Shown here: positions 1 through 64,000 of the stretch, in pieces
How the letters are laid out: each line of letters begins with the position of its first letter
Position numbering within the stretch: position 1 is the stretch's first letter
IMG/VR virus record: IMGVR_UViG_3300032893_000030
Coordinates: 9,454 to 73,453 of that record
Source of the DNA: a virus
Strand: one strand, 5' to 3'
Length of the DNA stretch: 64,000 bases
The notes under the pieces: generated by a model
What the model saw: the letters and a program-made list of their open reading frames with translations, nothing else
What the model was told of the DNA's origin: nothing
Databases searched by the model: none
Position numbers and translations under genes: made by a program

Positions 1-1
1 T

Positions 2-199
2 GAAGGACAGTTCCTAAAGCCATTCACTGAAATCATCGGGCACTGCATCGCCCATCCTGATTTTCCAGGCATCAAGGACAAGAAGGGTGGATATGTCAAG
101 CACGTTCAATGGTGGATGGATTGGTTTGCTTCACATTGCATTGTAGAGATCAAGGGGACTGTGGTTGATTTGAAGGCAAAAACATTTGTGCGGCAGTGA
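2..199 (+). CDS. hypothetical protein, C-terminal fragment (5' end outside window)
   Basis: Frame 2 is open from the window edge to TGA at 197-199. Translation ...GHCIAHPDFPGIKDKKGGYVKHVQWWMDWFASHCIVEIKGTVVDLKAKTFVRQ. No recognisable family. Confidence 0.3.
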   Translation, partial: EGQFLKPFTEIIGHCIAHPDFPGIKDKKGGYVKHVQWWMDWFASHCIVEIKGTVVDLKAKTFVRQ

Positions 200-248
200 G
201 TGCTGTATGGTATATTTTGCAACAAAAGAATGAAAATGGACCGCCATT

Positions 249-947
249 TTGGTTTTGGATAATCGGGGCACTGATTATGGTAATCGTAGTTTACTGTTGC
301 TCATGAGCAATTATTTTGATCACGAATACCTGTCTCACTCCGATCTCAAATCCTTTGAGAAGAAGGTTGGTTTGCTCCGAGAGGATCCGCCAAATCTTCA
401 AGCCATTTTTGATCTTGGTACATTGATACATTCCACAATCCTTGAACCACATCTTGTAGAACACCCAGACGGTGATCCAGATTACGAACTTGCCAAGAAA
501 ATGCGCAAGACTTTCTTTGAAGATGGTCTGTGTCGGGCAATTGTGATGGGGAATGATTTTGTGCGCGAAAAAGAGTTCTATAATCCCAAAATGGAACTTG
601 GAGTCAAGTCGCGGTGTAAAATGGATGGGGCACGAACGAATCAGAAATTCTGTCTTGAATTGAAGGGATTAAATGTGATGACAGAAAATCAGTTCAATGA
701 TGCCCTGGTGAACTTTAATTACGATCGCGGAATTGCGTGGTATCTGCTCACCGCTGAATATCGTTGGGCGGTAATAGTAGGCATTAGCAAGAAAGACCCC
801 ACAAGATTGTTCAAACGGGTTGTAAAAAGAGGAGATGAATTCTATCTTGCCGGAGAACAAAAATGCATTGATGTGTTGAAACTTCTCAAGAACTACAGTC
901 CAGAGGACTTTAACGATATTGGGGGTTTTACAAACGTTCATAATTAA
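249..947 (+). CDS. PD-(D/E)XK superfamily nuclease (recombination/repair exonuclease-like)
   Basis: 232 aa ORF. D...E-x-K catalytic signature: CKMDGARTNQKFCLELKG, followed by a conserved Q/Y region. Start uncertain: TTG at 249 or ATG at 303. Sits in the nuclease/SSB module. Confidence 0.55.
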   Translation: MVLDNRGTDYGNRSLLLLMSNYFDHEYLSHSDLKSFEKKVGLLREDPPNLQAIFDLGTLIHSTILEPHLVEHPDGDPDYELAKKMRKTFFEDGLCRAIVMGNDFVREKEFYNPKMELGVKSRCKMDGARTNQKFCLELKGLNVMTENQFNDALVNFNYDRGIAWYLLTAEYRWAVIVGISKKDPTRLFKRVVKRGDEFYLAGEQKCIDVLKLLKNYSPEDFNDIGGFTNVHN

Positions 948-1011
948 ACATGGAAGCGTTAGGTAAGGATTGATTTAACATAAAAAACTAAAAAGAGTTT
1001 CCCCCAAGAAA

Positions 1012-1494
1012 ATGATAACTATTGATGATTTATTAAAGAGAATTCGGAAACACGCCTCAAGACAAGCAACTGGTATCTCTTTAAAATCAAGTGGTTATTA
1101 TGTAATCACAGTAGGTCCACATAAAGATCGGCCACTACATCGAGTTTTATTTGAGATGAATCTTGGTAGGCGATTATTGCATGATGAGATAATTCATCAC
1201 AAAAATCACAATAAAACTGACAATCGATTATCCAATTTGAAATTAACAAACCCATCCTCACATGGAAGACATCATGCAATCGACAGAGTTAAAAAAGGAA
1301 TAAATTTTGACATCAGTCAAATAGATAATCGCGGGGAAAGACATCCATTACACAAATTAAGTTTATCGGAAGTTAGAAGTATTCGTAAAAATTATAAACA
1401 CAACACCCGCGGATGGAGGCAAAAAGTAGCAGATCGATATAATGTGACAATAAGTTGCATCAAACATATTATGGCTAAACACACATGGAAATAA
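1012..1494 (+). CDS. HNH homing endonuclease (free-standing)
   Basis: 160 aa. Classic HNH motif EIIHHKNHNKTDNRLSNLKL...HGRHH. C-terminal basic DNA-binding tail typical of phage HNH_3-type homing endonucleases. Confidence 0.85.
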   Translation: MITIDDLLKRIRKHASRQATGISLKSSGYYVITVGPHKDRPLHRVLFEMNLGRRLLHDEIIHHKNHNKTDNRLSNLKLTNPSSHGRHHAIDRVKKGINFDISQIDNRGERHPLHKLSLSEVRSIRKNYKHNTRGWRQKVADRYNVTISCIKHIMAKHTWK

Positions 1495-1495
1495 A

Positions 1496-1939
1496 ATGAG
1501 CAGTTTAAATCGAGTAACACTTATTGGAAGATTAGGGAAAGATGTAGAAATCAGAACAATTGCATCAGGAGATATGGTTGCATCATTTTCCATGGCTACA
1601 TCCGAAACATGGAAGGATAAAGCAACTGGAGAAAAGAAAGAATCTACTGAATGGCACAACATTGTTGCCTGGCGCGGTCTTGCTGAGATTGCTTCCAAGT
1701 TTATGCACAAAGGCGATCTTGTCTTTATTGAAGGCAAGATGAAGACGCGTTCTTGGGAGAAAGACGGTGTGACCAGATACACCACTGAAGTCCTTGCAGA
1801 CAAAGTGATTCTGCTTGGCGGCAAACGGGAATCTTCGGCACCGCCTCCGCCAGATAGTGCGCCAGAGTCTGTGCGAAGTGCGCCGGCAAAGCAATCTCCT
1901 GCTTCAATGCAAGATGAAGTTGATTCGCTTCCTTTTTGA
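1496..1939 (+). CDS. ssb: single-stranded DNA-binding protein
   Basis: 147 aa. OB-fold SSB signature (RVTLIGRLGKDVEIR...WHNIVAWRGLAEIASKFMHKGDLVFIEGKMKTRSWEKDG). Gly/Pro-rich linker and acidic C-terminal tail DEVDSLPF (DDDIPF-like). Confidence 0.9.
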   Translation: MSSLNRVTLIGRLGKDVEIRTIASGDMVASFSMATSETWKDKATGEKKESTEWHNIVAWRGLAEIASKFMHKGDLVFIEGKMKTRSWEKDGVTRYTTEVLADKVILLGGKRESSAPPPPDSAPESVRSAPAKQSPASMQDEVDSLPF

Positions 1940-2415
1940 TCATGACTCTCAAAGAACTCGCTCAGGCATTAGTCAATAAAAAGTACTCCCATATTCCGGA
2001 GCATGCGCGCCCTGTAGTGAAATACCGAGATGGGACAGCGAATGAATTGACAAAAGCGATTCTTGCCTATTTTGAACTCAGGGGATGGAAGGCATTTCGC
2101 CAGGCTTCTGAAGGCCGATATCTGCCGGAACAGAAAGTAAAAAATGTACTCGGTCAGCAAGTGACAGTTAAAAAAGGGATGTATATCCCGCGTTCGCGCG
2201 GAGCAAAAGGCAGCGGAGATATTTCGGGGGCACTTCCTCCGCATGGGACGAGAATTGAAATTGAAATTAAGATAGGTAAGGATCGGCAATCAGATGTGCA
2301 GAAGGAGTTTCAGGCAGAGATTGAGGCCATGGGGGCCATCTACATGATTGTTCGGACATGGCAAGATTTCATCTTCCAAATTTCAAAATATGCACCAAAG
2401 AATGCTTCAGTTTGA
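1936..2415 (+). CDS. VRR-NUC domain nuclease
   Basis: 159 aa. Start overlaps ssb stop (ATGA). C-terminal GDISGALPPHGTRIEIEIKIGKDRQSDVQKEFQAEIEAMGAIYMIV matches the VRR-NUC (PD-(D/E)XK-related) motif pattern. Confidence 0.7.
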   Translation: MIMTLKELAQALVNKKYSHIPEHARPVVKYRDGTANELTKAILAYFELRGWKAFRQASEGRYLPEQKVKNVLGQQVTVKKGMYIPRSRGAKGSGDISGALPPHGTRIEIEIKIGKDRQSDVQKEFQAEIEAMGAIYMIVRTWQDFIFQISKYAPKNASV

Positions 2416-2602
2416 AACACCGATTCCAGTCATTCTTAAAGACACTAAGCAAGAGGCTTATGCTCTCTATGTGGAAAGTGGTGGTCTTCTTGAGAACGAC
2501 ATTTGGACTGTTATAGTCTGCGAGACATCGCAGATATTGCATTGCATGACTGATCAGCTTTTGATACACGCGAACTTTACTTTTGGAATTAAACGACAAT
2601 AG
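2402..2602 (+). CDS. small hypothetical protein
   Basis: 66 aa from in-frame ATG at 2402 (table ORF 2348..2602). Fills the gap before groEL and overlaps the VRR-NUC stop by 14 nt. No family recognised. Confidence 0.25.
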   Translation: MLQFETPIPVILKDTKQEAYALYVESGGLLENDIWTVIVCETSQILHCMTDQLLIHANFTFGIKRQ

Positions 2603-2608
2603 AATTTT

Positions 2609-4207
2609 ATGATGCCCAAGAACATTACATTCGATCAGGAAGCCACCGCCAAACTCAAGGCCGGCATCGACAAACTTGCAAACGCAGTCAAGGTTACTCT
2701 TGGCCCCGGAGGGACCAATGTGATCTATGAGAAGCAATTCGGTATTCCGTCCATCACAAAAGATGGTGTCACGGTTGCCCGTGAGATTTTTCTTGAAGAT
2801 ATCATTGAGAATATGGGTGCCCAGCTCGTCAAGGCTGTAGCCAATAAGACCGCAGATTCGGCTGGTGATGGAACTACGACAGCGACTGTATTGGCGCAGG
2901 CCATATTTACGGCTGGCATTAAGAACGTTGCCGCTGGGGCAAACAGGATGGATATCAAGAGAGGAATTGATGCTGCCGTTCAACAGACGGTAGCCAATCT
3001 CAAAAAAATGAGCCAGCCGGTTTCTGGAGATGACATTCAAAAGATTGCCACCATTTCTTCCAACGGAGATGAAGAAATTGGGCGATTGATCGCAACAGCC
3101 ATGGCAAAGGTCGGCAATGATGGGATTATTACCGTAGAGGACGCTAAGGCGACCAATAAGACGGAAGTTACCATTGTTGAAGGAATGCGCCTTGCGCGCG
3201 GATTCATCAGTCCCTATTTCATTACTGATCAGGAGAAGCAGGAAGCTGTGTTGATGGATCCATGCATTTTACTGTATGAAGGTGCGGTGACCAGCATGCG
3301 TCAACTTATTCCAATTCTTGAGGCGCAGCGTGAGAACAAGAAGACACAAGGTCGCCCAGTGCTTTTGATTGTGGAAGATGTTATCGGAGAAGGATTGTAC
3401 ACCCTGATCAAGAATTTTGTGCAGAAAGCCTTTGTTGGATGTGCGATTCAATGCCCTGATTTTGGCGAACAGCGCCGCGAGATCATGAAGGATATTGCGG
3501 CCATGACCAATGCCACAGTAATCAACAAAGAAACTGGATTGACGCTGGAGAAGGCAACACCGGACCATCTGGGTGGTGCTGAAAAAGTGCGTATTACCAA
3601 GGGCACGACTATTATCATTGGTGGACACGGACAGGGACCACGTAGTCAGCAGCGCATTGCGCATTTGAAGGCGCAACTGGAAGATGAGAATGTCTCAGAA
3701 GCATCAGGCAACCAGATCAGGGAGCGGCTGGCAAATTTGAGCAATGGCATTGCTGTGATTCATGTGGGGGGAGCAACTGATGTTGAGATTCTGGAGAAGA
3801 AAGACCGGCTTGATGATGCATTACACGCAACGCGGGCCGCTGTCCAGGAAGGAATTCTTCCTGGCGGTGGTGTAGCGCTGATTAGAAGCATGCCATCTGA
3901 AGTTCCGCCTGGTAATCCGGATTTTATTACCGGTGTCGATATCATTGAATCGGCTATTCAGGAACCGCTCAAGATCATCGCTGAGAATGCCGGCCAGAAC
4001 AAAGATCTAGTATTAAGTAAGGTGCTTGAAATGGAAGGAAACGTTGGATATGATGCCAAGCAACTCAAATATGTTGACATGATTGAGGCAGGCATCATCG
4101 ATCCAACAAAAGTTGTACGTCTGGCGCTGGAGAATGCGGCATCCATCGCTGGATTGTTATTGACCAGCCGCGCAGTTATTTCTCACGTTGAACCACCGCA
4201 ACAATGA
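2609..4207 (+). CDS. groL: chaperonin GroEL (Cpn60), phage-encoded
   Basis: 532 aa. Unmistakable Cpn60 sequence, including the ATP-binding AGDGTTTATVLA motif and conserved equatorial/apical segments. Lacks the C-terminal GGM repeat tail. Confidence 0.95.
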   Translation: MMPKNITFDQEATAKLKAGIDKLANAVKVTLGPGGTNVIYEKQFGIPSITKDGVTVAREIFLEDIIENMGAQLVKAVANKTADSAGDGTTTATVLAQAIFTAGIKNVAAGANRMDIKRGIDAAVQQTVANLKKMSQPVSGDDIQKIATISSNGDEEIGRLIATAMAKVGNDGIITVEDAKATNKTEVTIVEGMRLARGFISPYFITDQEKQEAVLMDPCILLYEGAVTSMRQLIPILEAQRENKKTQGRPVLLIVEDVIGEGLYTLIKNFVQKAFVGCAIQCPDFGEQRREIMKDIAAMTNATVINKETGLTLEKATPDHLGGAEKVRITKGTTIIIGGHGQGPRSQQRIAHLKAQLEDENVSEASGNQIRERLANLSNGIAVIHVGGATDVEILEKKDRLDDALHATRAAVQEGILPGGGVALIRSMPSEVPPGNPDFITGVDIIESAIQEPLKIIAENAGQNKDLVLSKVLEMEGNVGYDAKQLKYVDMIEAGIIDPTKVVRLALENAASIAGLLLTSRAVISHVEPPQQ

Positions 4208-4596
4208 ACTTATCCAAAGGAATTCCGCTCGAAGATCGAGTGTTGATCAAACCAAAAACTCCTGAAGAAAAAGTAGGAGATTTTTATCTCGGTGAAAAGG
4301 ATATCGAGAAACCCGTTGAGGGTGAAGTCATCTCGGTAGGTCCAGGTGCCTACAGTTACGGTGAAGAATTGATGGGGTCAATCCTTGAAGGAATCAATGT
4401 TCTTATTGAGAACAAAGGGTTGCAACCCATTCAGCGGCCATATTATCAGGCAATGAAGGTAAAGCCTGGTGATTATGTGTTGTACGGTCGTCATGCCGGC
4501 ACCAAACTAAGCATCAATGGAGAGACGTATCTGATGATTCGCCAATCGGACATTTTCATGATTATCGAAAAAGAGGTAGATTCGATAAACCAATGA
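4204..4596 (+). CDS. groS: co-chaperonin GroES/Cpn10-like (extended, gp31-like size)
   Basis: 130 aa. Overlaps groEL stop (ATGA). PLEDRVLIKP...GEVISVGPG...VKPGDYVLYGRHAGTKLSINGETYLMIRQSDIFMIIE aligns with GroES. About 35 extra residues relative to bacterial GroES. Confidence 0.85.
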   Translation: MNLSKGIPLEDRVLIKPKTPEEKVGDFYLGEKDIEKPVEGEVISVGPGAYSYGEELMGSILEGINVLIENKGLQPIQRPYYQAMKVKPGDYVLYGRHAGTKLSINGETYLMIRQSDIFMIIEKEVDSINQ

Positions 4597-4760
4597 TTCA
4601 TGTCTTGGAAAATTCTGATCGACTTAGATCCGAAAGGCTTAAAAAAGCAGTCAAACGGCTTAACCAAGAAAATGATAATCGCCGTCTTGGGAAACAATTC
4701 AAGGTAATTGTATTGATGATTATCATTGCCGTGGTATTATATTTCATCCGAAAACATTAA
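4593..4760 (+). CDS. small membrane protein (hypothetical)
   Basis: 55 aa, below the ORF-table cutoff. ATG overlaps groES stop (ATGA). Basic N-terminus then a hydrophobic helix (VIVLMIIIAVVLYFI). Confidence 0.3.
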   Translation: MIHVLENSDRLRSERLKKAVKRLNQENDNRRLGKQFKVIVLMIIIAVVLYFIRKH

Positions 4761-4926
4761 AACATAAATGGCGGTTTGAAAAATCGAACTGAAAGAGCAG
4801 TGGTCATGCTCCGTGGCCCCGAAAAGACGGGATAAGTCCACCTGAGTCGATGTAATAAATAACCTACGATGCGGGAGCATTTTAAGCCGAACAAACAGAT
4901 GCAATGCTAGCCAACGACCAATCGGT

Positions 4927-4952
4927 GGTCCCCGCTACAATGAGCGGGGACC
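4927..4952. terminator. GC-rich hairpin between convergent genes (putative bidirectional terminator)
   Basis: GGTCCCCGCT-acaatg-AGCGGGGACC. Perfect 10 bp stem at the convergence point of the + groES block and the - GT2 gene. It overlaps the GT2 stop codon. Flanking U-tracts are weak. Confidence 0.35.
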
Positions 4953-5702
4953 ATTAGGGTAGCGTTCCTTCACCCACTCTTTGATAAATTTTGGCAAGTC
5001 ACTTTGAATCGGAATGACATCTTCTGTTGCAAAGAATCTTGATGGATCAAATTCTTCAATCCCCTCAATGCGGCGCTCTGGTTCTAACCGAAACACTTCA
5101 TTGATCATGTGACGGATCTTCACAAGGTGTTTCTTTGGGTCACGCACGTAACCCATGTGAAATATGTGAATGTTCTCCATGAAATTAAAACACACTTCAT
5201 TGCAAGCCAGACTCTCCGCGTCATCATAGCACCGGTATTTGGTTTTTGCCAATCGAAGCACTTCTGTTGAGCACGGCTTACGCTCCTGTGGAACATTGAG
5301 TTGATGCCAAGGATCATAGAACAGGTTGTGCCGCTTGACCATGTACGATTCAAATCCATACTCGATTGCCTCTCTAATGAGGGGGAATGAATCTTCGTGG
5401 ATGATCTCATCCATCTGGAGATAAAATTGGTAATCGGTTTCAAGGCGACTGATGGCCATATTGGAAAAGTAGCTGAGTTTCTCTTTTCCTTGTTGGTTAC
5501 GCCATTCTTCTGGAGCACACAGAATAATGGTGGTTTTTTTATCTCCAAGTTTCAATAGATGCTCCTGTGTTCCGTCCGTAGACCCAGCATCCAGGACAAT
5601 GACATGATCCGCTAACTCCTGCATGCAGGCAATAGTTTCGCGGAAATTATAGTCTTGCTCTATGGCATTGTAGACGAAAGAAGCACATCCAAGTGTTTTC
5701 AT
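4935..5702 (-). CDS. glycosyltransferase family 2
   Basis: 255 aa. N-terminal GT-A motif VIVLDAGSTDGT and a DxD-like region (LQMDEII). Confidence 0.8.
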   Translation of the reverse strand: MKTLGCASFVYNAIEQDYNFRETIACMQELADHVIVLDAGSTDGTQEHLLKLGDKKTTIILCAPEEWRNQQGKEKLSYFSNMAISRLETDYQFYLQMDEIIHEDSFPLIREAIEYGFESYMVKRHNLFYDPWHQLNVPQERKPCSTEVLRLAKTKYRCYDDAESLACNEVCFNFMENIHIFHMGYVRDPKKHLVKIRHMINEVFRLEPERRIEGIEEFDPSRFFATEDVIPIQSDLPKFIKEWVKERYPNGPRSL

Positions 5703-5726
5703 TAAATTAGAGGTAAAATTACAGTT

Positions 5727-5975
5727 ATGGCATACGAAGATGATGATGAAACCGAAGGACCAGGTGCCCCGCCAGCACAGCCATCTGACAAAAAGAAACT
5801 CAAGCAGCGCATCAGTGATCTGAAGATGGATAAGCGCGTTGGTAAATGGGTGGGCGATCCGGATAATCCTACCCGTGGAATATATAAGGCACCACGATCA
5901 GAACAGCGTGAATACCGCAAGACCATCAAACAAAAGATCAGAAATTTGAGGTCTGGCCTGCCGGAGGATAGTTGA
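5727..5975 (+). CDS. small basic hypothetical protein
   Basis: 82 aa. Acidic N-terminus, Lys/Arg-rich remainder. GAGGT upstream of the ATG. Lone + strand gene between - strand enzymes. An alternative antisense ORF 5702..5980 looks like a low-complexity artefact. Confidence 0.4.
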   Translation: MAYEDDDETEGPGAPPAQPSDKKKLKQRISDLKMDKRVGKWVGDPDNPTRGIYKAPRSEQREYRKTIKQKIRNLRSGLPEDS

Positions 5976-5976
5976 T

Positions 5977-6519
5977 TCATATTTTCTGGGCAACAACGTA
6001 GAATGAATAGCGGTCGCGTCCATGATCTTCTCCGCTTTTTACGTGAACAAATCGCGCCTTAATGTTGCGTCCATTATAATCATAAGCTCCTCCACAGAAT
6101 GCGCGCTCGAAGAAGAACATGAAATTCATGAATGTGTAAGCGCGAATGTGCTCTTTGTTGTCATAATGATTATAGTGAATACCGTTCGGTAGATATAATA
6201 CCAGATGTCCACCAGGCTTGAGAATCCGATGCCATTCAGTGATCATCGCATAATCGTCCAGCACATGCTCGAGGAAATGCGAAGAGAATACGGTGTCAAA
6301 ATGCTGAGCAGGGTATGATGGGAATTCTCCTACAAAGGTTACCCCTTCCAGTTTACGTCCGTCCACTCCATCTGCCGAAGAAACAATCTTGTCCGGGCCG
6401 CAACCCCAATCCACAATTCGCCCTTTGATAAAACCCATCAATTCTGGCATGTCACGAACCTTGGCGGATTCAGACATATAAAGTTTCAGTTTAGGATCAT
6501 TGTTGTTTTCCATTGACAA
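5977..6519 (-). CDS. class I SAM-dependent methyltransferase (MT type 11-like)
   Basis: 180 aa. Motif I VDWGCGPDK and motif post-II LKPGGHLVLYLP. A second enzyme at 15520..16128 shares the HF(L/V)EH..LKP(G/E)G pattern. Confidence 0.8.
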   Translation of the reverse strand: MSMENNNDPKLKLYMSESAKVRDMPELMGFIKGRIVDWGCGPDKIVSSADGVDGRKLEGVTFVGEFPSYPAQHFDTVFSSHFLEHVLDDYAMITEWHRILKPGGHLVLYLPNGIHYNHYDNKEHIRAYTFMNFMFFFERAFCGGAYDYNGRNIKARFVHVKSGEDHGRDRYSFYVVAQKI

Positions 6520-7921
6520 AGGATTTGATACGGGTAATGATTGAAGTTGTGGTGTGCGTAATACATGGAGGCAGAATAGTATTTATCTGGCAATTTTGTC
6601 CGCGTACAGAAATCACATCATGGTAACAACCGGCAAACTGGCAATCATTTTGTACTACCTCAATATTGGTAAGATCAGCATACCGATAGGCGGGGTTTAC
6701 AGATCCGAAAAATATCATCGATTTTACTCCGCATGCTACCGCAATGTGAGCTGGGCCAGAATCCAATCCGATAAAGAAATCCGCTCCGGCGATCACGAAA
6801 CTCAACATAGCCTCTGTCATAGTTTCCATCTTAACACCCACGCCATGGTCCTCTCTTCCAACCTGAATCGCGATGTATCCTAATGATCGGACAAATTCGC
6901 CAATACGTTTCCAGTCAACGCCATGAACATATCGGTGCGGCATGTCATTATGGTCCAGATGGAATACGATGTACTTTTTGAATAATCTGGTTTTATCAAC
7001 CTTGATGTTCAATCGAGAATTTCTCAGCGGACCCTTTTTGACCTTAGAGAACTGATAAAATGACTTTAGTACTAATTGCTGTGGAGTGACCTCATAGGTC
7101 ATATCCAGGTTGATAGTGAGTGGATTAAACAATGTGCCTTCCACATCATCATAGAATTCAATCGGGAAATAGTGATTTTTAAAGAGAGCATAGTTCTTCT
7201 CAGTTGTCTTCAAAATTATCCGATAACCATTGCTGTAATACCATTCCATGACTGGCTCCAGCATGATCACATCACCCATCGCCATGTGCCGGACAAATAC
7301 TACAGGCGGTTTCCATGGGGGATGAAAATAATTATGGAATCCAAAAGTTGGTCCTTTTGGGGCATGTAGTTCATAGCTGAATGAATGAGCAAGATCATCA
7401 GGGGCATAACGTATACCTTGCTTTTCCAGATAACCTCTGTACAGCCGACAGATTATTTCATCCTCTGGAGAACAGATATCAATATTGGTATCACTGATAA
7501 GCAGGTCATGCAATTTTTTTGTACGCATTGAAAATCCACCATTGCCGACATTGCGGCCGTCACGGTACATCCATGGAGCGCCGATGTAATCGTACTCAAG
7601 GAATCTGTCATCCCAGGCGTCCGCATTGATGACATAGCCATCATGCTGGATGATCATTACATGAGAAGTCTCAATATACTTACCCATTTCTTTGACGATA
7701 TAGCGATTGTAATCGACTACCGATCGAAATGGTTCAATCAACACGCACTGAAAGGCCGTGGATTCAAATTGGATGTCACAGAACAAAATCACTTTCGCAG
7801 GTGCAATCTGCATGAGTGTTTTGTGAATGGCGGTGATTGTGTTGCCGTAATCTTTGGTTGTGACAGCAACCACTGTGACTTCTGGAAGCTGTAGGCGATT
7901 ATCCTGCGAGTTCTCTGACAT
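6497..7921 (-). CDS. two-domain glycosyltransferase: N-terminal DUF5672-like domain fused to GT9 (heptosyltransferase-like) domain
   Basis: N-terminal half has YDYIGAPW...GNGGFSMRTKK, which is DUF5672-like. C-terminal half has MAMGDVIMLEPV... and FFIGLDSGPAHIAVACGVKSMIFFG, the GT9 signature. The longest ORF starts at 7996 but would overlap the upstream gene by 98 nt. In-frame ATG at 7921 preferred. Confidence 0.7.
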   Translation of the reverse strand: MSENSQDNRLQLPEVTVVAVTTKDYGNTITAIHKTLMQIAPAKVILFCDIQFESTAFQCVLIEPFRSVVDYNRYIVKEMGKYIETSHVMIIQHDGYVINADAWDDRFLEYDYIGAPWMYRDGRNVGNGGFSMRTKKLHDLLISDTNIDICSPEDEIICRLYRGYLEKQGIRYAPDDLAHSFSYELHAPKGPTFGFHNYFHPPWKPPVVFVRHMAMGDVIMLEPVMEWYYSNGYRIILKTTEKNYALFKNHYFPIEFYDDVEGTLFNPLTINLDMTYEVTPQQLVLKSFYQFSKVKKGPLRNSRLNIKVDKTRLFKKYIVFHLDHNDMPHRYVHGVDWKRIGEFVRSLGYIAIQVGREDHGVGVKMETMTEAMLSFVIAGADFFIGLDSGPAHIAVACGVKSMIFFGSVNPAYRYADLTNIEVVQNDCQFAGCYHDVISVRGQNCQINTILPPCITHTTTSIITRIKSFVNGKQQ

Positions 7922-8744
7922 AAGATTCAAAACAGCGTTGATAATAAAAGTCGTATGCTTTTTCTCCAGTTGGAATATTGCATGGCGCAAAGTCACATGC
8001 TTCCAGTATTCGAGGCACTTTTATTGCCTCAGCGAGTGCCATGCACAGTGATTGGTTGCCGATAAAAAATGAAGAAGATTTTATGACGATGGCTAATTCC
8101 AAAAAATCATTCACTCTCAGGAGTGGAATTTTGAGGTTGAATTTTTCACTGAAATCGCGCCACTCATGATCCAGGCCTGCAAAGAGAAGGCGCGACTCAA
8201 GCGGCTTCAAAAATGAATAATTGATTTGCTCATTCCGATATCGCTCCGTGCGATTGATGATGATTGTGTTTGGCGGCACCATATCATTGGTTGGTACAAA
8301 AAGCCATGGCTTTGAAATATCACAAGCCATTTCAGGATAAATGTAGAATGGCCAGCGCGTGATACAGCCATACGGTTTGTTGATGTCCACATCCGGATTT
8401 ACCATCATGTCCAGATCGATGTATGTCTTGCTTTGATCTATCTCAGGGATGAACTGATATTCTGGTGTCCCTTCATTTTCTCGCCGGTAAGTGAAGGTAC
8501 TCACTTCAACAATCCAGTCTTGCGACAGGAGAAGAGGCTTGAGCATTTTGACGTTGTGTTCTTGCAAAAGAATTCCATCGTCAGGATGCTTTGCTCCTTC
8601 ATAAAAGAACCCGATCAACCCTAATCCTAGATGAAGATGCGCTGGCCGATTAAACTTCCGGCAAACTTCCCGGATGCCGGCTAGTGACTGAATCAAATCT
8701 CCTGGTAGAAGAGAGAATTTGAAGTTTATCGGATCGGTTGTCAT
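7899..8744 (-). CDS. GT9-like glycosyltransferase (heptosyltransferase homologue)
   Basis: 281 aa. C-terminal LLFAGLDHEW...FFIGNQSLCMALAEAIKVPRILE matches the GT9 nucleotide-sugar binding region. Confidence 0.65.
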   Translation of the reverse strand: MTTDPINFKFSLLPGDLIQSLAGIREVCRKFNRPAHLHLGLGLIGFFYEGAKHPDDGILLQEHNVKMLKPLLLSQDWIVEVSTFTYRRENEGTPEYQFIPEIDQSKTYIDLDMMVNPDVDINKPYGCITRWPFYIYPEMACDISKPWLFVPTNDMVPPNTIIINRTERYRNEQINYSFLKPLESRLLFAGLDHEWRDFSEKFNLKIPLLRVNDFLELAIVIKSSSFFIGNQSLCMALAEAIKVPRILEACDFAPCNIPTGEKAYDFYYQRCFESYVRELAG

Positions 8745-8765
8745 TGTAGCAATTTTCGCTTAATT

Positions 8766-9059
8766 TTGATTCAACTTAAAAAAAATTCTATGGCACGTTC
8801 AATTGATGTCCTTGTTTACCACTTTGTTGCCGGCGATCCTAACGGAGGACCCGCGAAATTGCTGGGTACGAGGCGCAGAGGTATCTCCGTGGATAACATC
8901 TTGGCACTTGATTCAGTCAATGTCCGAGGCGGGATGTCCGTCTACGGCCTTCCCATGCTGTATGGGAAGATTACATTGAAGCAGCCAGGATTGAGCCAGG
9001 AACTCTTCGTCATCGACACGGTTCAAGATCTCCTCAACAAAGAGAATACAGGAAACTAA
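8766..9059 (+). CDS. hypothetical protein (terminator-insulated small gene)
   Basis: 97 aa ORF. Probable start ATG 8790 (MARSIDVL...). AT-rich upstream region containing TAATTTTG. Followed by two hairpins. Confidence 0.4.
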   Translation: MIQLKKNSMARSIDVLVYHFVAGDPNGGPAKLLGTRRRGISVDNILALDSVNVRGGMSVYGLPMLYGKITLKQPGLSQELFVIDTVQDLLNKENTGN

Positions 9060-9066
9060 AACGAAA

Positions 9067-9090
9067 ATGCCGGAGCGTAATCCGGCATTT
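9067..9090 (+). terminator. hairpin ATGCCGGA-gcgtaa-TCCGGCAT
   Basis: 8 bp GC-rich stem immediately after the stop of the 8766..9059 gene. Short T stretch follows. Confidence 0.35.
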
Positions 9091-9125
9091 CGTGGCAACT
9101 TCCTCATTATTTGTTTTTCGGTTGT

Positions 9126-9160
9126 GCCTTCGGGGTGGTTCCCGAAGGCTTTTTTGTTTC
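9126..9160 (+). terminator. rho-independent terminator
   Basis: GCCTTCGGG-gtggtt-CCCGAAGGC followed by TTTTTTGTTT. Textbook intrinsic terminator. Confidence 0.7.
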
Positions 9161-9212
9161 ATCAAAGCTATACAAAAGTTTTTCATATTCAAATGTTCAT
9201 TATTTTAGTGGG

Positions 9213-9941
9213 ATGATTTTTTTGGAGGATTATTTCATTGTTCGGCCTGATTCATTCTATGCCGAGAAGAAAACCGCAACGGGACTTGAAACCCTCAATA
9301 CAGCATGGATCATGCGCGGTGATCGCGATGAAAACGAATTCAAATGCCTTAAAGGAACCATCATTGCCTCCCCGATCGGGTATTCATTGAACCGGTATTC
9401 GCCAATTGATCGCGGACTTCCAAATCATCGGCTATTCATCAGCCATGACCGTCTTCAGTATCGCGAGAATACCGGAGCCAACATTGAGAAAACCCCCTAT
9501 CATCCGGGAATGATGCTTGATTTCAAATACCTGAGTTTTCAAGATTATGCCCAGCGCGTAACAGCAAAAAAGGGTGATCAAGTCTACTTTCATCCACATG
9601 TAACCGAACAGGAAAATCTATTTCCGGATGGCACCTATAAAGTGCGTGTTGATCAATTGATCTGCACACTCGATCCTATCTGTCCACAAGGCCAATATGT
9701 ATTGATCCAGCCGGTTATGGAATCCGAAGATGAGATCACCATGGGTGGATTTCAAATCAAAATTGAGGCGCAAGTAAAAGCACTCCAGGGAATTGTGCGG
9801 TACACGAATAATGGGATGGTGAGTGCTGGAGATCATGTAATTTTCGAAGAGGCATCTGATTGGGAAGTTGACATTGAGGGTGAAAAATTTTATGTGATGC
9901 AAATGGAAAATCTCCTGATGAAACTAAAACCAGCAGTATGA
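9213..9941 (+). CDS. tandem (double) Cpn10/GroES-fold protein
   Basis: 243 aa from ATG 9213. Table ORF starts at 9111 but that would include the terminator. C-terminal half ITMGGFQIKIEAQVKALQGIVRYTNNGMVSAGDHVIFEEASDWEVDIEGEKFYVMQMENLLMKL aligns with GroES (TAGGIVL...GEVLAVGNG...VKVGDIVIF...IDNEEVLIMSESDILAIV). N-terminal half has a weaker repeat of the same pattern (FIVRPDSFYAEKKTATGL...KGTIIASPIG...KKGDQVYFHPHVTEQENLFPDGTYKVRVDQLICTL). Confidence 0.5.
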   Translation: MIFLEDYFIVRPDSFYAEKKTATGLETLNTAWIMRGDRDENEFKCLKGTIIASPIGYSLNRYSPIDRGLPNHRLFISHDRLQYRENTGANIEKTPYHPGMMLDFKYLSFQDYAQRVTAKKGDQVYFHPHVTEQENLFPDGTYKVRVDQLICTLDPICPQGQYVLIQPVMESEDEITMGGFQIKIEAQVKALQGIVRYTNNGMVSAGDHVIFEEASDWEVDIEGEKFYVMQMENLLMKLKPAV

Positions 9942-10315
9942 TAAAGCAACTTGATTATGTGGTTTTTCCCAGCGAAGAAAAAACCATTTCAGTGGAAGAC
10001 GATGATCAATATGGCGGTGCCCATCGCTATGTGATCAGGAATTGCCGAGGTTTCAATGACGGTAAAACGGAATACATCGAGCAGCCACAAGTCATTCAGT
10101 TCGTCAAGAAACTTGATGACGGGACTATTATTGATGGATTACAATCTGAGCAGCTCGCCCTGGTTCTCTTTGATCGTGCCAAGAAACTCAATGAACGATT
10201 CCCAAGTACACAGAACGAGACGATGCTTGAAGGATTGAAAATTTTTCTTCAGGCATGTCAGGATCGTGTACAGGAAAGAATGTCGCGCGGAGTAATGGGC
10301 GAACTCAAGAAGTAA
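9938..10315 (+). CDS. hypothetical protein
   Basis: 125 aa. ATGA overlap with the upstream gene. No family recognised. Confidence 0.45.
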   Translation: MIKQLDYVVFPSEEKTISVEDDDQYGGAHRYVIRNCRGFNDGKTEYIEQPQVIQFVKKLDDGTIIDGLQSEQLALVLFDRAKKLNERFPSTQNETMLEGLKIFLQACQDRVQERMSRGVMGELKK

Positions 10316-10322
10316 AACAAAA

Positions 10323-10358
10323 AAGCCCGAACTTCAATCTGAGTCAGGGCTTCTTGTA
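10323..10358 (+). terminator. weak hairpin after + strand gene
   Basis: AAGCCC-(18 nt)-GGGCTT preceded by an A-run. T-tract poor. Confidence 0.25.
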
Positions 10359-10427
10359 AATTACTTGCCCAAAGTGGTGAGGAGCCAAATGGACTAGGTT
10401 GAGACAAATGTAAGTAAATATTTGATT

Positions 10428-10694
10428 ATGTTGCACGAAGAACTTTTGGAACACCTTGAACGCGAACTTGATCTTTTACACCAAAAAGTAAAACACATGG
10501 CACTTACCATCAATGATTTGAGTACCAAACTGGATACTCTTCAATCGACAGTTGATCAGAAATCCTCAGAAGTTACCGCAGCACTCGCGGACCTGAAGAA
10601 TCAAATTGCCAACTCATCCAATCCTGATGTCCAGGCGCTTGGAGACAAGGTAGATGCGATTGCTGCTGCTGTTGCCGGCATACCAACAACGTGA
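10428..10694 (+). CDS. coiled-coil hypothetical protein
   Basis: About 88 aa. Heptad-like LEHLERELDLLHQKVKHMALTINDLSTKLDTLQSTVDQK. Table start 10422 is TTG; ATG at 10428 preferred. Confidence 0.4.
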   Translation: MLHEELLEHLERELDLLHQKVKHMALTINDLSTKLDTLQSTVDQKSSEVTAALADLKNQIANSSNPDVQALGDKVDAIAAAVAGIPTT

Positions 10695-10891
10695 GTCATC
10701 AGTTCTCTTTATTTGGATATCAGCGGCCGCGCGCGAAAGTCCCCATAAGCGCTGAACGGATTCGGCAGATACAATCTGAGATTGAATCAGGCAAGGATAA
10801 GGACGCGCTTGATCACATGCGATTGCTTCGTGAGTCTCTGGAGAATTACGAACGCAGGATCAGAACAAAATCACTTGTTGAGGGTGAATAG
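10691..10891 (+). CDS. hypothetical protein
   Basis: 66 aa. ATGA overlap with the upstream gene. Converges on the - strand structural block. Confidence 0.35.
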   Translation: MSHQFSLFGYQRPRAKVPISAERIRQIQSEIESGKDKDALDHMRLLRESLENYERRIRTKSLVEGE

Positions 10892-11395
10892 AACCTGGGT
10901 GTTGGATGCTGAAGCATCATAAGATACCGGTGCCCCGCCATTCTGGAATTCAGCATTTGTTGGAAATGTTTGTTCCTGAAGAACAGCCGCAGCGGATCCC
11001 AAACTCTGAGCTTTGATTCTCCGATATGGTTTCGGGATTTTGTAGACCGAAATCCCAGATTGTGAACTGGGGAATGCCGCTTCCAGCGTCATCCGGTTTT
11101 GGCTCTTGACAAACAAAATCCTGCGCGCATACAGGCACAAGCCATCAGTGATGTAATCGTTTGGATTGAACTCGTCCTGAAACTTGGTATTGGCATCACC
11201 GAGTACTTCTTTACCCAAAGAGGCATCTGTATTGAATGTGCTCAGGGTTCCTGATTTGTAGACCCTGATCGGCAAAACACCTTTGTTGGGCACCGTCCCA
11301 AGAATAGGATGAGATGTGGATCCTGAAGGACCGACAACGACCCGTATGGCTTCTATGTCATCATGTATGAGGGTCGGATTCAAGCCTGTTGCCAT
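10871..11395 (-). CDS. hypothetical virion-module protein
   Basis: 174 aa. Last gene of the long - strand block. Confidence 0.5.
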   Translation of the reverse strand: MATGLNPTLIHDDIEAIRVVVGPSGSTSHPILGTVPNKGVLPIRVYKSGTLSTFNTDASLGKEVLGDANTKFQDEFNPNDYITDGLCLYARRILFVKSQNRMTLEAAFPSSQSGISVYKIPKPYRRIKAQSLGSAAAVLQEQTFPTNAEFQNGGAPVSYDASASNTQVLFTLNK

Positions 11396-11420
11396 AAGCG
11401 TAATTTTAGATTAAAGGTAC

Positions 11421-14400
11421 TCAAAAGTTTGGTTTGGAGGACTTCTTAACCTGGTTCATCTGCCACTTGAGTAGATCCACATCTATTGGCAGGGTCACTT
11501 TTGTCTTCACATTAAGTCCAGTATTCGTCAGGAACTGATCACGGCCAAGGTCAGCGGCTTTGTCATACAGAAAGCGAAGTGTTTTCTTGCGCGTTTCCGG
11601 GGAATCATTATCCCAAGTCTTGATATATGAGGATGCGTAATTTGCCCGTTGCTGACCAACGTATTGCGCCAATAGCGAATATTCATCTCCGGTAAGTTGA
11701 CGGCTTTGGCCATTGTAAGTGATCTTTCGCGTTGGACTTTGTGGCAACCAGTCGCCACTGTAATCGGTTTTCCAAGCCTCATATAATTTGAATCGGAAGC
11801 CATCAGTATCAACAGCACGGAATTTTGATGGATCGAATAAATAATAAAATGCCTTGTTACGTCCTTCGGGGGCACCGGTTATCTTGTCACCCCAGATATT
11901 GACTTTTGCCGGCAGACTTTCACCAATGAATAGTTTGGTCTTGTAGGTATTGACGAGTTTCTTTCCAAAGGAGTCATCCTTAATATCCCTGGAATAAGTG
12001 TCCGATGCCCTGCTGATAGATGCAACAACATTTGGAAGGGCAATCGCGCCAAGCGTTTCGGTGGTCTTCAATAACCAGGCCTGCGTTTTCTCATCTCCTC
12101 CGTCTCGAATGGCCTCAAGCAATGTTGATGTACCAGAAAGGAAAGTTTGATCAAGCGCATTGGAAGCTGTCCTGATGCCAGTTTCGGAGATGTCGGTCAG
12201 ATATGTCTCGAGTCCGCCATGCATACTGCCGGTTTTGGCTACGCGATCTTTGTACAGATTGGAATAATTATCGAATAGCACACCAAGCACACCCATCCGC
12301 TGATAGCTGACCCAGATGTCATCTTTTTTTGTTTCCCAACCGTGTCCAGACAGGCCTCGCGATATGGCCGAAGCATTGATGGAATTCGCTGGCGGTGCCC
12401 CGCCTTCAGCCTGGAAGTCACGTTTCTTTTTTTCCTTGTCATCATCCCCGGTCAAAAGTCCACGCATGAATAGACTCGAGGCGACCGACCAAATCATTGT
12501 GCCTACCATGGCCTTTCCGGCCAGTACGCTTGCCTGACGTTTATTCCCAAGATTTGCCTGATGAATGGCCATTCCGAGCGTGATCGGCGGTGCTGCATAT
12601 TGCAGAGTTTCCGACATCAGGTTCCATGGTGTTTTAATGAAGAGAATCTGCGATTTCAATAGCACCTTCGCGGCACCGCCAAGCAATGGACCGCCCTTCT
12701 CCTCAATCATATTGAGAAATGAGGCAATTCCCCGCTGCAGGTTCTGTCCAAAGTGCCCTTGTTGTTGAAATGTTGATTCCTCCCCAGCTTTCGTGATCTC
12801 GGCCTGTGATTCTTCATCCGGCAGAGCAATGAATTTCTCCGCCTCTGCACCGGTAAGTCCTTTCAATTTTGCCAATTCATAGGCTTTTGCCATTTCAGCC
12901 GCGCGCCGCCATGGTTTATCCCCAAGATTTAGTGCTCGGAACATGGCTTCTGCCTCCCAACCTATGGTGCCCTCAATGGCATCATTAATCTTTTGGGAAA
13001 GTGATCGATCGGCCTGCACCCAACGCTCAATGGCGCGTCCAGGATTAAAGTTTGAATGGATCTCTCTCAGATTGCGTTCATTGGCTTGGGCACCTGTCTT
13101 GAGTTGATTAAGACCTTCAATTGTGCCACTCCATCCGCCCTTAAAATATCCTTTCTGTGCAGCTACAAGATCAATCGTCCGATCCTTGAATGTTTCCGGT
13201 AGCATGCCGAGTTTAGCCATCTGTGACATCATGTAATCAGCGAACTGCCCGCTGGCGGTGGACATAAACCGGATTGGCTGAAATGTCAGATTGTAAAAGA
13301 CGTTTGATACTAAAGAAAGCACCGACATGACATTACCCTGCATTATGGCAATTAATGTATCGGATAATTTATTCGGGGTGGTAGCGAAATTCTGCAAGTG
13401 CTGATTTGCCTGAATTGCCGCTTCACGTAATTCTTTCAACTTAGCAAATCCTTCAGGAGTGAAGTTTTCGCGTAGGTCTTTTTCAAATTTCTCAGCCGTT
13501 GAAATTGTTTTGGCTAATTCACGAACTTTTGCTTTGTCTTCAGCAGACAATTTGCGGTATCCCAATTGTTTTGCATACAGATCATTGAACTTCTGATCGG
13601 TAAGTTTACCCTCATTGTACGCATCAACAACCGACTGAATGAAGTCTTTCTTTTTCTTTCCCTTGATCTTTGGTGTTTCTACTGCTTGCTCATTGATATT
13701 TTCGGCCTTAACTGGTGAAGTCAATAACTGTTCGACCCCTGGCTGGACTGCCTGTTTGAATTTTTCTTCATCGAATGGCTCCTTTTGATTGGCCTTGATG
13801 TAGTCGATGCCGGCTTGAATGGCATTTGCGACATCCGCCCCCGTCAGTATGGCTTGCTTAATGATGTCCAGCGAAGCATTCCAGACATGCGGCAATACAC
13901 CAATCGGAAGAATAGTTGCCGTGGCAATGCCGCCCTTGGTGTTGATCTTGAGTTTATCGAAGAAGTCACCGATTTGCTTCTTTTTTGACTCACTGATCAG
14001 TTTTGCCTTCTCAAGACGTTTGCCGACCTGCTCTTGAACTCCCTTTTCTACCAAGCGCCTGATTTCCGCTTCAATCTGCTGCTTGGACATTGCCACCGCA
14101 TTTTGAATAGGGCCAAGCAGATTATCGGCCTGTTGCCGGTTCTGCCGCTCGACGGCCATGACAATTTGGTCCTCTCCAGACTGTAGAATCTTCTTCCAGA
14201 ATTTACCGGTATTGGATGTGCGGCCGGACTGCATCAGGAAATTCTCAGCCCAGAAAGCCAAATCCACGGCCTTTTCGTATAGAACGGTTTTTTCCTGTGG
14301 ATCCGTTGCCGCCTCAGCCTGCCGGGTGTATTGGTCGAATAATTGTCCCGCCATCACACTGCGCGTGTCTCCTGATATTCCATTGCTGGTATCTCTGATT

Positions 14401-14870
14401 GCGGCTTCGGAGGCCTCTGGACCAAGTTCCTTGATCTTTTGGGCGGCCTGTTCTTCAGTCAGATTCAATCCCTTTGGAATGTAGGTATCACCCTTGGTTT
14501 TCAGGCCGGATTTGACCTCTGTAGGCTGTCCAGACTCTTCTACTCGCTTACCAAGTGCAAATTGCCTGGCTGCGGGTTCATTAGAGGCTGTAGAAGGCGT
14601 TGTAGTTGTTGGTGGTGCTGGAGGTTGTCCAGATGTCGGTTCGCTTGGCTGGCTTTGAATCTTGCCGCGTGTAGTGCCTTTTAATCCAAGCTGTTTATGA
14701 ACCTGCTTTATCCCTTCAACAATCTTTGCTTGCTCATCAGACAAAGCCTTCATATCAGCCTCCTTCTCACTCATGCCGGATTTCTGATATTCCTGACTTC
14801 TGGCGAGTAATGCCGCCTTGTCCTGTTCGGTGAGAACCTTGTTTTTGCCTAAACAATCACCCAGCGCCAT
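11421..14870 (-). CDS. large virion-associated protein (putative internal/ejection or tail protein)
   Basis: 1149 aa. N-terminal coiled coil. Pro/Thr linker (PPAPPTTTTPSTAS). Central hydrophobic TM-like segments (AAPPITLGMAIH, VLAGKAMVGTMIWSVASSLFMRGLLTG). No enzymatic motif recognised. Confidence 0.55.
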   Translation of the reverse strand: MALGDCLGKNKVLTEQDKAALLARSQEYQKSGMSEKEADMKALSDEQAKIVEGIKQVHKQLGLKGTTRGKIQSQPSEPTSGQPPAPPTTTTPSTASNEPAARQFALGKRVEESGQPTEVKSGLKTKGDTYIPKGLNLTEEQAAQKIKELGPEASEAAIRDTSNGISGDTRSVMAGQLFDQYTRQAEAATDPQEKTVLYEKAVDLAFWAENFLMQSGRTSNTGKFWKKILQSGEDQIVMAVERQNRQQADNLLGPIQNAVAMSKQQIEAEIRRLVEKGVQEQVGKRLEKAKLISESKKKQIGDFFDKLKINTKGGIATATILPIGVLPHVWNASLDIIKQAILTGADVANAIQAGIDYIKANQKEPFDEEKFKQAVQPGVEQLLTSPVKAENINEQAVETPKIKGKKKKDFIQSVVDAYNEGKLTDQKFNDLYAKQLGYRKLSAEDKAKVRELAKTISTAEKFEKDLRENFTPEGFAKLKELREAAIQANQHLQNFATTPNKLSDTLIAIMQGNVMSVLSLVSNVFYNLTFQPIRFMSTASGQFADYMMSQMAKLGMLPETFKDRTIDLVAAQKGYFKGGWSGTIEGLNQLKTGAQANERNLREIHSNFNPGRAIERWVQADRSLSQKINDAIEGTIGWEAEAMFRALNLGDKPWRRAAEMAKAYELAKLKGLTGAEAEKFIALPDEESQAEITKAGEESTFQQQGHFGQNLQRGIASFLNMIEEKGGPLLGGAAKVLLKSQILFIKTPWNLMSETLQYAAPPITLGMAIHQANLGNKRQASVLAGKAMVGTMIWSVASSLFMRGLLTGDDDKEKKKRDFQAEGGAPPANSINASAISRGLSGHGWETKKDDIWVSYQRMGVLGVLFDNYSNLYKDRVAKTGSMHGGLETYLTDISETGIRTASNALDQTFLSGTSTLLEAIRDGGDEKTQAWLLKTTETLGAIALPNVVASISRASDTYSRDIKDDSFGKKLVNTYKTKLFIGESLPAKVNIWGDKITGAPEGRNKAFYYLFDPSKFRAVDTDGFRFKLYEAWKTDYSGDWLPQSPTRKITYNGQSRQLTGDEYSLLAQYVGQQRANYASSYIKTWDNDSPETRKKTLRFLYDKAADLGRDQFLTNTGLNVKTKVTLPIDVDLLKWQMNQVKKSSKPNF

Positions 14871-15135
14871 GTAAAAATGCTTGAATTACACCAAAGATAA
14901 TCTCTTCCTCCTCAAGTTCTTCCTGTTCATTGAACTGTGGGAGTTTGGATTCGCCAAAATGAACAGGACCACCGCCGATCGGCGGCTGACTTAAACTGTG
15001 CGATCCGCGCGAAACTGGCGGCGGAGGCGGAGGAATAAATGTAAAAATGAGCAGACCGCGAGAAGCAATGGCCAGCGGAATATGAGTGCCATCGGAAAGA
15101 TACCCATCAGAAGCGGCTGAAATCGGACTGACCAC
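14857..15135 (-). CDS. hypothetical protein
   Basis: 92 aa. Tightly packed between neighbours with a 14 nt overlap. Pro-rich centre. Confidence 0.35.
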   Translation of the reverse strand: MVSPISAASDGYLSDGTHIPLAIASRGLLIFTFIPPPPPPVSRGSHSLSQPPIGGGPVHFGESKLPQFNEQEELEEEEIIFGVIQAFLHGAG

Positions 15136-15136
15136 A

Positions 15137-15535
15137 TTAAGTTCTGGTTACTGTACTTGTTGTGACTCCATCTCCGGTAATTGCCTGATTTATCGCTCCA
15201 GCACTACGAGTAGTCGGAGTGACCGTCATTGGATTGGCCGACTGAAGACCCTGCAATTTATGCAACTCATCAAGCTGAGTGGAGAGCACGATTTGATTTC
15301 CCGCGAATTGAATCTCTTTATATCCCTTGACTACACCACCATTTGTTTGAATAATGGCGATGTAGATACCATCAGCAATTGATCCTGGTGCATTGCCATA
15401 ATAATGCCCGCTTCGGTTCGTGTTTTCAGTCATGGTTACATCACTTCCGATCTGCGTATTTCCAGACCAGAATTTGCACACCAAGGTTAAACCGGTGTCC
15501 GAAGCGGGGAGTACTATGTTTATTTCGTTGGCCAC
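15137..15535 (-). CDS. hypothetical protein
   Basis: 132 aa. Ser/Thr/Gly-rich. Confidence 0.45.
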   Translation of the reverse strand: MANEINIVLPASDTGLTLVCKFWSGNTQIGSDVTMTENTNRSGHYYGNAPGSIADGIYIAIIQTNGGVVKGYKEIQFAGNQIVLSTQLDELHKLQGLQSANPMTVTPTTRSAGAINQAITGDGVTTSTVTRT

Positions 15536-16128
15536 GGTTGCTTTGTAAAGGTAGCGATAATATCCTGTGCTGCTTCCTTATAATTTTGGAATGCCATCTG
15601 CTGATACTCTTGATTTCTCGCGGCCAATTCAGGAGTCATAGTGTAACCCCATGTCACATTGAAGTGACATTTGTAGAAATCGTTGTGTGGCGCGTTCAAT
15701 GCTCTCCAGTTTACATCCAGATAGTAGAACCAAAATTCTGCCACCGGAGGGAATTTATGAGTAAGATCCCCGTAGGCGCGCGATGATGCCCAATGCGGTG
15801 TGACGATCAACGCTTTCCCTTCAGGCTTGAGTACACGGTACAATTCATTGACGAAGTGAACTCGCTCCATTGGCTCAAGATGTTCCACGAAATGTGAAGC
15901 ATGTGCTTCTTCTACTGAGTTGTCTTTCCATGGCCATTTATCCTTGCCGATATTCATCACGACATCGACACCCTCAAACTTGATGATGTCAATACCGGTG
16001 AATCCTTCTTTCTTTCTTGTGCCACAGCCAAAATCAAGTTTGATCGGTGGGTTTCCTTCCAGCGTATCCTTGATGCGCTTTGATGATTTCATTTTATTCA
16101 TTGGTTTTTCGGTTGTTTCTGATTTCAC
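15520..16128 (-). CDS. class I SAM-dependent methyltransferase
   Basis: 202 aa. Motif I LDFGCGTRK. HFVEHLE...LKPEGKALIV. Paralogue-like to 5977..6519. Confidence 0.75.
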   Translation of the reverse strand: MKSETTEKPMNKMKSSKRIKDTLEGNPPIKLDFGCGTRKKEGFTGIDIIKFEGVDVVMNIGKDKWPWKDNSVEEAHASHFVEHLEPMERVHFVNELYRVLKPEGKALIVTPHWASSRAYGDLTHKFPPVAEFWFYYLDVNWRALNAPHNDFYKCHFNVTWGYTMTPELAARNQEYQQMAFQNYKEAAQDIIATFTKQPWPTK

Positions 16129-16835
16129 CAGGTTATGTCTTCAACGGGATCATAGTGACCAACTTTCACTGAACAATCAATCGCTGCCCGATATCCAAAC
16201 TTTCTGAAATCAGACCACGCGTATAAGTCTTGAGTTCCAGCACCTTCTTTGCCGGCTGTAGTCTTGAACCATGGTTTTCTGAGTCGTTCATCTTTGAAGA
16301 GTTTCATGCGAAAAAGAGTGAACCCCATTCCTGTTCCGCAACACTCAACGAGTCCGCCATTCGGATCTGGTGGCTGTGGTCTGAAGTTCAAAATCGGATC
16401 TTTCGGATCTCCCCAGATTTGACAGCACCCTCCAATTCCTTTTGTGAAATAAAGTCCTCCTATCGCGGCAAATTCTTTATGCATTTCCATTCGCTCCAGA
16501 AGCCTTATCAATCCATCTGGTGGCGGGATATTGTCGTGTTCGATTGTGAGGATATACTCCCACTTTGATAACTCAGGATGTTTCAATATTTCTTCAATGG
16601 CATTGGAGAATGCTTCACCTACTTCCATGCCGATACATGCCATCCGGTATGAAGGATTGTTGGGTGGGAAGATCAATCCGCAATGTGAAAGATAAACTTT
16701 TGTTGGAATGCTTGGGCCAGCAGGGATTAGCATGATCACGCGCTGTCTCCGCCATGATCCTCCTTGAATAAGTCGCTGTCCTGATTTGTGTAAGTCTTTG
16801 TTATGGACTCCTTGTTCTAATCCGATGATAGGCAT
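16125..16835 (-). CDS. glycosyltransferase (GT-A fold, family-2-like)
   Basis: 236 aa. ILTIEHDN (DxD-like) and C-terminal DLYAWSDFRKFGYRAAIDCSVKVGHY, typical of GT2/GT25-type LPS/capsule transferases. Confidence 0.65.
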   Translation of the reverse strand: MPIIGLEQGVHNKDLHKSGQRLIQGGSWRRQRVIMLIPAGPSIPTKVYLSHCGLIFPPNNPSYRMACIGMEVGEAFSNAIEEILKHPELSKWEYILTIEHDNIPPPDGLIRLLERMEMHKEFAAIGGLYFTKGIGGCCQIWGDPKDPILNFRPQPPDPNGGLVECCGTGMGFTLFRMKLFKDERLRKPWFKTTAGKEGAGTQDLYAWSDFRKFGYRAAIDCSVKVGHYDPVEDITW

Positions 16836-16847
16836 AGTGGTTTATGC

Positions 16848-18338
16848 TTATTGAATTCCTAAAATTTGAAAATACATCCGTGAATGATTGCCAAGTGAGC
16901 TGATTGCTGACAGCGGGAAATTCGCTGTAGTTCCGCCTCCAGCAGTTGAGAAACTACCAGCACCAAGCATTAGACCGGCTGATGTACCATTGGTTGATCC
17001 CATTACTCTGAAGATAGAGTTAACCATCGTACCAGCGAAGTAGTTTGAGTACTGCACGTTAGCGCCAGTCATATTTGAATAACCACCAGCAGAATTTGTT
17101 GCCGATGAAGAACTGTAACCAATGACTGCCCAATATGGTCCATCCAAAAGACTTCCGATCATTTCAATGTCAATGAACCGGCCAGCGGAAAACTGTGTAG
17201 CAATCTGATTTGTGGTCAGTGAATAGTTAGTATTGGATATGGAATATTGCGTAGTTAATGTCGTTCCTGCGCCATTGGCATGCGCGGAAAAAGCCTGTGT
17301 CACGGAGTATTGAGTACCATTGACGGCAACACTCATGGAGTTCATGAATGTGTAACCGTTGCTTCCGGAAGTGACTGAATAAAGCTGGGTTGAATTTGTT
17401 CCTGTGCCGACTGAATAGATCACAGCGTTCCATGTGCTATACAATGCTCCTGACACATTGGCCGTCTGTGCTGTTGTACCAAAAGTGGTACTACCTGTTG
17501 TCATGCTTACAGGAATACGTAAGTACGACATGGTGATTGGATTTGGCACCTGAAATACAGCGGCGTGTGATATAGAGACACCGTTTATTCCACCAGTTGC
17601 AGCAGCAATAGGAGCAAAGAAATTTTCGTAAGATGAAATGAATGGCTGTACAACAGCAATCACCAATGATGAGTTGGAAAATCCAACTGAAGCAAGACCA
17701 CTACCATAAATCGATTGTGAACGCGCATCAAAAGTTGATGACGTTGATTGCCCTCCTATCGTGTTACCTACTGCATATTCACCGAATGTCTGATTGGACT
17801 GTGAGAATGAAACAGTTCCGGTAATAGTCGAACCACTTAATCCAAAAGAAATGTTATTGGAATTGGAAAAAACAACTGATCCAAGATTGCCACTACTTCC
17901 ACCGGCAGAGAAATTTACCGGTGAAGGCGCTGCGGAAAATGATGCAGTGACTGTTGATCCACTCAGTCCGAATGAAATGCTATTGGCATTTGAGAAGACA
18001 AGACTACTCAACAGATTACTTGCTGTACCGGCAGAAAAAGCAATGTTTGTCAAACTCGAAGCAACTGATGCGGTAACTACCGATGAGTTGCTCATTCCAA
18101 ACGTCACGTTGTTGCTGTTGGAGAAGAAGATATCTCCGGTGCGTCCAACTTGAGTTCCGGCACTTATTCCTTGGACATTGCTTTGCGTCTGATTTGACTG
18201 TGAAAAAGATGCTGTGACAGTCTGTCCGTTGATTCCAAAAGAAACACTGTTACTATTTGAGAATACAACTTGCCCTAATGAGGCCGAACCAGCACCTGCT
18301 GAAATCGAACCTGGCGCTATGAGTTGTTCAGCAATCAC
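16848..18338 (-). CDS. tail fibre / receptor-binding protein with internal repeats
   Basis: 496 aa. At least 4 tandem ~35-40 aa repeats of (V/I)(V/F)FSNSN-x-(S/T)FG-x-(S/N)G-x-T(V/I)TAS. The repeats are also visible at DNA level around 17.8-18.2 kb. Confidence 0.7.
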   Translation of the reverse strand: MIAEQLIAPGSISAGAGSASLGQVVFSNSNSVSFGINGQTVTASFSQSNQTQSNVQGISAGTQVGRTGDIFFSNSNNVTFGMSNSSVVTASVASSLTNIAFSAGTASNLLSSLVFSNANSISFGLSGSTVTASFSAAPSPVNFSAGGSSGNLGSVVFSNSNNISFGLSGSTITGTVSFSQSNQTFGEYAVGNTIGGQSTSSTFDARSQSIYGSGLASVGFSNSSLVIAVVQPFISSYENFFAPIAAATGGINGVSISHAAVFQVPNPITMSYLRIPVSMTTGSTTFGTTAQTANVSGALYSTWNAVIYSVGTGTNSTQLYSVTSGSNGYTFMNSMSVAVNGTQYSVTQAFSAHANGAGTTLTTQYSISNTNYSLTTNQIATQFSAGRFIDIEMIGSLLDGPYWAVIGYSSSSATNSAGGYSNMTGANVQYSNYFAGTMVNSIFRVMGSTNGTSAGLMLGAGSFSTAGGGTTANFPLSAISSLGNHSRMYFQILGIQ

Positions 18339-18931
18339 TTAGCGGTGGCAGTAATAGAATCCATCCGGCCGTTATTGCGGCGCTGGATGACAAAGTTCCA
18401 TTCTTTAGGTGATGTCTTGGTAGAAAGTCCCTTGCTGATTTCCATCAAGTGTTGTGAGTAATCGGGAGATTCGGACTGTTCTTTGGATTGAATGGCCACG
18501 ATCAAATCAGCGATGTCTTTGGAATTTCGATTTGCGGAAAGTTCAATGAGTCGAATGGCCTTATCAATCAATGCTCCATACTTCTCATTGTTGGCTGTTA
18601 CCAGGGAAGAGATGGTTGAAGTCATCTTCTCATTCTGCTCTTTGATCTCCTGCACAATCTGAGTCAGGCGAGTGTTGGTCTTAGCCACGTCGGGCACGTC
18701 AACCCGAAGTGTCACTTTACTGAGTGCCTCCAGGGTAGTATTGATCTTGCCAAGCGCCTGGCCGATGGAAGTTTTCAACTCCTCATCGAAATGTTGCACA
18801 TCACCAAGTTTGCTTAATGCTTCAGTGAGTTCAGTAATGAGTCCATTGAGATAAGCATCGCGCTCCTGGCTCTGCTTTTCAGTGGATCTGATCTCTTCGA
18901 GTAAGTCTTCAACCCTGCTCATAGTATGCAA
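18335..18931 (-). CDS. coiled-coil protein (possible fibre assembly/structural)
   Basis: 198 aa, predominantly alpha-helical heptads. ATGA-type overlap with the fibre gene. Confidence 0.45.
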   Translation of the reverse strand: MHTMSRVEDLLEEIRSTEKQSQERDAYLNGLITELTEALSKLGDVQHFDEELKTSIGQALGKINTTLEALSKVTLRVDVPDVAKTNTRLTQIVQEIKEQNEKMTSTISSLVTANNEKYGALIDKAIRLIELSANRNSKDIADLIVAIQSKEQSESPDYSQHLMEISKGLSTKTSPKEWNFVIQRRNNGRMDSITATAK

Positions 18932-21507
18932 TTTACGACTTTTTCAAGTGCAGAATATTTGTTCTTCAAAGCCGTTCTGGCCTGATAGGCTTTGACTTTG
19001 ACTGTTTCACCGGGTGAAGTAGTCGATGGCATCTCCACCATGGTATTCAGATGCTCTTTGGGGATATCTCGTTTGAATAAGTCCTTGAGAGCATTCTTAA
19101 TTTCCTCAGCAGGCTTTTCTTCATAGACCCATGCCTTTTCGCCATTTTCAAGAGTGATTTCCTTGCGATTGTATTTCTCCTCCCAATGATCGAGTTTCTC
19201 AATTTGCTCTGGGGTCAGCGTCAAGACGTGGCCCTGGACTTGATGTTCTCCTTCAGGATGGAAATCTGGATATTTATTTTCGTTAGTTATTGTACCGCGC
19301 GCGGTTGCCGGTTCAACAGGAACATCACCTTCAATGCCTAATGCCTGACGGCGCGTGGCCTGATCTTGAAGGGTGCCATAGACAAAGACTTTTTCAGGAG
19401 AAGTAGATGTCTCAGTGGTAGAAGCAGGAGCCGTCATCGTTTTAGTCTGGTCGATCGGCTCCTGTTGTGCTTCCAAAGGCTCCGTCCTGGACTGTTCGCC
19501 TTCTTTCGGTTGGTTTATTTGTTCATCTGCTTGAACCTCTTTATTTTTGTGTGAGGCATTTTCTTTATGGGTCACGCTTGGAATTTCGCTAACGTCAGCA
19601 TTCTCTGTCCCCAATGTGGTATTAGATTCTTTCGTCCTCCCAGCCGTAGTACTGGTAGAATTTTCTGTAGCAAGAATTGCCGAGCCGCGTACTATCGCGT
19701 CCACAATAGGGGCCACTATGTCGGAAGAACGTTTAGAGGAAAGCGCATTGATGAGCACAGACTTGTTATGCAACAAATCATTGGTCGTAAACTTCTTTCC
19801 ACTGAAATTGTTCACCACATCAATGGGGACAAAAGGGACAATCGCCCTGAAAATCTTGTCATTGTTAATGCCTCCCAGCACATGAGAGAGCACATTAAGC
19901 CTAGATGGGACGTCGAGTTGGGAATATCCCTTTTCAAGCAAGGATGGAGTACTGCTAAGATTGCTGAAAAACTCGGAATGAGTCAGGGGGCGATTTCCAG
20001 TTACTTCAGTAAGTGGAATATTCGAAGGTGATTTTATCTCTTGTTTTTGGCCGCTACTTTCTTCGCGATTTCCGGATGGTCCCGAAACCATTCCGCTATT
20101 TTGAGTCGGCGCATTGCCTGACCCTTTGATAGATTCGGTTTGGATAGGTTCCGCCCGCTCTCCGATTTTGCTTGCCAACCGTGATTCGTTTGTACCAGCA
20201 TCGTTTTTCGTGTTTAGTTGATCTTCAACTTTTTTTGCTACTTGATCAGCATTCTCTGTGGTTGCTCCGGCAGTTGCCTGAGAAACAACTTTATTTGCTT
20301 GTGCTAAGGTAGCGGATTTTTCTGTAGGAGTTGCCGTTGGGAGTTTGGCAAGTTTATCGGATGTACGCGATCCAATGGCATGCAGACCAATACCACCAAC
20401 AGCACCTTGGGCCATGGATTCAAGGCGTTCGAGTGCTTTATCATTCGTGTTGGCTTCATTCCATGCTTTACCGAGATCCTTGCCGGCAACTTGAGAAGCA
20501 CCAATTTGTTCCATCCAAGTCTGTGCATACTCGGTGCCAGCTTCAATGCTACCGGTCTTGATCATATCCGTTGCCCGCCTGCGAAGGCTTGAAATCAGTG
20601 ATCGCTTACCAAATGACATGACATTTTTTGCACCCACATAGTCCAGCAATCCTGCTGCTGTACCATAAGCAATAGCAAGTGCAGGTTTATCCAGATTTTT
20701 GTCGATGACTTCAGATGGTGTGATTCCTTCATCTTGAGCAATCTTTTTGACTCCATCCATGTAGATTGAACCAACCTCCTGACCAATGGATGTTGCACCA
20801 CCAGAAAGAACAGATGCCGGTATTTGTCCAGCGGCTTGTCCTAAAGCATAGGATACCCAATTAAGAGCATCGATAGGATCTTTAATTTTATCAAGACTGC
20901 TTGTGAGATTTTTAACTGTCTCTTCACCCTTGGCACTACGCTCAATTGCCCAATTGATGAGATTCTTTTTGGTATTTGCGGCAATTTCTTCTGAAGTAAC
21001 AATTGGCTTTTTGAAGTCGGGGAACATTGCCTCTGCGCTTGGACGATCCATGCTTGGCTTTGTCACTGCCGCCATGCCAGCAGTTATTGCGGAAGGAAGC
21101 TGATAGGCAAGCGTATTCCATCCACTCTTACTACCTGTTACGACAATATTTTTTTCCCGCTCTTCCGGAAAGACACCGGCATTATTTCTGGCGCGTATCT
21201 CATCCCAAGAAGGAGGCTTAAATCTTTCAAGTGCTCTTTGTGAATCGGTCTTCTTGAGATTTGCTTCGAAACTTTCCAGAAGCGTAGGCTTTGGCAAAGG
21301 CTTTGGCCCCTGCGCTAAAGGCTGCGAAGATTCTATGCCACCAGGAGCGGTCGTACCATCTTCTGAATTTGGAGCGCCGGTGATAACGTCTTTTTTTTTT
21401 ACTTCAACAGCATCGGATGGAGGAGTCCATTCTTGTTCAGCGGTTGTAGTTTCAACAGCGTCAGATGGCGGTTCCCATCCCTTTGGGTTTTCTGGTCCAG
21501 TCTTCAT
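18919..21507 (-). CDS. large virion protein with C-terminal gamma-glutamyl cyclotransferase (AIG2/GGCT)-like domain; central part antisense to an HNH gene
   Basis: 862 aa continuous ORF. N-terminal ~490 aa are protein-like, with repeated W(E/T)PPSDAVE and GQIPASVLSGGATSIGQEVGSIYMDG. C-terminal ~110 aa EKVFVYGTLQDQ... carries the VxxYGTL AIG2/GGCT hallmark. Residues ~490-650 are low complexity and lie exactly antisense to the HNH ORF 19567..20031. Confidence 0.5.
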   Translation of the reverse strand: MKTGPENPKGWEPPSDAVETTTAEQEWTPPSDAVEVKKKDVITGAPNSEDGTTAPGGIESSQPLAQGPKPLPKPTLLESFEANLKKTDSQRALERFKPPSWDEIRARNNAGVFPEEREKNIVVTGSKSGWNTLAYQLPSAITAGMAAVTKPSMDRPSAEAMFPDFKKPIVTSEEIAANTKKNLINWAIERSAKGEETVKNLTSSLDKIKDPIDALNWVSYALGQAAGQIPASVLSGGATSIGQEVGSIYMDGVKKIAQDEGITPSEVIDKNLDKPALAIAYGTAAGLLDYVGAKNVMSFGKRSLISSLRRRATDMIKTGSIEAGTEYAQTWMEQIGASQVAGKDLGKAWNEANTNDKALERLESMAQGAVGGIGLHAIGSRTSDKLAKLPTATPTEKSATLAQANKVVSQATAGATTENADQVAKKVEDQLNTKNDAGTNESRLASKIGERAEPIQTESIKGSGNAPTQNSGMVSGPSGNREESSGQKQEIKSPSNIPLTEVTGNRPLTHSEFFSNLSSTPSLLEKGYSQLDVPSRLNVLSHVLGGINNDKIFRAIVPFVPIDVVNNFSGKKFTTNDLLHNKSVLINALSSKRSSDIVAPIVDAIVRGSAILATENSTSTTAGRTKESNTTLGTENADVSEIPSVTHKENASHKNKEVQADEQINQPKEGEQSRTEPLEAQQEPIDQTKTMTAPASTTETSTSPEKVFVYGTLQDQATRRQALGIEGDVPVEPATARGTITNENKYPDFHPEGEHQVQGHVLTLTPEQIEKLDHWEEKYNRKEITLENGEKAWVYEEKPAEEIKNALKDLFKRDIPKEHLNTMVEMPSTTSPGETVKVKAYQARTALKNKYSALEKVVNCIL
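19567..20031 (+). CDS. HNH homing endonuclease (nested antisense in a - strand ORF)
   Basis: 154 aa. N-terminal zinc finger CPQCG...CSKNC. HNH motif EIVHHINGDKRDNRPENLVIVNASQHMREH. C-terminal HTH-like STAKIAEKLGMSQGAIS. Confidence 0.7.
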   Translation: MGHAWNFANVSILCPQCGIRFFRPPSRSTGRIFCSKNCRAAYYRVHNRGHYVGRTFRGKRIDEHRLVMQQIIGRKLLSTEIVHHINGDKRDNRPENLVIVNASQHMREHIKPRWDVELGISLFKQGWSTAKIAEKLGMSQGAISSYFSKWNIRR

Positions 21508-23432
21508 TTCTTTGTGTACACTTTTCCATCAGGACCAATCAACCGGTCACCTGATCGAAGTGCATTCCATTTTTTATTGAATTCTTCAGGATCGGATACT
21601 TTAGGTATGCCACTCGCGGCTTGTACTTTTTTTATCATATCCTCTTTGGCCTGTGTCTTCCGTTGTATCGTCTGTGCAGGTGTCTCCCTACCATAATTGT
21701 TTCCTGCCGCCTGCTGTATTCGTTGTTGGATTGCCTGATTAACCACTTTCATTTCCGGTGACCAATTCTTCTGGTTGTTAATATCGAATCCACCGGTAAT
21801 TGCCTTGATCCGATTTGTGTCTTGTTGATCAGCTACAACAAGTTCATTGTGTTCAACATCAAATCCGAGATATGGAAGCAATGCCTGATACTGATCCTTT
21901 TGATCAGGAGTCAATTCATCGAGTCCTGCAAGCTGGCGAATCTTATTAATCTGATCACGTTGTTGAGTAAGTGTGGCAACTTTATTGGCATCACCGGCAA
22001 TATTTGCATCTGCGATCTGCTGATTGAGACTTTTCTCTTGCTGAAATGCGGCCTGTAAAACCTTTGCTTTGTCGGTGGTTGTTCCGCGAAGCGCTATCTT
22101 AATTCCTGTGATGGCATTCTTTTTATTCGGATCAAAGGCACTATCTGGAAGTGCCTGGATATCCTGAATCATTTGCTGTGGTGATTTCGCAGTGATGTTG
22201 ATCGGTGTATCATCTTTCCCGACCGGCACCAATTGATATCCCTCAACAGAGAAATCACGTTTGCCGCGCATGTCATGTGTGACTTCACCAGTATTCAGAT
22301 CAAGTCGATTGGCACTTGTGCTCGGCATTGAAAATGAGCGTCCGGTTTTTAATGGGATTACGCCACCAGGGCCAGCAAAGTCATTTTCATGAAATGTGTA
22401 GGCGTGTGCAACTTTGTCGTTGGTGAATCCTAAGTCGCCTTCTGGAGTTCTGTTCTTGGCATCATAAGCATTGGAAAGCTGGACCTTCTCATAAGATGCC
22501 ATGTCTTTCTTAGCCAAATCACGCGCTCTTTCATTGAACTCAAGTGGTCGGCGTGTATTACCTTCTGTAATCCATGCTTTAGGATTCGGGTTCAAATCAG
22601 GATTATGCCGTAATTCAGAAAGTATCTCAACATCCGATTTGCCAGCCATCCAATTTGGATCACGCGCTTTATTCTCGCGGATTTCATTTACCAGTTGTTG
22701 ATTTGCGATCTCATCATAATATTGTGCGAAACGCTTGTCCTTGCGAAACATATCAACGACATGCGAATCGGTCACTCCCGGGGAGCCTTGATCATCAAAG
22801 AAAATCCGCGAGACAAGTTTTTTGGTCTTGATGCCGGATGGAGTAGTAACTTCTGTCTCATATTGCTTTTCCTTGTGGGCATTGACATAATCTGAAACAG
22901 CCTTTCCAGCATCGAATGATTTGAGTATATCGTTGCCTAAAGTATTTTTGAGATCCTGAATCTTTTGTCCGGTCTGCTGAATGTCTTGTTCGACCGGAAG
23001 ATTATTGCCCTGAAGCAAACTCATCACCCGGTCACGATCGTAATTTGGCTTATAGTATGGGTCGTCATTTTGCCTGGCTGTGATCTGAGTATCGAGTTCC
23101 TTGAGTTGTGCTGCCTGAGCTTTTGATTCTGCATTGAGTGATTGAAGTGTCATCAAGCGCTGTTTCACTGCCGGATCAATCAATCCGGTATTGCGCAGGC
23201 TACTGTAAGCATAACGGCCTGCATCAATTGCTTCTTGGTTGATTTTTTGATTGTGGGTTGGAATTGTCGTATCGGCAACAAATGACCGGTAGTTGTTGGC
23301 CATATGCTGTTCGGCCAATTGTCTGTTGGCGCGATATTGTTGAACTGCCGCTAATGCGGTAAGTTCCCTGGGACCAATCTGAAGGTCGGGAGCAACGAAA
23401 GGCCTGGCATTGTAAAACTCTCTGTATGCCAT
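21504..23432 (-). CDS. hypothetical virion protein
   Basis: 642 aa. Gln/Asn/Asp-rich, coiled-coil segments. ATGA overlap with the downstream gene. Confidence 0.5.
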   Translation of the reverse strand: MAYREFYNARPFVAPDLQIGPRELTALAAVQQYRANRQLAEQHMANNYRSFVADTTIPTHNQKINQEAIDAGRYAYSSLRNTGLIDPAVKQRLMTLQSLNAESKAQAAQLKELDTQITARQNDDPYYKPNYDRDRVMSLLQGNNLPVEQDIQQTGQKIQDLKNTLGNDILKSFDAGKAVSDYVNAHKEKQYETEVTTPSGIKTKKLVSRIFFDDQGSPGVTDSHVVDMFRKDKRFAQYYDEIANQQLVNEIRENKARDPNWMAGKSDVEILSELRHNPDLNPNPKAWITEGNTRRPLEFNERARDLAKKDMASYEKVQLSNAYDAKNRTPEGDLGFTNDKVAHAYTFHENDFAGPGGVIPLKTGRSFSMPSTSANRLDLNTGEVTHDMRGKRDFSVEGYQLVPVGKDDTPINITAKSPQQMIQDIQALPDSAFDPNKKNAITGIKIALRGTTTDKAKVLQAAFQQEKSLNQQIADANIAGDANKVATLTQQRDQINKIRQLAGLDELTPDQKDQYQALLPYLGFDVEHNELVVADQQDTNRIKAITGGFDINNQKNWSPEMKVVNQAIQQRIQQAAGNNYGRETPAQTIQRKTQAKEDMIKKVQAASGIPKVSDPEEFNKKWNALRSGDRLIGPDGKVYTKK

Positions 23433-23435
23433 GTT

Positions 23436-24089
23436 TTAGCCACCAGATTCACCTGTGTAATCGTAGTTTCCGGCAGCGGCTTCATCTGGATAGTATGCAG
23501 GACCGTATCCAGCCATAAAACCTCTGTTCAGAGTATTTTTTGCATTCAGATAGTCCATGAACTTCCATCCGGTTTCAGCACCATATTTGTTGAGTTGCTG
23601 TTGCTGCTCGAGTTGCAACTGATACGGCATATTGACATTGTAGTTCCATGCTTTATCAGCCTCCTCGGCTGATGCAACATTGGCACCAGCGAGTTGCTGA
23701 CGACCTTGTTGTTGATATTGAGCGTCCATGCCGGCCAATTGTCGTTTACCCTGAATTTTTGAACCGGTTATAGATCTCAAAGTATTCAAGAGCGAATTGG
23801 TGTTTGAGGAATATCGCTGGGCATTGTACATAGCCTCAGCGCTATCTTGATCAAGTTGATCTTCGCCTCTTCTCACCGCAGCATTTTGTCCAAAGGCAGA
23901 CATTGCGGCCAAAGCCTTGTTTTGATCATATTCTGGCTGGACATTGTATTTTGGACGTTTTGGTGTGCCAAAATATCCAATAGCGGCACCACCAAGTCCG
24001 CCGATGGCGGCTCCCCATGGGCCAAATGCAGCACCGGCAGTGGCTCCGGTTATCGCCCCTTGTTCCGCTCCCTGTAATTGAGGATCCAT
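23436..24089 (-). CDS. glycine-zipper membrane-associated virion protein (hypothetical)
   Basis: 217 aa. N-terminal GAITGATAGAAFGPWGAAIGGLGGAAIGYFG glycine-zipper/TM-like segment, then a Gln-rich coiled coil. Confidence 0.45.
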   Translation of the reverse strand: MDPQLQGAEQGAITGATAGAAFGPWGAAIGGLGGAAIGYFGTPKRPKYNVQPEYDQNKALAAMSAFGQNAAVRRGEDQLDQDSAEAMYNAQRYSSNTNSLLNTLRSITGSKIQGKRQLAGMDAQYQQQGRQQLAGANVASAEEADKAWNYNVNMPYQLQLEQQQQLNKYGAETGWKFMDYLNAKNTLNRGFMAGYGPAYYPDEAAAGNYDYTGESGG

Positions 24090-24104
24090 AGAAACAAAGT
24101 TAGT

Positions 24105-27100
24105 TTATTTTTTGACGGTTTTTTCTGAGATCGCCCAGCGAACTACAAGGCAATTTAACCAGGAATACCAGTTCACATCTGGATCGAGTTTTACAAGCAA
24201 AGACAATGCCCTGCTTCGCATTACATTGCCATTTACGATTGACGTAGGCTGATCGGGCGGATTTATAGTCCAGATATCACGCTTGATGTCAGCCCACAAT
24301 GTACCCTCAAGATTTTTAAAATCTGTCAATAGCAGACGTGTTTGTTGATTGATCTGGCCATTGGTTTTGAAATCACTCTCAATCAATGGTGCTGACCATC
24401 CATCGGTTGCCTGAATATTGAGCGCCTGCCATATCTTCATCGTGCGCAAGTACCGGTTGGCTACCGGTTGCCACATTGTATCTTTTTTGAGACCATAGAA
24501 AGAACCAAAATCATCGCCTTGTTCATGGATATGAACTACTGCACCAATAATGGAATACGTTTCATTATCCAAACCGGCAAACGCATCCGGTGCGTAGCTG
24601 TACACAGACTTCCATCGTTTGTCCATCGGACGTTCGGAGAATGCGATGCATTTGTAATCGTCATAGCCACGGAAATTATCTGGTAGAGATGAATGATCAT
24701 TGAAGCAAATCCATTCATCATAGTATGCATCATATACAGATTTTGCCGTTGCTGGGGTGTCAGAATCATAGGTGTCAATCAGCATTTCAATAAGCTGATT
24801 GTACCAGATTGACATTCCCTCTTCACTGATGGCAGTTAATCCATCATCGCTGTATCTGATCCATCCTCCCTTTTTTGCATTCCAGAACATGACTCTGGAA
24901 TTTCTCTTACTCACGCTTTCAGGATTAAGTGTGCCATGACTTCCAATCAATGTGTTATATGCCCCGAGCACTTGATCGCTGAGTGTAACTTGCGTGTCTC
25001 CAGCAATATTTTGAAGCGTTGCGCGGTTTATGTAGACTGACCAGGTTTCTGATTCACCAATCACCAAGAGAATGTTACCCATCGATTTTACCTGAATATT
25101 GCTCACATTCACCATCGCGCGAATCTTTCCATATTCTGACGGAAAAATTTTCTGGTCCTGATCCTGGAAATTATTGAGGTTTATGAAAAGACTGTTCTCA
25201 ATAAACTTGCCACCGAAGCGAATCTGTGTACCAATGACAAATTGTGTAGGCACATTTTGATATGCGACAAATGGCCGTCCCGTGTTATGCTCCCATGGTG
25301 TGGATGCAGCTTTTGCGCGGTCTACATTCATCTGCACGAACTGCGGATATTCGCTCAATGTTGGAGGAATAGTAATGCTTCCAATGAATCCTTTCCATGG
25401 GTATCCACTGCCGCCATATCCTTCATCTAAAAGTCTTTGAGAATAAAAAAAGTTTTTCGCAACTATCCACACATCCCCATTTGTGATTGGAAGTTTATTG
25501 TAGAATGTGAATCCATTGAGTGTTGACGGTGAAACTGATGCTAAGTTCGTCCACGTAAAATCACGCTTTGCAAAATCTCTATTTGCTGTTTTTGGTTTTA
25601 TGATTGGATACCATTCACCCATCTCATAGAAAAGGACATTGGAGTCTTCGATGTTGATCACCGAATTACTGACCACTGTGCCAGATTGCAATGCTACAAC
25701 CTGCGTATTTCCACCTAAAACACCAGTGTTTATTTTGCCTTCTAATGCGAATTTTTTTGGGCGATATATCTCAATTGAGAATTGACGCGATTTTGTAGTT
25801 GAACTTTGTGTTCTATTTTTTAGTGTATAAAGAGTTTCTGGTTTTGCGACAATGATCCCAGTGCCGGTAAAAGTGATGATCTCTGCATCGAAGCGATTAT
25901 AAGTAGTATCTGTAGAATCTGTGCTTCCCCAAAAGCGCACACGATCGCCTGGTTGCCAACTGTAGAAGACATTATTACATGGCCATGGCGTACTTAAACT
26001 ACTTTTCGTTGAATCCAGATAAAAGTTGGATATATCAAAGTAGATAAGAGTACAATTATGTGAATCTGGTGCAAGATCATTTTTTCTGATTTGTGCTAAT
26101 ATGCGTGACACAAGATCATACTCTGCCCCAGATCCACTATTGAAATTATCATAATATCCAGAAATGATATCGCGAATTTCAGAATCTGTTTGCAAAGACC
26201 CATCGGCAAATCCTGTATTTAGATTTAAAAACTTGATGTAGTTGACAATGCCTAACACGAAGTAATCAATATTCAAGCAATTACTGCGCACAATCTGATA
26301 TGACACTGCCCAATCAGGAGGCGTGACCGAATTGGGAATTTTGAATCCAAGAGCATGATATCGTTCTTGCGCAGTAGGATTCGCATCAGTAGTTGGATTA
26401 AAGTCTGGAATCAGGTATGACCATTTGTCAAGGGTTTGTACTAGACCTGTTCGACCTGCTTCGTCTGAGAAAAGTATTCCGCATTTATAAATTCCTTTTT
26501 CCTTGAAACTGAATCGTTGAATTGGAAAATAGGAACTCAAGCCAGATACATTAAACCAATTGGGATCGGTTGATTCAATCGAGTAGACTTCAATATTGGT
26601 GATGTCAAGATTTGAAATAGGTTGGAACTGATCCTTGTTGTTGGCCAGCATTATTCGATTGTCAATTGCTTCAAGTGAAGCACTCAGCAATGGCACACTG
26701 TCAAAGTATTGCCCTATTTCCGTATCCGAAATTGTTCTTGTTGGTCCTGAATTATCAAATACCACACTGGCCGGTGCTGCTCCATTCAATGCAACTTTTG
26801 CAAATGACTTCCATGTGTCAATGGTTGATTGACGATAAGCGTACTCAATTGAATCGACAAACGAATAAAATCGAATATCGCTATGCTGGAAGGAAGTATT
26901 GGAAGGATTGTTGCTATCAAAGAGCCATCCATTGGCCACAATGTTAAAAGTCACCGGATCTCCAATCAAAGGACTTGGTTGCACCCCGTGACTTATATCT
27001 GAATTGACCTTGAATAGAAATTGATTGCTTACAAAATTGCTTGGCGGTGACCAGCATGATGCAAATCCTCCAACATAGATGTATCGGTAGGCAAATTGAA

Positions 27101-27767
27101 ATATTCCTTTAGTCAGAAAATCATTGGTTGCAGTAGCCCCCATGGTTACAAGCGGAGGCTTAATCGGTGCCCATTTAATCAGACTGATGTGAAATTCCGA
27201 GAATGAATTTCCAAGTGTGGACTTCAGTGTATAGATACTTGTGACATCGATGATCCGTGGTGGATTTCCAGTATTAGCAGTTGGGTTACCGTCTGTAAAA
27301 ATCAGATACTTGTCAATCTTGGTAATGGACACAAAGTTGTCCAGCGAAAAATTCAATCCTGACCAGAGAAGCAATTCGAAAATCTGCCGAGTACTTTTCT
27401 GATACATCAAAATGGTATGGCTACCATTTGAATTATAGACGGCCCAATACAGTTTCCGCTCCTTATGATCTTCGTATGGCTTACTGATGCAGGTATTATT
27501 TCCAGATGGCGCGCTTACCGCAGTCCATGCACTACCGTTCCAACGCTGGTATTCGGTGATCTCAAGAGTACTCCACATGTTCTCAAGAGCACCATCATTG
27601 TTACCAGATGTGGAACCAATCCGTGCATTGAGGGCATAGCGATAGTCTCCAAGAGCCTCAAAATCAGAACGGCCTTCTGATCCCTTTGAGGGCGACAGAA
27701 GGCCGGCATCTTGATTCATGCCACCGGCCGGGTAAAGAGGTATCAGTAACTCTTCGTCTGCCATCAA
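24105..27767 (-). CDS. large tail-associated structural protein (putative host-recognition/tail hub)
   Basis: 1220 aa. Beta-rich Asn/Ser/Thr/Trp/Tyr composition typical of tail or spike proteins. No enzymatic motif recognised. Confidence 0.55.
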   Translation of the reverse strand: MMADEELLIPLYPAGGMNQDAGLLSPSKGSEGRSDFEALGDYRYALNARIGSTSGNNDGALENMWSTLEITEYQRWNGSAWTAVSAPSGNNTCISKPYEDHKERKLYWAVYNSNGSHTILMYQKSTRQIFELLLWSGLNFSLDNFVSITKIDKYLIFTDGNPTANTGNPPRIIDVTSIYTLKSTLGNSFSEFHISLIKWAPIKPPLVTMGATATNDFLTKGIFQFAYRYIYVGGFASCWSPPSNFVSNQFLFKVNSDISHGVQPSPLIGDPVTFNIVANGWLFDSNNPSNTSFQHSDIRFYSFVDSIEYAYRQSTIDTWKSFAKVALNGAAPASVVFDNSGPTRTISDTEIGQYFDSVPLLSASLEAIDNRIMLANNKDQFQPISNLDITNIEVYSIESTDPNWFNVSGLSSYFPIQRFSFKEKGIYKCGILFSDEAGRTGLVQTLDKWSYLIPDFNPTTDANPTAQERYHALGFKIPNSVTPPDWAVSYQIVRSNCLNIDYFVLGIVNYIKFLNLNTGFADGSLQTDSEIRDIISGYYDNFNSGSGAEYDLVSRILAQIRKNDLAPDSHNCTLIYFDISNFYLDSTKSSLSTPWPCNNVFYSWQPGDRVRFWGSTDSTDTTYNRFDAEIITFTGTGIIVAKPETLYTLKNRTQSSTTKSRQFSIEIYRPKKFALEGKINTGVLGGNTQVVALQSGTVVSNSVINIEDSNVLFYEMGEWYPIIKPKTANRDFAKRDFTWTNLASVSPSTLNGFTFYNKLPITNGDVWIVAKNFFYSQRLLDEGYGGSGYPWKGFIGSITIPPTLSEYPQFVQMNVDRAKAASTPWEHNTGRPFVAYQNVPTQFVIGTQIRFGGKFIENSLFINLNNFQDQDQKIFPSEYGKIRAMVNVSNIQVKSMGNILLVIGESETWSVYINRATLQNIAGDTQVTLSDQVLGAYNTLIGSHGTLNPESVSKRNSRVMFWNAKKGGWIRYSDDGLTAISEEGMSIWYNQLIEMLIDTYDSDTPATAKSVYDAYYDEWICFNDHSSLPDNFRGYDDYKCIAFSERPMDKRWKSVYSYAPDAFAGLDNETYSIIGAVVHIHEQGDDFGSFYGLKKDTMWQPVANRYLRTMKIWQALNIQATDGWSAPLIESDFKTNGQINQQTRLLLTDFKNLEGTLWADIKRDIWTINPPDQPTSIVNGNVMRSRALSLLVKLDPDVNWYSWLNCLVVRWAISEKTVKK

Positions 27768-27982
27768 GCCTTCAGAGGATGTTCCTTGGTGTACGTTTCG
27801 CTGGACTTATACTCATCTCCTTCTTTCCAGCGCCGGTGAATAATGTGACCATTGTCGATTTTCCTGATTTCGATAGTTTCTCCCCGCTTCATTGGTTTTA
27901 CCGAAGATGCACCAGCCGCAATGGGTTTGTCTTCTGATTTCGTTCCACTGGATTTTGAGTATCCCGCTTTAACAGTTGCCAT
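27764..27982 (-). CDS. hypothetical protein
   Basis: 72 aa. Overlaps the neighbour's start (ATGA). Confidence 0.4.
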   Translation of the reverse strand: MATVKAGYSKSSGTKSEDKPIAAGASSVKPMKRGETIEIRKIDNGHIIHRRWKEGDEYKSSETYTKEHPLKA

Positions 27983-27988
27983 GGTATT

Positions 27989-28792
27989 TTAAATTTTGTT
28001 GGTGAGTCTGTAGCCTTTTCGAGTTAATGCAATCAGTGTGTCCTTGTCAATAATATTGGAACGTGCGCGCACAAGCATTTCTGCCGACCATAATTCACGT
28101 CCGGTTCTTACGATTGCTGCTTCTGATTTCTCTGGTCCTTTTCGGAAACGTTCATACTGATGAATAATGTACTGCCTGGCATAATCAGCCAAATAAGGAC
28201 TGAGGACCGTTTCACCGCAAGGATTGATTCCAAGAGCAATGTATTCAAGATAAATCTGAGTGGTGCCTGCTGGAAGATTTGAATCAAGAAGCATTTCCTT
28301 TACTCCACCTGGACGATCCACAACGACAAATTGTCCGCGATGCGCAAGACCCCCGCCAACCGAAAATATTGATCGGCCACCGTAGTTGGAGAAATTGTAG
28401 CCACCATAAGCTGTGATATCTACTCCGTTCGGCAACCAATCCGGAGGGTAGTTCTTTGAGAAGTCTGGATTGCCAGGCGTTCTGTCGATATGCGATAACG
28501 AACTGTTAACTGAAAAAGTCTTGACATATTGTCCCCATGGAATTCCAACTTTTGTCCAATCGATGTAATCAACCGGCAACGTACAGGTGCGCACATCGCT
28601 TATGTCCATCACAATCGTCTTTGGCTCCTGCGCGGTATCGAGTTTAAGTTGTGCAATACCCCAGCAGGCCCAGGATAAGAGCTTGTTGAAATAATGAGGA
28701 GTTAAATCAAGGTCAATGAGTACTTGATCGCAAATAGCGGCCAGCGTGAAGTAAGTCTTCTTGGCATCAATCGGTTCAACCTCCTCTGACAT
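27989..28792 (-). CDS. hypothetical structural protein
   Basis: 267 aa. Confidence 0.5.
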   Translation of the reverse strand: MSEEVEPIDAKKTYFTLAAICDQVLIDLDLTPHYFNKLLSWACWGIAQLKLDTAQEPKTIVMDISDVRTCTLPVDYIDWTKVGIPWGQYVKTFSVNSSLSHIDRTPGNPDFSKNYPPDWLPNGVDITAYGGYNFSNYGGRSIFSVGGGLAHRGQFVVVDRPGGVKEMLLDSNLPAGTTQIYLEYIALGINPCGETVLSPYLADYARQYIIHQYERFRKGPEKSEAAIVRTGRELWSAEMLVRARSNIIDKDTLIALTRKGYRLTNKI

Positions 28793-29465
28793 TTCCTGTT
28801 GCTGTTGTGATGTCGTTATTGTCTCTGATCAAGTCCTGCGGTTGTGCTCTGCGCGAACGGAACCATTGCACTAAGTTAGCGATAATTAGGTGTTCCTTGT
28901 CTGCCGGAATAGGATATGGCTGATCGTCGGCTATGGATGAGCTGTCTCTCACCACAAGCGCCATTCCAATGTTCCCATAAATCTTATTGATGTTGCCACG
29001 GTCAAAGTAAAGATTACCATTGCGCGGATAGCAAGAAATCCGTCCTTCCAACTTGCCGGCCATATTTGAACGATACAGCGACACTTCCTGATAGGTTGTG
29101 ATTATTACCGGATCGAAGTATTTCTTCTTGGCCGATGTGAAATCATTTTGAAAGTAGACCTGATTAATGCCGCCATTTTTGGCAAGAGCGACATAGTTTG
29201 CCGGAATAGCTATGTAGCTGGGGGATTTATCCGTTGGATCAGTTACCGTCAGCCATTCCCACCGCGTCAAATATTGTTCATCGGTCTGATAGCCAAAGCC
29301 AAGTTTCCAATTCTCCAGCACTCCTTCCTTGGCCATTTGATTGACAATGGCATCCATGCGGATGATGACTTCTCTTTTATCCACCTGTTCATCGCGATTT
29401 CTCAACGACTCCTGGAGTTCCAAGAGAACGGCTTCCGCATATCCTATTTTGGTTTTGTATGCCAT
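28776..29465 (-). CDS. hypothetical structural protein
   Basis: 229 aa. Confidence 0.5.
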   Translation of the reverse strand: MAYKTKIGYAEAVLLELQESLRNRDEQVDKREVIIRMDAIVNQMAKEGVLENWKLGFGYQTDEQYLTRWEWLTVTDPTDKSPSYIAIPANYVALAKNGGINQVYFQNDFTSAKKKYFDPVIITTYQEVSLYRSNMAGKLEGRISCYPRNGNLYFDRGNINKIYGNIGMALVVRDSSSIADDQPYPIPADKEHLIIANLVQWFRSRRAQPQDLIRDNNDITTATGNVRGG

Positions 29466-30130
29466 TATGCTCCAGATGCTTCTATTGCTGCAGCGTATTC
29501 GGTAACCTGACCAAGAGACAAATTTACACCTGCCATCTGTAATATTTTAGCGCAGATTCTCAAATGCAGGAGTTCTCCGAGTTCAAAGTCTTGGCTTCCG
29601 GTAGGATTATAAATCGGTACATCATTGGAGATGGTATAATTCCACTTCGGTGTCAGTGGCCGGCGCACATAGGTTATGGTGCCGGAAGTGATAGTAGAGG
29701 GTAATATATACATATTTCCACCCAGCATGTAGTAGCATGGATATTGTGTGGTCGGTGGCTTAATGACGCTTTCGTTGAGTAAAATTGCTTCATCCTGTTC
29801 CACTGGACGCACAAGTTTCCCATCAACCGATACTAGATTGAAGATATAAATTCCGTCCGCAGGGTAAGAACCGATTCCAGAACTAAAAGAAATCGATTGT
29901 GGAATCTTAATAATAGGACGAAGATCCTCCATGATTTTTTGGTTCAACCCAAATCCGTAGCGCGGAATAGGGCGACCTGGGCCATATTCTTGTTCATTAC
30001 CCAGAATTTGATTGATGACCGACAATTGCATAGATGGCGCAATAGCATTGAATTGATCAGGGGAAATATTCCCCTGTTGCGTTTTGTTTAAAACGAACTG
30101 CACAAGCTGATATACTGCATCAATTGTCAC
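29465..30130 (-). CDS. hypothetical structural protein
   Basis: 221 aa. Confidence 0.5.
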   Translation of the reverse strand: MTIDAVYQLVQFVLNKTQQGNISPDQFNAIAPSMQLSVINQILGNEQEYGPGRPIPRYGFGLNQKIMEDLRPIIKIPQSISFSSGIGSYPADGIYIFNLVSVDGKLVRPVEQDEAILLNESVIKPPTTQYPCYYMLGGNMYILPSTITSGTITYVRRPLTPKWNYTISNDVPIYNPTGSQDFELGELLHLRICAKILQMAGVNLSLGQVTEYAAAIEASGA

Positions 30131-30666
30131 GTCTTGTTTGTTTTTTCTTCGTCATCTACCGGAAGTACATCTTCCTTAAAATCATACATGAGTTCCTTGG
30201 CCATCTCTTCTGTGATCACAATTTTCTTGATCGCGCGCAAGATGATGAAATCTTTGGCAATGGATTTAGGAACGCTTGTTATCTTGGACAAAGGATACAC
30301 TTCAACTTCAACCTCTGCATCGGCTAGTGCTTGCGTTTCACTGATCATGCGTTCTTCATTCTTGCGCGTATAGTGATACACCATTTCTTCCTCCATAATT
30401 GTCATCCCTTCTTTGTCTTTGCCTTCAGTTGGAATCTTGCGGCCAGATGGCACCTTCCGGATTGAATCATCTTTGTCGGTGCTGGCATATTCACGGCGGA
30501 TCAATTCATGCTTGTTCTGGTACTTTGTTACCAGCGGTTCAATTTCAGTCACATTAAAATTGACGGATCGTTTAAAGGCATTGTCAATTCCGTTGGGTCG
30601 GCGCAGGAATTGCGCTGCCCAATTGTAGAAGTTGACGAGTTCGCGGTTTTTGAGAATTGCTTTCAT
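30127..30666 (-). CDS. hypothetical protein
   Basis: 179 aa. Charged, Glu-rich C-terminus. Confidence 0.45.
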   Translation of the reverse strand: MKAILKNRELVNFYNWAAQFLRRPNGIDNAFKRSVNFNVTEIEPLVTKYQNKHELIRREYASTDKDDSIRKVPSGRKIPTEGKDKEGMTIMEEEMVYHYTRKNEERMISETQALADAEVEVEVYPLSKITSVPKSIAKDFIILRAIKKIVITEEMAKELMYDFKEDVLPVDDEEKTNKT

Positions 30667-30679
30667 TTTGGTTTTTCGG

Positions 30680-31048
30680 TTATAGCCAATCAGTATGATA
30701 AAATGCTACTATTGATGCGATAGCAAGAACAATCTTGAAAAAAATTATTGGTGTCTGCGCCTGCGCTTCAAATCGATCAAGCCAGGCAGTCTTCCCAAGG
30801 AAATCGAGTGGCTTTGGAATCATGTAATTGAGAATCGGGTTAAAGAAAAGCCAGAACGTGAAGAATGCACCGGTTCCCCAAAACAACAATCGCAGATATC
30901 CGATCGGATGATATGCCAACCAAATTACTCCCCATACTCCAAGTCGATAGAGAGTATTTATGCTGTGATTGACTTTGTTTATTCTCAGAAGGCCAAGATT
31001 GACAATCGCATCGACAACAATAAATACCAGCCACCAAATCCAGATCAT
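30680..31048 (-). CDS. polytopic membrane protein (about 4 TM)
   Basis: 122 aa, almost entirely hydrophobic helices (IWIWWLVFIVVDAIVNLGLL, GVWGVIWLAYHPIGYL, FWGTGAFFTFWLFF, IIFFKIVLAIASIVAFY). Confidence 0.5.
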   Translation of the reverse strand: MIWIWWLVFIVVDAIVNLGLLRINKVNHSINTLYRLGVWGVIWLAYHPIGYLRLLFWGTGAFFTFWLFFNPILNYMIPKPLDFLGKTAWLDRFEAQAQTPIIFFKIVLAIASIVAFYHTDWL

Positions 31049-31398
31049 TGTTTCTTGTGTTGTTGATTACGCAGAGAAATATCTCCGGTGATAATCATGT
31101 TGATCATTTCTTTCATCCCTTTAAGAGTGGCATCTAAAGAGGCCACAGATTGATTCAGCTTTGAATTACTGTTTGCCAACTCGCCAATAGTTTCCATGAC
31201 CTTGTTGTTATCCCGGACAAGCGTTTCAAGCGTTCCGTTCATGTCTTGTACCTCTTTGAGTTCTCTTTTTAAGCCATCAATTTCTGTGCGCATAGATGTC
31301 ATAGATTGGACATTTTTGCCCTTGAAATATGCCTCGCGGATTACCATCACCAGGATAGATCCAAAAAAGGCGAGAATTGATCCAACTATTTCTGACAT
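31045..31398 (-). CDS. N-terminally anchored coiled-coil membrane protein (i-spanin-like)
   Basis: 117 aa. Single N-terminal TM (IVGSILAFFGSILVMVI), then a periplasmic-type coiled coil (EIDGLKRELKEVQDMNGTLETLVRDNNKV...). Confidence 0.45.
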   Translation of the reverse strand: MSEIVGSILAFFGSILVMVIREAYFKGKNVQSMTSMRTEIDGLKRELKEVQDMNGTLETLVRDNNKVMETIGELANSNSKLNQSVASLDATLKGMKEMINMIITGDISLRNQQHKKQ

Positions 31399-31416
31399 CC
31401 ATTTCGCTCTTTAAAG

Positions 31417-31626
31417 TTAATGCTTATTTATTTCTCTTAAGGAATCCATAATTACTACTATTGAAAGCAATAACCATAATCCCCATGGAACTGCACCAAG
31501 CCAATCTTTGGCGGCATCTGAAATCACATCAGCTACCCATGGATTTATTAGATGGATCACAATTACCGGAATGGTCATGAGCAACCAAAGCAAGATGATT
31601 TTTTGAAAAAGAGTTAAATTTTTCAT
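31417..31626 (-). CDS. small two-TM membrane protein (holin-like)
   Basis: 69 aa. Two hydrophobic helices separated by a short loop and a charged C-terminus, a class II holin-like architecture. Confidence 0.4.
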   Translation of the reverse strand: MKNLTLFQKIILLWLLMTIPVIVIHLINPWVADVISDAAKDWLGAVPWGLWLLLSIVVIMDSLREINKH

Positions 31627-31633
31627 TTGGCTT

Positions 31634-33871
31634 TCAATATTGAGTCATCCCCATCCGGTATTGAACCGCTGAACTTTCTGCGCCAAAGCCATAACCATTA
31701 TACATGATCAGGCGATGCGGACCAGCACCGTCTGTTGGTAATGGCACCCATGAAGCCTTATAAATTTTAGAGTTGTCCCATGTATGATTCGCTGTTGGCC
31801 TTAGCAGATAATTATGTGGAAGGAACCAATTCGTTCCATCAATTGAAGAATAGACAACCAACGATCCTACTCCTGAGCCATCGTCATTTGTTGTGAGTGA
31901 AGCTAGAATCACATAACATCCGTAATCATCATCCCATCCTTCATACTCAATATGCCATGGCGGATATTGCCAATCGGACCATGGTTGTCCAGTTGTTCCC
32001 ACATTGCATATTGTCCTGTTTCCGTATGGCCCACTGACAGAAGGTGAACTATAAAATACAAGTCCATTTCGGTAACCTGCGCCATAAGTTCCGTTGATGA
32101 CTACATCGTAAAGTTTCCAATTGTTTGCCTGCTTATCATAATGGATTGTTTGATAAACTTCAATCGGAACTGAGTTTATCAAAATTGTTACCGAGTCACC
32201 TTTTGTCTGCCATCCATCTGTTGAAGGAATTAAATATGTTCGCGAAATATTTGTGTTGTGATCAGTATATCTGATCAGAACATACATGGTCATTGTGGAT
32301 GGATCAAAAATCAGTGATGGATCAGAATTGTTTCCTCCGCCCTGCATGTTGACAACAGGATTTTTGTATGGCGTTGCCCAAGTAACAAAATCATTAGTCG
32401 CGAAAATTGATGCATTTTCGTATTTGTCAAGATTGGATGGAACTCCAACAGCGACTAGCCAATATCGATAACCAAACCATGTCTGACCTGGACCAATTTC
32501 TTTATCCATATCCAGAATCTGATTCTCAACCCAGCAATATGGTATCAGACTTGTGTTGGGTGTATAAGTGAGTTGTACCCATTCATTTTGTCCGGCTTGA
32601 CTTGCATCAGTAATCTGCCATGAGGTTGTATTATAGGTGAGCAAGAGTTTTTGATTTACTCCAATACTTACGGGCGTTGGAGTGATCGGAAGTGCTCCAG
32701 TTGAATTCAGATTGAATGTTGGATTTTGAATCGTGTTCGCCTTAGTGAAGGTGACAAAGATCCGATACGTGCCGTTTGAAAAATTGGGGGCTGGTGATAC
32801 TGTGCCAGTGTAAGCATTCGTACCGTTCCCGGTGCAATTAAAGATGTAGTCATTAGGCCGAATGTAAGTTGGAGGCGAGTCCGGTGTAGTTTTGGTCTGC
32901 AAATAATACGCTCTCCATGTAGTGCCATCATCAAGCGTTGTGTACAGTCCATCATAGGCATGACCAGTACCATTTCCGAATGGCTGATTAAATGTGACTT
33001 TATTTCGCATTGAAGCGTAGTCTGTAAAGTCAACATTTGTCGGTGAATAAGTCTCCGGCAATGACCTAATGTAATCCGGTGCATTAGGAGCAACCGCCTC
33101 AATGAGCGGAGGAAGATTACATTCTGGCAATGAGATGCCACGCGATGCCAGTCTGGATGCGATGTAATTATTTGCCGCTTGAATTTCTGCTTCAGTTAAT
33201 GTTCTGGTGAATCCAATGAACGCTCCAACTTTTCCTCCACTAAGAATATAGCCGTTGGGATTTACAGGATTTGCGTAATTAGCAGCACCCATTGTAACAA
33301 GACCGGCAATGTCTGCGGTGGTTGTGTACATGCCAGTGTTCCATGCTGCCCGTGAAGCATTGAGTCCTCCCGTTTTATCCACTGCCCCATTGCGCCGGAT
33401 GTCTGGCATCACACTGATGGCAAATCCATTTGTGATGGTATTGACCTGAAAACTTGTATTACTTACACTTCCTTTGAAGATCATTCCGGTATTTGGATTG
33501 GGCACATAAAAAGCGATGAAGACGGTCTTGTAAGTGAGTTGTGGCAAATAGAACCATGAGTTACCATCAAATTGAATTCCTTCTTGGCATCGCTGTGGCC
33601 AATGACCATAGCCATTTTGTCCTTGTGTCGGAACTTGAATATCACGATGATTGGGACTTGCATCAATAAAAGCAGTGCCACTGTCACCTTCAAAGAAATA
33701 GGCGACATCTGCCTGCTGCAAGATCACCGAGTCAGCAAGACGCGATGTAAGAAGTTGTTTCTGTATTTTGATTGGTGGAGAAACAACTGTCTTTTTGGAC
33801 GTTACATCCAATCCAGGGTTGCATGCAATCATTGCAATCCAGAGTGTGAGAAGAATAAATTGGTTTTTCAT
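31634..33871 (-). CDS. secreted lipoprotein with LamG-like N-terminal domain and Asp-box (BNR) beta-propeller, glycosidase/sialidase-like
   Basis: Preferred start is Met17 of table ORF 31634..33919, which avoids overlap with the fibre gene. Signal peptide plus lipobox MKNQFILLTLWIAMIAC. The N-terminal ~200 aa are jelly-roll/LamG-like. C-terminal region has Asp-boxes PSTDGWQT and SSIDGTNW plus Trp/Tyr-rich propeller-like blades. Confidence 0.55.
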   Translation of the reverse strand: MKNQFILLTLWIAMIACNPGLDVTSKKTVVSPPIKIQKQLLTSRLADSVILQQADVAYFFEGDSGTAFIDASPNHRDIQVPTQGQNGYGHWPQRCQEGIQFDGNSWFYLPQLTYKTVFIAFYVPNPNTGMIFKGSVSNTSFQVNTITNGFAISVMPDIRRNGAVDKTGGLNASRAAWNTGMYTTTADIAGLVTMGAANYANPVNPNGYILSGGKVGAFIGFTRTLTEAEIQAANNYIASRLASRGISLPECNLPPLIEAVAPNAPDYIRSLPETYSPTNVDFTDYASMRNKVTFNQPFGNGTGHAYDGLYTTLDDGTTWRAYYLQTKTTPDSPPTYIRPNDYIFNCTGNGTNAYTGTVSPAPNFSNGTYRIFVTFTKANTIQNPTFNLNSTGALPITPTPVSIGVNQKLLLTYNTTSWQITDASQAGQNEWVQLTYTPNTSLIPYCWVENQILDMDKEIGPGQTWFGYRYWLVAVGVPSNLDKYENASIFATNDFVTWATPYKNPVVNMQGGGNNSDPSLIFDPSTMTMYVLIRYTDHNTNISRTYLIPSTDGWQTKGDSVTILINSVPIEVYQTIHYDKQANNWKLYDVVINGTYGAGYRNGLVFYSSPSVSGPYGNRTICNVGTTGQPWSDWQYPPWHIEYEGWDDDYGCYVILASLTTNDDGSGVGSLVVYSSIDGTNWFLPHNYLLRPTANHTWDNSKIYKASWVPLPTDGAGPHRLIMYNGYGFGAESSAVQYRMGMTQY

Positions 33872-33881
33872 TATTTGTTTT

Positions 33882-36800
33882 TTAGTTGTTCGATACTGGT
33901 AGCCAATTGGCGCGCGCAAATTTTAACACTATGTCGTTCGTAGCTGCGCCAGTTCCACCTGCCTGGCCGGTTAGTTTCAGAATGTTAGTATTGGAAAGAG
34001 TAAGTCCGGTCAATTCACCTACCGATTCATCGGAAGAAAATCCACCTAAACCTGTTACAATTGAATATCGCACAACTGTTGAACTCACACGAATGATTGT
34101 AACTTCCAAGGAAAATCCTGCACCCAATGCAGTATTTTGGGCAGTGCTATCATAGATCATAGTCCCCCCAAAGTACACACGAAGCTGTCGGGTGGCTGTT
34201 GAAGAAGCGACCATTTTACCCACATATTGTGCTTTGATCTTTGCACCGTTCGCTTCTAAAGTGTTTGCTGGAGTTGTATATGAATGCAGATCCGTTTCTG
34301 TTGTTGAAGTGTTTCCAGCATCAGCATAGGCTTCAAATATCTCTCCGCCTATACCAAATCTGAGTCCGCTATTTTTGGTGAAGTAAAGTGAATTATTGTA
34401 TTCCAAATTACCTGCAACAGCCGTTGTAAGATTTGTACCACTTGTAAGTTTGAAGGGGCCAACGGTCGCTGTACCGGCACCAAGATGCATGATTGCAGTA
34501 GGCGTTCCGCCTGCTCCAAAACTATTGAGCATCCGAGCATCTCTGATTAGTACGCCATACAAAGTGGCGGCATTACTGCTTGTTAGATTGAAACTCGGAT
34601 TGAAATCAATGAATGAGAATGTGAGTGTCGATGTGCCAGTGGTTTGAATCAATGTACTATAGTCAAGCCATTTTGCTGTGACAATAGAACTGTTGGTCGA
34701 AGAAACCGTATTTGAACTTCCATATTCAAGCCATGTGAATGCGCTGGTGCCGGTGGATGGCCCTAAAATGACGGATTGAATTGTGAAAAATCTTCCAGTA
34801 CCAGATGTCTGAGTATAATTTGAACCATTGGTGAATGTAAATGCACCAGTAGTTCCGTATGCTCCAGATGTTCCAGCTTGCCAATACCATCCATAAGCAC
34901 CTAGCGAAGCACCACTTGATGTAGCACCCATGAAAAAATTCGCGGTATTGCCGTCAGAATAAATTTTGCTGGTAGTGGCATTGAAAGTATAAGCCGCAGG
35001 AGTGGTTCCAATTGTTCGGAAATTTACATTTCCAGAACTATCTACAGTAAATACATCATTACCTAATCCACTGCCAGTACGAACCCTGAAAAGCAATAAT
35101 GTCGTGCCTGTTTTTCCACCGGCTGATAATGTGCCAGTGATATCAACGCCAGCCAGTACTTGATTATTCTGCGCGGCTGTCATTGTGGGATTGAATAAAA
35201 TCCCATTTGTATAATCTCCCAGTGTACCGTCTCCGGTTATTGTGGGAGAAAATGTCATGTGGTATTGGTTATTCGCTGAGGCTGTCCATGTTCCATCAAA
35301 TGTCCATTGATTAGCGGCATTTGATGTCAATGATGTTGCTCCAGTTAATGTACCACCAAGTTTTACATTTGTCGTGGTGGCCGTTAATCCATTCGTTACT
35401 GATGCATACGCTGGTTTTACACCAACACCTTGTGAGGCTAGGACTGATCCTGTAGCAACAGCCGAAAGAAGAGCATAAGTTGAAGAATTGCCAACCAGTA
35501 AATCTCCATCCGTTGGCGCTCCATTTCCGGTGCCTCCATTGTTGGCTCCAAGAACAAGAGTAACATCGGCAGTGAGATCCACCTTGCTCCATGATGGTGA
35601 TGTTCCTCCATGTAAAACGGTAGTGGATGATCCAGCAGCCAGGCGAGTCAATGTTCCTGATCCACCATTGTAATAAATGTCTCCGGTTGCATCAGACCCC
35701 AGCAATACTTTTGTTCCTGATCCAAGCGTCTTATTAGTCAATGTCTGCGTGAATGCAGCAGTAACCATCGTGTCATTTCCAGTGAGCAATGGAAGGGTAA
35801 TATTGCGATCAGCGGCAATGGCACTTCCGACTAGGGTATAAACGTGTGTGACCGCAGGATTGTAAATCGAAAGTTTTGAACTCTGAAATGAATGAGTTCC
35901 GGTCCACACAAAATTGTATGTCAAATCAACGGATGCATCGGTGCGTGTTGCACCGCCATTGTCAACTGCGGATAATCCGCTGGTAAAGTTTAAGACAATT
36001 TCCTGAATGAGTGGAGTTCCGCCACTTTCAATCGTTCCGTAGAATTGTCCTTCAAGTACACCACCAACAAAAGAAAATCCTAAACCAAGAGCCACTTCTT
36101 CAATACTTCCAGCTCCCGAACTGAAACGACCCAACAGTCGATTAGTTGCAGATACATTTTGAATCTTACTGTATGTTACAGCCGCTGCGGCAATAGTAGT
36201 GGCAAATGATCCTGTTCCTGATCCAGTTACGTCTCCGGTCAGTGTGATTGTCTGATCGCCAGTGTTTGTTCCTGAAACCGAAGCATCAAGTGGAACTGTT
36301 AAGGTCTTTGATGTTGTGCCACCGGCAATAGTGAATCCTACAGAAACAGCCGTCAATGTCAATCCATTTACGGTAGATGGAGTAATCGCTCCAAGGCTTA
36401 ATGTAATTGCCGGTGTTGTTGTCGGATTGCTGACTGAACCAGAAACCCCATTTGCAGTGACCACTGAAACAGTGGTTACGGTCCCCGCGCCAGGCGCTGC
36501 TGCCCATACAGGAACTCCGCTGGAAAGTGTTAACACATAACCATCGGTAGTCGCTGTGAGTTTTGAAAGCACATTGCTTGCTGAAGCATACAAAATGTCA
36601 CCCGTCGCATAGCTGGTAAGATTAGTTCCTCCATGCGTGGTGCCAAGTGTTCCGGCCATTGTAATAGTACCGGTAGTTGTGACAGGACCACCTGAGAACG
36701 TCAATCCAGTTGATCCACCACTCACATCGACTGATGTTACAGAACCCGTACCTGTTACTGTCTGCCAAACAGGCGCACCACTGACAATTGTTAACACCGT

Positions 36801-37763
36801 TCCATTTGCTCCTGGCCCCAACTGTGATGCTGTATTGCTGGCATTACCAACAAAAATTGAATTCAGCGCAAGTGAATTGATCAGACGATTGTTGATCTGC
36901 ACCTGAATGTCTGAGGCGGCTGTATTGAGATAATTCAATTGCGCGGTAGTGGATGTTATTCCACTCAGAACATTGATTTCCGCTGCGGTGGCGCTGATAT
37001 CGGTGACATCAGCCATGACAAGCGTATGCCAAGTGGTATCATAATCAGTTCCTGAGTTTTTGACCAAGAATTGATTTGTGCTGCCACCTGCCGGCATTGA
37101 CGGTGATGGAGTATTGATCCAATTTGTGCCGTTGTAAGAAATAATATCTCCGCTCGCTGGAGATGTTAATACAACAGTAAGTTTGGAATCAAGTTGTGAT
37201 TGAATTCCAGACGTGACACCGGAAACATATCCTATCTCAGTGGTTGTGGTTCCACTTACTGCAACTTTTCCGGATCCATCGCTTATAAGTGCATAGCCGG
37301 CCGTGAGATTCGAAGTCACAATAGATGAAGCGCCTCCGGTAATTGTCGCCTGCTTGGCATTGAGTTGGGTTTGGATCGCACTGGTAACACCAGAGACATA
37401 CCCCAACTCAATTGATGTTGTCGGAGAAACTCCCAATAAACCACCGGCAGTACTCATCACAGCGCGGGCAGCAGTCAGACTAATGGTATTCTGTTTGGAA
37501 TTAATCTGCGCTTGAATATTGGACGTAACATCTGTGAGATATCCAAGTTGTGTTGCGGTAATCAGACTGGATGTGAGAAATCCACTTCCATCATAAACAG
37601 CCACAACGTTTGGATTCTGTGCAGTAAGACGGGCAACGTCAAGAGTAGCATATTTGACAATACTCCCTGATGAATCATAAGCCAAAAAATGATCGCTTGA
37701 TCCGCCATCGGCAGGAGTGAAATCAAGTTGTAGGCCATTGGGTATGATAACGGGATGGCTCAT
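33882..37763 (-). CDS. tail fibre protein (1293 aa) with repeated E(L/I)GYVSGVTSxIQxQL(N/D)xK motifs
   Basis: Multiple phage tail-fibre-repeat-like motifs near the N-terminus. The long Gly/Thr/Ser-rich beta region is typical of fibres. Confidence 0.75.
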   Translation of the reverse strand: MSHPVIIPNGLQLDFTPADGGSSDHFLAYDSSGSIVKYATLDVARLTAQNPNVVAVYDGSGFLTSSLITATQLGYLTDVTSNIQAQINSKQNTISLTAARAVMSTAGGLLGVSPTTSIELGYVSGVTSAIQTQLNAKQATITGGASSIVTSNLTAGYALISDGSGKVAVSGTTTTEIGYVSGVTSGIQSQLDSKLTVVLTSPASGDIISYNGTNWINTPSPSMPAGGSTNQFLVKNSGTDYDTTWHTLVMADVTDISATAAEINVLSGITSTTAQLNYLNTAASDIQVQINNRLINSLALNSIFVGNASNTASQLGPGANGTVLTIVSGAPVWQTVTGTGSVTSVDVSGGSTGLTFSGGPVTTTGTITMAGTLGTTHGGTNLTSYATGDILYASASNVLSKLTATTDGYVLTLSSGVPVWAAAPGAGTVTTVSVVTANGVSGSVSNPTTTPAITLSLGAITPSTVNGLTLTAVSVGFTIAGGTTSKTLTVPLDASVSGTNTGDQTITLTGDVTGSGTGSFATTIAAAAVTYSKIQNVSATNRLLGRFSSGAGSIEEVALGLGFSFVGGVLEGQFYGTIESGGTPLIQEIVLNFTSGLSAVDNGGATRTDASVDLTYNFVWTGTHSFQSSKLSIYNPAVTHVYTLVGSAIAADRNITLPLLTGNDTMVTAAFTQTLTNKTLGSGTKVLLGSDATGDIYYNGGSGTLTRLAAGSSTTVLHGGTSPSWSKVDLTADVTLVLGANNGGTGNGAPTDGDLLVGNSSTYALLSAVATGSVLASQGVGVKPAYASVTNGLTATTTNVKLGGTLTGATSLTSNAANQWTFDGTWTASANNQYHMTFSPTITGDGTLGDYTNGILFNPTMTAAQNNQVLAGVDITGTLSAGGKTGTTLLLFRVRTGSGLGNDVFTVDSSGNVNFRTIGTTPAAYTFNATTSKIYSDGNTANFFMGATSSGASLGAYGWYWQAGTSGAYGTTGAFTFTNGSNYTQTSGTGRFFTIQSVILGPSTGTSAFTWLEYGSSNTVSSTNSSIVTAKWLDYSTLIQTTGTSTLTFSFIDFNPSFNLTSSNAATLYGVLIRDARMLNSFGAGGTPTAIMHLGAGTATVGPFKLTSGTNLTTAVAGNLEYNNSLYFTKNSGLRFGIGGEIFEAYADAGNTSTTETDLHSYTTPANTLEANGAKIKAQYVGKMVASSTATRQLRVYFGGTMIYDSTAQNTALGAGFSLEVTIIRVSSTVVRYSIVTGLGGFSSDESVGELTGLTLSNTNILKLTGQAGGTGAATNDIVLKFARANWLPVSNN

Positions 37764-38455
37764 ATAATGCGCACTCCTTTTATGGACCAGTTATTTGTTG
37801 CTACTGTTGCGACAAGTTGTACCACACCACTGCTGATACTGACTGAAAATGTCAACGGTGATGTGATTCCTCCAACATCGGAAGCTGGCAATTCATACCA
37901 ATCTGCTGATGCTGAATCACGCCAATCTGCAACAATCATCCCTGCGCGAGATCCTTCTCCAGGATTTGAACCCCTGGCATTGTAATACCACACAGCAAAT
38001 TCCTGTGCGATTGCTACATTGAATGAATCGACAATCCCATTCGGACTGTTTACGGTGCTTGAAAATCGCGCAAGACTATCGGGGGTCGGTGCCGGTGTTG
38101 ATCCCCCGGTTGCCGGAAAAAACAGCAGGGGTTGATTAATTGAGCCAAGACGTGGTATTGCCGGACCATCAAAGATGCGTGAGAGTTTTACAATGCCATC
38201 AAGAATATTGTTGAGTTTCTTTTCATTTCCGGCATCGAGATAATAATTCTTGATGTCGCCATCAGGATTGAGCAGATTGGCAAAATAAGCACAGAGTAGA
38301 ATCAGCCTATACATCTTATCGCGATGGTCACGATCAGTAGAATCAATCCCTCTTTTTTCTTCAGCAACCAAATCATTGGACAAATCAGCAATTGTATGCT
38401 GTCCCCGAGTGACGATCTGATCTATTTCAGTCTGACTCCGAATTGGTGCTCCCAT
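37760..38455 (-). CDS. hypothetical structural protein
   Basis: 231 aa. ATGA overlap with the fibre gene. Confidence 0.5.
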   Translation of the reverse strand: MGAPIRSQTEIDQIVTRGQHTIADLSNDLVAEEKRGIDSTDRDHRDKMYRLILLCAYFANLLNPDGDIKNYYLDAGNEKKLNNILDGIVKLSRIFDGPAIPRLGSINQPLLFFPATGGSTPAPTPDSLARFSSTVNSPNGIVDSFNVAIAQEFAVWYYNARGSNPGEGSRAGMIVADWRDSASADWYELPASDVGGITSPLTFSVSISSGVVQLVATVATNNWSIKGVRII

Positions 38456-38458
38456 GAA

Positions 38459-39133
38459 TTACTGTGGTAAAGCAAGCCATTGATTGTCTACAAAATCAAT
38501 CACGTTCTGTGCATCTTCAAGTGTGAGTCGTCTGAAATTTATGATTGCTCCTTGAATTAATGCTGCTCCGTATAAAGCTTTTGCGGCATCTTCCCAATTC
38601 TTACACTTACCCTGTACAATCTTCTGACTCAATGCCTGAAGTTGATCTCCTACCGGAATCTCAGCCTTACATGTGGTGAAATTATTGGTCTGTGTGATGT
38701 AGACGTTACTATTGGAAAGATTGAGTACCGTTCCGAGAATATCCGTAATCAAAGTCCAATCGGAATCTGTTCCAGGGACTGAAGTTGTGCTTGCCACCGC
38801 ACACTGATAGTAATTTCCATCAGAATAGTGAACACAATTGTTCATTGTGTAGGTGCCGGCAGCCCACAGAGGAAATCCAAACAGAATGCCTACGTACCAA
38901 CCATCTGGCGGAGCCAAAGAAAATGACCATGTTCCAACTGTAAGTGGAGTGGTATTATCAACAGTGATCGGAGTATCGTTATCCTGTGCATCACGTTTAT
39001 AGAGATACAGAAAAAGGGCCAATGTATTCCGATTTGGCGCAGATCCGCCATAAACGGTTAAGTCAACCAGATCAGCAGTTGTGCAATCAGCAGACTCATT
39101 TTCAATGGCGGTGACAAACGGAATTGATGACAT
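38459..39133 (-). CDS. hypothetical structural protein
   Basis: 224 aa. Confidence 0.5.
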   Translation of the reverse strand: MSSIPFVTAIENESADCTTADLVDLTVYGGSAPNRNTLALFLYLYKRDAQDNDTPITVDNTTPLTVGTWSFSLAPPDGWYVGILFGFPLWAAGTYTMNNCVHYSDGNYYQCAVASTTSVPGTDSDWTLITDILGTVLNLSNSNVYITQTNNFTTCKAEIPVGDQLQALSQKIVQGKCKNWEDAAKALYGAALIQGAIINFRRLTLEDAQNVIDFVDNQWLALPQ

Positions 39134-39142
39134 AGGCTTGAA

Positions 39143-39169
39143 ATTAAAAAGGCCCGATATTCTTCGGGC
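39143..39169 (-). terminator. rho-independent terminator (works in both orientations)
   Basis: GGCCCGA-tattct-TCGGGCC. Flanked by an A5 run on the + strand (U-tract for - strand transcripts) and TAATTT on the other side. Lies just downstream of gene 39198..40298. Confidence 0.6.
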
Positions 39170-39197
39170 CTAATTTACTCAATTTTTCAGTCCGGTT

Positions 39198-40298
39198 CTA
39201 CACCCAGAAACTCAGCATGTTCTCCATTGCTTTCCGGTCCTCTTTTCCTTCAGCGGAAGAAAGATATCCAGCCAGGGCTTCAATCGGAGTTTGTTCAAGC
39301 GGTACAACAAACATCGGCTTGTCATCATCACTTGCAAAGAAATATTCATTTGTCTCTGGGCGATAGTCGATAATGCCCAAATCCATGGCACTGATCACGT
39401 TCATGGTAATTGAATGCGTTGGATTGGGTGCTTTGAACAGTACTTCTTCCGGATTATTCCGTGCGCGTAACCGCAATGCCAGACGAATTTCATTGGGTGG
39501 CATCGCAGTGGAAATTACCGGATTGGTCATGGCGGAGGCCAAATTGATGAGTTCGTCCGCCCGCAGACCAATGACGTATCGTTCAGCTTCCTGCTGCAGG
39601 TCCATCTTCATCATCTGTTGATGCGGGGACTTGTATTCGATGTCAATGCGCTTGAACACCGGAGGACGTTCTTTTGGCCTCCATTTGTTGGATGCGTTTT
39701 GCGGATGCAATTCCCACCATACGTAATGTGGATAATTGTTCTCGATTTCAACAACCACCTGACCATTGATAAAACCCGGTTCCCCGAGTTGTTCATCGAT
39801 AGTCTGATCTGGCTGTTTTGTGACTGGATTCTCAAAACTGCGGACAGAGGCGCGGGTGACATATTTCATTACCTTGTTGCGCCGTGCCAGATCGGGTTCA
39901 AACCGATCAAAAATCGTGTAGGTAGGAGTCAATCCGAATGGCGGAGGATCAATGAACTTGTTTGCCTCCACAATGCGCGGATCAATTGCCCGCCCCGCAT
40001 AGATCTCCCGTCCACTGTATTTATCAGCATTGTTGAGATTCAGCAATTCATAGATGGCTGTTTTTTTCTTGGTGATCGGCGGAAGCATCATTTCGCTCAA
40101 GGGAATTGATGCCGGCAACTTGAATTTGCCGAATCGCCCGCGATTCATCAGTACTCTGGGCCGTTCATCACCAGGTTTTTTGGGAATTACATCGACTATG
40201 CCCTTGCGGGTGGGTTTTTTGGCGGTTCCGGAAAGAAATTCTTGGGTTTCTTCATCAAGTCCTTCTGTGGACTCTGAAGACTGTTGGTCTTGTGCCAT
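39198..40298 (-). CDS. hypothetical head/tail-proximal structural protein
   Basis: 366 aa. First gene after the major capsid gene. Acidic N-terminus. Confidence 0.5.
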   Translation of the reverse strand: MAQDQQSSESTEGLDEETQEFLSGTAKKPTRKGIVDVIPKKPGDERPRVLMNRGRFGKFKLPASIPLSEMMLPPITKKKTAIYELLNLNNADKYSGREIYAGRAIDPRIVEANKFIDPPPFGLTPTYTIFDRFEPDLARRNKVMKYVTRASVRSFENPVTKQPDQTIDEQLGEPGFINGQVVVEIENNYPHYVWWELHPQNASNKWRPKERPPVFKRIDIEYKSPHQQMMKMDLQQEAERYVIGLRADELINLASAMTNPVISTAMPPNEIRLALRLRARNNPEEVLFKAPNPTHSITMNVISAMDLGIIDYRPETNEYFFASDDDKPMFVVPLEQTPIEALAGYLSSAEGKEDRKAMENMLSFWV

Positions 40299-40310
40299 TG
40301 GTTTTTCGGT

Positions 40311-40348
40311 TAAATTTTAAAGAAACGGGGGTTTTTAGCCCCCGTTTC
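40311..40348 (-). terminator. strong rho-independent terminator after major capsid gene
   Basis: AAACGGGGG-tttttag-CCCCCGTTT (9 bp stem), with T/A-rich tracts on both sides. Lies 8 nt downstream of the MCP stop. Confidence 0.7.
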
Positions 40349-40355
40349 AGGTTTT

Positions 40356-41813
40356 TTAGAACAGATCGTACACTCCGAGAATGTGCTTTTGCGATCCCAC
40401 CACGCGAACGCCCTTTTCAGAGCCTAAGCTGATAGTTCTCAAACGCTGTGTGTTGGTAGGCACCGGAGCATTACCACCTGTTTGCCAGATTTTGTAATGT
40501 CCGCGCGAACCTCCACCGACTTGGCGCTTGTACATGATCGTGAAAGCGTCCATCGGAATTCCCGTCTTTGCATCCTGCGTTTTGTCCATCGGTGCGATGA
40601 TGAAGTAGTAAGGATACGGACGGCCGGGGATATTGGTCAACTGAGGATTGTTGAGAATCCGCAGTTCTTTCATGTTGAATGTGGCCCCGGGAATGGTGAT
40701 GGAGTCGATGCCCAGATCAACGGCCTTGTGATCATACACAATACTACCATTGTTTCCAAGGGCAGTGATTGTGTCGGACGCAAGATATCCGAATTCCTGG
40801 CCATACCACATCATGCAATCCCGCTTCTGGTTCAACCTGTTGCGCAGGCGGGCCAGTTGCTTGTACAGCGTGAAGGTGATGTTGTCACCATATTGCTGAT
40901 GTGGAGCATTGGCATCCAGCACGGGGATATATCCGTTCGAAGTGGTCAGCGTTTTGTTGCTGGCACTGATCGGATCATACACTACGGCAGCGGCATCCGC
41001 AGCCGGTACTACGAACAATCCCATGGCTTCCATGGTGAGGAACACGTCCTCAGTGTCGCGCAGACCGATTTCATGCCAGAATTTGATGGTCTGACCGGTC
41101 TGCGGATCATAGATTTCGTAGGTCTTGTTCATTTCCTGCTTATCGGTCACGTTGTACACGTTTCCGAAGGTGGACAGATAGCTGCGGTAGGTCGTGAAGA
41201 CCGGTACAGAACCATCCTGCATACCCCAGGTTGCTTCTTCGAAGTTCGCTGTGGGTAGCGTGATTTGGTCGCCTCCATAGGTAGATCCAACCAAGCTGAT
41301 GGTGGCTGAAAGTGCCGGATATGAAGCCGAAAGCGGTGTGATGTACAGTCGGTGCGCATTTGCGACCGATTCGCGCTTGCCCTGAATTCGCCAGAAATAC
41401 TTTCCGGTGAATTCGATGATCATCCCCACACGCGGATAAGACTTCGTGTTGGTCAGATCACCAGCCGTGGGACTGTGGGACAGCGGAGAAAGCTGCACAT
41501 ACTGATAGCCGGAGAAGGCCGCAGGATCACCATTGCCAACCGATGCCGTTCCGTACACGTTGGTGATAACCGTGTCAGAATTCAGATAAGGCGCATCGAT
41601 GATTTTTCTTTTCTCGCGGTGAATGATTTCTTCACCGAAGACTTCTTCCATCATCCCCATCTTCATGAAATCTCCGACATCGGATTCCAGCGGGTTGACG
41701 TTGAAGAGTTCTTTTACGATCTGAGGTTCCAAAAGGAACTCGATATTGGAGATTAACGGATAGGCCTCGGTGGCCGCTACCGAAAAATCTCTGTACGTGT
41801 TAGTCGTTGCCAT
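40356..41813 (-). CDS. major capsid protein
   Basis: 485 aa. Sits directly downstream of the scaffold gene and upstream of a strong terminator. Composition and size fit HK97-fold phage capsid proteins. Order is TerL-portal-scaffold-MCP. Confidence 0.8.
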   Translation of the reverse strand: MATTNTYRDFSVAATEAYPLISNIEFLLEPQIVKELFNVNPLESDVGDFMKMGMMEEVFGEEIIHREKRKIIDAPYLNSDTVITNVYGTASVGNGDPAAFSGYQYVQLSPLSHSPTAGDLTNTKSYPRVGMIIEFTGKYFWRIQGKRESVANAHRLYITPLSASYPALSATISLVGSTYGGDQITLPTANFEEATWGMQDGSVPVFTTYRSYLSTFGNVYNVTDKQEMNKTYEIYDPQTGQTIKFWHEIGLRDTEDVFLTMEAMGLFVVPAADAAAVVYDPISASNKTLTTSNGYIPVLDANAPHQQYGDNITFTLYKQLARLRNRLNQKRDCMMWYGQEFGYLASDTITALGNNGSIVYDHKAVDLGIDSITIPGATFNMKELRILNNPQLTNIPGRPYPYYFIIAPMDKTQDAKTGIPMDAFTIMYKRQVGGGSRGHYKIWQTGGNAPVPTNTQRLRTISLGSEKGVRVVGSQKHILGVYDLF

Positions 41814-41869
41814 TTTCGGGAATTATTAGTTTCCCTGGTCCGGCGTGGATTCAAAGCTGGGGTTCCCTC

Positions 41870-43135
41870 TTAAACCTGCTTGATCCCTTTTCGCGCTCTT
41901 TCAGCCGCTGCCTCTTTTGCAAGTAATTTGAACTGATCTTCTACTGGCATATTCTTTCGATCTATTCCGCCATCTACTCCGCTTTCGGTTTTGTCAGGTT
42001 TGGCTTTGGCAATCTCCTCGGCCTTTGTGACCTGCGAAAGAATCTTTATCTGCTTGAGTTTTTCCTGATCCATCCAATCGCCATACAGCAAATTAGTCAT
42101 GGTCATTGCCAACTCAGCGGGATCAAAGTTAGGTATTTTTCCGGATTTGTCGTACACACGCGGATCTCCAAGATAAAGGTTCATGGTTTCGCGGATTGTT
42201 TTGATCTTGTCCGGAGAGAGTTTGATGGTGAATAAATCCTTGCCATCATCGTCTTTGAATATCCAGGAATCAAAGGATTCTCCATCCTTTTCTCCTTTGA
42301 AAAACCGATCAATCTGCGTGGAGTATCCCTTAAGCGTTTCTTCTGGAATGAGTGGCTGTTTGGGGTCTTCTTTCTTGGCCTCTGCCGGTGCTTTGAATTT
42401 TTCTTGAAGTGAACTGAGTTCACGTTTGGCATTGGCTACATCGCGCTTGAGTTTGATTTCGCGCAAATCTTTTTCTTCCTGATACTGTTGATCATCATCG
42501 TAATCTTCTTTTTTGACCTCATATTTCTCGCGGTATTCGCGCTGAAATAATTTTTCTGCTTCCCGGCGACTGAGGTCTTTTTCCTTCAGAATGAAGGCTT
42601 CTTCGAGCGCCGATCGATCGTCCAGGTTCCCGACCGTCAAATCCATCAAAGCCGCGTATGCCTTCAGGCCTTCGCCATGGCGCGATAACGGATATTGTTT
42701 GATGAATTCGTAGGCTTTTTTGTCGGTTTCCGACTCAAATTCAGGTTCTTTGGTGGCTTTTTCGGCCCTGACTTTCTCGAGTTCTTTGCCCAGCAAATCC
42801 TGATTTTCAAGCACTTCAAGCAAGTCTTCTTTGGATTCAATGCCGTATTTCTCGGCTAATGAACTCTTGAGAAACTCGTTAAGTTGTTCATCTGTGAACT
42901 TTACTTTAGGTTCCTCCCCTTCTTTCTTGGTTTCAGATTCGGCTTTGGCCTTGGCTTCAGCGGCCGCTGCGGCTGCATCATCATCGGCTTTTTGTGCGGC
43001 TTTGGCTTCAGGAGAGTTTCCGTCAGGTTTGGGATCTGTTTTTGGTTCCTCCTTGGCAACGGGTTCAAGGGTTGCTTTATCCACCATTCCCTTTCCGATC
43101 ACATAAACTTGTTCTTTTTCTGCGGTTTCAGCCAT
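41870..43135 (-). CDS. scaffolding protein
   Basis: 421 aa. Extremely charged (Glu/Lys/Asp), Ala-rich, predicted all alpha-helical. Lies between portal and capsid. Confidence 0.65.
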   Translation of the reverse strand: MAETAEKEQVYVIGKGMVDKATLEPVAKEEPKTDPKPDGNSPEAKAAQKADDDAAAAAAEAKAKAESETKKEGEEPKVKFTDEQLNEFLKSSLAEKYGIESKEDLLEVLENQDLLGKELEKVRAEKATKEPEFESETDKKAYEFIKQYPLSRHGEGLKAYAALMDLTVGNLDDRSALEEAFILKEKDLSRREAEKLFQREYREKYEVKKEDYDDDQQYQEEKDLREIKLKRDVANAKRELSSLQEKFKAPAEAKKEDPKQPLIPEETLKGYSTQIDRFFKGEKDGESFDSWIFKDDDGKDLFTIKLSPDKIKTIRETMNLYLGDPRVYDKSGKIPNFDPAELAMTMTNLLYGDWMDQEKLKQIKILSQVTKAEEIAKAKPDKTESGVDGGIDRKNMPVEDQFKLLAKEAAAERARKGIKQV

Positions 43136-43244
43136 GACTTTTTGGTTTTCGGTTGTGTGAAATTAGGAAATAATCTACATTTATCGTTCATACGTTTGCA
43201 GGGTGATGGGATGTACGAAAGGGGGTGAAGGGGTTTGCCCCCTT

Positions 43245-45632
43245 TTACTTTTCAGATTTTTCAAGTTGTTTCCTGTCCTGCGCTGCCGCTTTGACAAGAG
43301 ATGATTCATGTTGTTTATCTGCCTTATAATTTTCGCTTCGTGCCCGCATTGCCTCTTTCAGAATCATATCGATGCCAGCCTGCTTCTTGATTTGCATTTC
43401 CACCATGTCAGAAACCTTGTTCACTTCGCCCTCGAGCATGGCTTTCTTGGTCATCAATGCATCATCAATCTTGGCCTGAATGGCCATTAATTCCTTGGCA
43501 TCCGCCTGTTTCTGCTGCAGAAGTGCCATTTCCATCTGAAGTTTACGCTGGTCGGACTTTTCACCAGCCTGCATCTGGAATTGTTGATCCTGCGCGCGCA
43601 TCTTCAGCGCCTTGGCTTCATTGATTTTCTCGCGGTTGGCCATGATCTGGCGGGCCATCTTCATGTTTCGGATGTCACGAATAAATGCGCTATCGCTGGC
43701 ATTGAGTTTGCCTTCCTTAACGTTTGAAGCCAGTTCATTGTAGAAATCAATCCACTCTTCTTCCGTTGGTTCACGTTCCATGACAAGGCCATATTCGCAG
43801 TAGGCAATGTCATCCGGAACTTCAAAGAATTCGGTCGTTGATGTACCAAGGGCAGGAATCATTCCTTTGATGGCTACTTTATCGCGCATTGATTCCTGGG
43901 CCAACAAAAGCATGATATGACTAGCCTGTTGATAACTCTGAAGCCGTCCGTTGACCAAATATTCAATTGCATCAGATCCGGCATTGACATTGGCCTTCAT
44001 CGCCCCCACCGCCAGGCGATCCGGCAATGAGGCAGATTCAATCACGGTTGATCCGCTGAGTTCATCAAGGAATCGAATCGAAGTGGTGATTGTGTTGAAA
44101 TAATCAGCAAGCGTAAGTCCAGCGCCAATTTCACGGATTGCCTCACCGACTTGTTGGCCGTAGGCTGAGATATTCCTCCGACTGATGATGATGTTGCTCT
44201 GCATGAAAAAGTCAATAACATCATTGGCATTCCAAACCTTCCCTCCGCGGGTAAGAGCCACTTCATCCAGCGCAGTCAGGTTCAGGTCCAGAACGCCCAT
44301 GCGGCCTTTGGCCAGGATATCCTTGATCTTATTCCACGCGACATTGATCATGGTCAGTGGTTCAATCATCTGTGACACCAGACTCACCACGCGACCCTCT
44401 TTCATGTTGGGAGCAAAGGTGATAATTGGCAGGCGCTGATTGACCAGATTCAAACGCGGCATTTCTTTGCGGCCATAGTTGAATACAACTTCACTGTCAA
44501 TCACCCAACTGCCGCCATACAGAGAAGTGTACTGATTGCGAATTACCGAGCTGTTCTTCAGAGGGTTTTTTGCCGGATTGTATTCATAATGCCGTTCTTC
44601 GATCTGTGGATTGCCGTAGCTATTCTTCCATACCTTGAATGCGCGCGAATCATTGGACAAGAAATAGAAACGCATCACCGGTATATAGTCCAAACCATCG
44701 AAATTCTTATAAAATTCAGGTAAGGTTCCGTAGGTAACCCCCGCGTTGGGGAAGGCGTGGCTGGTGAGAACCTGATCAATTTTATCCTTTGACAGAGTGC
44801 CTTCTACTTCTTTTTTGAACTGATTGCGCGTGATAAAATCCACGAAGAAGGCATATTCCTGCCGGGAATAGTCTTCATTCTCCACGTAAGAACCACCCCA
44901 ATATTTGGGATTTATCCGGTGAATCCGTGGCACCTTGTTGCGATCATTGAAGCAGTGCATGTGCCGGCGACCAAGGACCACAGAATCCCAATCGGTTTCA
45001 CGTAACACCTGGTCGGTGTTGTTAATCGAATGCAATAAGCGCAAGGTCTTTTCGGCATCAATAACCTTCTTGATCTTCTGGTTGACGCTTAAGTCAAACA
45101 TCAATTCTTCAGGATATTCCGGCAGAAGCGACACATCGAGTTCCGGAAAAATCTGCTGGGGATCAACCTTAAGCGATTTGAACCAATCTTTAAGTTCGTA
45201 CAGAGTCCTGATTTGAGCATTGTAGGACTTGGCTTCATCCACGGAGATTGGGTCAACAGCAGAAAGCGCGATGTTGTAGCGATACCGTTGCAGTTTAGCC
45301 ACCGCGCGGTTTACGTACTTCGTACACAGATTGAGTACCTGGATATCGATATATGCCAGCGACTGTTGATCATCTCCCGTCTGACCCCGGTCAGTAAAGT
45401 ACCCATACATCCGGAAGATGTTATCAACAGATTGCCGCCCTTGCGCTACCTCGACAAGTGCATTGTAGGTGGAGTCTTCAGAATAAAGACGATATCCATA
45501 TCGATTGGTCGCATAATACATTGCTCTGGCCTCAGCCAAGCCAAACCAATCTTCCTCCTTTTCTTGTGGAGGGGTATATTCATCTGGAAATTGGAAACTA
45601 AGTCCTGTGCGACTTAACTCTGAAGATGCCAA
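43245..45632 (-). CDS. portal protein (large, ~795 aa, C-terminal coiled coil)
   Basis: Located between TerL and the scaffold gene. Size and charged coiled-coil C-terminus resemble large podovirus-type portals. Table start is TTG at 45632 with no upstream in-frame ATG. Confidence 0.8.
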   Translation of the reverse strand: MASSELSRTGLSFQFPDEYTPPQEKEEDWFGLAEARAMYYATNRYGYRLYSEDSTYNALVEVAQGRQSVDNIFRMYGYFTDRGQTGDDQQSLAYIDIQVLNLCTKYVNRAVAKLQRYRYNIALSAVDPISVDEAKSYNAQIRTLYELKDWFKSLKVDPQQIFPELDVSLLPEYPEELMFDLSVNQKIKKVIDAEKTLRLLHSINNTDQVLRETDWDSVVLGRRHMHCFNDRNKVPRIHRINPKYWGGSYVENEDYSRQEYAFFVDFITRNQFKKEVEGTLSKDKIDQVLTSHAFPNAGVTYGTLPEFYKNFDGLDYIPVMRFYFLSNDSRAFKVWKNSYGNPQIEERHYEYNPAKNPLKNSSVIRNQYTSLYGGSWVIDSEVVFNYGRKEMPRLNLVNQRLPIITFAPNMKEGRVVSLVSQMIEPLTMINVAWNKIKDILAKGRMGVLDLNLTALDEVALTRGGKVWNANDVIDFFMQSNIIISRRNISAYGQQVGEAIREIGAGLTLADYFNTITTSIRFLDELSGSTVIESASLPDRLAVGAMKANVNAGSDAIEYLVNGRLQSYQQASHIMLLLAQESMRDKVAIKGMIPALGTSTTEFFEVPDDIAYCEYGLVMEREPTEEEWIDFYNELASNVKEGKLNASDSAFIRDIRNMKMARQIMANREKINEAKALKMRAQDQQFQMQAGEKSDQRKLQMEMALLQQKQADAKELMAIQAKIDDALMTKKAMLEGEVNKVSDMVEMQIKKQAGIDMILKEAMRARSENYKADKQHESSLVKAAAQDRKQLEKSEK

Positions 45633-45665
45633 TGTTGAAGATTTGATACCAAAGATAGTTTGTTT

Positions 45666-47858
45666 TTACAAAACTCGCTGTCCTTGCACCGGAACCAATT
45701 TTCCATTGACCATCCGGAAAGTCCGGAAATAATGACTCACATCTTTGGCTTCCGGTGGTTTATACCCCTGGCGCATCCGGGGAATAAGTACCAAATTCCC
45801 ATACGCTACCGCATAATCATGGGGTTTTGTCTTCAGTGGATTAAAAATCAATAAATCTTCCACCACTTCGATAAAAGGAATGGTATGCCCGAAATAATCC
45901 ACTTCGGTGCTCAAGGCGGAGGTATATTCATTGATGATCAATGGCGAAGCTGGTGTGCCTTCCACATCATCGGATCGTTTCACTTTTTCCGGATCAGGGA
46001 CATACTTCTTCCAAATGAAGTCTATACAACCAGCATCTCTAAACCAGTTGATGATGCCTGGCTTCTGCGCCTCTACTTGCAACTTCACACTCAGTAACCA
46101 GCAAATCATCAAAGATCGCTCAAAGAGAATATTCGGATCTGTTGGTCTGGTGTCCATCATCCATATCAACTTGTTGGTCTTGTAAGGATACTTATCTCGC
46201 GCGCGTTGCTCCAGAATTTCCTGCGTAAGTTGTCCATCGATAGCCGGATCATATTTCCTGCGCACTAGCTGCACCGGCCGCGACCGGCGTGAACTCACAT
46301 ACTCATCCTTTTCCATGATGTTCTCGATGACTACACCATGGTCAATAGGGTCGATAGCGGATTCAAAAATTTCATCATTCTTCGGAAAGAATAACTGCCG
46401 ACCACCTTCCTGTCTGCGTCCCACATTATTCAGCCAAGCCTTTTCTTCTGCTGTCTTGGGTAACCAAATACAATCCAGCCATCCATTATCTGGATTATCA
46501 ATCATCACTACATTAGTGAAGCGCCGGTTGTTCTCCCATTTCAAATCTACGCGGCGGCGGATTGGAGGATTTATCAATAAATCCGATTTTTGATCTTGCA
46601 GAATTGTTGCATTGAACTCACAATTTTCACTTGAGATATAAAAGACTTCATTCCAGTTTAGCGGATATTTGCGTACAAGTTCTGAATAGTCTTTTGGCTT
46701 ATCTTTGACTTTGCTACGCTTGATCATTATTTCCTTAGTTGCTCTCTCTCGTATCGGGAATCCCCACTCGTCAATACAGCCTTCCATTGCACAATCTGCC
46801 GGCATCAGTGCAGCATATAGACCCGAAGTCGTTTCGCCATCTTCACCTTTGTCATCAAAGTCACTTTCATAAACCAACTTCTTGTATGCCTTACCTCCTG
46901 AAGTCGAAGAATTAAAAAACTCCACCGTAGTTCCGAGAAATGCTTTGCCAATAATATTGATGCCAAGTGTCAAACATGGTTTTACACGACTCCAACGTTC
47001 ATGCACACTATAATCCTCCGTTTTGCCAGGCTCCTCCATGCCATAACTATGTAATTTTCTTTGGTCATACTTTCCGGATTCACTCGAGCGATAATCCAAC
47101 ATTGACTCTAATACAAGTTTACTAGTAGATTGAATTCGTTTTTTATTTCGCCTGGGTGCATCTCGAAAAATGATCCCTCTTTTTTGCAGTGTACTAATGT
47201 CATACGTGGGTTTGAAAAAATACGAGAATTTATAGAATGGTTCAATGACATGTTCTTCGTAAAAACTTTTGATTTTATCATTTGTCTCTCCTTGCATTCC
47301 AGAAATATGCCGGAAATTTGTGCAGGTGCGATTCATTATCCAAAATCCCATCTTCGCTGATTTTCCCATACGACGACCGGAGTTCAGCGCACCCCCGTAA
47401 GATTTTGGATCTTCCTCCCAATATTGAATCCAATAAAAAATTTCACGATCGGCCTCCCAATAATCAGGTGGCCCAAAAAGAGGATTCCAATGACATAAAT
47501 ATTTGTAGTGATATCCTGTTAAGTAAGTTTTTCCTCCTTTCAGCCAAAACCAAATACCATTTTCACTTCGTGTCCATTCCTGATCTTCCCATTTGTTAAT
47601 TTCCTCTTGATGCGGATGAATATAATTTGGATTGATATTTCTTTCTTGTTCAAATTCATTCATCCAAGCCTGCAAATAATCTGGAGGAGTCGGACGCACG
47701 AATTTGTGGTCCTCAGAAAGCGTCAATACTTCTGAATCAGCAGGTTCTTCTGGAAGATAGACCTCCTTGATACCTGCACCCTTGATGCCGGTGATTAAAT
47801 ACTGAAAATGATACGGATTATTGGTCTTGGCAAACACCTTGGTTCGGTTGTGAACCAA
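45666..47858 (-). CDS. terminase large subunit
   Basis: 730 aa. Walker A-like GRRMGKSAKMG. Conserved acidic nuclease-domain residues toward the C-terminus. Lies immediately upstream of the portal gene. Confidence 0.75.
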   Translation of the reverse strand: MVHNRTKVFAKTNNPYHFQYLITGIKGAGIKEVYLPEEPADSEVLTLSEDHKFVRPTPPDYLQAWMNEFEQERNINPNYIHPHQEEINKWEDQEWTRSENGIWFWLKGGKTYLTGYHYKYLCHWNPLFGPPDYWEADREIFYWIQYWEEDPKSYGGALNSGRRMGKSAKMGFWIMNRTCTNFRHISGMQGETNDKIKSFYEEHVIEPFYKFSYFFKPTYDISTLQKRGIIFRDAPRRNKKRIQSTSKLVLESMLDYRSSESGKYDQRKLHSYGMEEPGKTEDYSVHERWSRVKPCLTLGINIIGKAFLGTTVEFFNSSTSGGKAYKKLVYESDFDDKGEDGETTSGLYAALMPADCAMEGCIDEWGFPIRERATKEIMIKRSKVKDKPKDYSELVRKYPLNWNEVFYISSENCEFNATILQDQKSDLLINPPIRRRVDLKWENNRRFTNVVMIDNPDNGWLDCIWLPKTAEEKAWLNNVGRRQEGGRQLFFPKNDEIFESAIDPIDHGVVIENIMEKDEYVSSRRSRPVQLVRRKYDPAIDGQLTQEILEQRARDKYPYKTNKLIWMMDTRPTDPNILFERSLMICWLLSVKLQVEAQKPGIINWFRDAGCIDFIWKKYVPDPEKVKRSDDVEGTPASPLIINEYTSALSTEVDYFGHTIPFIEVVEDLLIFNPLKTKPHDYAVAYGNLVLIPRMRQGYKPPEAKDVSHYFRTFRMVNGKLVPVQGQRVL

Positions 47859-47868
47859 AGTTACAATT

Positions 47869-48213
47869 TTACCAATTCAATAGCGCATCCGAGTCTTCCA
47901 CTTCATCGCCTTCCTGGACGGGGGCGGTAGGCATTCGATGCAGGTTTAAATGGCGGAATAAGTTCGCAGCGAACTCTTGATCGTCAAATGGATTTAGTCC
48001 TTTATAGACTACGTGATACAATTTGTTATCACTATCGATGCGGTTAAGCCGGCGCATGATGATGCAGCGATTGAATGCTTTGTCAAAGCCAATGAAGACG
48101 GATCCTTTACGATACTTGCGCTTGCTGGATGCGATTAGCACATAACCGCGTTCGGAAAGAAAATCATGTGGATTGCCAATGGGTTCCAAAGTAAATTCGT
48201 TGAGTTCACTCAT
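47869..48213 (-). CDS. hypothetical protein (position compatible with terminase small subunit)
   Basis: 114 aa, directly upstream of TerL. No motif recognised. Confidence 0.35.
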   Translation of the reverse strand: MSELNEFTLEPIGNPHDFLSERGYVLIASSKRKYRKGSVFIGFDKAFNRCIIMRRLNRIDSDNKLYHVVYKGLNPFDDQEFAANLFRHLNLHRMPTAPVQEGDEVEDSDALLNW

Positions 48214-48644
48214 TTCTTTATTCGTTGTTCTGGACTGTAAGTAACTTTTGTATGCTCTTTGGCCGCATCAATGATGTCAGCGGATTCAAATATTTCACGA
48301 TAGAGTTTTGCGATACCTTCCATTAATCGTTCACTGAGTTGATCAAGTTCTTTTTTTAGTTTGACAATCTTGATCTGTTCATCGGTGTCCGTGGCATCGA
48401 CAATCTGATTCCTCAGTTTTGAAAGTGTTTCCCAATACATCTCCTGGCGGCTGACCAACAGAGAATACTTCAGATCATTTTGTGTAATCAGGTAGCGCAT
48501 GATCTCTTGTTCAAGGCCTTTTGCTTCTTTAAGTCCCGATCTTGCCAGTGCTGCTTTTTTACGTTCTTCAATCTTGTCGATGAACTTAAGTTCAGACTGC
48601 CGTCCATAAACTAATGCAATGTAATGTTGTTCTTCGGGAGTCAT
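48210..48644 (-). CDS. hypothetical coiled-coil protein
   Basis: 144 aa. ATGA overlap with the downstream gene. Confidence 0.4.
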   Translation of the reverse strand: MTPEEQHYIALVYGRQSELKFIDKIEERKKAALARSGLKEAKGLEQEIMRYLITQNDLKYSLLVSRQEMYWETLSKLRNQIVDATDTDEQIKIVKLKKELDQLSERLMEGIAKLYREIFESADIIDAAKEHTKVTYSPEQRIKK

Positions 48645-48783
48645 TTCGGTGGTTCAAGTTTGGTCTTCTTTCCTCTTGGAAAAGCATTTTGATGGATTTC
48701 ACAGAGTTTAAAATGGACTCCCATATCTATTACGAGATAGACTGGCTTCTCCTTGCATCCAGCCTTAGCGCATTTTTCCCTTT

Positions 48784-49059
48784 TCATTTGCGTGTTATGT
48801 GAAATTTTGATTCAACTCCTTCTGCTCCTTCAAGGTTGTAAATGATTAACATTTCCCTCCACAAATCAGCCTGCACTTCTTCAGGTACATTCCAAAAATC
48901 CTCTGTCGGCATCCCGCAACGATTGCAACACATAATAGAGGTTTCGCCATGCTGTTCTTCGGGCAAACAGTGGCACATTCCGCGAGGTGATTTAGGGGTT
49001 TCGATCATGGTTTTTCTTTCCTTTATAAGTTTCGTAGGCTTGCAACACATCATTTCCAA
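48784..49059 (-). CDS. small Cys-rich zinc-ribbon-like protein
   Basis: CxxC-like pairs (MCHC ... CCNRCG). Probable real start at the internal Met (MIETPK...). Confidence 0.35.
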   Translation of the reverse strand: MEMMCCKPTKLIKERKTMIETPKSPRGMCHCLPEEQHGETSIMCCNRCGMPTEDFWNVPEEVQADLWREMLIIYNLEGAEGVESKFHITRK

Positions 49060-49474
49060 TTTCCCAACTGATAACTCCCATCTGTCTGTTTGATGCTATT
49101 TTCAAGACATAATAAAATCTCTCCAACAGTTCTTCCTGCTCCTTTGCCTTTGTGGTTAAGGCGGTGAGTTTATATTCAAGGTCTTTCCTCTTGTTGAGTT
49201 CATCCATGTCCCGTTCCTGCCAACGCTCAGTCTCTCTATCAAATTTAGAGCCTAAGGCGTGGTATTCCTTCTCGCTTGTCATCAGTTGCAGCCGTAGGTT
49301 TTGATTCTCCTTCTTTAAGGATTCAAGGTCGGCGGTCAAAGAATCAATCTTTCGTGATTGAAGCGAATGATCCTCGGAGATTGTATTTGCCGCTATTATA
49401 GTCTCTGCTTTCAATCTTTTGAGTTCATCCCGTTCATTAATCAGTTGTTGGATGGTTTGTTCCTCTGTCATGGC
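48992..49474 (-). CDS. coiled-coil protein, paralogue of 61281..61709
   Basis: Shares DLESLKKENQNLRLQL and a ...QMG(V/K)(I/V)(S/N)W(E/N)... C-terminal block with the + strand gene at 61.3 kb. Start chosen at MTEEQ (49474) because the 20 nt upstream of that ATG are identical to the upstream region of the 61111 ORF. Table ORF extends to 49525. Confidence 0.5.
   Translation of the reverse strand, partial: AMTEEQTIQQLINERDELKRLKAETIIAANTISEDHSLQSRKIDSLTADLESLKKENQNLRLQLMTSEKEYHALGSKFDRETERWQERDMDELNKRKDLEYKLTALTTKAKEQEELLERFYYVLKIASNRQMGVISWEIGNDVLQAYETYKGKKNHDRNP
49284..49331. repeat. inverted DNA repeat copy A (partner 61334-61361 and 61414-61444)
   Basis: The reverse complement contains CGACCTTGAATCCTTAAAGAAGGAGAAT immediately followed by CAAAACCTACGGCTGCAACT. 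The same two blocks occur in direct orientation at 61.3-61.45 kb separated by a 52 nt insert. Confidence 0.7.
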
Positions 49475-49487
49475 GTGGGTAGGGTTA
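49464..49487. repeat. inverted repeat of gene-start region AACCCTACCCACGCCATGACAGAG (partner 61096-61119)
   Basis: 24/24 nt identity in reverse complement. Includes the ATG of both paralogous loci. Confidence 0.7.
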
Positions 49488-49745
49488 AAATTGAATTTTA
49501 GGTTGGCGATAAAGCATTTCGTCAATAGAAACTTCGAGCACTCGACAAATAGCCATTACTTCCTCAAGGGTAGGCTTGCCTCTTCCTTCTTCAATATCCG
49601 ACACTCTTTTCAACTGTCTTAATTCGGCTCTTTCAGAAAGTTCTCTTGAGGTTAGTCCCCGAAAGGCTCTTACTCTAATTATGTTTGTACGAAATAAAGT
49701 CAGGTCCGATTCTTTCATAAACAAATTTGAAATAGTTTGGAACAT
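49485..49745 (-). CDS. XRE-family helix-turn-helix transcriptional regulator (Cro/CI-like)
   Basis: 86 aa. RAFRGLTSRELSERAELRQLKRVSDIEEGRGKPTLEEVMAICRVLEVSIDEML is a canonical HTH_3 pattern. Confidence 0.7.
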   Translation of the reverse strand: MFQTISNLFMKESDLTLFRTNIIRVRAFRGLTSRELSERAELRQLKRVSDIEEGRGKPTLEEVMAICRVLEVSIDEMLYRQPKIQF

Positions 49746-49838
49746 TGTAGTTTTGTCTCTTCATCTCCTTCCAGAGAGGAAGTTCAATCGGAATTAAAAT
49801 CAAGAAGTAAAAGGGGTAGAACATTATCTTAATGATTT

Positions 49839-50084
49839 TCATTTTGTCTCCTGTTTAGTTTCTTGTTTGGTGATGGTGAAATTGTTCTTCAAATATTCAA
49901 GAACATAATCCACTTGTTCTGAAAACTCATCTTCTTTGTCCACCCCATAGTTCTCGTTCACATACTCAGTGATTCTGTAAATTAATTGTGCATTATTTTT
50001 CCAACCTGACTTAACGTCAATAATTCTTGGTTCAAATGGATGTTTCATTGTTTTCTTGTTTGGTGATGGTGGAAAGGAACTCAT
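49839..50084 (-). CDS. hypothetical early protein
   Basis: 81 aa ORF in the packed early array. The real start may be an internal Met. Confidence 0.35.
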   Translation of the reverse strand: MSSFPPSPNKKTMKHPFEPRIIDVKSGWKNNAQLIYRITEYVNENYGVDKEDEFSEQVDYVLEYLKNNFTITKQETKQETK

Positions 50085-50400
50085 TTCGGGCTTTCATTAA
50101 ATCCCAACTTTCCTTAAAGTGGAAACCGTCTGATTCTGCTAACTCCTTCCATCTTTTTATCAATTCAATCGCCTCTTTCTCCTGCTCAACGGTTAACAGG
50201 TGGCGGGACTCTTGGTCAGCGGCTCCTTTGATGTAACCATTTGTAAATCCTTGTATCGCAGCCCATTGTTGAATGAAATCGCATCCATCATCCTGGCGTA
50301 CCCAAACGCCATGATTTTTCTCAATCCAATATTCATTCGCCTTTTCCTTAGCAATTTCCTTTAACTCAATCGCTCTTTGTTCTAAAGTCTTGTCGGTCAT
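50032..50400 (-). CDS. hypothetical early protein
   Basis: 122 aa. Confidence 0.4.
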   Translation of the reverse strand: MTDKTLEQRAIELKEIAKEKANEYWIEKNHGVWVRQDDGCDFIQQWAAIQGFTNGYIKGAADQESRHLLTVEQEKEAIELIKRWKELAESDGFHFKESWDLMKARNEFLSTITKQENNETSI

Positions 50401-50816
50401 AACAGGTCAGGATTTTGATATATGTTTCCGATTACTCTTGCATGAATATCGTGCAGTTCTTCTGACAGAATTTGCTCATCTTCTCCCTCCTTTTGCGAAG
50501 TCCAGAAACCCGCATCGGAAAATCTCACAACCCCCAATTCTTTCCCCTCAGACCACAGATCAAATTCAAGGATGTCGCCCTCGTAAATGTCCAGTCCGGT
50601 TTCATCTTTGAGGCCGGTAAATTGCATGAGGATTCCAGGTGTATTCAGAATTGCGTTCGGATCGCCCGTCACAAGTCTTCTGTCCGTTCCGATTTCAAAA
50701 AGCCCCCAAGGAATGCCCTCGGAGAAAAAGGACAAATATAAATGCGAACCTTTCACCATATAGTGCATTTCTCCATCGTGGAAAACCCGAAATCTAATTT
50801 CTCTCTTGTCGGTCAT
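50397..50816 (-). CDS. YopX-family phage protein
   Basis: 139 aa. N-terminal REIRFRVFHDGEMHYMV and C-terminal GNIYQNPDLL are the YopX hallmarks. Confidence 0.65.
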   Translation of the reverse strand: MTDKREIRFRVFHDGEMHYMVKGSHLYLSFFSEGIPWGLFEIGTDRRLVTGDPNAILNTPGILMQFTGLKDETGLDIYEGDILEFDLWSEGKELGVVRFSDAGFWTSQKEGEDEQILSEELHDIHARVIGNIYQNPDLL

Positions 50817-50828
50817 TTTTGGTTGGGG

Positions 50829-51059
50829 TTAGATTCTTTGCTGCTGTTTAAATTCTTCATATAAATCACTCCATGAGTATTTCACCCAGTTTTGTTTCCC
50901 CTCAGGTAAATGTGGTTGCGTATTAAAAAACCAAAGTTTTTCGTCCCCTTCCGCGAGAAGTTCTAATTCGTGGGCCAGCATTTTCTCATGCTTCCAGATG
51001 GCAAATTGAATAGCCTCAGATTTAAGACTATTACTTGTAACGTATTTTCCTATTATCAT
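50829..51059 (-). CDS. hypothetical early protein
   Basis: 76 aa. Confidence 0.35.
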   Translation of the reverse strand: MIIGKYVTSNSLKSEAIQFAIWKHEKMLAHELELLAEGDEKLWFFNTQPHLPEGKQNWVKYSWSDLYEEFKQQQRI

Positions 51060-51442
51060 AAAACGTATTCTTTACTTGGTTCTTTAAATCCTTCTGGAAC
51101 GCCGGAACTGAGAAAGCGGATGATACGGCGGGCGGCTCCTTTGGCGGTGTTGTCGTATTTGTTCCATCTCGAAGTGAAAAGGTATTTATAGGATGGACTT
51201 CCAAAGAATATTCCAAATGCACGATCTCTGTAATGGGGAAACATTTCATAACGCCACTTTTTAATATCAGCGTATGGGCCATGTCCAACCGCGCAACCAA
51301 TAGTACCGCATGATTCGCCGTCGTTGCTATAAAAGCTCATATCAAATCCTGCCTTCAAATTCTTTTCATCCATCAGATACATTGCCAACTTATGAAGGTT
51401 GGCGATCTGTGTCTTTGTTAATCCTTTCAGATGTGATTTCAT
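51056..51442 (-). CDS. hypothetical early protein
   Basis: 128 aa. ATGA overlap. Confidence 0.4.
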   Translation of the reverse strand: MKSHLKGLTKTQIANLHKLAMYLMDEKNLKAGFDMSFYSNDGESCGTIGCAVGHGPYADIKKWRYEMFPHYRDRAFGIFFGSPSYKYLFTSRWNKYDNTAKGAARRIIRFLSSGVPEGFKEPSKEYVL

Positions 51443-51642
51443 ATCGAAATAACTTTTTCGCCCTTACGGTCTTTGCCCCGATATTTAAACCATTCACGAT
51501 CTGCACGTGCATTATCAAGATGTACTATTCGTGGACGGTCAGTACAATACAAATAATCATAACCTACTCTTGTATAAACTTCCAAATCTCCATGTTCCTC
51601 CTTGAGGTTACTGAGATGCGTGATTAGTTCTGAGACTTTCAT
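51439..51642 (-). CDS. hypothetical early protein
   Basis: 67 aa. Confidence 0.35.
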   Translation of the reverse strand: MKVSELITHLSNLKEEHGDLEVYTRVGYDYLYCTDRPRIVHLDNARADREWFKYRGKDRKGEKVISI

Positions 51643-51842
51643 TCGAGTTTCGGTTTATTTATTTCCTTCCATCGTAAACTATCATCCACGCTGATATCCT
51701 GCATGCGACCGGACTTGATCTTCCACAGCGCGTCTTCAATCTGCGCGGAGATGACAAACCACTGCTTGCGTTCCGGTGTTACCAGATCCTGCGCGCGAAC
51801 CGCTTCTTCAATGACCAGTAAAAGTTCACTGATTGTTGCCAT
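51639..51842 (-). CDS. hypothetical early protein
   Basis: 67 aa. Confidence 0.35.
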   Translation of the reverse strand: MATISELLLVIEEAVRAQDLVTPERKQWFVISAQIEDALWKIKSGRMQDISVDDSLRWKEINKPKLE

Positions 51843-51977
51843 TTAGTTGTGTGGTAAAATCCAGCGCCGATCATTCAACCAGCATACGTCATAGACGAAC
51901 TTACCATCTCTGAAGCGATACCATGTGTCGCCCTCAAGAAAGAAGTAGATTTCAGATGTTGAAGTGATGGTGATCAT
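51843..51977 (-). CDS. small hypothetical protein (44 aa, below ORF-table cutoff)
   Basis: MITITSTSEIYFFLEGDTWYRFRDGKFVYDVCWLNDRRWILPHN. Its TAA is immediately followed by the ATG of the next gene (AACTAAATGG). Confidence 0.25.
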   Translation of the reverse strand: MITITSTSEIYFFLEGDTWYRFRDGKFVYDVCWLNDRRWILPHN

Positions 51978-51986
51978 GAGTGCCGG

Positions 51987-52157
51987 TTATTTGATTATTT
52001 GTTTTACTCTTATCCACCCCAATAACAAGTCGTCTATCAGGCGTAAATATTCTTGTATAGATTCTTGATATTCTTGTGGATCAAACGACTCAAACTTTAA
52101 ACTCGGTTCTTTCACCAGCGTCTTGCAGTCAACACGGATCAGATAGCTGTCGATCAT
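51987..52157 (-). CDS. small hypothetical protein (56 aa, below ORF-table cutoff)
   Basis: MIDSYLIRVDCKTLVKEPSLKFESFDPQEYQESIQEYLRLIDDLLLGWIRVKQIIK. ATGA overlap with the upstream gene 52154..52432. Confidence 0.25.
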   Translation of the reverse strand: MIDSYLIRVDCKTLVKEPSLKFESFDPQEYQESIQEYLRLIDDLLLGWIRVKQIIK

Positions 52158-52432
52158 TGCGGATGCTCGTTTTTGAATTTATAAATCTTATCCATCAATT
52201 CATTGCACTGCGTATGAAATTTTTCCGGCATCTGCATCACTGATAGAAAGCCGGAGCCAGTGCACTTGCCGATAAGATCATACATCTCCGGCGCATACAT
52301 GACCTTCTCTAGGCCGATCAGCCGGATGGCATGCAGGGTGTTCAGGGCATCATTGATTTCCAGCGCATTCGCGGAGGAAGTCTTAGCCAATTCCTGAATG
52401 GCAGTGATCTGTTGTTGCAGAGTCGTGGTCAT
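52154..52432 (-). CDS. hypothetical early protein
   Basis: 92 aa. Confidence 0.35.
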   Translation of the reverse strand: MTTTLQQQITAIQELAKTSSANALEINDALNTLHAIRLIGLEKVMYAPEMYDLIGKCTGSGFLSVMQMPEKFHTQCNELMDKIYKFKNEHPQ

Positions 52433-52902
52433 GATTCTTTCTTTGCAAACAACTCAAACGAACTCGTTGCAGATCCGGCCTCCAACTTTCCATAACAGAA
52501 AACCCGAAGCAAGCCGCTTCGCTCCAGCGAATCAATCCCCCAGTCAATCGGTTCAACTTTCCCTGGGATCATTCCTTCATACCATTTCCCAAACCCACCG
52601 ATGCCACCAAGATGGATCACATCTGAACATCCTGACAAGCGGCATACAGGTTTGTCTTCCCTGATGGCCACAAAGTCCATGCAGCGCCAGCCACTGTCAT
52701 GCAGATGCTTGAGCGGAATAATCACAATGGCATCAATGTCCTTTTCGGCAATGTGCCAGCTTTGGCGATACGGCACAATCAAGAACTGCCAGCGATACCA
52801 CTTGGTATAATGCCTGCGCATCAATGGCGCAACAACCCAATCACGTAATGCAAAAATTAGTTTGCGGATGGCTACAATTATGGTCCTCAGTAAAGTTTTC
52901 AT
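52429..52902 (-). CDS. hypothetical early protein
   Basis: 157 aa. Trp/Arg-rich N-terminus. Confidence 0.4.
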   Translation of the reverse strand: MKTLLRTIIVAIRKLIFALRDWVVAPLMRRHYTKWYRWQFLIVPYRQSWHIAEKDIDAIVIIPLKHLHDSGWRCMDFVAIREDKPVCRLSGCSDVIHLGGIGGFGKWYEGMIPGKVEPIDWGIDSLERSGLLRVFCYGKLEAGSATSSFELFAKKES

Positions 52903-52913
52903 TTCTAATTGTT

Positions 52914-53153
52914 TTAATTCCCCGAATGTTTCGCCCAGGCATCCATCACTAAACTCTGTGCTTCCTTCTTGCAGCGGCCTTCAGGACCACCGACAATCAA
53001 CGGCATCAGCTTACCCTTCACGGTGATCATGAATAACTGATAACTCCAATGGCCCTTGCGTTCATGCTTCACAGCCAGGCGATACTTGTCAAGTTCTGCG
53101 CGGAACATTCCATCCTGGAAAGTCCACGCCAGATGCGGATAGCGCTTGTTCAT
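52914..53153 (-). CDS. hypothetical early protein
   Basis: 79 aa. Confidence 0.35.
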   Translation of the reverse strand: MNKRYPHLAWTFQDGMFRAELDKYRLAVKHERKGHWSYQLFMITVKGKLMPLIVGGPEGRCKKEAQSLVMDAWAKHSGN

Positions 53154-53344
53154 CGGTCGAAGATTGAAGACGGCTCCCCGGGCAGGCGATCTGATTCTTC
53201 TTTACCACCATTCAAGTAGTGTACGCGCTTGGCAGCGGCATCGCTTGAATCATGATCACTCTCTGGTTCCCACTCTCCATCCGGACGGTAGAATCTTACG
53301 GTCCATAATCCTGGCTCTGATTGAATGTAAACGTACATAGTCAT
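53150..53344 (-). CDS. hypothetical early protein
   Basis: 64 aa. Confidence 0.35.
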   Translation of the reverse strand: MTMYVYIQSEPGLWTVRFYRPDGEWEPESDHDSSDAAAKRVHYLNGGKEESDRLPGEPSSIFDR

Positions 53345-53508
53345 ATTAGTTTAGTGTTCCAATAAGTTGCAAATTTTTCTGCTTCTGCGTGATCGATGAA
53401 GTAATAAGACCGGTAACCACCCCACGAAACTTTGTAAATCTCATTTCCCCAATGTGCTGGGCATTTGTACAAATCAGTTTGCTTATCGTCATTGTTGTCA
53501 TTTTTCAT
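53341..53508 (-). CDS. small hypothetical protein (55 aa, below ORF-table cutoff)
   Basis: MKNDNNDDKQTDLYKCPAHWGNEIYKVSWGGYRSYYFIDHAEAEKFATYWNTKLI. ATATGA start/stop overlap with the 53150..53344 gene. Confidence 0.25.
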   Translation of the reverse strand: MKNDNNDDKQTDLYKCPAHWGNEIYKVSWGGYRSYYFIDHAEAEKFATYWNTKLI

Positions 53509-53805
53509 TTTTCAAAAATTAGTTTGTGGCTCTAGAAAGAAGTTTGTGGGCCGACAAGCGAAAAACATCCACCAAAAAATCGGCCCTTGAAATTTCAACT
53601 TCACCTGCATTCAAATTCTCTTTTTAAATAGTCTGTCAATAATTTTTTTTCCTTCCATCAGTTCATTCCCTATGCCTTGCCTTTGTCCCTTTGTCCTCAA
53701 GTTAACCCTTGGCCCGAATGCAAACGCACCCAAAGCCAAGGGAATAACCCAAACACAAATCTTTAGACCGATACGCTGTAGTTTTCCCGGTCTTGATCGT
53801 CGGTA

Positions 53806-54072
53806 TTAGCCTTTACGATCTTGTCCCTCGGTCCCTTCGTCTTCGTCTGCCTTGCTGGCAAAATGTTCCTCAATTGCCTGGTTTTGTCCTTCTTCGTATG
53901 CCTCCCATTTTTCGCCGGATTCGTCTTCGTTAAACTCCTTAGCGTAAAATTCAAAGGGAGTGAACGAACGAAAATGATCGATTGCATCAAATGCGTCATC
54001 GATTGTCGCATTGTTTTCAGCTAGTCCCTTGCCGTGTGCAAGGCCTAACTGTTTTGCTTCCTGAATTGTCAT
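53806..54072 (-). CDS. acidic hypothetical early protein
   Basis: 88 aa, strongly acidic C-terminus. Confidence 0.4.
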   Translation of the reverse strand: MTIQEAKQLGLAHGKGLAENNATIDDAFDAIDHFRSFTPFEFYAKEFNEDESGEKWEAYEEGQNQAIEEHFASKADEDEGTEGQDRKG

Positions 54073-54094
54073 AACGTTTTTAGGGGTTTAGTTT

Positions 54095-54283
54095 TCAATT
54101 TGCCTTGTAATTCAAATAGCCTTGCAGCCATTTGATCAAAACCTTTGCACTCTCTTCATTCAAGTTCATGCGGTTCGTCTTTGTGTGCTCGTCCGAAAAT
54201 TGAAAGGTCGGTTCGAATTGGCCATTGATCACGATCTTATTCATTTGATCTTGATAGTAGGTCGTTCGTTGTGTCGTCTTCAT
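54095..54283 (-). CDS. hypothetical early protein
   Basis: 62 aa. Confidence 0.35.
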   Translation of the reverse strand: MKTTQRTTYYQDQMNKIVINGQFEPTFQFSDEHTKTNRMNLNEESAKVLIKWLQGYLNYKAN

Positions 54284-54411
54284 AATTTTTGTGTTTGGTT
54301 AAGACGGGCCCACGGGCCCGTTTCGGCTATTGAAGCCTCTTCAGTTAACCTTTTGACCATCCAACAACATCCGCAAATCGATAGATCTTTATTTCTTTCG
54401 TCTTCATAGCC

Positions 54412-54789
54412 TTAGCGTTTCATTAAATAATTCGCTATCACTGCCAGCGCCGTCGGTGTTGCCAAGATCAGTAACCCTATTAACTTTTGCTTAAGCGTTA
54501 AACGCTTTGCCTTGGCCGATGTCGCAACCTGCGCGACCTTGGGCCTGTCTAAAACTTCTTGCATTGTGTTTGTGCTGATTGCCTTTGCCTCGATACTGAT
54601 TCCGTACTTTTCGGCCAATGGCTTAAGCAGTTGATTAATTTCGTTCCTGACTACGTTATAGTCGGAATTCTTTAACGCTGTGAAATCTTTAATCTTCATA
54701 AGTGTTTGTATTTCGTTCGGCCTGCTATCCTGGCTGCAGACCTTCGCCATTGATACCACTAAGGTACAACTTGTAAAATTAACATACAA
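54412..54789 (-). CDS. hypothetical protein with C-terminal TM helix
   Basis: C-terminal LIGLLILATPTALAVIANYLM. Start likely an internal Met. Confidence 0.4.
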   Translation of the reverse strand: MYVNFTSCTLVVSMAKVCSQDSRPNEIQTLMKIKDFTALKNSDYNVVRNEINQLLKPLAEKYGISIEAKAISTNTMQEVLDRPKVAQVATSAKAKRLTLKQKLIGLLILATPTALAVIANYLMKR

Positions 54790-54853
54790 TAATAATATAT
54801 AGATTATTTTAACCTGAAGGCCTGATAAAGGCCAATACTAAAAACCTGAAGCC

Positions 54854-55399
54854 TTAAACCGGTTGTGTGTTGTCCTGGACGGCCTGAACCCTGTTGCCCT
54901 TTGGTTTATAGATCCGAACATACTTAGCCGGCAATTCCTTGCGTTCACGATCCATTATTTCGCCAGCAATCCGGTCATAAAAGTCCAAAATCCGCTGCCC
55001 CTTGGCTGTTATCGCAATCGCATAGCCGTTGAAGGCCTTAACCCACTCAATACACCCCAATTCAATACATTTTTCTATTCCCGTTCGGATCCTATATTGC
55101 CAATTGCTTCGATGTCCTGACCATTTTACAACATGGTCCAACGCGGCACCCTCCTTGTTTCGGATTGCTAAAAACGTCCACGTTATCCCTAACGCTTCCA
55201 ATTCCTTGGCACCCACCCCAAACTGCGCAGCTATTGCCCTTGTTGCCTTCGCGTCAATTGCTTTATTGCCTGGATAATACTGACCGTACGTAAGCCTTTC
55301 TTTGCGGGAAACCTTCACCCCATTGCCTGGCAAGCTTTGTCCCGCGTTTGCCGCGTCCGTTTTCCCTTCAGTTGAGGTGTTTTGCCCGTTTTCCGTCAT
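54854..55399 (-). CDS. hypothetical protein (first gene of the leftward early operon)
   Basis: 181 aa. Preceded on the - strand by TTGACA...ATAATA-like promoter elements in the 55.4-55.5 kb region. Confidence 0.45.
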   Translation of the reverse strand: MTENGQNTSTEGKTDAANAGQSLPGNGVKVSRKERLTYGQYYPGNKAIDAKATRAIAAQFGVGAKELEALGITWTFLAIRNKEGAALDHVVKWSGHRSNWQYRIRTGIEKCIELGCIEWVKAFNGYAIAITAKGQRILDFYDRIAGEIMDRERKELPAKYVRIYKPKGNRVQAVQDNTQPV

Positions 55400-56004
55400 C
55401 TTGTCACGCTGTTATATAATTTGTATTATGTTAAGTAGCTTTGTATCGCGCTGATAATCAGTAATTTCTATTATGTTCAAAAAATCTTTTTCGTGTCAAA
55501 CTGGCACCCGGGCTCGTAAAAGATCGATTGCCCCAACCGAAAAGGCAGGGGGGACTTGGATACGCCTGGCCGGTGTGTGAGTTCGCGGGGATCATGGGGG
55601 TGAAGATATGGTGGAGGGTGGAGAAAGTCAACACCACTCGGATTGGGAGTGCTTGAAGGCAGGCTGGGTGAGCATAGCGTAAACATATTAGCGTAGATAT
55701 GTCACACAGTTACGGTTACGCTTTTAAGGTGGTGATTTCTACCCGTAACCAGAACCGTAACCATGCGTTTTTGACCGTTTCCTATATCTTTTATTCTTCT
55801 TTAGTTACACTTAAGAGAATAAAGAGATAAGAGTATAGATAATGGGGCTAGTATAGAGTCATAAATATATAAATGTTGAGAGTGAAAAACGCCGTAACCG
55901 TAACCATGATTTCAGGCTGATTTGAGGGTTTTTGGCGTTTTGGGCGAAATAAGCGTAACTGGAGGAAAATAAAATGTAGAAATATTTGGAAAGTATGTCT
56001 ACGT
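55400..56004. promoter_or_regulatory. divergent early control region with repeated GTAACC motifs and G-rich island
   Basis: About 600 bp without credible ORFs between diverging gene blocks. CCGTAACCGTAACCATG at 55892-55908. CGTAACCAGAACCGTAACCATG at 55744-55766. Inverted copy AGTTACGGTTACGC at 55708-55721. AAAACGCC ... GGCGTTTT inverted pair. Sigma70-like TTGACA/ATAATA on the - strand near 55.45-55.5 kb. TACGTTTG (TAnnTTTG-like) near 56000. Confidence 0.45.
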
Positions 56005-56088
56005 TTGTGTTATGTTTACATCAACAATTCAGGACAACGATTCGGGGAACAGTTAAAGACAACTCAATGGCACAATGAAGACGCAGGT

Positions 56089-56595
56089 ATGACCATACAG
56101 CATGATGATCGGATTTATTATCAGGTGTACGCGGTAGCGCGCAAGCTGTTCACTACACTTGGAGATGTGCGGACAAAGGAGATTTATGCGGAGTGTCAGG
56201 CTGCTGGGTTGCGGATTGATTACAACCGGATCACGGTGGCTGTGCGGGAGATTATGGCCGACATGGTGGCGCGCGATGAGGCTTCCAAGTCGGGATATGG
56301 TAAGTGGCGGATCAGCCATGTAGAGCGTCCCATGCCGGATGCGGGGATCATCGTTGGACGGGTCAGGGAGTTGATTGCTCCACTGTTGCGGCAGGGCGGT
56401 GTGATCCGGCCATCGAGTGCCTATGAGTTGTGCAAGGGGAAGGTGCGCTTCTGCCATGTGGTGGATGCTTTGCAGGTGATCATGCCGGCCGTGGGAGGGA
56501 AGGAACTGTCGCCCCTATGGTGGGAACTGTCGGCACCGGCCACAAGGTCAACCAGCGGGGCAGACCAGGAAGAAACAAACCAAGAGAAGATATGA
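56089..56595 (+). CDS. hypothetical protein (GC-rich island)
   Basis: Table ORF begins at TTG 56005. The first in-frame ATG at 56089 has AGGT spacing upstream. GC-rich codon usage unlike the early region. Confidence 0.4.
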   Translation: MTIQHDDRIYYQVYAVARKLFTTLGDVRTKEIYAECQAAGLRIDYNRITVAVREIMADMVARDEASKSGYGKWRISHVERPMPDAGIIVGRVRELIAPLLRQGGVIRPSSAYELCKGKVRFCHVVDALQVIMPAVGGKELSPLWWELSAPATRSTSGADQEETNQEKI

Positions 56596-57158
56596 AGCAG
56601 TGGGAGTATAAGATTGTTGACGGAGACTGTGTCTCGGTCAAAGAAATGTCCGACATAGGGGCCGAGGGATGGGAGCTTATAACGGTGTTTCAAGGAAATG
56701 AGGTTGTTTTGTACTTCAAACGCGAGATCCCGGCTGAGTCTGTTAAGGAGAAATGGTCCAAGATGTGTATGGAAGAAGCACTCGCCACGCTGTTTCCTGG
56801 CCGGACTGATGAGGAAGTGAAGGCGATCTTGGCGGGATGGAAAGAGCAGGAGAAGGCCAACGAAAGTTTCAACCGGCACTCTGAGTGGGTACAGCGAACA
56901 CGGAAGGAGGTTGAATCACAACAAGGGGGTGAACCAGAGGATGAAGATCTGATGTCCTACATCGGCACCAAGGTCGTGTGTGCAAGGCCAATGTCAGAAG
57001 ATAAGTTCAACGCCATGAAAAAGGGAGTATGGACAACAGATAGCGGCAGGCCCGGCTACCTTGTCATCTACGAAGACGGTTATAGGTCGTGGTCACCCAA
57101 GGACGTGTTCGAGCGGTGTTATCGGCTGATCACTGAGGCAGAAAAGAAATTGATATGA
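56592..57158 (+). CDS. DUF4177-like domain protein
   Basis: Start MKQWEYKIVDGD... (ATGA overlap with the previous gene). Table ORF 56430 has an implausible Gly/Arg-rich extension. Carries the MKxWEYKIV...GWELI pattern of DUF4177. Confidence 0.45.
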   Translation: MKQWEYKIVDGDCVSVKEMSDIGAEGWELITVFQGNEVVLYFKREIPAESVKEKWSKMCMEEALATLFPGRTDEEVKAILAGWKEQEKANESFNRHSEWVQRTRKEVESQQGGEPEDEDLMSYIGTKVVCARPMSEDKFNAMKKGVWTTDSGRPGYLVIYEDGYRSWSPKDVFERCYRLITEAEKKLI

Positions 57159-57352
57159 TTGAACGGGGTGATACGGTTCAATTAAAATCTGGCGGTCCTG
57201 TAATGACCGTAAAGAGGGTTGTTGCTGAAGAAAAGGAAAAATTCTTATTCTGGCAGATGATCACTCCACCCATGGTTGTGTGTACCTGGTTTGATATAAA
57301 GAACCAAACAAGAACAGAAGTTTTTCATCCTGACTTACTCAAAAAAATATGA
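57155..57352 (+). CDS. DUF2158 (YodC-like) small protein
   Basis: 65 aa. MIERGDTVQLKSGGPVMTVKRV matches the conserved GDxVxLKSGGPxMTV motif. Confidence 0.55.
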   Translation: MIERGDTVQLKSGGPVMTVKRVVAEEKEKFLFWQMITPPMVVCTWFDIKNQTRTEVFHPDLLKKI

Positions 57353-57558
57353 AGATAACCGCGCGGGCGACCGCACCCATGGATCAGGAATTTGAGATGA
57401 CCATCACGATGACGCTGGCACAGTGGCAGACGCTGGCCAATCAGATACATAAGGGCGGGGAGTGGTACTTCGGTCCTGCCGGACGATTGATTGAGGGCAT
57501 CCGTGCCATCGAATCACAGGCGACACAAAGATTCAAGGAAACTATTGAGAAGCATTGA
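57349..57558 (+). CDS. hypothetical protein
   Basis: 69 aa. ATGA overlaps at both ends. Confidence 0.4.
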   Translation: MKITARATAPMDQEFEMTITMTLAQWQTLANQIHKGGEWYFGPAGRLIEGIRAIESQATQRFKETIEKH

Positions 57559-57905
57559 TGGCGATGAATTGGCTTAACAGAATACGTTTGCGCTTCCTTG
57601 CCACCGTGGACATGATTGTCCTTGAACGTGGATACAGCTACGTGCGCATTCCGGATGGGAAGCATGCCGATGTGGTTGCCGGAATCTATCACGATGACGG
57701 ATATGAACTCTACGACATCGGCACTGTCACCTATGCGTATTGGATGCGCCGACCGGTTGATTACGTGCAGGTAGTGCATGAGTCGATCATCACGGGGCCA
57801 GTGTCCTTGTGGTACGAAGGTATTCCGCTGGAGTTGACACCGGGGCGCTGGCGGGTGCGCAGGGTTGGAAAGAGTATATCGATAACGAAAATAGCGATTG
57901 AGTAA
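57555..57905 (+). CDS. hypothetical protein
   Basis: 116 aa. Confidence 0.4.
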   Translation: MMAMNWLNRIRLRFLATVDMIVLERGYSYVRIPDGKHADVVAGIYHDDGYELYDIGTVTYAYWMRRPVDYVQVVHESIITGPVSLWYEGIPLELTPGRWRVRRVGKSISITKIAIE

Positions 57906-59829
57906 TAATGTGGATACTACCGCCAGCGATCAAAGCATCATTTCGTTCTGCACGGGGATTGGAGGACTTGAACGAGGAATTGCCCTTGGTGGGTGTCGCG
58001 TTAAGCCAGTCTGCTATGTGGAGATCGAAGCCGTCCTCTGCGAAAACATGGTTGCAGCGATGCAAGCGGGCGCGATGGATGCAGCGCCTATCTGGACGGA
58101 TCTTAAGACTTTCCCTGCACGACAGTTTCACGGACTGGTGGACGGCATCATTGGCGGCTACCCGTGTCAGCCCTTCAGTTTGGCCGGCAAGCGAAAAGGA
58201 ACTGACGATCCGCGACACCTTTGGCCGTTTATACGAACTTATGTCGCGGCAATACGACCTGTTTGGTGCTACTTCGAAAACGTCGATGACCACATCACCA
58301 TGGGATTCGATCTTGTTTACAAGGACTTATCGGCGATGGGTTACCGCGTTGAGGCTGGAATATTCTCAGCGGCAGAGGTTGGCGCGCCACATGAACGACA
58401 GCGGCTATTCATACTGGCTGTCGCCCAGGGCGAGCGAGATCCCCGAAGACTACGCGCAATATCTGGCGCGTATGCGCGCTTCGAACAACCCGAAGAACAA
58501 CACCAAGACCAAGGAAGGGAATCTATCGATGCAGGTGTACCGGCAGTGGCCGACATCGCATGCGAGTCCGCAGGAGAACCGGTCGATGGGCGAGACTCCG
58601 AGTCAGAAGCAGGGCAAACACGGGGGATATCTGGCCAGCGAGGCGGACAAGTGGACCACCCCGACATCGCACCAGCAGAACACACAGTATCAGCAGGGCG
58701 GCACTCCGCTTCAGGCGCAGGTGAACCAGAAGAAGTGGAAGACGCCGGGAGCCAGCGAGACGGAGGGCGGGGCGATGAAGGAGTTGACGGGGGACGCGAA
58801 GTACAAGCTCAGGGATCAGGTGAATTGGCCGACACCGGATACATTCGACAAGGGGAATCCGAACATAAATCAGAAGAGCAACAAAAAGAACATACCGAAG
58901 AATTTTCACGAAGCAATAAACTGGCCGACCGCGAGCGCGCGGGACTTCAAGGACACACCGGGGATGAGTATGGATCGGGACGGGAAGGAACTTGGGAGGG
59001 TAGATCAACTGGCGCGGTCGGTTTACCACCATGGCCAGCCGGACCAGGAGAACAGCAGTACGAGTGGGAATACCCACGAACTAAACCGAGGCCGATTAAA
59101 CCCAGCGTGGGTAGCACAACTTATGGGGATGAGAATTCAAACAATTTGGTTTCTGTAAATTATGTGGCCTACACCACCAATAAAACAAGGACCATTGAAG
59201 AACTGCACAGGGTGTGGCAAGCAATTGATCAGAAAGCGGTTCAAGGATGGTCGATTGGAAGATTACAGTGTTTTTTTGAGGAGGAAATTCTGCAATCGGG
59301 AGTGTTACAAAAATTTTCTCCGTTCGGGATACATTCATCCGCTGACGGCAAGAAAATATTCAAGAGAATTCAGAACGGAGGCATGCGAGATGTGCGGCAC
59401 GGACCACTTGTTGGGGATACATCACAAAGACAGGAATATTTGGAACAACTCCGAGGAGAATTTGCAGACGCTATGTGCATCCTGTCATACGAAATTACAT
59501 TGGCAAGAAGGCAAGAAAGGCCGACCAGCGATAGCAGTGAAGGCATGCAGCGTTTGTGGGATAGTCTCAAAGACGCGTGGTGGGATGTGCCAGAAACATT
59601 ATCAGCGATTCAAGCGGCATGGAAGCCCGTTTCTGAAAAAAATAATTGGCAAGAACAGATTGCAAGTGCTTATAGAAGTTACAGATTAGAATTTAACGAT
59701 GAATTCAGAGAAGATATTTTAAGAGCACTTGGAAACGCAGTAGTGCCGGCACAGGCCGCGAAGGCATGGATAGAATTATGGGAGAAATTTTTAACCAATG
59801 AAGACGCTTACAATTCGCGAAAAAGGTGA
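57898..59829 (+). CDS. DNA (cytosine-5)-methyltransferase, mosaic/disrupted (frameshift at CCCC run; HNH gene inserted in motif IX)
   Basis: Frame of 57898 (TTG, or GTG 57910) carries motif I FCTGIGG, motif IV GGYPCQPFSLAGKRKG, motif VI ENV and motif VIII GAPHERQRLFILA, up to about 58440. The +1 frame then carries six W-x-TP repeats and RLNPAWVAQLMGM (motif IX-like) until TAA 59158. Motif X (ILRALGNAVVPAQAAKAW) is back in the first frame at 59690-59829. The 643 aa ORF stays open throughout only because the out-of-frame middle is GA-rich low complexity. Confidence 0.6.
   Translation: MSNNVDTTASDQSIISFCTGIGGLERGIALGGCRVKPVCYVEIEAVLCENMVAAMQAGAMDAAPIWTDLKTFPARQFHGLVDGIIGGYPCQPFSLAGKRKGTDDPRHLWPFIRTYVAAIRPVWCYFENVDDHITMGFDLVYKDLSAMGYRVEAGIFSAAEVGAPHERQRLFILAVAQGERDPRRLRAISGAYARFEQPEEQHQDQGRESIDAGVPAVADIACESAGEPVDGRDSESEAGQTRGISGQRGGQVDHPDIAPAEHTVSAGRHSASGAGEPEEVEDAGSQRDGGRGDEGVDGGREVQAQGSGELADTGYIRQGESEHKSEEQQKEHTEEFSRSNKLADRERAGLQGHTGDEYGSGREGTWEGRSTGAVGLPPWPAGPGEQQYEWEYPRTKPRPIKPSVGSTTYGDENSNNLVSVNYVAYTTNKTRTIEELHRVWQAIDQKAVQGWSIGRLQCFFEEEILQSGVLQKFSPFGIHSSADGKKIFKRIQNGGMRDVRHGPLVGDTSQRQEYLEQLRGEFADAMCILSYEITLARRQERPTSDSSEGMQRLWDSLKDAWWDVPETLSAIQAAWKPVSEKNNWQEQIASAYRSYRLEFNDEFREDILRALGNAVVPAQAAKAWIELWEKFLTNEDAYNSRKR
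59162..59689 (+). CDS. HNH homing endonuclease inserted within the C5-methyltransferase gene
   Basis: 175 aa. CEMCGTDHLLGIHHKDRNIWNNSEENLQTLCASCHTKLH is a complete HNH motif. C-terminal CSVCG...GMCQKHYQRFKRHG zinc module typical of phage HNH enzymes. GC content drops sharply at about 59100 relative to the flanking methyltransferase sequence. Confidence 0.8.
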   Translation: MWPTPPIKQGPLKNCTGCGKQLIRKRFKDGRLEDYSVFLRRKFCNRECYKNFLRSGYIHPLTARKYSREFRTEACEMCGTDHLLGIHHKDRNIWNNSEENLQTLCASCHTKLHWQEGKKGRPAIAVKACSVCGIVSKTRGGMCQKHYQRFKRHGSPFLKKIIGKNRLQVLIEVTD

Positions 59830-60124
59830 CCGTGTATTCTTCCTTGATTCCGAGGGATTCAAGGAGGGGTATGTGCATAGTGTGATCATGACTAGTGACA
59901 GCCAGGTCGAGTACAGGGTAAAGGTCAAAGATGATGCCGCTGTCTACGGAGGATATCCTAGGCTTCCAGATCAACTCTGGGATTCGGCTGAAGAGATGGT
60001 GTGGCACTATGCGAAGAAGATTGGGGTTCTGAAAGAGCATCTCAAACTCAAAGAAATCAAGGAACTTCTTACCCGTCTTGAAGCGACAATCAAAAGATAT
60101 CATGAAGCATCTACCCCTATCTAG
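59798..60124 (+). CDS. hypothetical protein
   Basis: 108 aa. Overlaps the methyltransferase 3' end by 32 nt. Confidence 0.4.
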   Translation: MKTLTIREKGDRVFFLDSEGFKEGYVHSVIMTSDSQVEYRVKVKDDAAVYGGYPRLPDQLWDSAEEMVWHYAKKIGVLKEHLKLKEIKELLTRLEATIKRYHEASTPI

Positions 60125-60275
60125 TGATATGACTGAAGAAGACTACGGAGAAGAGAACTACGAGCAAGAGGCGATGAATACTGGAATCTCTGCGCTGTTT
60201 TGGATCATGCTCGGTTGCGCATTGCTTGGGGCACTGGCATGGATGTGCGGTCAGATAATGGCTACGAAGATATGA
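60078..60275 (+). CDS. small membrane protein
   Basis: 65 aa. Acidic N-terminus, then one TM helix (ISALFWIMLGCALLGALAWMCGQIM). Confidence 0.35.
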   Translation: MKRQSKDIMKHLPLSSDMTEEDYGEENYEQEAMNTGISALFWIMLGCALLGALAWMCGQIMATKI

Positions 60276-60661
60276 GTGCGCACAGCTACACGGAAGGAAG
60301 TGAGGAGACGATGGGTATCACGGCATCAGGGCCGCTGAAGAAGGGAATCTTTTCTTTTAAGAAAGGCGACCACATTGATCACTTCTTTGATAAGGTTGGC
60401 CCAATGTGGTTTGATCTGTGGGACGATAAAGATGATCGGATAAACTGCGACTTTGAGATACAAGTTATCGTGAACCGCCGTGAAGAGAAAAAGATCACTC
60501 CGCAGAAAGTTGAACCGATAGTCAAAAAGCCGGTGACTTCAGAAGAAGCATGCGGCATCTGCTCAGGAACCGGTTACCGGTCAGCACTTGATGGCGGAGA
60601 TGGACGTAAGAAGTGCCTGGTGTGTAATGGGACGGGAAGAAAACGGGCGTTTAAACAGTAA
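60272..60661 (+). CDS. small protein with DnaJ-type CxxCxGxG zinc-finger repeats
   Basis: Start MSAHSYTEG (ATGA overlap; table ORF 60200). C-terminal CGICSGTGYRS...CLVCNGTGRK has two CxxCxGxG units, as in the DnaJ central domain. Confidence 0.45.
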   Translation: MSAHSYTEGSEETMGITASGPLKKGIFSFKKGDHIDHFFDKVGPMWFDLWDDKDDRINCDFEIQVIVNRREEKKITPQKVEPIVKKPVTSEEACGICSGTGYRSALDGGDGRKKCLVCNGTGRKRAFKQ

Positions 60662-60667
60662 GCGGAT

Positions 60668-60844
60668 ATGGGTATCAAGACTGAGAAAGCCTACATCGTG
60701 GTTTGCGACAAATGCGGAGATGGATTGGAGTTTGATGCGGAATATACTCCGGTGTTCTTCGACAGGGACGAGGCTAAACAGATAGCCATTGATTCCGACT
60801 GGGTATTTGTTGGAAGGAAATGTTTTTGTCCAGATTGCAAATAA
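60668..60844 (+). CDS. small zinc-ribbon-like protein (58 aa, below ORF-table cutoff)
   Basis: MGIKTEKAYIVVCDKCGDGLEFDAE...GRKCFCPDCK. CxxC...CxxC pairs. Confidence 0.3.
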   Translation: MGIKTEKAYIVVCDKCGDGLEFDAEYTPVFFDRDEAKQIAIDSDWVFVGRKCFCPDCK

Positions 60845-60864
60845 GAAACTAAACAGGAGACAAA

Positions 60865-61029
60865 ATGAAAAGGGATGATGGTTATTATTGGGTAAAATCA
60901 AAAGAAAATAATTGGTGGATTATCGCTTATTGGTCACTTGAAATGAATTGCTTTTACGTGGATGGATTCTATACGCCTGAAGGTGACTTTCTCGAAATCA
61001 ACGAAACTAAACTTGAAGAACCAAAGTGA
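60865..61029 (+). CDS. small hypothetical protein (54 aa)
   Basis: Preceded by AGGAGA 5 nt upstream of the ATG. MKRDDGYYWVKSKENNWWIIAYWSLEMNCFYVDGFYTPEGDFLEINETKLEEPK. Confidence 0.35.
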   Translation: MKRDDGYYWVKSKENNWWIIAYWSLEMNCFYVDGFYTPEGDFLEINETKLEEPK

Positions 61030-61110
61030 AAACGAAATACTCACAAGCGGGTTGTATTAATTGTCCGCCCGCAAAACCTTACGAAATTATCAGATAACCC
61101 TACCCACGCC

Positions 61111-61284
61111 ATGACAGAGAAAGAAAAAATAGAATTGCCAAAATACAAATCAGTAGAGCAACAAATGCAGGATATCATTTATCATTTTGCGTCTGCCAGT
61201 GTCAACGGACTTCCTGCAATCCCGGAAAAGCATTTCAAAGATTTAGGAACAATGATTTTGAATAAATTAAGGATAAGCAAGTGA
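61111..61284 (+). CDS. small hypothetical protein (57 aa) sharing its start region with the 49 kb paralogue
   Basis: ATG preceded by AACCCTACCCACGCC, identical to the sequence upstream of the MTEEQ start of the - strand gene at 49474. GTGA overlap with the next gene. Confidence 0.35.
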   Translation: MTEKEKIELPKYKSVEQQMQDIIYHFASASVNGLPAIPEKHFKDLGTMILNKLRISK

Positions 61285-61709
61285 AACTGGATGAAGAGAA
61301 ACATGAGGCACCTGAAAATGGTCCTCCTACTGACGACCTTGAATCCTTAAAGAAGGAGAATGAGAATTGGAAACAAATTGCGAAGGACATTGAACACGCG
61401 AATCATGGATTAGAGAAGGAGAATCAAAACCTACGGCTGCAACTAGAAACAGCGGATAAGTGGAAGGACCAAAGATTGGAGTTGCAAAAAGAATACGATT
61501 CTAAAGTACAGTCGCATGAAAATCCAGACTGGCGTGAAGGATATTTTGATGGACTCAGAAGTTCATTGATCCAGCTTGAAATGATGGATGAAAAACTTTC
61601 TGTGTCGCGCGCGATCATTAAGGAATTGCTACGTGCGCGTGACACCCAAATGGGTAAAGTCAATTGGAATGTTTTAAATGCACTTCTGTCAGCACATGAA
61701 GAATTGTAA
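61281..61709 (+). CDS. coiled-coil protein, paralogue of 48992..49474
   Basis: GTG start. DDLESLKKENENW...LEKENQNLRLQLE and a C-terminal MGKVNWNVLNALLSAHE block shared with the 49 kb gene. Confidence 0.5.
   Translation: MKLDEEKHEAPENGPPTDDLESLKKENENWKQIAKDIEHANHGLEKENQNLRLQLETADKWKDQRLELQKEYDSKVQSHENPDWREGYFDGLRSSLIQLEMMDEKLSVSRAIIKELLRARDTQMGKVNWNVLNALLSAHEEL
61334..61444. repeat. inverted repeat copy B (two blocks 61334-61361 and 61414-61444 matching 49284-49331)
   Basis: 28 nt and 31 nt exact matches to the reverse complement of the 49.3 kb copy. Separated here by a 52 nt insert that duplicates GAGAAGGAGAAT. Confidence 0.7.
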
Positions 61710-61712
61710 ATA

Positions 61713-62255
61713 ATGAGTTGGATCAACGATCTTATCGGATATTTTACCAGAATCTTCCAATGGTGGATTGTGGTCATGCCATGGGAAAAAGCGATTCGTG
61801 TGCGTTTTGGTAAGCGGCTTACGATTTTATCAGCGGGAGTTCATTTCAAGATTCCATTCTTTGATGCAATTTATCTCCAGTCTGATCGCTTGCGCGTGGT
61901 CACTATGTCACCGCAGACTATCGCCACTAAGGATGGAAAGACATTAACGCTTGTGACATGTGTGGGTTATTCAATCTCTGATATCGAAAAACTTTATCGC
62001 AAGATGTTTGCGCCAGAGGTCACAATTTCCAACATGGCGATGGGTGCAATTTCAGAATACATTTTCAATCATAATCTTGTGGATTGCGAACCAAGTCAGA
62101 TTGAGAATCATATCAATAAAGTTTTGAACAATGATGATTACGGAATCCGATATGAATATTTCAGAGTGCTTGGTTATGCCATTGTGCGCACTTATCGGAT
62201 AATTCAGGATTCCCATTGGTCACCAGACAATCTCAATACAACTACCAAACAATGA
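61713..62255 (+). CDS. SPFH/band-7 (stomatin/prohibitin-like) domain protein
   Basis: 180 aa. N-terminal hydrophobic segment. EKAIRVRFGKRLTILSAGVHFKIPFFDAIYLQSDRLRV...TKDGKTLTLV follows the SPFH domain pattern. Confidence 0.55.
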   Translation: MSWINDLIGYFTRIFQWWIVVMPWEKAIRVRFGKRLTILSAGVHFKIPFFDAIYLQSDRLRVVTMSPQTIATKDGKTLTLVTCVGYSISDIEKLYRKMFAPEVTISNMAMGAISEYIFNHNLVDCEPSQIENHINKVLNNDDYGIRYEYFRVLGYAIVRTYRIIQDSHWSPDNLNTTTKQ

Positions 62256-62626
62256 ACAAAATCGAAATTGTTATTCAAAGTAAAGACACTCCAAAAGACC
62301 TGTACCGAAAAGGAAAAATCTCGGACGGCCTGACGGTGGCAATCATGGAGAAAGCAACGGAGAGCGGTCAGATGGCCGTTGAGTTTCTGATCAGCATTGA
62401 CGGCCATGTGACAAGTGCCGTGGTCACTGAAAATAATTTTGAATCACTTATGGGTGCATTCCTTGGCGCGCGGGCAATGTGGGGGAGATTACCGAAAGAT
62501 GAGTTTGAACTCGTCCGATATTATGTCGGTTACTGTGTCGATAAATTCGTAAAGGCAATTCCTGATGACAGTAAATTCACCAAATCAGAGTTCGCTGATT
62601 TTTTACGTGACAAAGTAAAAATATGA
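62252..62626 (+). CDS. hypothetical protein
   Basis: Start MNKIEIV (ATGA overlap with the SPFH gene). Table ORF 62216 is a longer alternative. Confidence 0.4.
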   Translation: MNKIEIVIQSKDTPKDLYRKGKISDGLTVAIMEKATESGQMAVEFLISIDGHVTSAVVTENNFESLMGAFLGARAMWGRLPKDEFELVRYYVGYCVDKFVKAIPDDSKFTKSEFADFLRDKVKI

Positions 62627-62973
62627 GACGCATCACCGCATATCTTGAAGACAGGGAATTTGAGTTGATCAGCCAGGCTGTTCCGGATGGGAAGAGTTTG
62701 AGTAGCTGGGCGAAGGAAGTGATGATGGAGCGGGCGAATAGCCTGAACATAGCCTCCAGGCGCGCGCGCGATTATGAGTTTGAGTTGACAGATGGTTCTA
62801 CGTTTATTGAGGAGGGAGCAACAGCGGCAGAAGCGTATATGAGGAAGATGATTAACGACAAGGACTTTTCTTTGCTTAACCAGTGGCGTATGGTAGGTGA
62901 TGCGTTCTGGAGTCAGGGATTAAATGTTTGGAGTCATGGATTGACTGTAACGGGTAATTCGCTAGGTGTATGA
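62623..62973 (+). CDS. hypothetical protein
   Basis: 116 aa. ATGA overlaps at both ends. Confidence 0.4.
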   Translation: MRRITAYLEDREFELISQAVPDGKSLSSWAKEVMMERANSLNIASRRARDYEFELTDGSTFIEEGATAAEAYMRKMINDKDFSLLNQWRMVGDAFWSQGLNVWSHGLTVTGNSLGV

Positions 62974-63644
62974 CGGAGCATCCGATCATATTTTCAACAC
63001 CCATGGTCCAAGCCATTCTGGAAGGACGCAAGACGATGACTAGGCGCATTATCGGCAATGGGATTAATTTCCTCCCCGATGATACCGAATTTCTGCGCTT
63101 TCAAAATTACGCGGATGGAACCTGCAGGGCTATATTCCACAATGGTGATGAACCGGGAAATGTCAAATGCCCGTATGGAAAAGCGGGTGACATTCTGTGG
63201 GTGCGCGAAACATGGTCTAAGACCAACCGAAAAGAAGTAATTATTTTTAAAGCACCTGAAATGCCGGAGCCAACTGCATTCAGGTGGAAACCATCCATTC
63301 ACATGCCGCGAAAATTCGCGCGTATCTTCCTGCGTATTGATCGCATTGGAGTCGAACGATTGCAAGCGATAAGTCCTGATGATGTAAAAAAAGAGGGCGT
63401 TCGGTATCGGGTTATTGAGAAAGGCAGTGACATGGTTTCTCCATTATGGCGTTCTGGTGACAACGGAGCAATTGAGTTTATGCCAAAAGGATTTAAGGAT
63501 CGCCCGCTGAATGCTGACGAATTGATGTACGCGCACTGGGCTGAACTCTGGTGTGACATCAACGGACGTGCGTCCTGGGATGCAAACCCGTGGGTGTGGG
63601 TAGTGGAATTTTCGGTAATAAGCACAAATGAGAAATTAAAATGA
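62970..63644 (+). CDS. ASCH/PUA-like domain protein
   Basis: 224 aa. N-terminal PMVQAILEGRKTMTRR matches the conserved start of phage ASCH-domain proteins. Confidence 0.5.
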   Translation: MTEHPIIFSTPMVQAILEGRKTMTRRIIGNGINFLPDDTEFLRFQNYADGTCRAIFHNGDEPGNVKCPYGKAGDILWVRETWSKTNRKEVIIFKAPEMPEPTAFRWKPSIHMPRKFARIFLRIDRIGVERLQAISPDDVKKEGVRYRVIEKGSDMVSPLWRSGDNGAIEFMPKGFKDRPLNADELMYAHWAELWCDINGRASWDANPWVWVVEFSVISTNEKLK

Positions 63645-63961
63645 CTTTCTACGTACCATCAGATAAAGAAGCGCGGATTGACGAGTTCGTCAAGAGCCTT
63701 GGTATTTCGCGCAGCGCGTGGATCATGGGATTGATCGACAAGGAACTACAAGCGCATCAAGACCTACCCAAGAAGTCCTTTCGCTTCAATATGCGGGACG
63801 GATCCCGCAGGATCATTGCAGCAACTACACCTGCGCAGGCCGTGCAGATACTTGGTAATCCGGCATGGACAAGCTGGCGGGAAGTGGAAGAAAATCCTAT
63901 TGTGGATAGACAGGAACCAATAGTCTCTCGACCGGTAAAAGATGAACTGACATTCTTATGA
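63641..63961 (+). CDS. putative ribbon-helix-helix/DNA-binding small protein
   Basis: 106 aa. EARIDEFVKSLGISRSAWIMGLIDKEL resembles the RHH/Arc-MetJ N-terminal beta-strand plus helix. Confidence 0.4.
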   Translation: MTFYVPSDKEARIDEFVKSLGISRSAWIMGLIDKELQAHQDLPKKSFRFNMRDGSRRIIAATTPAQAVQILGNPAWTSWREVEENPIVDRQEPIVSRPVKDELTFL

Positions 63962-64000
63962 CAAAGCCTGTGATCAAACCGAGAGTCTGTGAGCATGATT
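63958..64000 (+). CDS. hypothetical protein, N-terminal fragment (runs off window)
   Basis: ATGA overlap. MTKPVIKPRVCEHD... Confidence 0.3.
   Translation, partial: MTKPVIKPRVCEHD

Follow-up and report, generated by a model that had tools for sequence, protein, structure and literature searches.

Does this viral DNA encode a chaperonin of its own and, if so, which co-chaperonin closes it and which proteins does it fold? The question is raised by two overlapping genes in the window, by which we mean the whole 64,000-nucleotide stretch of DNA analysed here (Table 1). The initial annotation had read them as groEL followed by groES within a phage DNA-metabolism block, and the profile searches confirmed this. 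The product of the first gene matched Cpn60_TCP1 (PF00118) over residues 23-525 of 532 (E = 4.1e-61, 207.6 bits, cut-off 34.3) and the PHROG 'chaperonin groEL' (5.5e-147), and that of the second matched Cpn10 (PF00166; E = 9.9e-19, 67.6 bits, cut-off 21.1) and the PHROG 'co-chaperonin GroES' (8.9e-15). The overlap of the GroEL stop with the Cpn10 start, and with it the order GroEL then GroES, can be seen directly in the sequence, and recombination and replication genes lie upstream of the pair. We conclude that the 532-aa ORF is a full-length group I chaperonin (Cpn60/GroEL).

Table 1 Positions of the chaperonin genes, their parts and other features of the window
Feature	Position	Strand	Basis or remark
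Recombination/replication genes 5' of GroEL (PDDEXK/exonuclease VIII-like, HNH endonuclease, SSB, resolvase-like)	249..2415	+	Pfam, PHROG
GroEL (Cpn60), 532 aa	2609..4207	+	Pfam, PHROG
ATGA overlap of GroEL stop and Cpn10 start	4204..4207	+	Sequence; Shine-Dalgarno motif absent 5'
Single-domain Cpn10, 130 aa, GroES-type co-chaperonin with expanded roof hairpin	4204..4596	+	Pfam, AlphaFold2, Foldseek
Mobile loop of the single-domain Cpn10, residues 18-38, KTPEEKVGDFYLGEKDIEKPV	4255..4317	+	Alignments; pLDDT <50 at residues 22-27
Roof-hairpin insertion of the single-domain Cpn10, residues 53-84	4360..4455	+	Alignments, AlphaFold2 model
55-aa ORF, start overlapping the Cpn10 stop (ATGA)	4593..4760	+	ORF list, sequence; gene call on the JGI contig
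Glycosyltransferase island between the chaperonin loci (GT2, methyltransferase, DUF5672/GT9 protein, 281-aa unknown)	4935..8744	-	Pfam, PHROG
Terminator-like hairpin, 10 pairs then T-run	9126..9149	+	Strong; just 5' of the ATG at 9213
Tandem Cpn10 (Cpn20-like), 242 aa	9213..9941	+	
Putative capsid protein, 53 kDa	40356-41813		Synteny, weak match to phi38:1 gp093 (E = 9e-4), high GC3
Portal	43245-45632	-	Marks tailed phage
Large terminase	45666-47858	-	Marks tailed phage

Residue mapping showed that the ATPase residues D52, D87, T89-91 (GDGTTT), D398, D495 and G415/G416 are identical to those of E. coli GroEL, and because all of them are conserved, the phage protein is probably an active ATPase. 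Of the eight hydrophobic residues with which the apical domain binds substrate and GroES, seven were identical or conservatively replaced (Y199F, Y203, F204, L234I, L237, L259, V263I), the lone exception being V264K, which sits in the GroES-binding groove. The ring-contact motifs, which the initial annotation had considered as intact as the ATP-binding ones, proved to be altered: five of the seven canonical inter-ring contacts were substituted (E434P, R452K, E461N, S463D, V464L), with K105 and A109 kept, so that the protein departs from the canonical group I pattern at this interface. The nearest bacterial GroELs retain all seven residues. The C-terminal GGM tail was missing (the protein ends in ...SHVEPPQQ), and R13T and A126Q were further changes relative to E. 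coli GroEL. Judged from these residues, V264K together with the altered inter-ring positions could point to a mechanism unlike that of E. coli GroEL/ES. The two systems have the Cpn60 and Cpn10 folds and the ATP residues in common, and in both the apical groove is hydrophobic and the mobile loop carries a hydrophobic tripeptide, whereas the window differs in the reversed gene order with its 4-nt overlap, the absence of GGM tails, the changed inter-ring contacts and a longer roof on the lid. In terms of overall sequence, the best matches of the phage GroEL in a large protein database were bacterial (Cyclobacteriaceae and Flammeovirgaceae, 55-57% identity). Identity was 55-58% to bacterial Bacteroidota GroELs, at most 53% to any IMG/VR GroEL retrieved, 49% to E. 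coli GroEL and 34% to phi38:1 GroEL. In a rough neighbour-joining tree (a distance method with midpoint root and without support values, used for this pairing only), the window GroEL paired with that of the relative L004.

The AlphaFold2 monomer of the 130-aa Cpn10 had a barrel core with pLDDT above 90, and canonical GroES/Hsp10 structures headed its Foldseek list (E about 2e-6, TM up to 0.88, target-normalised). Compared with E. coli GroES (97 aa), the phage Cpn10 has 33 additional residues, in keeping with the extension of about 35 residues noted initially; about 24 of the extra residues belong to the roof hairpin, about 7 to the C-terminus and about 3 to the N-terminus. The roof insertion falls between residues 52 and 61 of Mtb Cpn10, and the resulting roof segment of about 36 residues is not short but approximately threefold the size of that in GroES (12 residues). 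The model retained the roof strands 49-52 and 79-82 and placed between them an inserted helix (residues 61-71), which is predicted with low confidence (pLDDT 56-64, monomer only) and is amphipathic by estimate. The mobile loop has one residue fewer than its counterpart in E. coli GroES. Its tripeptide F-Y-L replaces I-V-L, G-D-F-Y-L being aligned to G-G-I-V-L of GroES, and the low pLDDT at residues 22-27 is as expected of a disordered mobile loop. Since the identical 130-aa protein is present on six contigs from JGI and Logan assemblies, it is no assembly artefact. The 55-aa ORF that overlaps the end of the Cpn10 gene encodes a hydrophobic C-terminal stretch and is possibly a third cistron; BLASTP gave no match for it in L079, a related 72.9-kb IMG/VR viral contig.

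A second, tandem Cpn10 gene, overlooked in the initial annotation, is located 4.6 kb downstream of the first. The 242-aa product is predicted to fold as two Cpn10 domains arranged head to tail: a highly divergent domain 1 (residues 1 to about 150), in which about 60 residues are inserted where the roof would be (residues 57-116, nt 9381-9560), and a domain 2 (about 151-242) without a roof hairpin. Its best structural matches were chloroplast Cpn20 and Cpn23, and a G-I/L motif was kept at the mobile-loop position of both domains. The terminator-like hairpin in front of the gene, which is partnered by a minus-strand hairpin at 9064-9091, supports the start of the 242-aa protein and a transcription unit of its own; apart from this hairpin pair (9064-9149), a sigma-70 and terminator scan revealed no clear operon boundaries. 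The family to which the protein belongs surfaced only in an exhaustive HMMER scan and structure-based searches. Used as query in a word-indexed protein search, the 242-aa protein returned only itself, tblastn against cultured phages and an IMG/VR pattern search gave no match, and the variability of alignment A3 was too high for its use as a query. The N-terminal half as a single sequence had no significant match to the Cpn10 profile (0.7%), and the family profile was required for its assignment; as a direct internal repeat, the two halves resembled each other weakly (65% locally over 16 columns, 4.5% globally). The family profile matched phi38:1 gp089 at 96.5%, and the 242-aa protein belongs to the 'chaperonin cpn10' family, a core protein of Pervagoviridae (PMC8776804).

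The whole module, comprising GroEL, the long-roof Cpn10, the glycosyltransferase island and the tandem Cpn10, is syntenic in L079 at 32-58% identity, which indicates purifying selection. Within the island, the GT2, DUF5672/GT9 and 281-aa genes were kept in L079 (37-47.5% identity) and the methyltransferase had no match there; the exonuclease and resolvase-like genes were also kept 5' of GroEL in this contig, and GT2 adjoins Cpn10 in L004 too. GroEL, the 4-nt overlap and a long-roof Cpn10 with a homologous insertion are shared by L004 and L054/L079, of which the latter surfaced only via the Cpn10 alignment. None of 33 IMG/VR relatives of GroEL had the GroEL-first order or a long roof, and IMG/VR searches with the L004 GroEL and with P0018 returned no relatives.

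GroEL, a single-domain Cpn10 and a two-domain 'cpn10' also occur together in cultured relatives, namely in Pervagoviridae (phi38:1, phi40:1, Calle; gp005, gp007 and gp089 in phi38:1), in Elemovirus (gp43, gp44 and gp30) and in the Manatee Spring podovirus (MW202828). Identity of these phages to the window was 34-35% for GroEL and about 20% for the portal, and the single Cpn10s could not be aligned by BLASTP. GroEL is close to replication/recombination genes in phi38:1 as in the window, and Elemovirus and the Manatee Spring phage have the same GroEL-first order with overlap. The GGM tail is absent from the GroELs of L004, Elemovirus, Manatee Spring and phi38:1 and present in most viral GroELs that follow their GroES. 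The cultured relatives have short lids without a roof (83-101 aa and 180-194 aa), whereas those of the window have 130 and 242 aa with insertions at the roof position. At finer grain, the roof of the single lid forms a series: none in Elemovirus and Manatee Spring, short in phi38:1 and approximately threefold expanded in the window clade. The location of the two-domain gene differs as well. It overlaps the start of the large terminase gene in phi38:1 and Elemovirus, and in the Manatee Spring phage a single short ORF separates it from the terminase gene downstream, whereas in the window it is not terminase-adjacent but at the distal end of the structural block, about 36 kb away. With its two-domain cpn10, GroEL and phi38:1-type portal and structural genes, the window has the composition of a Pervagoviridae-like module. 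To summarize, GroEL, a single Cpn10 and a tandem Cpn10 are already typical of this phage group and only the lid shapes are new; the three-part chaperonin module is most likely characteristic of this group of Bacteroidota phages.

The arrangement is also less rare than the initial annotation had assumed. Marine et al. (2017) found a GroES gene on 133 of 337 GroEL-bearing virome contigs, 70 of them with GroEL preceding GroES (PMC5649160), there are 228 phage records with a GroEL match, and cultured Elemovirus phages of Flavobacterium and a freshwater podovirus are annotated with GroEL and then an overlapping GroES. The marine-virome operons resemble the window in combining a viral group I chaperonin with a co-chaperonin gene 3' of GroEL and structural genes similar to those of Cellulophaga podoviruses, but their GroEL-first co-chaperonins (clusters 6, 7 and 16) have no roof hairpin (PMC5649160), whereas that of the window is expanded. 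The contig of the window stems from a JGI metagenome.

We propose, with a probability of roughly 70%, that the locus encodes a cognate cage in which structural proteins of the phage are folded. GroEL and the single-domain Cpn10 would be produced from one message, with Cpn10 translated by termination-reinitiation at the ATGA, and Cpn10 would dock via the F-Y-L of its mobile loop on the apical helices H and I of GroEL, thereby closing the cage. The tandem Cpn10, the core 'cpn10' of the family, would be a third, separately transcribed part. In the clade of the window, L079 and L004, the roughly 24 extra residues with their putative amphipathic helix would be at the tip of the roof hairpin of the single lid, so that seven copies of the insertion may ring the apex of the dome around the sevenfold axis. 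At the opposite end, the GGM tails that usually fill the cage floor are lost and the ring-ring interface is remodelled. The clients would be late-expressed structural proteins of the phage, such as the putative 53-kDa capsid protein. The proposal of the initial annotation, a machine devoted to the folding of capsid or fibre proteins, is plausible, and the capsid protein as its client is a guess; Pfam and PDB sequence searches did not identify the capsid protein. Encapsulation is not to be assumed for phage GroELs, because EL gp146, which is 22% identical to GroEL, does not bind E. coli GroES and apparently functions with neither encapsulation nor a known lid (PMC7185714). The lid-less chaperonins of EL, OBP and AR9 have in common with the window a phage GroEL homolog and possibly weakened ring-ring contacts; the window GroEL differs from EL gp146 in its 49% identity to the E. 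coli protein and in having its own lid gene(s). Given the second co-chaperonin-type gene, either its product or the single-domain Cpn10 may serve the phage GroEL as lid.

Both could contribute to a chloroplast-like lid, in which three tandem chains and one single Cpn10 would add up to seven Cpn10 domains and solve the problem of even/odd symmetry. We regard this as rather unlikely. The window phage and each relative do possess one single-domain and one two-domain Cpn10 beside GroEL, and the Cpn20/Cpn23-type structural matches of the tandem protein and the loop motif in both its domains are in line with such a lid, but the single and tandem genes are 4.6 kb apart in separate transcription units. 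Moreover, cpn10 is a core gene of Pervagoviridae, yet GroEL was present in only about half (36 of 78) of the phi38:1-like environmental genomes (PMC8776804, PMC5332604), which suggests that neither the phage GroEL nor the single Cpn10 is needed for the tandem protein to act. The tandem type of Cpn10 has been called chloroplast-specific in the review literature (PMC5780408). The window protein is 17-18% identical to the chloroplast and apicoplast Cpn20/Cpn21/Cpn23, with sequence kinship confined to the Cpn10 domain, and differs from them in its divergent domain 1 with the large insertion; the phage tandem probably arose independently. It is likewise doubtful that, in a mixed lid of this kind, the roof insertions of about 24 and about 60 residues would form a crown atop the dome that gates or enlarges the chamber.

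The initial annotation had compared the extended Cpn10 with T4 gp31, and the extra residues might accordingly serve to enlarge the chamber for a large capsid protein. T4 gp31 and RB49 CocO are, like the window protein, phage-encoded co-chaperonins of the Cpn10 fold with a presumed role in capsid folding; the putative capsid protein of about 53 kDa is near the cage limit, the loss of the GGM tail would add volume at the floor, and roofless gp31-like lids exist in the Elemovirus and Manatee Spring relatives. However, gp31 works with the host GroEL and has its roof hairpin deleted and its mobile loop lengthened (PMC5649160), whereas the window Cpn10 is the opposite in both respects, its roof being expanded and its loop not longer. 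In the Foldseek list gp31 was a poor match (rank 34, E = 0.03, 11% identity), and additional mass at the dome apex could equally reduce or plug the chamber. Structure prediction upheld the GroES fold and the extension and spoke against gp31-like anatomy. We rejected the likeness to gp31 on anatomy and fold ranking, and an enlargement of the chamber in the manner of gp31 seems improbable to us.

There is also little reason to expect that the single-domain Cpn10 is not a working lid, with the tandem protein being the real lid or a partner of host GroEL and the long-roof Cpn10 either diverting host GroEL or having a non-chaperonin role. Judged by the published list of core genes, the tandem family is more widely conserved in the lineage than GroEL (PMC8776804, PMC5332604), and V264K in the GroEL groove could shift lid specificity. 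The overlap of GroEL and Cpn10 is nevertheless kept in three diverged members as well as in Elemovirus and the Manatee Spring phage, which argues for co-production and a shared function.

A cage encoded by the phage for its own structural proteins remains our preferred reading, and the contig on which the GroEL/Cpn10 pair resides is that of a phage, as initially stated: it encodes the large terminase, the portal and virion proteins. The closest cultured relatives of the portal are Cellulophaga Pervagoviridae (about 20% identity, E = 4e-15), Maribacter phage Panino and a freshwater podovirus. Most likely, the window is part of a tailed phage of about 73 kb, a distant relative of the Pervagoviridae and of Elemovirus, podoviruses that infect Bacteroidota. 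The host is probably also a member of the Bacteroidota, which fits the leaders without Shine-Dalgarno motif (an SD-like motif was present in 2 of the 38 genes of the contig) and the families of the best GroEL matches. The Bacteroidota -7 promoter motif TAnnTTTG was not enriched (34 matches versus 43.6 expected), and the copy at 2578-2585 was therefore set aside as evidence; no tRNA genes were found. The GC content and codon usage of GroEL and Cpn10 were within the range of other phage genes, so a recent import of these two genes is not indicated. An origin of the region from a bacterial chromosome, or as a groESL remnant derived from the host, has a negligible probability and was rejected, since, although the top GroEL matches are bacterial, the contig combines phage structural genes with the absence of cellular housekeeping genes, extends up to 73.5 kb in line with the 72.5-kb phi38:1-type genomes, and has a gene order opposite to that of bacteria, extensive synteny with L079 and a native, phage-like composition.

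Phage GroEL/GroES pairs are known but biochemically little studied, and EL gp146 is a lid-less, atypical case (PMC7185714). In the lineage described here, the lids vary naturally in design on a shared scaffold, all of them beside GGM-less GroELs, and the series lends itself to an experiment on how cage geometry is matched to clients. For annotation, it follows that the 'GroES' proteins of about 180-250 aa in these phages are two-domain proteins and should be labelled so. As a tandem Cpn10, the core 'cpn10' would carry a supposedly chloroplast-specific architecture into phages, where it would pose the same symmetry question; if the mixed lid were true, a widespread group of phages of Bacteroidota would have evolved tandem co-chaperonins independently. 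The cultured relatives phi38:1, Calle and Elemovirus make these lid questions testable.

The initial annotation had claimed a rare phage-encoded GroEL-GroES pair with a lid resembling the T4 co-chaperonin gp31. Both ORFs are exactly as it stated, and the GroEL stop shares the ATGA at 4204-4207 with the start of the co-chaperonin gene, here called Cpn10 #1. Both Pfam matches were well past their cut-offs: GroEL matched Cpn60_TCP1 over residues 23-525 (E=4.1e-61, 207.6 bits; cut-off: 34.3), with 5.5e-147 for PHROG 'chaperonin groEL', and Cpn10 #1 matched Cpn10 (E=9.9e-19, 67.6 bits; cut-off: 21.1). Since the latter match falls in two stretches, the extra length of Cpn10 #1 is an insertion. Six contigs from JGI and Logan assemblies, up to 73.5 kb long, encode exactly this 130-aa protein. 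With terminase, portal and virion proteins encoded on it, the contig is phage and not bacterial chromosome, and the GC content and codon usage of the pair fall inside the range of the other phage genes, thus giving no hint of recent import. PDDEXK/exonuclease-like, HNH, SSB and resolvase-like genes lie directly 5' of GroEL. The composition of the HNH gene is an outlier (GC 0.34, GC3 0.25 versus ~0.45 for the contig), and L079, a related IMG/VR locus, lacks both HNH and the adjoining SSB between its exonuclease and resolvase-like genes; this segment (1012-1939, +) resembles a mobile insertion. The Cpn10 #1 stop in turn overlaps, again by ATGA, the start of a 55-aa ORF with a hydrophobic C-terminal stretch (VIVLMIIIAVVLYFI), which the gene calls of the JGI contig include but which has no match in L079.

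Features of the chaperonin loci and phage markers in the window
Feature	Coordinates	Strand	Remarks
HNH endonuclease	1012-1494	+	
SSB	1496-1939	+	adjoins HNH
GroEL	2609-4207	+	532 aa; Pfam Cpn60_TCP1, PHROG 'chaperonin groEL'
Cpn10 #1	4204-4596	+	130 aa; Pfam Cpn10, PHROG 'co-chaperonin GroES'
55-aa ORF	4593-4760	+	
Glycosyltransferase/methyltransferase island	4935-8744	-	GT2, SAM methyltransferase, DUF5672+GT9 fusion, 281-aa protein; between both chaperonin loci
ORF 3' of island	8766-9059	+	
Terminator-like hairpin	9064-9091	-	
Terminator-like hairpin	9126-9149	+	strong; directly 5' of tandem Cpn10 ATG
Tandem Cpn10	9213-9941	+	242 aa; first flagged by source-contig gene calls
Virion-protein ORF	40356-41813	-	485 aa; synteny and weak similarity to phi38:1 virion protein gp093 (E=9e-4)
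Portal	43245-45632		phage marker
Large terminase	45666-47858		phage marker

The lid is indeed extended, at the roof. Cpn10 #1 residues 8-52 and 85-123 align to residues 7-52 and 61-99 of M. tuberculosis Cpn10, so that residues 53-84 take the place of some 8 residues in the hairpin of the roof, or dome. From the VGxG to the VKxGD motif, this segment has ~36 residues, compared with 12 in E. coli GroES. Cpn10 #1 also has the mobile loop, which is shorter by one residue than that of GroES and carries F-Y-L where GroES has I-V-L. In the AlphaFold2 model (pLDDT 76; barrel core >90, mobile loop disordered) both roof strands are kept (49-52 and 79-82), and a helix (61-71, pLDDT only 56-64) is inserted at the hairpin tip; this helix is amphipathic, as are the matching stretches in relatives. 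Cpn10 #1 thus has a long roof and a slightly shorter loop, whereas T4 gp31 is defined by a roof deletion and a longer loop (PMC5649160). The proposed likeness to gp31 is therefore anatomically reversed, and we rejected it: Foldseek placed canonical GroES/Hsp10 on top (E~2e-6) and gp31 only at rank 34 (E=0.03, 11% identity).

We mapped the GroEL residues onto E. coli numbering. All ATP-binding and hydrolysis residues are kept (D52, D87, T89-91, I150/S151, D398, G415/416, D495), as are most apical hydrophobics that bind substrate and GroES (Y199F, Y203, F204, L234I, L237, L259, V263I), with V264K as the exception. The ring contacts, described as intact along with the ATP site, are not: E434P, R452K, E461N, S463D and V464L are changed, likewise R13T and A126Q, and the nearest bacterial GroELs retain the residues at all seven positions. 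The protein ends in HVEPPQQ without the C-terminal GGM tail, which is missing from all GroELs of this podovirus lineage but kept in most viral GroELs with the bacterial GroES-GroEL order. In a database of 5.8 billion proteins, the nearest relatives were bacterial (Bacteroidota, Cyclobacteriaceae/Flammeovirgaceae, 55-57% identity). The best viral GroELs reach 53% identity, and E. coli GroEL 49%; a rough neighbour-joining tree pairs the protein with the GroEL of a related locus, L004.

The GroEL-then-Cpn10 arrangement is much less unusual than had been supposed. GroES was found on 133 of 337 GroEL-bearing virome contigs, 70 of them in the order GroEL-GroES, with structural genes like those of Cellulophaga podoviruses and roofless co-chaperonins in the clusters of this order (PMC5649160). 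In a cultured-phage collection, 228 records have a GroEL match. Flavobacterium Elemovirus is annotated with GroEL (gp43) and an overlapping 83-aa GroES (gp44), and Manatee Spring podovirus MW202828 with groEL and an overlapping 'chaperonin 10 kd subunit'. Order and overlap are the same as here, but their lids are roofless, whereas the roof of Cpn10 #1 is expanded.

Within the large protein database, an insertion at the roof site is shared by just two proteins: P0002 (128 aa, 41% identity) and P0018 (124 aa, on a 691-bp ENA contig). The P0018 insertion is strongly hydrophobic and membrane-helix-like (STLVLILKLLIFFVGKWMW). P0002 is encoded on L004 right after GroEL with a 4-nt overlap, and, just as in the window, a GT2 gene on the opposite strand converges with it. 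An IMG/VR search with the Cpn10 alignment added L079 (also L054; IMGVR_UViG_3300006052_000009, 72.9 kb), where the gene for a 533-aa GroEL overlaps by 4 nt that for a 120-aa Cpn10; the roof insertions of this Cpn10 and of P0002 are clearly homologous. Synteny between L079 and the window extends across the whole region: exonuclease (46%), resolvase-like (58%), GroEL (48.5%), Cpn10 (32%), GT2 (37%), DUF5672/GT9 (47.5%), 281-aa ORF (46%), 246-aa tandem Cpn10 (43%) and tail-fibre-like gene (40%). Both roof-position expansions, and the module as a whole, have thus survived substantial divergence; of the island genes, GT2, DUF5672/GT9 and the 281-aa ORF are kept in L079, and GT2 in L004 as well. Independent same-site insertions also occur in separate viral Cpn10 lineages (L049, L053, L057, L066; L073/L074) with no GroEL within 3 kb, and the roof tip appears to be a recurrent insertion site. 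In L049 (2947-3411), L053, L057 and L066, all from IMG/VR, the insertions comprise 30-45 residues; that of L049 is rich in Cys (...CCDSPPQACPCREC...), a hint of possible metal binding. No Cpn10 was detectable in two other viral GroEL relatives, L014 and L037 (IMG/VR), where a conserved 73-75-aa ORF begins with the final base of the GroEL stop (9623-9850 and 9626-9847, respectively); it could encode an unrecognised, highly reduced partner protein.

The second chaperonin locus encodes a 242-aa protein that we regard as a tandem Cpn10 with roughly 80-85% confidence, its halves barely detecting one another in direct comparison. Towards the C-terminus the protein is a Cpn10 without a roof (Pfam 7.8e-9; hhalign 96-98%). 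A word-indexed protein search gave no homologs of the protein; an exhaustive HMMER scan gave a family of 139 cluster representatives (35 at E<=1e-10). With the family profile, the N-terminal half matched the Cpn10 profile at 91% globally and 89.8% locally (E=1.7e-6; reversed control: 0.1%). The short N-domains of cultured phages matched the Cpn10 profile in its other half (80.5%), and their homology to the long N-domain scored 99.1%. As in Cpn10 #1, the roof position of domain 1 is the site of an insertion, here of ~60 residues (57-116). AlphaFold2 modelled the protein with confidence (pLDDT 85.3, pTM 0.77); its closest structural matches are chloroplast Cpn20 and Cpn23, and its best BFVD matches are phage proteins of ~186-300 aa, e.g. 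'Chaperonin cpn10' of Cellulophaga phage phi18:3. The hairpin directly 5' of the ATG supports the start codon and a separate transcription unit; together with a back-to-back hairpin on the minus strand it divides the gene from the ORF 3' of the island. The family is annotated 'cpn10/GroES' in Pervagoviridae and Elemovirus phages, and tandem co-chaperonins are treated as chloroplast-specific in the review literature.

The only cultured relatives of the portal (~20% identity) are Cellulophaga phi38:1, phi40:1 and Calle (Pervagoviridae), Maribacter phage Panino and MW202828. In phi38:1, GroEL (gp005) and a 91-aa Cpn10 (gp007) adjoin Holliday-junction resolvase and DNA polymerase, and a 194-aa 'co-chaperonin GroES' (gp089), which matches the tandem family profile at 96.5%, overlaps the large terminase start. 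The two-domain gene lies directly 5' of terminase in Elemovirus, with one short ORF between in MW202828. Searching with gp089 (tblastn) yielded 77 phage records (68 Flavobacterium elemo phages, 7 Cellulophaga phages, Panino and MW202828), the same groups that have GroEL. 'Chaperonin cpn10' is a core and signature protein of Pervagoviridae (PMC8776804), and GroEL was present in 36 of 78 phi38:1-like environmental genomes (PMC5332604). All cultured members infect Bacteroidota. The scarcity of Shine-Dalgarno-like motifs in the window (2 of 38 genes, at or below the 8.8% background; leaders A-rich) fits such a host; the Bacteroidota -7 motif TAnnTTTG was not enriched there.

The system is of a known kind, that of the virus-encoded group I chaperonins with a downstream lid and of the chaperonin module of Pervagoviridae-like phages. 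The observation behind the initial annotation stands, its interpretation only in part: rarity, gp31 analogy and intact ring contacts do not hold. New, in that we found no description of them, are the expanded-roof GroES-type lid and the recognition of the lineage's core 'cpn10' as a tandem, Cpn20-like protein.

Because ATPase site, apical groove, mobile loop and barrel are conserved, we infer a working GroEL/Cpn10 cage, and because the ATGA overlap carries no Shine-Dalgarno motif, ring and lid would be made in coupled synthesis. At the apex of the dome, the seven roof insertions would surround the sevenfold axis and form either a crown outside or an extra cavity lining inside, the monomer model being compatible with both. 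Missing GGM tails would remove the usual cage floor, and with its inter-ring residues altered the double ring may be weaker, as in some phage chaperonins (PMC7185714). The clients are likely to be late structural proteins. One candidate is the product of the 485-aa ORF, which has the contig's highest GC3 (0.62) and is, by position and similarity, probably the major capsid protein, an identity that found no support in Pfam or PDB sequence matches. The tandem Cpn10 may provide a further lid or replace Cpn10 #1 as the lid. Chloroplasts have mixed lids of seven domains, built from tandem Cpn20 and single Cpn10 (PMC5780408; PMC4242682), and a hypothetical mixed 3+1 lid of tandem and single Cpn10 is possible by analogy; however, the tandem gene is kept more widely than GroEL within the lineage. 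Therefore, the tandem Cpn10 can probably act on its own, perhaps with host GroEL.

Follow-up and report, generated by a model that had tools for sequence, protein, structure and literature searches.

The four adjacent sugar-modifying genes of an uncultured phage raise the question of which acceptor receives their sugars. The genes lie in the window (the whole 64,000-nucleotide stretch of DNA that we analyzed) of a phage whose genome is roughly 73 kb and whose host is probably a member of the Bacteroidota. Phage hallmark genes are encoded in the window (large terminase, portal, and virion proteins, together with weak crAss-like muzzle and ring matches), and identical sequence is present on 62.6–73.5 kb contigs from several samples. 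The window is phage DNA, and not the host-derived flanking DNA that an earlier note on this sequence had considered. No integrase was detected in the phage genome, and a lysogeny module was likewise not seen there. Pfam annotation of the rest of the genome was precomputed over about two-thirds of it, and in the structural block covered the larger ORFs only.

The island consists of four minus-strand genes that span exactly 4935–8744, and the ORFs and their plus-strand flanks bear out the earlier description of a co-directional cluster on the strand opposite to its neighbors. The genes encode a compact GT9-like protein (7899–8744; 281 aa), a fusion of DUF5672 and GT9 (ORF 6497–7996; 499 aa from a GTG codon, but 474 aa from Met26 at 7921 according to homologues and gene callers), a SAM methyltransferase (ORF 5977–6519; 180 aa, but 166 aa from 6477 according to homologues and gene callers), and a GT2-like protein (4935–5702; 255 aa). 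The cluster had been called tightly packed, which is accurate for the junction of the 281-aa and fusion genes (23 nt overlap) and for that between the fusion and methyltransferase genes (19 nt gap), but not for the 274 nt gap between the methyltransferase and GT2-like genes. This gap holds a charged ORF of 82 aa on the opposite strand (5727–5975, plus strand) that is called by gene callers and has a codon-usage log-odds of +0.22, versus −0.15 for the overlapping minus-strand ORF. A search of the other loci on hand found no homologue of this ORF, which by sequence appears to be specific to this phage. GroEL (2609–4207) and GroES (4204–4596), both on the plus strand, flank the island on one side and are convergent with the GT2-like gene in this phage; a plus-strand 55-aa ORF also lies on this side. 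On the opposite flank are an 89-aa ORF (8790–9059, plus strand) and a gene, identified by a gene caller, whose 242-aa product has a Cpn10-like domain at its C-terminus (9213–9941, plus strand; Pfam Cpn10, E 8e-9); this gene is divergent from the island and keeps its position in close relatives, as judged by synteny. Membrane helices were predicted in none of the four island enzymes.

The domain calls and the phage genes support the view that this is a carbohydrate-modification cluster in a phage, and all four of the domain assignments proposed earlier hold, that of the 281-aa protein by predicted fold only. The fusion (100% identical to P0001 at 474 aa, with homologues of 463–480 aa) is the only protein in the cluster with a Pfam GT9 assignment, and its AlphaFold model has a pLDDT of 89.4. 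Its N-terminal domain (approximately aa 10–200; 7322–7894, minus strand) matches DUF5672 (PF18922) with 59.1 bits against a cut-off of 24.4 (E 5e-16), and the alignment reveals the conserved motifs IQHDG, DYIGAPW, and DGRNVGNGGFSLR. The predicted fold is GT-A, with GT-A structural matches (chondroitin synthase, the GT8 enzyme GlyE, LH3, GT6 enzymes, and LARGE1). The GT9-type GT-B domain (aa 203–474; 6500–7315, minus strand) contains the motifs AMGDVIM-EP in its N-lobe and FIGxDSGPxH in its C-lobe, and was assigned by Pfam (Glyco_transf_9, PF01075; 25.3 bits against a cut-off of 22, over only 39 residues) and by Foldseek, which placed TibC first (1.4e-9), followed by 3tov, WaaC, and WaaF. When a sequence profile of the fusion was compared with the PDB, TibC matched at E 0.002–0.006 over about 100 aa, and WaaC, WaaF, and 3tov at E 0.07–0.8 over about 40 aa; TibC is thus the best match of this domain by both structure and sequence profile.

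TibC, which is a protein O-heptosyltransferase, and AAH are bacterial autotransporter heptosyltransferases (BAHT; PDB 4rap and 4rb4; eLife 2014, PMC4358343). They share with the fusion a GT9-type GT-B core, and are soluble and cytoplasmic, as the fusion is predicted to be. The fusion model has the small four-stranded N-lobe reported for TibC, and the C-lobes of the two proteins are interrupted at the same place by an insertion with four cysteines (PMC4358343). In the fusion, the insertion contains a Cys4(+His) motif (6563–6643, minus strand; C-x(2-6)-C-[YW]-H-x6-G-x2-C-x7-PPC), whose residues Cys427, Cys432, His434, Cys444, and Cys453 are invariant in 40 sequences. Its first cysteine lies 15 residues past the end of the aligned block and matches Cys339, one of the Fe-finger residues of TibC (PMC4358343). 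From its sequence, we regard the motif as a candidate metal finger placed where TibC has its Fe finger, in a region where AlphaFold confidence is low (residues 435–444). The two fingers differ in spacing (C-x4-C-x-H...C-x8-C in the fusion, C-x2-C-x15-C-x11-C in TibC). The proteins are about 16% identical, and the fusion scores only 15 for NCBIfam BAHT, where the cut-off is 200, although hepto_Aah_TibC is on its list of matches. The fusion also lacks the N-terminal β-barrel of TibC, having the DUF5672 domain in its place, does not conserve the sugar-binding residues Arg286 and Trp305, and has a C-lobe signature, DSGPxH, that is of the classical LPS-heptosyltransferase type, unlike that of TibC.

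GT9 enzymes are best known as the heptosyltransferases of the LPS inner core. Like WaaC, WaaF, and WaaQ (CAZy GT9, PF01075), the fusion is a GT-B enzyme with an N-lobe GD motif containing a putative catalytic Asp and the FIGxDSGPxH signature; it passes the Pfam GT9 threshold, and its best NCBIfam matches are heptosyltransferase III and RfaQ. These features favor an alternative in which the island remodels the host envelope, adding sugars and methyl groups to the nascent LPS/LOS core, or to another glycolipid or polysaccharide of a Bacteroidota host, at the inner face of the cytoplasmic membrane, with the receptor being masked. The island also lies apart from the main structural operon, in the company of early or chaperonin genes, which points the same way, and because WaaC-type enzymes are also soluble or peripheral, the missing membrane helices are compatible with lipid A–core as the acceptor. 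However, the sequence similarity of the fusion to the Waa enzymes extends over only about 40 residues and is accompanied by the extra Cys4 insertion and the fused GT-A domain, and the island is phage-encoded, with no Kdo or lipid A context. The island enzymes are acidic to neutral (pI 5.2–6.5), whereas the face with which LPS core enzymes bind the membrane is basic. The seroconverting systems that are known come from temperate phages, which the missing integrase and lysogeny module do not suggest here, and no Gtr, flippase (Wzx), polymerase (Wzy), or polyprenyl-phosphate transferase/lipid-carrier domains were found in the island or in the available Pfam annotation of the genome. We consider envelope remodeling a rather unlikely function of the island.

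The other enzymes extend this analysis. Neither Pfam nor PHROG searches gave a match for the 281-aa protein. Its AlphaFold model (pLDDT 94.7) matched the GT9 structure 3tov best in a Foldseek search of the PDB (E 3e-8), then WaaC, TibC, and WaaF, and profile–profile comparison (hhalign) with the GT9 signature of the fusion gave a weak match (E 6e-5). The protein is predicted to be a compact GT-B glycosyltransferase that is GT9-like by fold alone. It resembles WaaC, WaaF, and WaaQ in fold and in its GD motif (Gly15-Asp16, invariant in the alignment, with a putative catalytic base of the WaaC Asp13 type), but it has about 50 residues fewer, is not recognized by Pfam, and carries the C-lobe signature FFIGNQS, in which an invariant Gln occupies the position of the Asp of the GT9 DSGP motif. 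In some cases, its homologues are fused to or directly followed by methyltransferases. The 166-aa protein is, by its sequence, a class I SAM-dependent methyltransferase (Pfam Methyltransf_11, 38.2 bits against a cut-off of 21.2; E 2e-9) whose PDB profile matches were generic class I methyltransferases only; it is probably a sugar O-methyltransferase, a sugar being the presumed methyl acceptor. The GT2-like protein, a GT-A glycosyltransferase in which DxSxDGT and QxDE motifs are present, matches Pfam Glyco_tranf_2_4 (PF13704; 28.3 bits, barely above the cut-off of 27.5) and phrog_13126 (β-1,4-glycosyltransferase; E 4e-10). Its best solved relative, a remote one, is the Listeria flagellin O-GlcNAc transferase GmaR (PDB 22ao; profile E 5e-4 over aa 19–204), followed by SpsA (0.33). 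Common to the two proteins is a GT-A domain of GT2 type that bears DxSxD and DxE/DE motifs, and the acceptor of GmaR is a protein. Full-length GmaR is larger and is also an anti-repressor, whereas the phage protein consists of one 255-aa domain.

For two of the enzymes, the nearest relatives of solved structure are therefore the protein O-glycosyltransferases TibC and GmaR, and not LPS enzymes, although these likenesses are remote (profile E 1e-3 to 1e-4) and such a relative does not settle which acceptor is used. The earlier note had offered two functions, serotype-converting modification of host LPS and glycosylation/methylation of virion proteins. The TibC and GmaR relationships, the lack of membrane helices, the lack of Gtr, Wzx, Wzy, and lipid-carrier domains, and the lack of an integrase make us favor the second over the first. 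Judging from sequences and models, the likeliest role of the island, with chances that we put at about even, is to assemble a methylated sugar chain whose carrier is a protein, probably one of the virion, and not host LPS.

A different type of acceptor is suggested by DNA-hypermodifying phage clusters, which, like the island, combine sequential GT-A and GT-B enzymes with partners that modify sugars; such phage enzymes glycosylate 5hmC DNA, and the sugars attached are diverse and include heptose and Kdo (bioRxiv 10.1101/2023.12.21.572611). The island might thus place a methylated glycan on hydroxymethylated pyrimidines of the phage DNA and so evade restriction, and the same phage does encode a C5 cytosine DNA methyltransferase (57898–59829; 643 aa). 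About 18 kb separate that gene from the island, however, whereas the known pathways are normally clustered, beside C5 methyltransferase and 5mYOX genes or ThyS-like genes (bioRxiv 10.1101/2023.12.21.572611), none of which flank the island. In addition, the available Pfam annotation of the genome contains no TET/JBP-type dioxygenase or thymidylate-synthase-like hydroxymethylase, and the island methyltransferase is a Methyltransf_11 class I enzyme and not a DNA methyltransferase. DNA-acting phage GT-B enzymes resemble T4 β-glucosyltransferase (bioRxiv 10.1101/2023.12.21.572611), which was absent from the best 50 PDB matches listed for either model. Modification of phage DNA by the island is very improbable.

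The distribution of the island bears on both the envelope and the virion. Searches with the fusion found more than 1,200 homologous proteins at E≤0.001, and all 120 of the matches listed were full or near-full length and on contigs of ≤84 kb. The fusion was absent from the characterized proteins, cultured phages, and bacterial chromosomes searched, where DUF5672 was found only as a stand-alone protein in bacteria, and no cultured relative carrying the module was found. The architecture is to that extent unusual, as had been claimed, although among the metagenomic phages of this clade it is common. The 281-aa, fusion, and GT2-like genes are syntenic in about 40 IMG/VR contigs (37–53% identity), often beside GroEL, and the identities of the fusion and GroEL covary within the same loci. 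These comparisons indicate that the island is a conserved core of the phage clade, inherited with it and not a scattered accessory. Inheritance of this kind, with the same divergence as GroEL, argues for a virion protein and against envelope remodeling. So does the occurrence of DUF5672-like folds in many giant viruses, whose hosts lack LPS. The presence of DUF5672 in bacterial lineages in which LPS is not expected (Saccharibacteria, Paceibacterota, and Lachnospiraceae) speaks against envelope remodeling. The islands of relatives also contain extra GT17-like and GT2 glycosyltransferases, several methyltransferases (including Methyltransf_24 and the rhamnosyl O-methyltransferase-like RMNT_CmcI), a GT17-methyltransferase fusion, and a UDP-hexose 4-epimerase-like SDR. 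Such varied content is what one would expect where a locus diversifies glycans; it supports the virion-protein reading, and it is also reminiscent of the variable O-antigen and core loci.

The association with chaperonin genes is a lasting one. In some relatives (synteny in L014, L016, L038, and L329), GroEL follows the GT2-like gene on the same strand about 15 nt away, and in several, a Cpn10-like gene lies between the 281-aa and fusion genes. This linkage, and the predicted solubility of all four enzymes, would fit another soluble acceptor: the chaperonin or co-chaperonin-like proteins that flank the island, a host protein modified during takeover, or a small molecule. The synteny is equally well explained by a shared role in the maturation of virion proteins, and a set of four transferase domains and a methyltransferase points to an oligosaccharide and not to a regulatory single-sugar mark. 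Glycosylated phage chaperonins are, to our knowledge, without precedent, and we think an acceptor of this kind quite unlikely.

A second cassette, in the tail gene block, lends further support to the modification of a virion protein, as it contains another glycosyltransferase and methyltransferase pair immediately behind a serine-rich protein. The glycosyltransferase (16125–16835, minus strand; 236 aa) is GT-A-like, matching phrog_12406 ("glycosyltransferase"; E 4e-4) and, weakly, STIV A197 and SpsA; it has more than 518 relatives in IMG/VR, of which the 80 listed are 63–76% identical. The methyltransferase (15520–16128, minus strand; Pfam Methyltransf_11, E 6e-6; phrog_6636, E 2e-12) is 28% identical to that of the island, and in 76 of 77 loci the homologues of the methyltransferase and of the GT-A enzyme adjoin each other. 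The serine-rich protein (16848–18338, minus strand; 496 aa), recognized by its composition and repeats, is 29% Ser+Thr and has at least five N-terminal repeats that are strand-loop-strand-like, with the core vvFSNSNNiSFGlSGStvTAS. Searches with this protein led to 26 diverse viral loci, of which 20 had a GT-A homologue within 0–6 kb, downstream on the same strand in all but one; conversely, the serine-rich homologue was upstream of GT-A in 43 of the 61 loci found through GT-A. The trio recurs across many unrelated viral contigs, and the 496-aa protein is a candidate glycosylation acceptor of its own cassette. It cannot be the universal acceptor of the island, because the cassette, an accessory insertion, is missing from the closest relatives, which retain the island.

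Glycosylation of virions by virus-encoded enzymes has parallels. Mycobacteriophage clusters of the Che8 and Corndog type, reportedly described by Freeman and colleagues in 2023, are said to decorate virion proteins from host sugar nucleotides, with glycosylation shown experimentally. Like the island, they are sets of phage glycosyltransferases, some with an O-methyltransferase, whose content varies among related phages; unlike the island, for which glycosylation is inferred, they use other enzyme families and serve phages of Gram-positive-type hosts. We know of no GT9 or DUF5672 in these clusters. Chlorovirus PBCV-1 A064R and the capsid-glycan enzymes of giant viruses are likewise virus-encoded, cytoplasmic, and multi-domain, and combine glycosyltransferase domains with sugar methyltransferase activity, but they belong to eukaryotic viruses, make N-linked capsid glycans, and have other domain families and architectures, the homology seen being limited to the GT-A fold.

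The island may thus be a virus-encoded glycan-assembly module of soluble enzymes. Four glycosyltransferase domains (the GT2-like domain, the DUF5672 GT-A and GT9-type GT-B domains in one polypeptide, and the compact GT9-like domain) would act in series, adding sugars from host nucleotide-sugar pools, and the methyltransferase would O-methylate one of these sugars. Joining DUF5672 to GT9 could couple two consecutive transfers, and the C-terminal domain of the fusion could act as in TibC/AAH, with a GT9-type catalytic core and a Cys4 metal finger that aids oligomerization or recognition of a protein substrate. If the envelope were the target, superinfecting phages would be excluded, or progeny would be kept from sticking to debris. 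If, as we favor, the acceptor is a protein, it would most likely be a late-made fiber, spike, or capsid component of the virion, and the phage particle would carry a short methylated O-linked glycan, comparable to the virion glycosylation of mycobacteriophages and chloroviruses.

The four minus-strand genes at 4935–8744 encode a 281-aa GT9-like protein (ORF 7899–8744), a fusion of a DUF5672 domain to a GT9 domain (ORF 6497–7996; 499 aa), a methyltransferase (ORF 5977–6519; 180 aa), and a GT2-like protein (ORF 4935–5702; 255 aa). We took the start sites from gene calls on identical contigs in three public sources. These begin the fusion at Met26 (position 7921; 474 aa) and the methyltransferase at 6477 (166 aa), and both shorter starts are backed, the first by the lengths of the fusion homologs (463–480 aa) and the second by the consensus N terminus of homologous methyltransferases. 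The 281-aa gene and the fusion share 23 nt, and 19 nt separate the fusion from the methyltransferase. The earlier note had described a tightly packed cluster oriented against its neighbors. The four genes are indeed co-directional with plus-strand neighbors on either side, but the operon is interrupted by a 274-nt gap between the methyltransferase and GT2 genes, which houses an 82-aa ORF on the plus strand (5727–5975). Gene callers accept this ORF, whose highly charged product is found in this phage only. A 92-aa ORF on the minus strand (5702–5980), with ATGA-type overlaps, would tighten the operon, but was ruled out by composition and by codon usage (log-odds per codon of −0.15, compared with +0.22 for the plus-strand ORF that it overlaps).

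The cluster is phage DNA and not host flanking DNA, the alternative that had been raised for it. The window carries genes for the large terminase, portal, virion proteins, SSB, HNH nucleases, GroEL, and GroES, and the same sequence recurs on contigs of 62.6–73.5 kb. Two Pfam families, the crAss muzzle C-terminal domain (score 26.5 bits; cut-off 27) and crAss tail ring protein 2, weakly match the region at 24105–29465 (minus strand), which suggests a distant crAss-like podovirus tail. Major capsid candidates are encoded at 39198–41813 and fiber-like proteins at 10871–14870, 16848–18338, and 33882–37763. An SPFH/Band 7 protein (E = 5e-14) is encoded among the early genes at 61713–62255 (plus strand), and beyond the window the genome (L174) has genes for a VapE/Toprim primase-helicase and a GH25 lysozyme. 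The host is probably a Bacteroidota bacterium, because the closest cultured relatives of the terminase (~24% identity) belong to podophages of Flavobacterium, Cellulophaga, and Tenacibaculum, because genome-sized contigs bearing the fusion are binned in MAGs of Cyclobacteriaceae, Chitinophagaceae, and other Bacteroidota, and because a Shine-Dalgarno-like core precedes only 3 of 37 genes. The upstream regions are 66% A+T, and this composition and the scarcity of Shine-Dalgarno-like cores fit translation initiation in a Bacteroidota host. A scan with a sigma-70 promoter model, which is unsuited to such a host, did no better than on shuffled sequence (16 promoters found, 11.4 ± 3.4 expected).

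Structural predictions indicate that the fusion contains two glycosyltransferase folds. DUF5672 (PF18922) was matched at 59.1 bits (cut-off 24.4; E = 5e-16), and GT9 (PF01075) at 25.3 bits (cut-off 22) over only 39 residues (aa 401–439 of the 499-aa ORF). In an AlphaFold model (pLDDT 89.4) the protein forms two domains. The N-terminal DUF5672 half adopts a GT-A fold that matches chondroitin synthase, GlyE, LH3, GT6 enzymes, and LARGE1, and the C-terminal half adopts a GT-B fold for which a Foldseek search of the PDB returned TibC at the top, followed by 3tov, WaaC, and WaaF (E = 1e-9 to 3e-6). The fusion is thus predicted to be a bifunctional GT-A plus GT-B enzyme. Five residues of the GT9 motifs are invariant in 40 fusion sequences: G216 and D217 (the N-lobe GD) and D387, S388, and G389 (within the C-lobe DSGPxH, a region that aligns with the signatures of 3tov and WaaC). 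The Gly-Asp pair, which is also invariant in the 281-aa protein, lies in the first β-α turn of the N-lobe, at the site of the catalytic Asp13 of WaaC.

We compared the fusion with the BAHT family of protein O-heptosyltransferases, to which TibC belongs. Profiles of the whole fusion and of its C-terminal domain placed TibC first among all PDB sequences (E = 0.006 and 0.002, respectively) over ~100 residues, whereas WaaC, WaaF, and 3tov were matched at E = 0.07–0.8 over ~40 residues. The C-lobe also contains, after the signature, a candidate four-Cys finger of the kind that marks the BAHT family, as judged from an invariant pattern in 40 homologs (C-x(2-6)-C-[YW]-H-x6-G-x2-C-x7-PPC; C427, C432, C444, C453, and H434); AlphaFold confidence is low over residues 435–444 of this element. 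In TibC, an iron finger with ligands Cys339, Cys342, Cys358, and Cys370 acts in dimerization and in recognition of the β-helical protein substrate (PMC4358343). The first Cys of the fusion lies 15 residues past the aligned block, as does Cys339 of TibC.

Other features separate the two proteins. The curated profile hepto_Aah_TibC (TIGR04414) scores the fusion at 15.4 bits (E = 0.007), far below its cut-off of 200, and the fusion begins with the DUF5672 GT-A domain, whereas TibC has a β-barrel and a β-hairpin thumb and forms a dodecameric ring. The sugar-binding residues of TibC are Arg286 and Trp305, together with Thr226 and Lys230 (PMC4358343). In a HMMER alignment, Arg286 and Trp305 are not kept in the fusion (they correspond to an insertion and to Gln/His, respectively), and a conserved Thr and a His-Arg pair align with Thr226 and Lys230, respectively. 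Pro300 of TibC aligns to the invariant Asp of the classical DSGPxH signature of the fusion. We conclude that the GT9 domain of the fusion is nearer to TibC than to the LPS enzymes, yet is not a member of the BAHT family, and that it is at most a putative TibC-type enzyme in its action.

The 281-aa protein had no Pfam match at E ≤ 1 and no PHROG match, and it fails the NCBIfam RfaQ profile (E = 0.017; 13.9 bits versus a cut-off of 467). Its AlphaFold model is a compact GT-B fold (pLDDT 94.7) whose best Foldseek matches are all GT9 structures: 3tov (2.8e-8), then WaaC, TibC, and WaaF. A match of its profile to quinolinate synthase among PDB sequences (E = 0.29) was dismissed as chance, and only the structure search is informative. 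Within the family, G15 and D16 are invariant. The signature Asp of DSGP is absent, and a profile-profile comparison aligned the segment found in its place, FFIGNQS, with the FIGxDSGP signature of the fusion. Because an invariant Gln (Gln231) replaces the signature Asp, the donor of this protein may not be ADP-heptose. We found no genes for ADP-heptose synthesis in the phage in Pfam scans of its larger ORFs and precomputed hits for about two-thirds of the genome. An SDR gene in a related contig, L001, was considered as an ADP-heptose 6-epimerase (HldD) and rejected; it resembles a UDP-hexose 4-epimerase, and the heptose pathway gains no support from it.

The GT2-like protein matches PF13704 marginally (28.3 versus 27.5) and falls short of PF00535 (19.8 versus a cut-off of 23.3). 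In its family D43, T45, Q96, D98, and E99 are invariant, and a 21-sequence profile identified the flagellin O-GlcNAc transferase GmaR of Listeria as the best solved relative (E = 5e-4, residues 19–204), with SpsA far behind. The island methyltransferase (PF08241, 38.2 bits versus a cut-off of 21.2) is a generic class I SAM methyltransferase.

More than 1,200 database sequences are related to the fusion at E ≤ 0.001. The 120 relatives that were listed, leaving aside the protein itself, are full-length or nearly so, share 46%–56% identity with it, and lie on contigs no longer than 84 kb. Every full-length fusion in the genome collection sits on a MAG-binned contig that is either of phage size (72–78 kb) or short, and true bacterial chromosomes carry stand-alone DUF5672 only. 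The 281-aa gene, the fusion, and the GT2 gene are syntenic in about 40 IMG/VR contigs (37%–53% identity), about half of which also carry the methyltransferase. Because of this synteny, and because the identities of the fusion and GroEL co-vary within the same loci, we conclude that the island is a vertically inherited core of the clade, set within a chaperonin module. In the present phage GroEL and GroES are encoded at 2609–4596 (plus strand), and the gene at 9213–9941 (plus strand) specifies a 242-aa product whose C-terminal domain is Cpn10. In several relatives GroEL follows GT2 by ~15 nt on the same strand, and the 281-aa gene and the fusion are often separated by a Cpn10-like gene (184 aa, 7432–7986, in L001). 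Multiple co-chaperonin paralogs around a glycosylation island are unusual. Between an 89-aa ORF and the Cpn10-like gene of this phage are two strong hairpins on opposite strands, at 9091–9064 (minus) and 9126–9149 (plus, followed by a T-run), and the pair at 9064–9149 looks like a bidirectional terminator. The start assigned mechanically to the Cpn10-like gene, a TTG at 9111, is overlapped by the plus-strand hairpin, so its true start is probably 9213.

The content of the island varies among relatives. Insertions include two GT17-like genes, another GT2, the UDP-hexose 4-epimerase-like SDR, three methyltransferases (one resembling the rhamnosyl-O-methyltransferase RMNT_CmcI), and a GT17-methyltransferase fusion, and members of the 281-aa family are also fused to methyltransferases or lie directly 5′ of them. 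On the Rubrivivax rivuli chromosome (locus L117, 7998–10566), DUF5672, Methyltransf_11, and GT4 genes form a trio among housekeeping genes; its methyltransferase resembles the second methyltransferase of the phage, and the DUF5672-methyltransferase adjacency is repeated in loci of other Betaproteobacteria (L101–L135). The Rubrivivax trio supports the link between glycosyltransferases and methyltransferases and points to no acceptor. Taken with the inserted genes and the pairings of the 281-aa family, such neighborhoods point to the assembly of a methylated oligosaccharide.

The earlier note had offered two functions for the genes, serotype-converting modification of host LPS and modification of virion proteins. 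We read the island as a phage module that builds and methylates carbohydrate, and the sequence and fold evidence favors the virion or protein option over LPS conversion. Serotype-conversion modules comprise a GtrA flippase, a GtrB bactoprenol glycosyltransferase, and GtrC or an acetyltransferase, in phages with a temperate lifestyle, and none of these features appears in the available annotation of this phage. We found no Gtr protein, flippase, polymerase, lipid-carrier transferase, sugar-nucleotide synthesis gene, or integrase in the annotated two-thirds (approximately) of the genome and the larger ORFs; genome-wide absences rest on Pfam scans of those ORFs together with precomputed Pfam hits. 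None of the four island enzymes has a predicted membrane helix, and their pI values are 5.2–6.5. DUF5672-like folds are present in many giant viruses, whose hosts lack LPS. Because membrane and lipid-carrier components are missing from this annotation, and given these giant-virus folds and the affinities to TibC and GmaR, we favor a protein as the acceptor, with a virion protein the most plausible, and give this reading an even chance of being correct. Remodeling of LPS or LOS is a serious rival, if a rather improbable one: the fusion has a classical GT9 catalytic signature, and the enzymes of the LPS core are likewise soluble or peripheral.

A C5 DNA methyltransferase at 57898–59829 (plus strand) led us to consider whether the island glycosyltransferases hypermodify DNA. 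In clusters for glycosyl hypermodification of DNA, the glycosyltransferases stand next to a 5mYOX/TET or ThyS-like hydroxymethylase and in some cases a C5 methyltransferase (bioRxiv 10.1101/2023.12.21.572611). DNA hypermodification is poorly supported here, because no TET/JBP oxygenase, ThyA-like enzyme, or hydroxymethylase was found in the available annotation and the C5 methyltransferase lies ~18 kb from the island. The methyltransferase domain is confined to the first ~220 residues of this 643-aa protein; the other ~400, without a family match, may serve as an extended target-recognition region or form an additional domain.

Glycosylation of virion proteins in this phage is made more plausible by a separate cassette on the minus strand at 15520–18338. 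Its first gene (16848–18338) encodes a 496-aa protein with 29% Ser+Thr and at least five repeats of vvFSNSNNiSFGlSGStvTAS, which a BLAST self-comparison of the virion proteins missed and a motif search found. The second (16125–16835) encodes a 236-aa protein resembling GT-A enzymes (phrog_12406, E = 4e-4), which also weakly matches STIV A197 and SpsA; directly behind it is a second SAM methyltransferase (15520–16128; 202 aa). A search with the repeat protein returned 26 very diverse viral contigs (8–447 kb), 20 of which have a GT-A gene within 6 kb; in 19 of these it is downstream and co-directional, and a methyltransferase is present too in 17. The GT-A profile found at least 518 relatives in IMG/VR. 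Among 77 new GT-A loci, all but one (76/77) have a methyltransferase on the same strand no more than 3 kb away, and of the 61 with enough upstream sequence, 43 have a repeat protein upstream. These associations are strong, and they argue for a widespread cassette of a serine-rich, fiber-like protein with a glycosyltransferase and a methyltransferase, which may be a widespread unit for virion-protein glycosylation. For this phage clade the cassette is accessory, an insertion not shared by the closest relatives: these retain the island but have no cassette between their homologs of the 862-aa and 1149-aa proteins. The serine-rich protein was therefore rejected as the general acceptor of the island. 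The 862-aa protein, a putative virion protein (18919–21507, minus strand), contains a γ-glutamyl cyclotransferase (GGACT/AIG2-like) domain at aa 707–799 (E = 9e-14).

We searched cultured phages for carriers of the module. A near-identity search of the island DNA against INPHARED gave no match, nor did tblastn of the 281-aa protein or the 1149-aa protein against cultured phages, and the fusion matched nothing but genes for DUF5672 alone, in Synechococcus phages and marine viruses; no cultured phage thus ties the module to data. In the literature on DUF5672, on phage heptosyltransferases, and on phages with chaperonins and glycosyltransferases, we found no earlier description. Virus-encoded clusters for glycan assembly are of a kind already known. 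What is new here is a predicted bifunctional enzyme, uncharacterized and widespread, that joins DUF5672 to a TibC-like GT9 domain with a candidate Cys4 finger. The consistent link of the island to phage chaperonins is also new.

Virus-encoded glycosylation of virions is established in chloroviruses, in giant viruses, and more recently in mycobacteriophages, where it alters how antibodies recognize the virion and probably also its stability and adsorption. We tentatively propose, as a possibility rather than a likelihood, that a large, uncultured clade of Bacteroidota phages has its own protein O-glycosylation machinery to hyperglycosylate and methylate virion proteins, built around a hitherto undescribed bifunctional enzyme in which a DUF5672 GT-A domain is joined to a TibC-like metal-finger GT9 domain. 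Both modifications would take place in the cytoplasm, alongside the phage chaperonins. If instead the island remodels LPS, the phage would mask the receptor while showing no sign of lysogeny, which would be unusual. If the proposal of virion-protein glycosylation is correct, it would give a first function to DUF5672, a domain of bacteria, phages, and giant viruses, as well as a second setting, beyond bacterial adhesins, for enzymes like the TibC-type protein heptosyltransferases, and it would provide compact soluble enzymes for glyco-engineering. It would also widen the phenomenon considerably, to phages of Gram-negative Bacteroidota, and with the widespread cassette taken into account, glycosylated virions would be common among environmental phages that infect Gram-negative hosts.

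Follow-up and report, generated by a model that had tools for sequence, protein, structure and literature searches.

An HNH endonuclease gene nested antisense and in codon register within an uninterrupted gene for a probable phage virion protein

How can an endonuclease gene lie inside another phage gene, on the opposite strand, and leave that gene whole? Selfish endonuclease genes that occupy important genes are thought to persist by means of splicing, in introns or inteins. The window analysed here, a stretch of 64,000 nt from an uncultured virus (IMG/VR record IMGVR_UViG_3300032893_000030, positions 9,454 to 73,453), raises the question because a 154-aa HNH gene on its plus strand is contained within a minus-strand ORF of 862 aa. 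We put the probability at roughly three in four that this HNH belongs to a homing-type clade that spares its host genes by being translated through backwards rather than by being spliced out. The features of the HNH gene, from ORF lists, Pfam, PHROG and the alignment of relatives, are as follows.

19567..20031, plus strand: HNH endonuclease gene, 154 aa, starting with ATG (ORF list, Pfam and PHROG)
19606..19680, plus strand: zinc-ribbon of the HNH protein, CPQCG ... FCSKNC (C14, C17, C34, C38), from the alignment of relatives
19756..19887, plus strand: HNH catalytic core, aa 64-107, EHR..GRKLL..E.VHHING..DNR..NL....H, from Pfam HNH_3 and invariant columns
19927..20019, plus strand: C-terminal helix-turn-helix (HTH) tail, aa 121-151, from several matches below cut-off

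The original prediction, that the HNH is a real gene, is borne out by profile searches and by conservation. The plus-strand ORF matches Pfam HNH_3 (PF13392) with 47.1 bits (E 1.9e-12; aa 64-107, profile positions 4-46 of 46), above the curated cut-off of 24.8 bits, and it matches 22 PHROG families, the majority of them HNH endonucleases, with a best E of 2.8e-16. Several HTH families are matched on aa 121-151, each under its own Pfam cut-off. Alignment of 14 HNH relatives shows zinc-ribbon cysteines C14 and C17 in at least 90% of sequences and an invariant EHR...EHVHHING..DN..NL...H core, the residues invariant in all 14 being H64, H83, H84, N86, D91, N92, N96, H105, C34 and C38. The AT skew changes from about -0.3 to about 0 precisely across 19600-20050, which is consistent with plus-strand coding there. 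A search of a collection of 5.8 billion protein clusters did not recover the HNH, and the gene was left uncalled in all three public contigs that have listed gene calls; a PDB sequence search with the HNH profile returned only spurious matches to helical-repeat and zinc-finger proteins, and NCBIfam gave nothing useful. A second, free-standing HNH is also present within the window.

The gene on the other strand is divided as follows.

18919..21507, minus strand: host gene, an ORF of 862 aa starting with ATG, in the late structural/ejection-protein block
20347..21252, minus strand: conserved N-terminal core of the host protein, aa 86-387, a shared module
20032..20346, minus strand: linker 1, aa 388-492, hydrophobic fraction 0.13, coil in a low-confidence model
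19567..20031, minus strand: "mirror peptide", aa 493-647, antisense to the HNH gene
19390..19566, minus strand: linker 2, aa 648-706, hydrophobic fraction 0.08
19111..19389, minus strand: GGACT (gamma-glutamyl cyclotransferase-like) domain, aa 707-799, PF06094, E 8.6e-14
18922..19080, minus strand: conserved C-terminal tail, aa 810-862, ending ...ALEKVVNCIL, from the C-termini of relatives

The start of the host gene overlaps the stop of an upstream 642-aa gene, its end overlaps the start of a downstream 198-aa gene, and in six public contigs it has been called as a single gene. The N-terminal core and the GGACT domain, which is the sole Pfam match in the 862-aa protein, flank the insert and share one frame. 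Terminase, portal and a muzzle-like protein (itself only weakly matched by PF25729, crAss_MUZ_C) are encoded upstream, and virion-protein PHROGs follow in the expected order; from this position it is reasonable to infer that the product is a virion protein. The aa 86-387 module recurs close to the N-terminus in hundreds of proteins, 600-4900 aa long, among them polyvalent proteins, and the host protein is a short one (862 aa), with a single effector domain (GGACT) beside the N-terminal core that it shares with many polyvalent giants. Neither the locus DNA nor the 862-aa protein had a match among 50,697 phage records, and there were no matches in a scan of IMG/VR with the whole 862-aa protein or in a first metagenome scan with the N-terminal core as query.

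The insert is located in a disordered linker of the host protein. The segment antisense to the HNH had been described as low complexity, a description that fits the flanking linkers (aa 388-492 and 648-706) and not aa 493-647, which are rich in Ser, Thr, Asn, Val, Leu and Ile. When the mirror peptide was used to search for homologs, no matches came up within the limits of the word index, and sequence resembling it stands as an apparent domain in at least 16 protein clusters of databases. An AlphaFold2 model of the 862-aa protein from a three-sequence alignment was unusable (mean pLDDT 32.8).

The original prediction had allowed for the fusion, by the insertion, of two structural genes that were once separate. 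These would have encoded an N-terminal core protein and a GGACT protein, and the two recognisable modules on opposite sides of the insert do invite such a reading. It is contradicted by collinear relatives that have both flanks in a single protein and no insert. For example, the 633-aa P0110, which lacks the HNH, matches the extreme N-terminus (aa 1-74), the core (aa 180-494) and the extreme C-terminal tail (aa 783-862; 51% identity over 80 aa) of the host protein. The 768-aa P0085 already unites core and GGACT domain, and the 780-aa P0075 has the GGACT domain and tail; identity to the host GGACT domain is 68% for P0085 and 55% for P0075. Core and tail are also shared by P0002 and P0003, the tail similarity being significant in a shuffle test (p < 0.0005 for P0003 and 0.004 for P0002). 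The distance from core to GGACT domain is 129 aa in P0085 versus 278 aa in the host, and the difference of 149 aa, close to the 154 codons of the HNH, fits an in-frame insertion into a single gene. We reject the fusion of two genes as barely conceivable. The insert is absent from the host-protein relatives L004-L006 as well as from P0085, P0110 and P0075. The original prediction had also considered that relatives might conserve the central segment with no HNH signal; instead, the segment is missing from relatives or, where present, is accompanied by an HNH on the opposite strand.

As had been predicted, the minus-strand ORF runs uninterrupted through the HNH, giving 862 aa over 18919..21507, and the two sets of codons are exactly in register. 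The offset between the ORFs is 19567 - 18919 = 648 = 3 x 216, a multiple of three, so every HNH codon lies opposite one host codon and the host frame acquires a stop only where the HNH has TTA, CTA or TCA as a sense codon. None of these occurs among its 8 Leu and 12 Ser codons. The chance of this is 0.0046 when per-codon frequencies are taken from 11,014 of the genome's reference codons, and 0.0037 when the protein is kept fixed and synonymous codons follow the usage of the genome; empirically, 3.4% of 154-codon windows of the reference genes are open in the same register. The same three codons are absent from the aligned HNHs, which have 193 Leu and 185 Ser codons between them. As a control, Pfam searches of ten other long antisense ORFs of the window gave no match.

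On these alignments, amino-acid conservation tracks the HNH frame. Invariant columns number 20 when the sequences are read as HNH and 1 when they are read antisense, the mean identities are 41% and 29% respectively, and divergence across the HNH codon positions falls in the order 3 > 1 > 2. The two alternatives first put forward, a genuine nested antisense gene pair and an endonuclease insertion that preserves an open antisense frame, turn out to be one and the same thing, since a homing-type insertion that keeps the antisense frame produces a true nested antisense gene pair; only the fusion attached to the second alternative falls away.

Three further features lie at or near the borders of the HNH gene.

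19518..19549, plus strand: candidate HNH promoter, TTTG-N20-TATTTTTG, a consensus match that ends 18 nt before the ATG
19595..19608, no strand: direct repeat TCAGCATTCTCTGT, copy 1, exact over 14 nt, in HNH codons 10-14
20246..20259, no strand: direct repeat TCAGCATTCTCTGT, copy 2, in linker 1, starting 651 nt (217 codons) from copy 1

We take TTTG-N20-TATTTTTG to match the Bacteroidota -33/-7 consensus, which may not be that of the host. Full -33/-7 matches number 4 in the window versus 1.64 expected, the -7 motif alone shows no enrichment there, and a motif scan found no sigma-70 match upstream of the window HNH. A Bacteroidota-type promoter for this gene is a lead that consists of a consensus match. 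In the nested contig L019, a 10/12 match to a sigma-70 promoter with an extended -10 lies about 30 nt upstream of the HNH, in a sharp dip of GC content inside the host ORF (0.32 vs ∼0.58). The length of the 14-nt repeat was reached in none of 200 shuffles. As a general hallmark of insertion, however, a flanking direct repeat is absent from 20 other nested loci and significant in the window only. The window HNH has an unusually long N-terminal lead which, together with a repeat junction at codons 10-14, suggests that its native 5′ end may have been replaced; given this odd 5′ end, the window copy could be inactive. Variation among contigs of the locus amounts to one base in one contig, 3 kb outside the gene, and there is hence no sign of recent mobility or selection at the window site.

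The arrangement is not confined to the window. Three collections yielded 26 further contigs, which account for nearly all of the closest HNH relatives, with the HNH antisense and in register in ORFs that range from 415 to over 3500 codons. Of the 17 HNH relatives closest in IMG/VR, 13 lie nested within ORFs that are antisense and in register and span from 667 to over 3524 codons; nesting in ORFs of such size is seen in none of 63 more distant relatives, in which the longest in-register antisense stretch is 224 codons. The best 12 metagenome matches contributed 10 new nested contigs, the other two being a duplicate of an IMG/VR contig and one that is not nested, and the best three matches in species-representative genome assemblies (MAGs) were all nested. 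The insert is in frame and stop-free in all 27 nested contigs, which are not all phylogenetically independent. Pfam searches of the host ORFs of nine nested relatives identified polyvalent-protein domains in eight (L024 gave no match), including ART-PolyVal, LPD38, LPD1, LPD22, InPase and RadC, and in these polyvalent hosts the domains before and after the insert share one frame. Near-identical HNH copies in different contexts were not found among the contigs. In high-GC hosts, antisense frames are open fairly often by chance.

A sceptic could see the window locus as a single lucky insertion, now an immobile and possibly unexpressed passenger in which the open frame was never selected. Openness by chance in 3.4% of windows is not negligible, the locus is without variation, and the odd 5′ end and 14-nt junction suggest a rearranged copy. 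Such an accident would nevertheless have to be set against 26 further contigs, with GC contents of 0.45 to 0.69 and several unrelated insertion contexts, that are likewise in register, in frame and stop-free. Moreover, free-standing members of the clade (L013, L016, L017 and L018), which are located between genes, do carry antisense stops, three each, and the nested HNH ORFs are all intact, with catalytic residues invariant in the 14 aligned. We consider a frozen accident quite unlikely; the open antisense frame is no coincidence but a trait of the whole HNH clade.

Homing endonuclease genes mostly travel in introns or inteins, and some group I introns of nuclear rDNA are known to have their endonuclease gene in antisense orientation. 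The HNH might accordingly sit on the opposite strand of a self-splicing group I or II intron, or in an intein, with the open frame incidental, a reading that none of the present results favours. The size of the insert bears directly on this. In L009 an ART-PolyVal-like domain, identified by sequence homology rather than by Pfam, is uninterrupted and provides an empty site, while in L008, L011, L014 and L022 the homologous domain is split by an insert of ∼180 aa, so that presence/absence polymorphism exists at homologous sites. Against the empty site, the insert does not exceed the HNH gene in length, so that a ribozyme core could not be accommodated, and Rfam has no match at E up to 1 in 18000-22000; an intron is rejected on both counts. 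An intein is rejected too, since the host frame has no Pfam intein (Hint) domain and an endonuclease on the other strand cannot be an intein domain. An insert removed by splicing would have no need to be in frame and stop-free, yet 27 of 27 are both. For the related ShiLan element, Arsenault et al. likewise concluded against an intron or intein (PMC11855218). Altogether, splicing is a highly improbable explanation.

Alternatively, the HNH may have been domesticated, as a packaging helper of the terminase or as a nuclease against competitors, with nesting saving space or timing expression. Terminase-assisting HNH proteins are known in phages (cited in PMC11855218), and the nested copies are all intact. 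However, the HNH gene lies ∼25 kb from the terminase gene, the second HNH of the window is free-standing, and an empty homologous site exists. The distribution is sporadic, with close relatives of the host protein lacking the HNH, and the insert occupies different positions in different hosts, in one case with two copies in one ORF. On balance domestication seems unlikely.

Under the favoured reading, a mobile homing-type HNH gene would have been inserted backwards, codon on codon, into the disordered linker of one large gene for a virion or cargo protein. TTA, CTA and TCA are all avoidable by synonymous choice, and the HNH lineage would have lost all three, so that a ribosome on the host mRNA would pass through the insert without stopping. 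The host protein would gain ∼155 "mirror" residues between the N-terminal core and the GGACT domain, neither RNA nor protein splicing would be required, and the HNH would be expressed from its own opposite-strand transcript. We infer that the read-through host protein is made and functional and that an internal promoter drives transcription of the HNH, which presumably cuts insert-free alleles and spreads by homing.

A bolder proposal is true dual coding, with the mirror peptide itself under selection in addition to the avoidance of stops, the clade co-evolved with polyvalent or cargo proteins, and the opposite strand giving the HNH a separate, early time of expression inside a late gene. We regard this as doubtful, if worth entertaining. 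If it held, an injected protein would contain the backwards translation as a module that is tolerated or even of use, and endonucleases would have a third general strategy of persistence beside introns and inteins, invisible to current gene callers.

A third route, in which the insert is translated as part of the host protein, was proposed in 2025 for same-strand insertions in actinophage methylases (PMC11855218). The reading favoured here would extend this read-through idea to an opposite-strand form with codons in register. Antisense nesting is the rule for a whole HNH clade and is found in giant injected proteins from many uncultured phages. A transcript of its own on the opposite strand would also account for expression, which is the open problem of the same-strand case. 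On a practical level, gene callers drop the HNH, while its backwards translation poses as a domain in databases.

Among known systems, free-standing phage HNH homing endonucleases (HNH_3; I-HmuI-like, T4 mobE-like) share the family, the zinc-ribbon/HNH/HTH build and the sporadic distribution of the window HNH, but they lie between genes or split the host gene, whereas the window HNH is inside an ORF that is left whole. Intron- and intein-borne endonucleases face the same problem, that a selfish gene in an important gene must spare it, and are removed by splicing; here the host gene seems to be spared by translation through a mirror frame free of stops. Phage polyvalent proteins (Iyer et al. 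2017, PMC5512222) are the hosts of nested HNHs and not the element itself, and in that paper the terms "antisense", "opposite strand", "homing" and "intein" are absent and HNH occurs once, in an unrelated context. In the literature searched we found no description of an antisense HNH nested in an intact phage gene. Matches to the HNH in cultured phages (ShiLan and its relatives, and Cr-LKS3) were considered as antisense cases and rejected, being same-strand.

The ShiLan domain is a "hidden" out-of-frame HNH insertion in the mycobacteriophage DNA methylase gp65 (Arsenault, Gosselin and Gogarten 2025, PMC11855218), a paper that makes no mention of antisense or polyvalent cases. Its authors infer that the insert stays in the host protein as a tolerated loop, and leave unexplained the translation of an HNH frame internal to the host mRNA (PMC11855218). 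The ShiLan HNH is homologous to that of the window (tblastn, 31.9% identity over aa 3-145, 93% of the query, E 2e-11), although in a rough tree ShiLan-type sequences fall outside the nested clade. Both inserts encode a zinc-finger HNH endonuclease in a second reading frame, without stops in the host frame and with no detectable intron or intein. The ShiLan HNH, however, shares the strand of its host gene, in frame 3 (1787 mod 3 = 2), whereas the window HNH is on the opposite strand and in register and, unlike its same-strand counterpart, can use a transcript of its own. The ShiLan host is an actinophage methylase; the hosts here are virion/cargo or polyvalent proteins of a putative crAss-like phage and many other uncultured phages. 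The ShiLan domain is the closest precedent, and relative to it the antisense, in-register form is new.

Taken together, the comparisons reported here make it probable, at roughly three in four, that a clade of homing-type HNH genes persists inside giant virion-protein genes by holding a stop-free mirror register, with the insert translated along with the host gene instead of being removed by splicing. An HNH gene free of stops in this register would leave the host ORF open across the insert, host ribosomes would read through it, and the antisense translation of the HNH bases (the mirror peptide) would stay in the predicted host protein. The HNH gene would itself be expressed as a predicted homing-type nuclease, and would probably be mobile. 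The layout in the window is as follows.

18919-21507, - strand: host gene, 862-aa ORF, putative virion or cargo protein
19567-20031, + strand: HNH gene, 154-aa ORF
Host aa 86-387, host frame: N-terminal core
Host aa 388-492: linker 1
Host aa 493-647: mirror peptide, contains IFRAIVPFVPIDVVNNFSGK
Host aa 648-706: linker 2
Host aa 707-799, host frame, same as N-terminal core: GGACT domain

The ORF listing of the window places the 154-aa ORF entirely within the 862-aa ORF, and the original prediction that it is a real HNH gene is confirmed by its match to Pfam HNH_3 (47.1 bits, cut-off 24.8, E = 1.9e-12), by matches to 22 PHROG families, mostly HNH endonuclease, and by a switch in the sign of the AT skew that coincides exactly with the HNH stretch, as expected for coding on the other strand there. 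Its last 30 residues match several HTH families in Pfam. Pfam found nothing in ten further long antisense ORFs of the window, and the HNH ORF is thus not merely one among many chance ORFs. The protein was not found in the protein collection searched (the best match covers 34% of the query at 61% identity), and the gene is uncalled in the gene lists of three public contigs.

The left ends of the two ORFs lie 648 nt apart on the window coordinates (19567 - 18919), a multiple of three, so every HNH codon faces exactly one host codon. In such a codon-on-codon antisense register, the genetic code allows host-frame stops only opposite TTA, CTA or TCA. None of these occurs among the 8 Leu and 12 Ser codons of the HNH gene; in 11,014 reference codons of the window genome, TTA and CTA account for 18% of the codons for Leu, and TCA for 28.5% of those for Ser. 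The chance of an HNH gene without host-frame stops is P = 0.0046 from per-codon frequencies and P = 0.0037 given the protein sequence, and empirically 3.4% of 154-codon windows of reference genes are open in the same register. The insert must be in frame, since recognisable host modules on both sides of it share one frame. A nested antisense pair and an insertion preserving an open frame had been put forward as alternatives; both hold and are one and the same thing, an in-register, stop-free HNH gene in a single host gene.

The further proposal, that the insertion had fused two formerly separate genes, was wrong. Searched exhaustively, HMMER gave 523 relatives, and the N-terminal core of the host protein is the N-terminal module in hundreds of proteins of 600-4900 aa. 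Of the relatives, P0110, 633 aa long, aligns with the window protein from its first residues (aa 1-74), again in the core (aa 180-494) and, at 51% identity, in the tail at the extreme C-terminus (aa 783-862). P0085 (768 aa) carries in a single chain the core and a GGACT domain with 68% identity, and P0075 (780 aa) has both the GGACT domain and the tail. The tail likeness of the window protein was also supported against shuffles for P0002 (p = 0.004) and P0003 (p below 0.0005). By these comparisons, the 862-aa ORF is one gene with an insertion in a linker. The core-to-GGACT spacing is 129 aa in P0085 versus 278 aa in the window protein. Hydrophobic residues are scarce on either side of the insert (fractions 0.13 and 0.08) but not in the mirror segment (0.30).

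Genes for virion proteins, a muzzle-like protein, a portal and a terminase are present in the window and form, with their neighbours, a long co-directional - strand block (from about 10.9 to 55.4 kb by the ORF list). The phage has crAss-like features, and the host gene, which overlaps both adjacent genes by a few bases, lies in its late block of structural and ejection-protein genes. A tail of ~50 aa (window 18922-19080, host aa 810-862), ending in ...(L/I)xK(V/L)(V/I)(N/D)C(I/L/N)(L/H), is common to the C-termini of short N-terminal-core family members (P0002, P0003, P0053, P0075 and P0110) and may act as a signal for packaging or anchoring. Two genes downstream of the host gene, a 496-aa protein (16848-18338, - strand) without a Pfam or PHROG match carries several tandem copies of a ~35-aa motif, ..VVFSNSNN(V/I)SFG(L/I)(S/N)G(S/Q)T(V/I)TAS.., that looks like a fibre or adhesin repeat; public gene calls are inconsistent about its start (415 aa vs 496 aa).

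The arrangement recurs well beyond the window. Among the contigs of host-protein relatives is one (L007) in which a 3366-aa ORF holds a homologous 192-aa HNH gene, antisense and in the same register. In IMG/VR, 13 of the 17 closest HNH relatives are nested, in register, in antisense ORFs whose lengths run from 667 to over 3524 codons, with the remaining two antisense frames closed; none of 63 more distant HNH genes there is nested in a comparably large ORF, the longest in-register antisense stretch being 224 codons. Ten new nested contigs were found among the top 12 metagenome matches to the HNH, and the top three of three matches in species-representative genome assemblies (MAGs) were nested. 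One 2299-aa polyvalent-protein ORF (L023, 3133-10029, - strand) contains two antisense HNH genes, both in register (6001-6423 and 7345-7731) and ~38% identical to one another. GC content in nested cases ranges from 0.45 to 0.69, and the open frames are therefore not accounted for by high GC alone. A rough neighbour-joining tree places the nested genes in a single block, which also includes the few free-standing members of the same clade (L013, L016, L017 and L018, three antisense stops apiece). In public protein collections, the representatives of at least 16 further clusters, 927-4927 aa long, match the window protein in its mirror segment only (P0113, P0118, P0132, P0147, P0148, P0151, P0153, P0158, P0167, P0168, P0180, P0181, P0182, P0185, P0190 and P0195), so that the backwards translation of the HNH gene behaves as an uncharacterised "domain". 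Near its left end, in the company of other + strand ORFs, the window holds a second HNH endonuclease gene (1012-1494, + strand, 160 aa). Its product matches HNH families in PHROG (best E = 3.9e-13) and has about 44-46% identity over ~60 residues to nested-clade HNH cores (tblastn).

The two frames were compared across 14 nested HNH genes aligned by codon. Invariant columns number 20 in the HNH frame and 1 in the mirror frame, mean identity is 41% and 29%, respectively, and divergence at HNH codon positions 1, 2 and 3 is 0.49, 0.40 and 0.58, all of which indicates that the conserved amino-acid sequence is that of the endonuclease. TTA, CTA and TCA are absent from 193 Leu and 185 Ser codons; the mirror frame is, on this codon evidence, at minimum kept open. 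Mirror-frame identity in distant pairs (26.8% observed vs 22.0% expected from sense constraint alone) and codon retention at identical residues with matched GC3 (48.7% in nested pairs vs 39.0% in free-standing pairs) hint at some further constraint from the host frame, signals that are suggestive only because the pairs are phylogenetically non-independent.

Of nine host ORFs of nested relatives scanned with Pfam, eight are phage polyvalent proteins, with ART-PolyVal, LPD38, LPD1, LPD22, InPase and RadC domains that flank the insert in a single frame, and one (L024) has no match. An ART-PolyVal-like domain is split by the insert in four contigs (L008, L011, L014 and L022) and uninterrupted in L009, which represents an empty site. 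Measured against it, the insert is about 180 aa, not longer than the HNH gene, and in this group the HNH 3' end extends into conserved host sequence. An intron, which would be spliced out, is rejected since the insert leaves no room for an intron core and Rfam has no match at 18000-22000 of the window (E up to 1); an intein is likewise rejected, with no intein domain found by Pfam. In the window an exact 14-nt direct repeat, TCAGCATTCTCTGT, occurs at 19595-19608 (HNH codons 10-14) and 20246-20259 (host linker 1), the copies starting 651 nt, exactly 217 codons, apart and sharing no similarity beyond the 14 nt. No shuffle of 200 reached this length, and nothing comparable occurs at twenty other nested loci. 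The repeat may be an insertion-junction footprint, or a route to precise in-frame deletion; together with the long lead before the zinc knuckle of the window HNH (13 residues vs 4-6 in most relatives), it may mark a recombination junction in this copy.

There are also leads on HNH expression. In L019, a near-consensus sigma-70 promoter is predicted at 5832-5859 (TTGCAA-16-TGGTATAAT, 10/12 matches, extended -10), some 30 nt before the ATG of the nested HNH gene, inside a 3367-codon host ORF and in a sharp GC dip (0.32 vs about 0.58). The GC of the L019 HNH segment is also below that of its flanks. In the window, a single TTTG-N20-TATTTTTG match, which fits the Bacteroidota promoter consensus, lies 18 nt before the HNH ATG; the motif is not enriched in the window, and we regard it as a candidate HNH promoter, as a lead only.

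No endonuclease both antisense and in frame was described in the literature searched. The nearest precedent is the ShiLan domain of Arsenault, Gosselin and Gogarten (2025, PMC11855218), an insertion in a mycobacteriophage methylase that is neither intron nor intein, leaves the host frame without stops and conceals, on the same strand, an HNH in a different frame; antisense or polyvalent cases are not mentioned there. The window and ShiLan HNHs are homologous (E = 2e-11), but the latter is encoded on the host strand at offset 2, as that paper describes, whereas the window HNH is on the opposite strand and in register. An HNH relative in Cylindrospermopsis phage Cr-LKS3 (OM373202.1; L089, 2501-2920), on the same strand as the annotated DNA methylase gene g59 and at offset 2 (521 mod 3), seems to be a further hidden HNH of the ShiLan type, on the host strand and out of frame, here in a cyanophage. 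Given a homologous, same-strand precedent, the antisense case is a variant of a recently recognised kind, and its nested form appears to be much more widespread.
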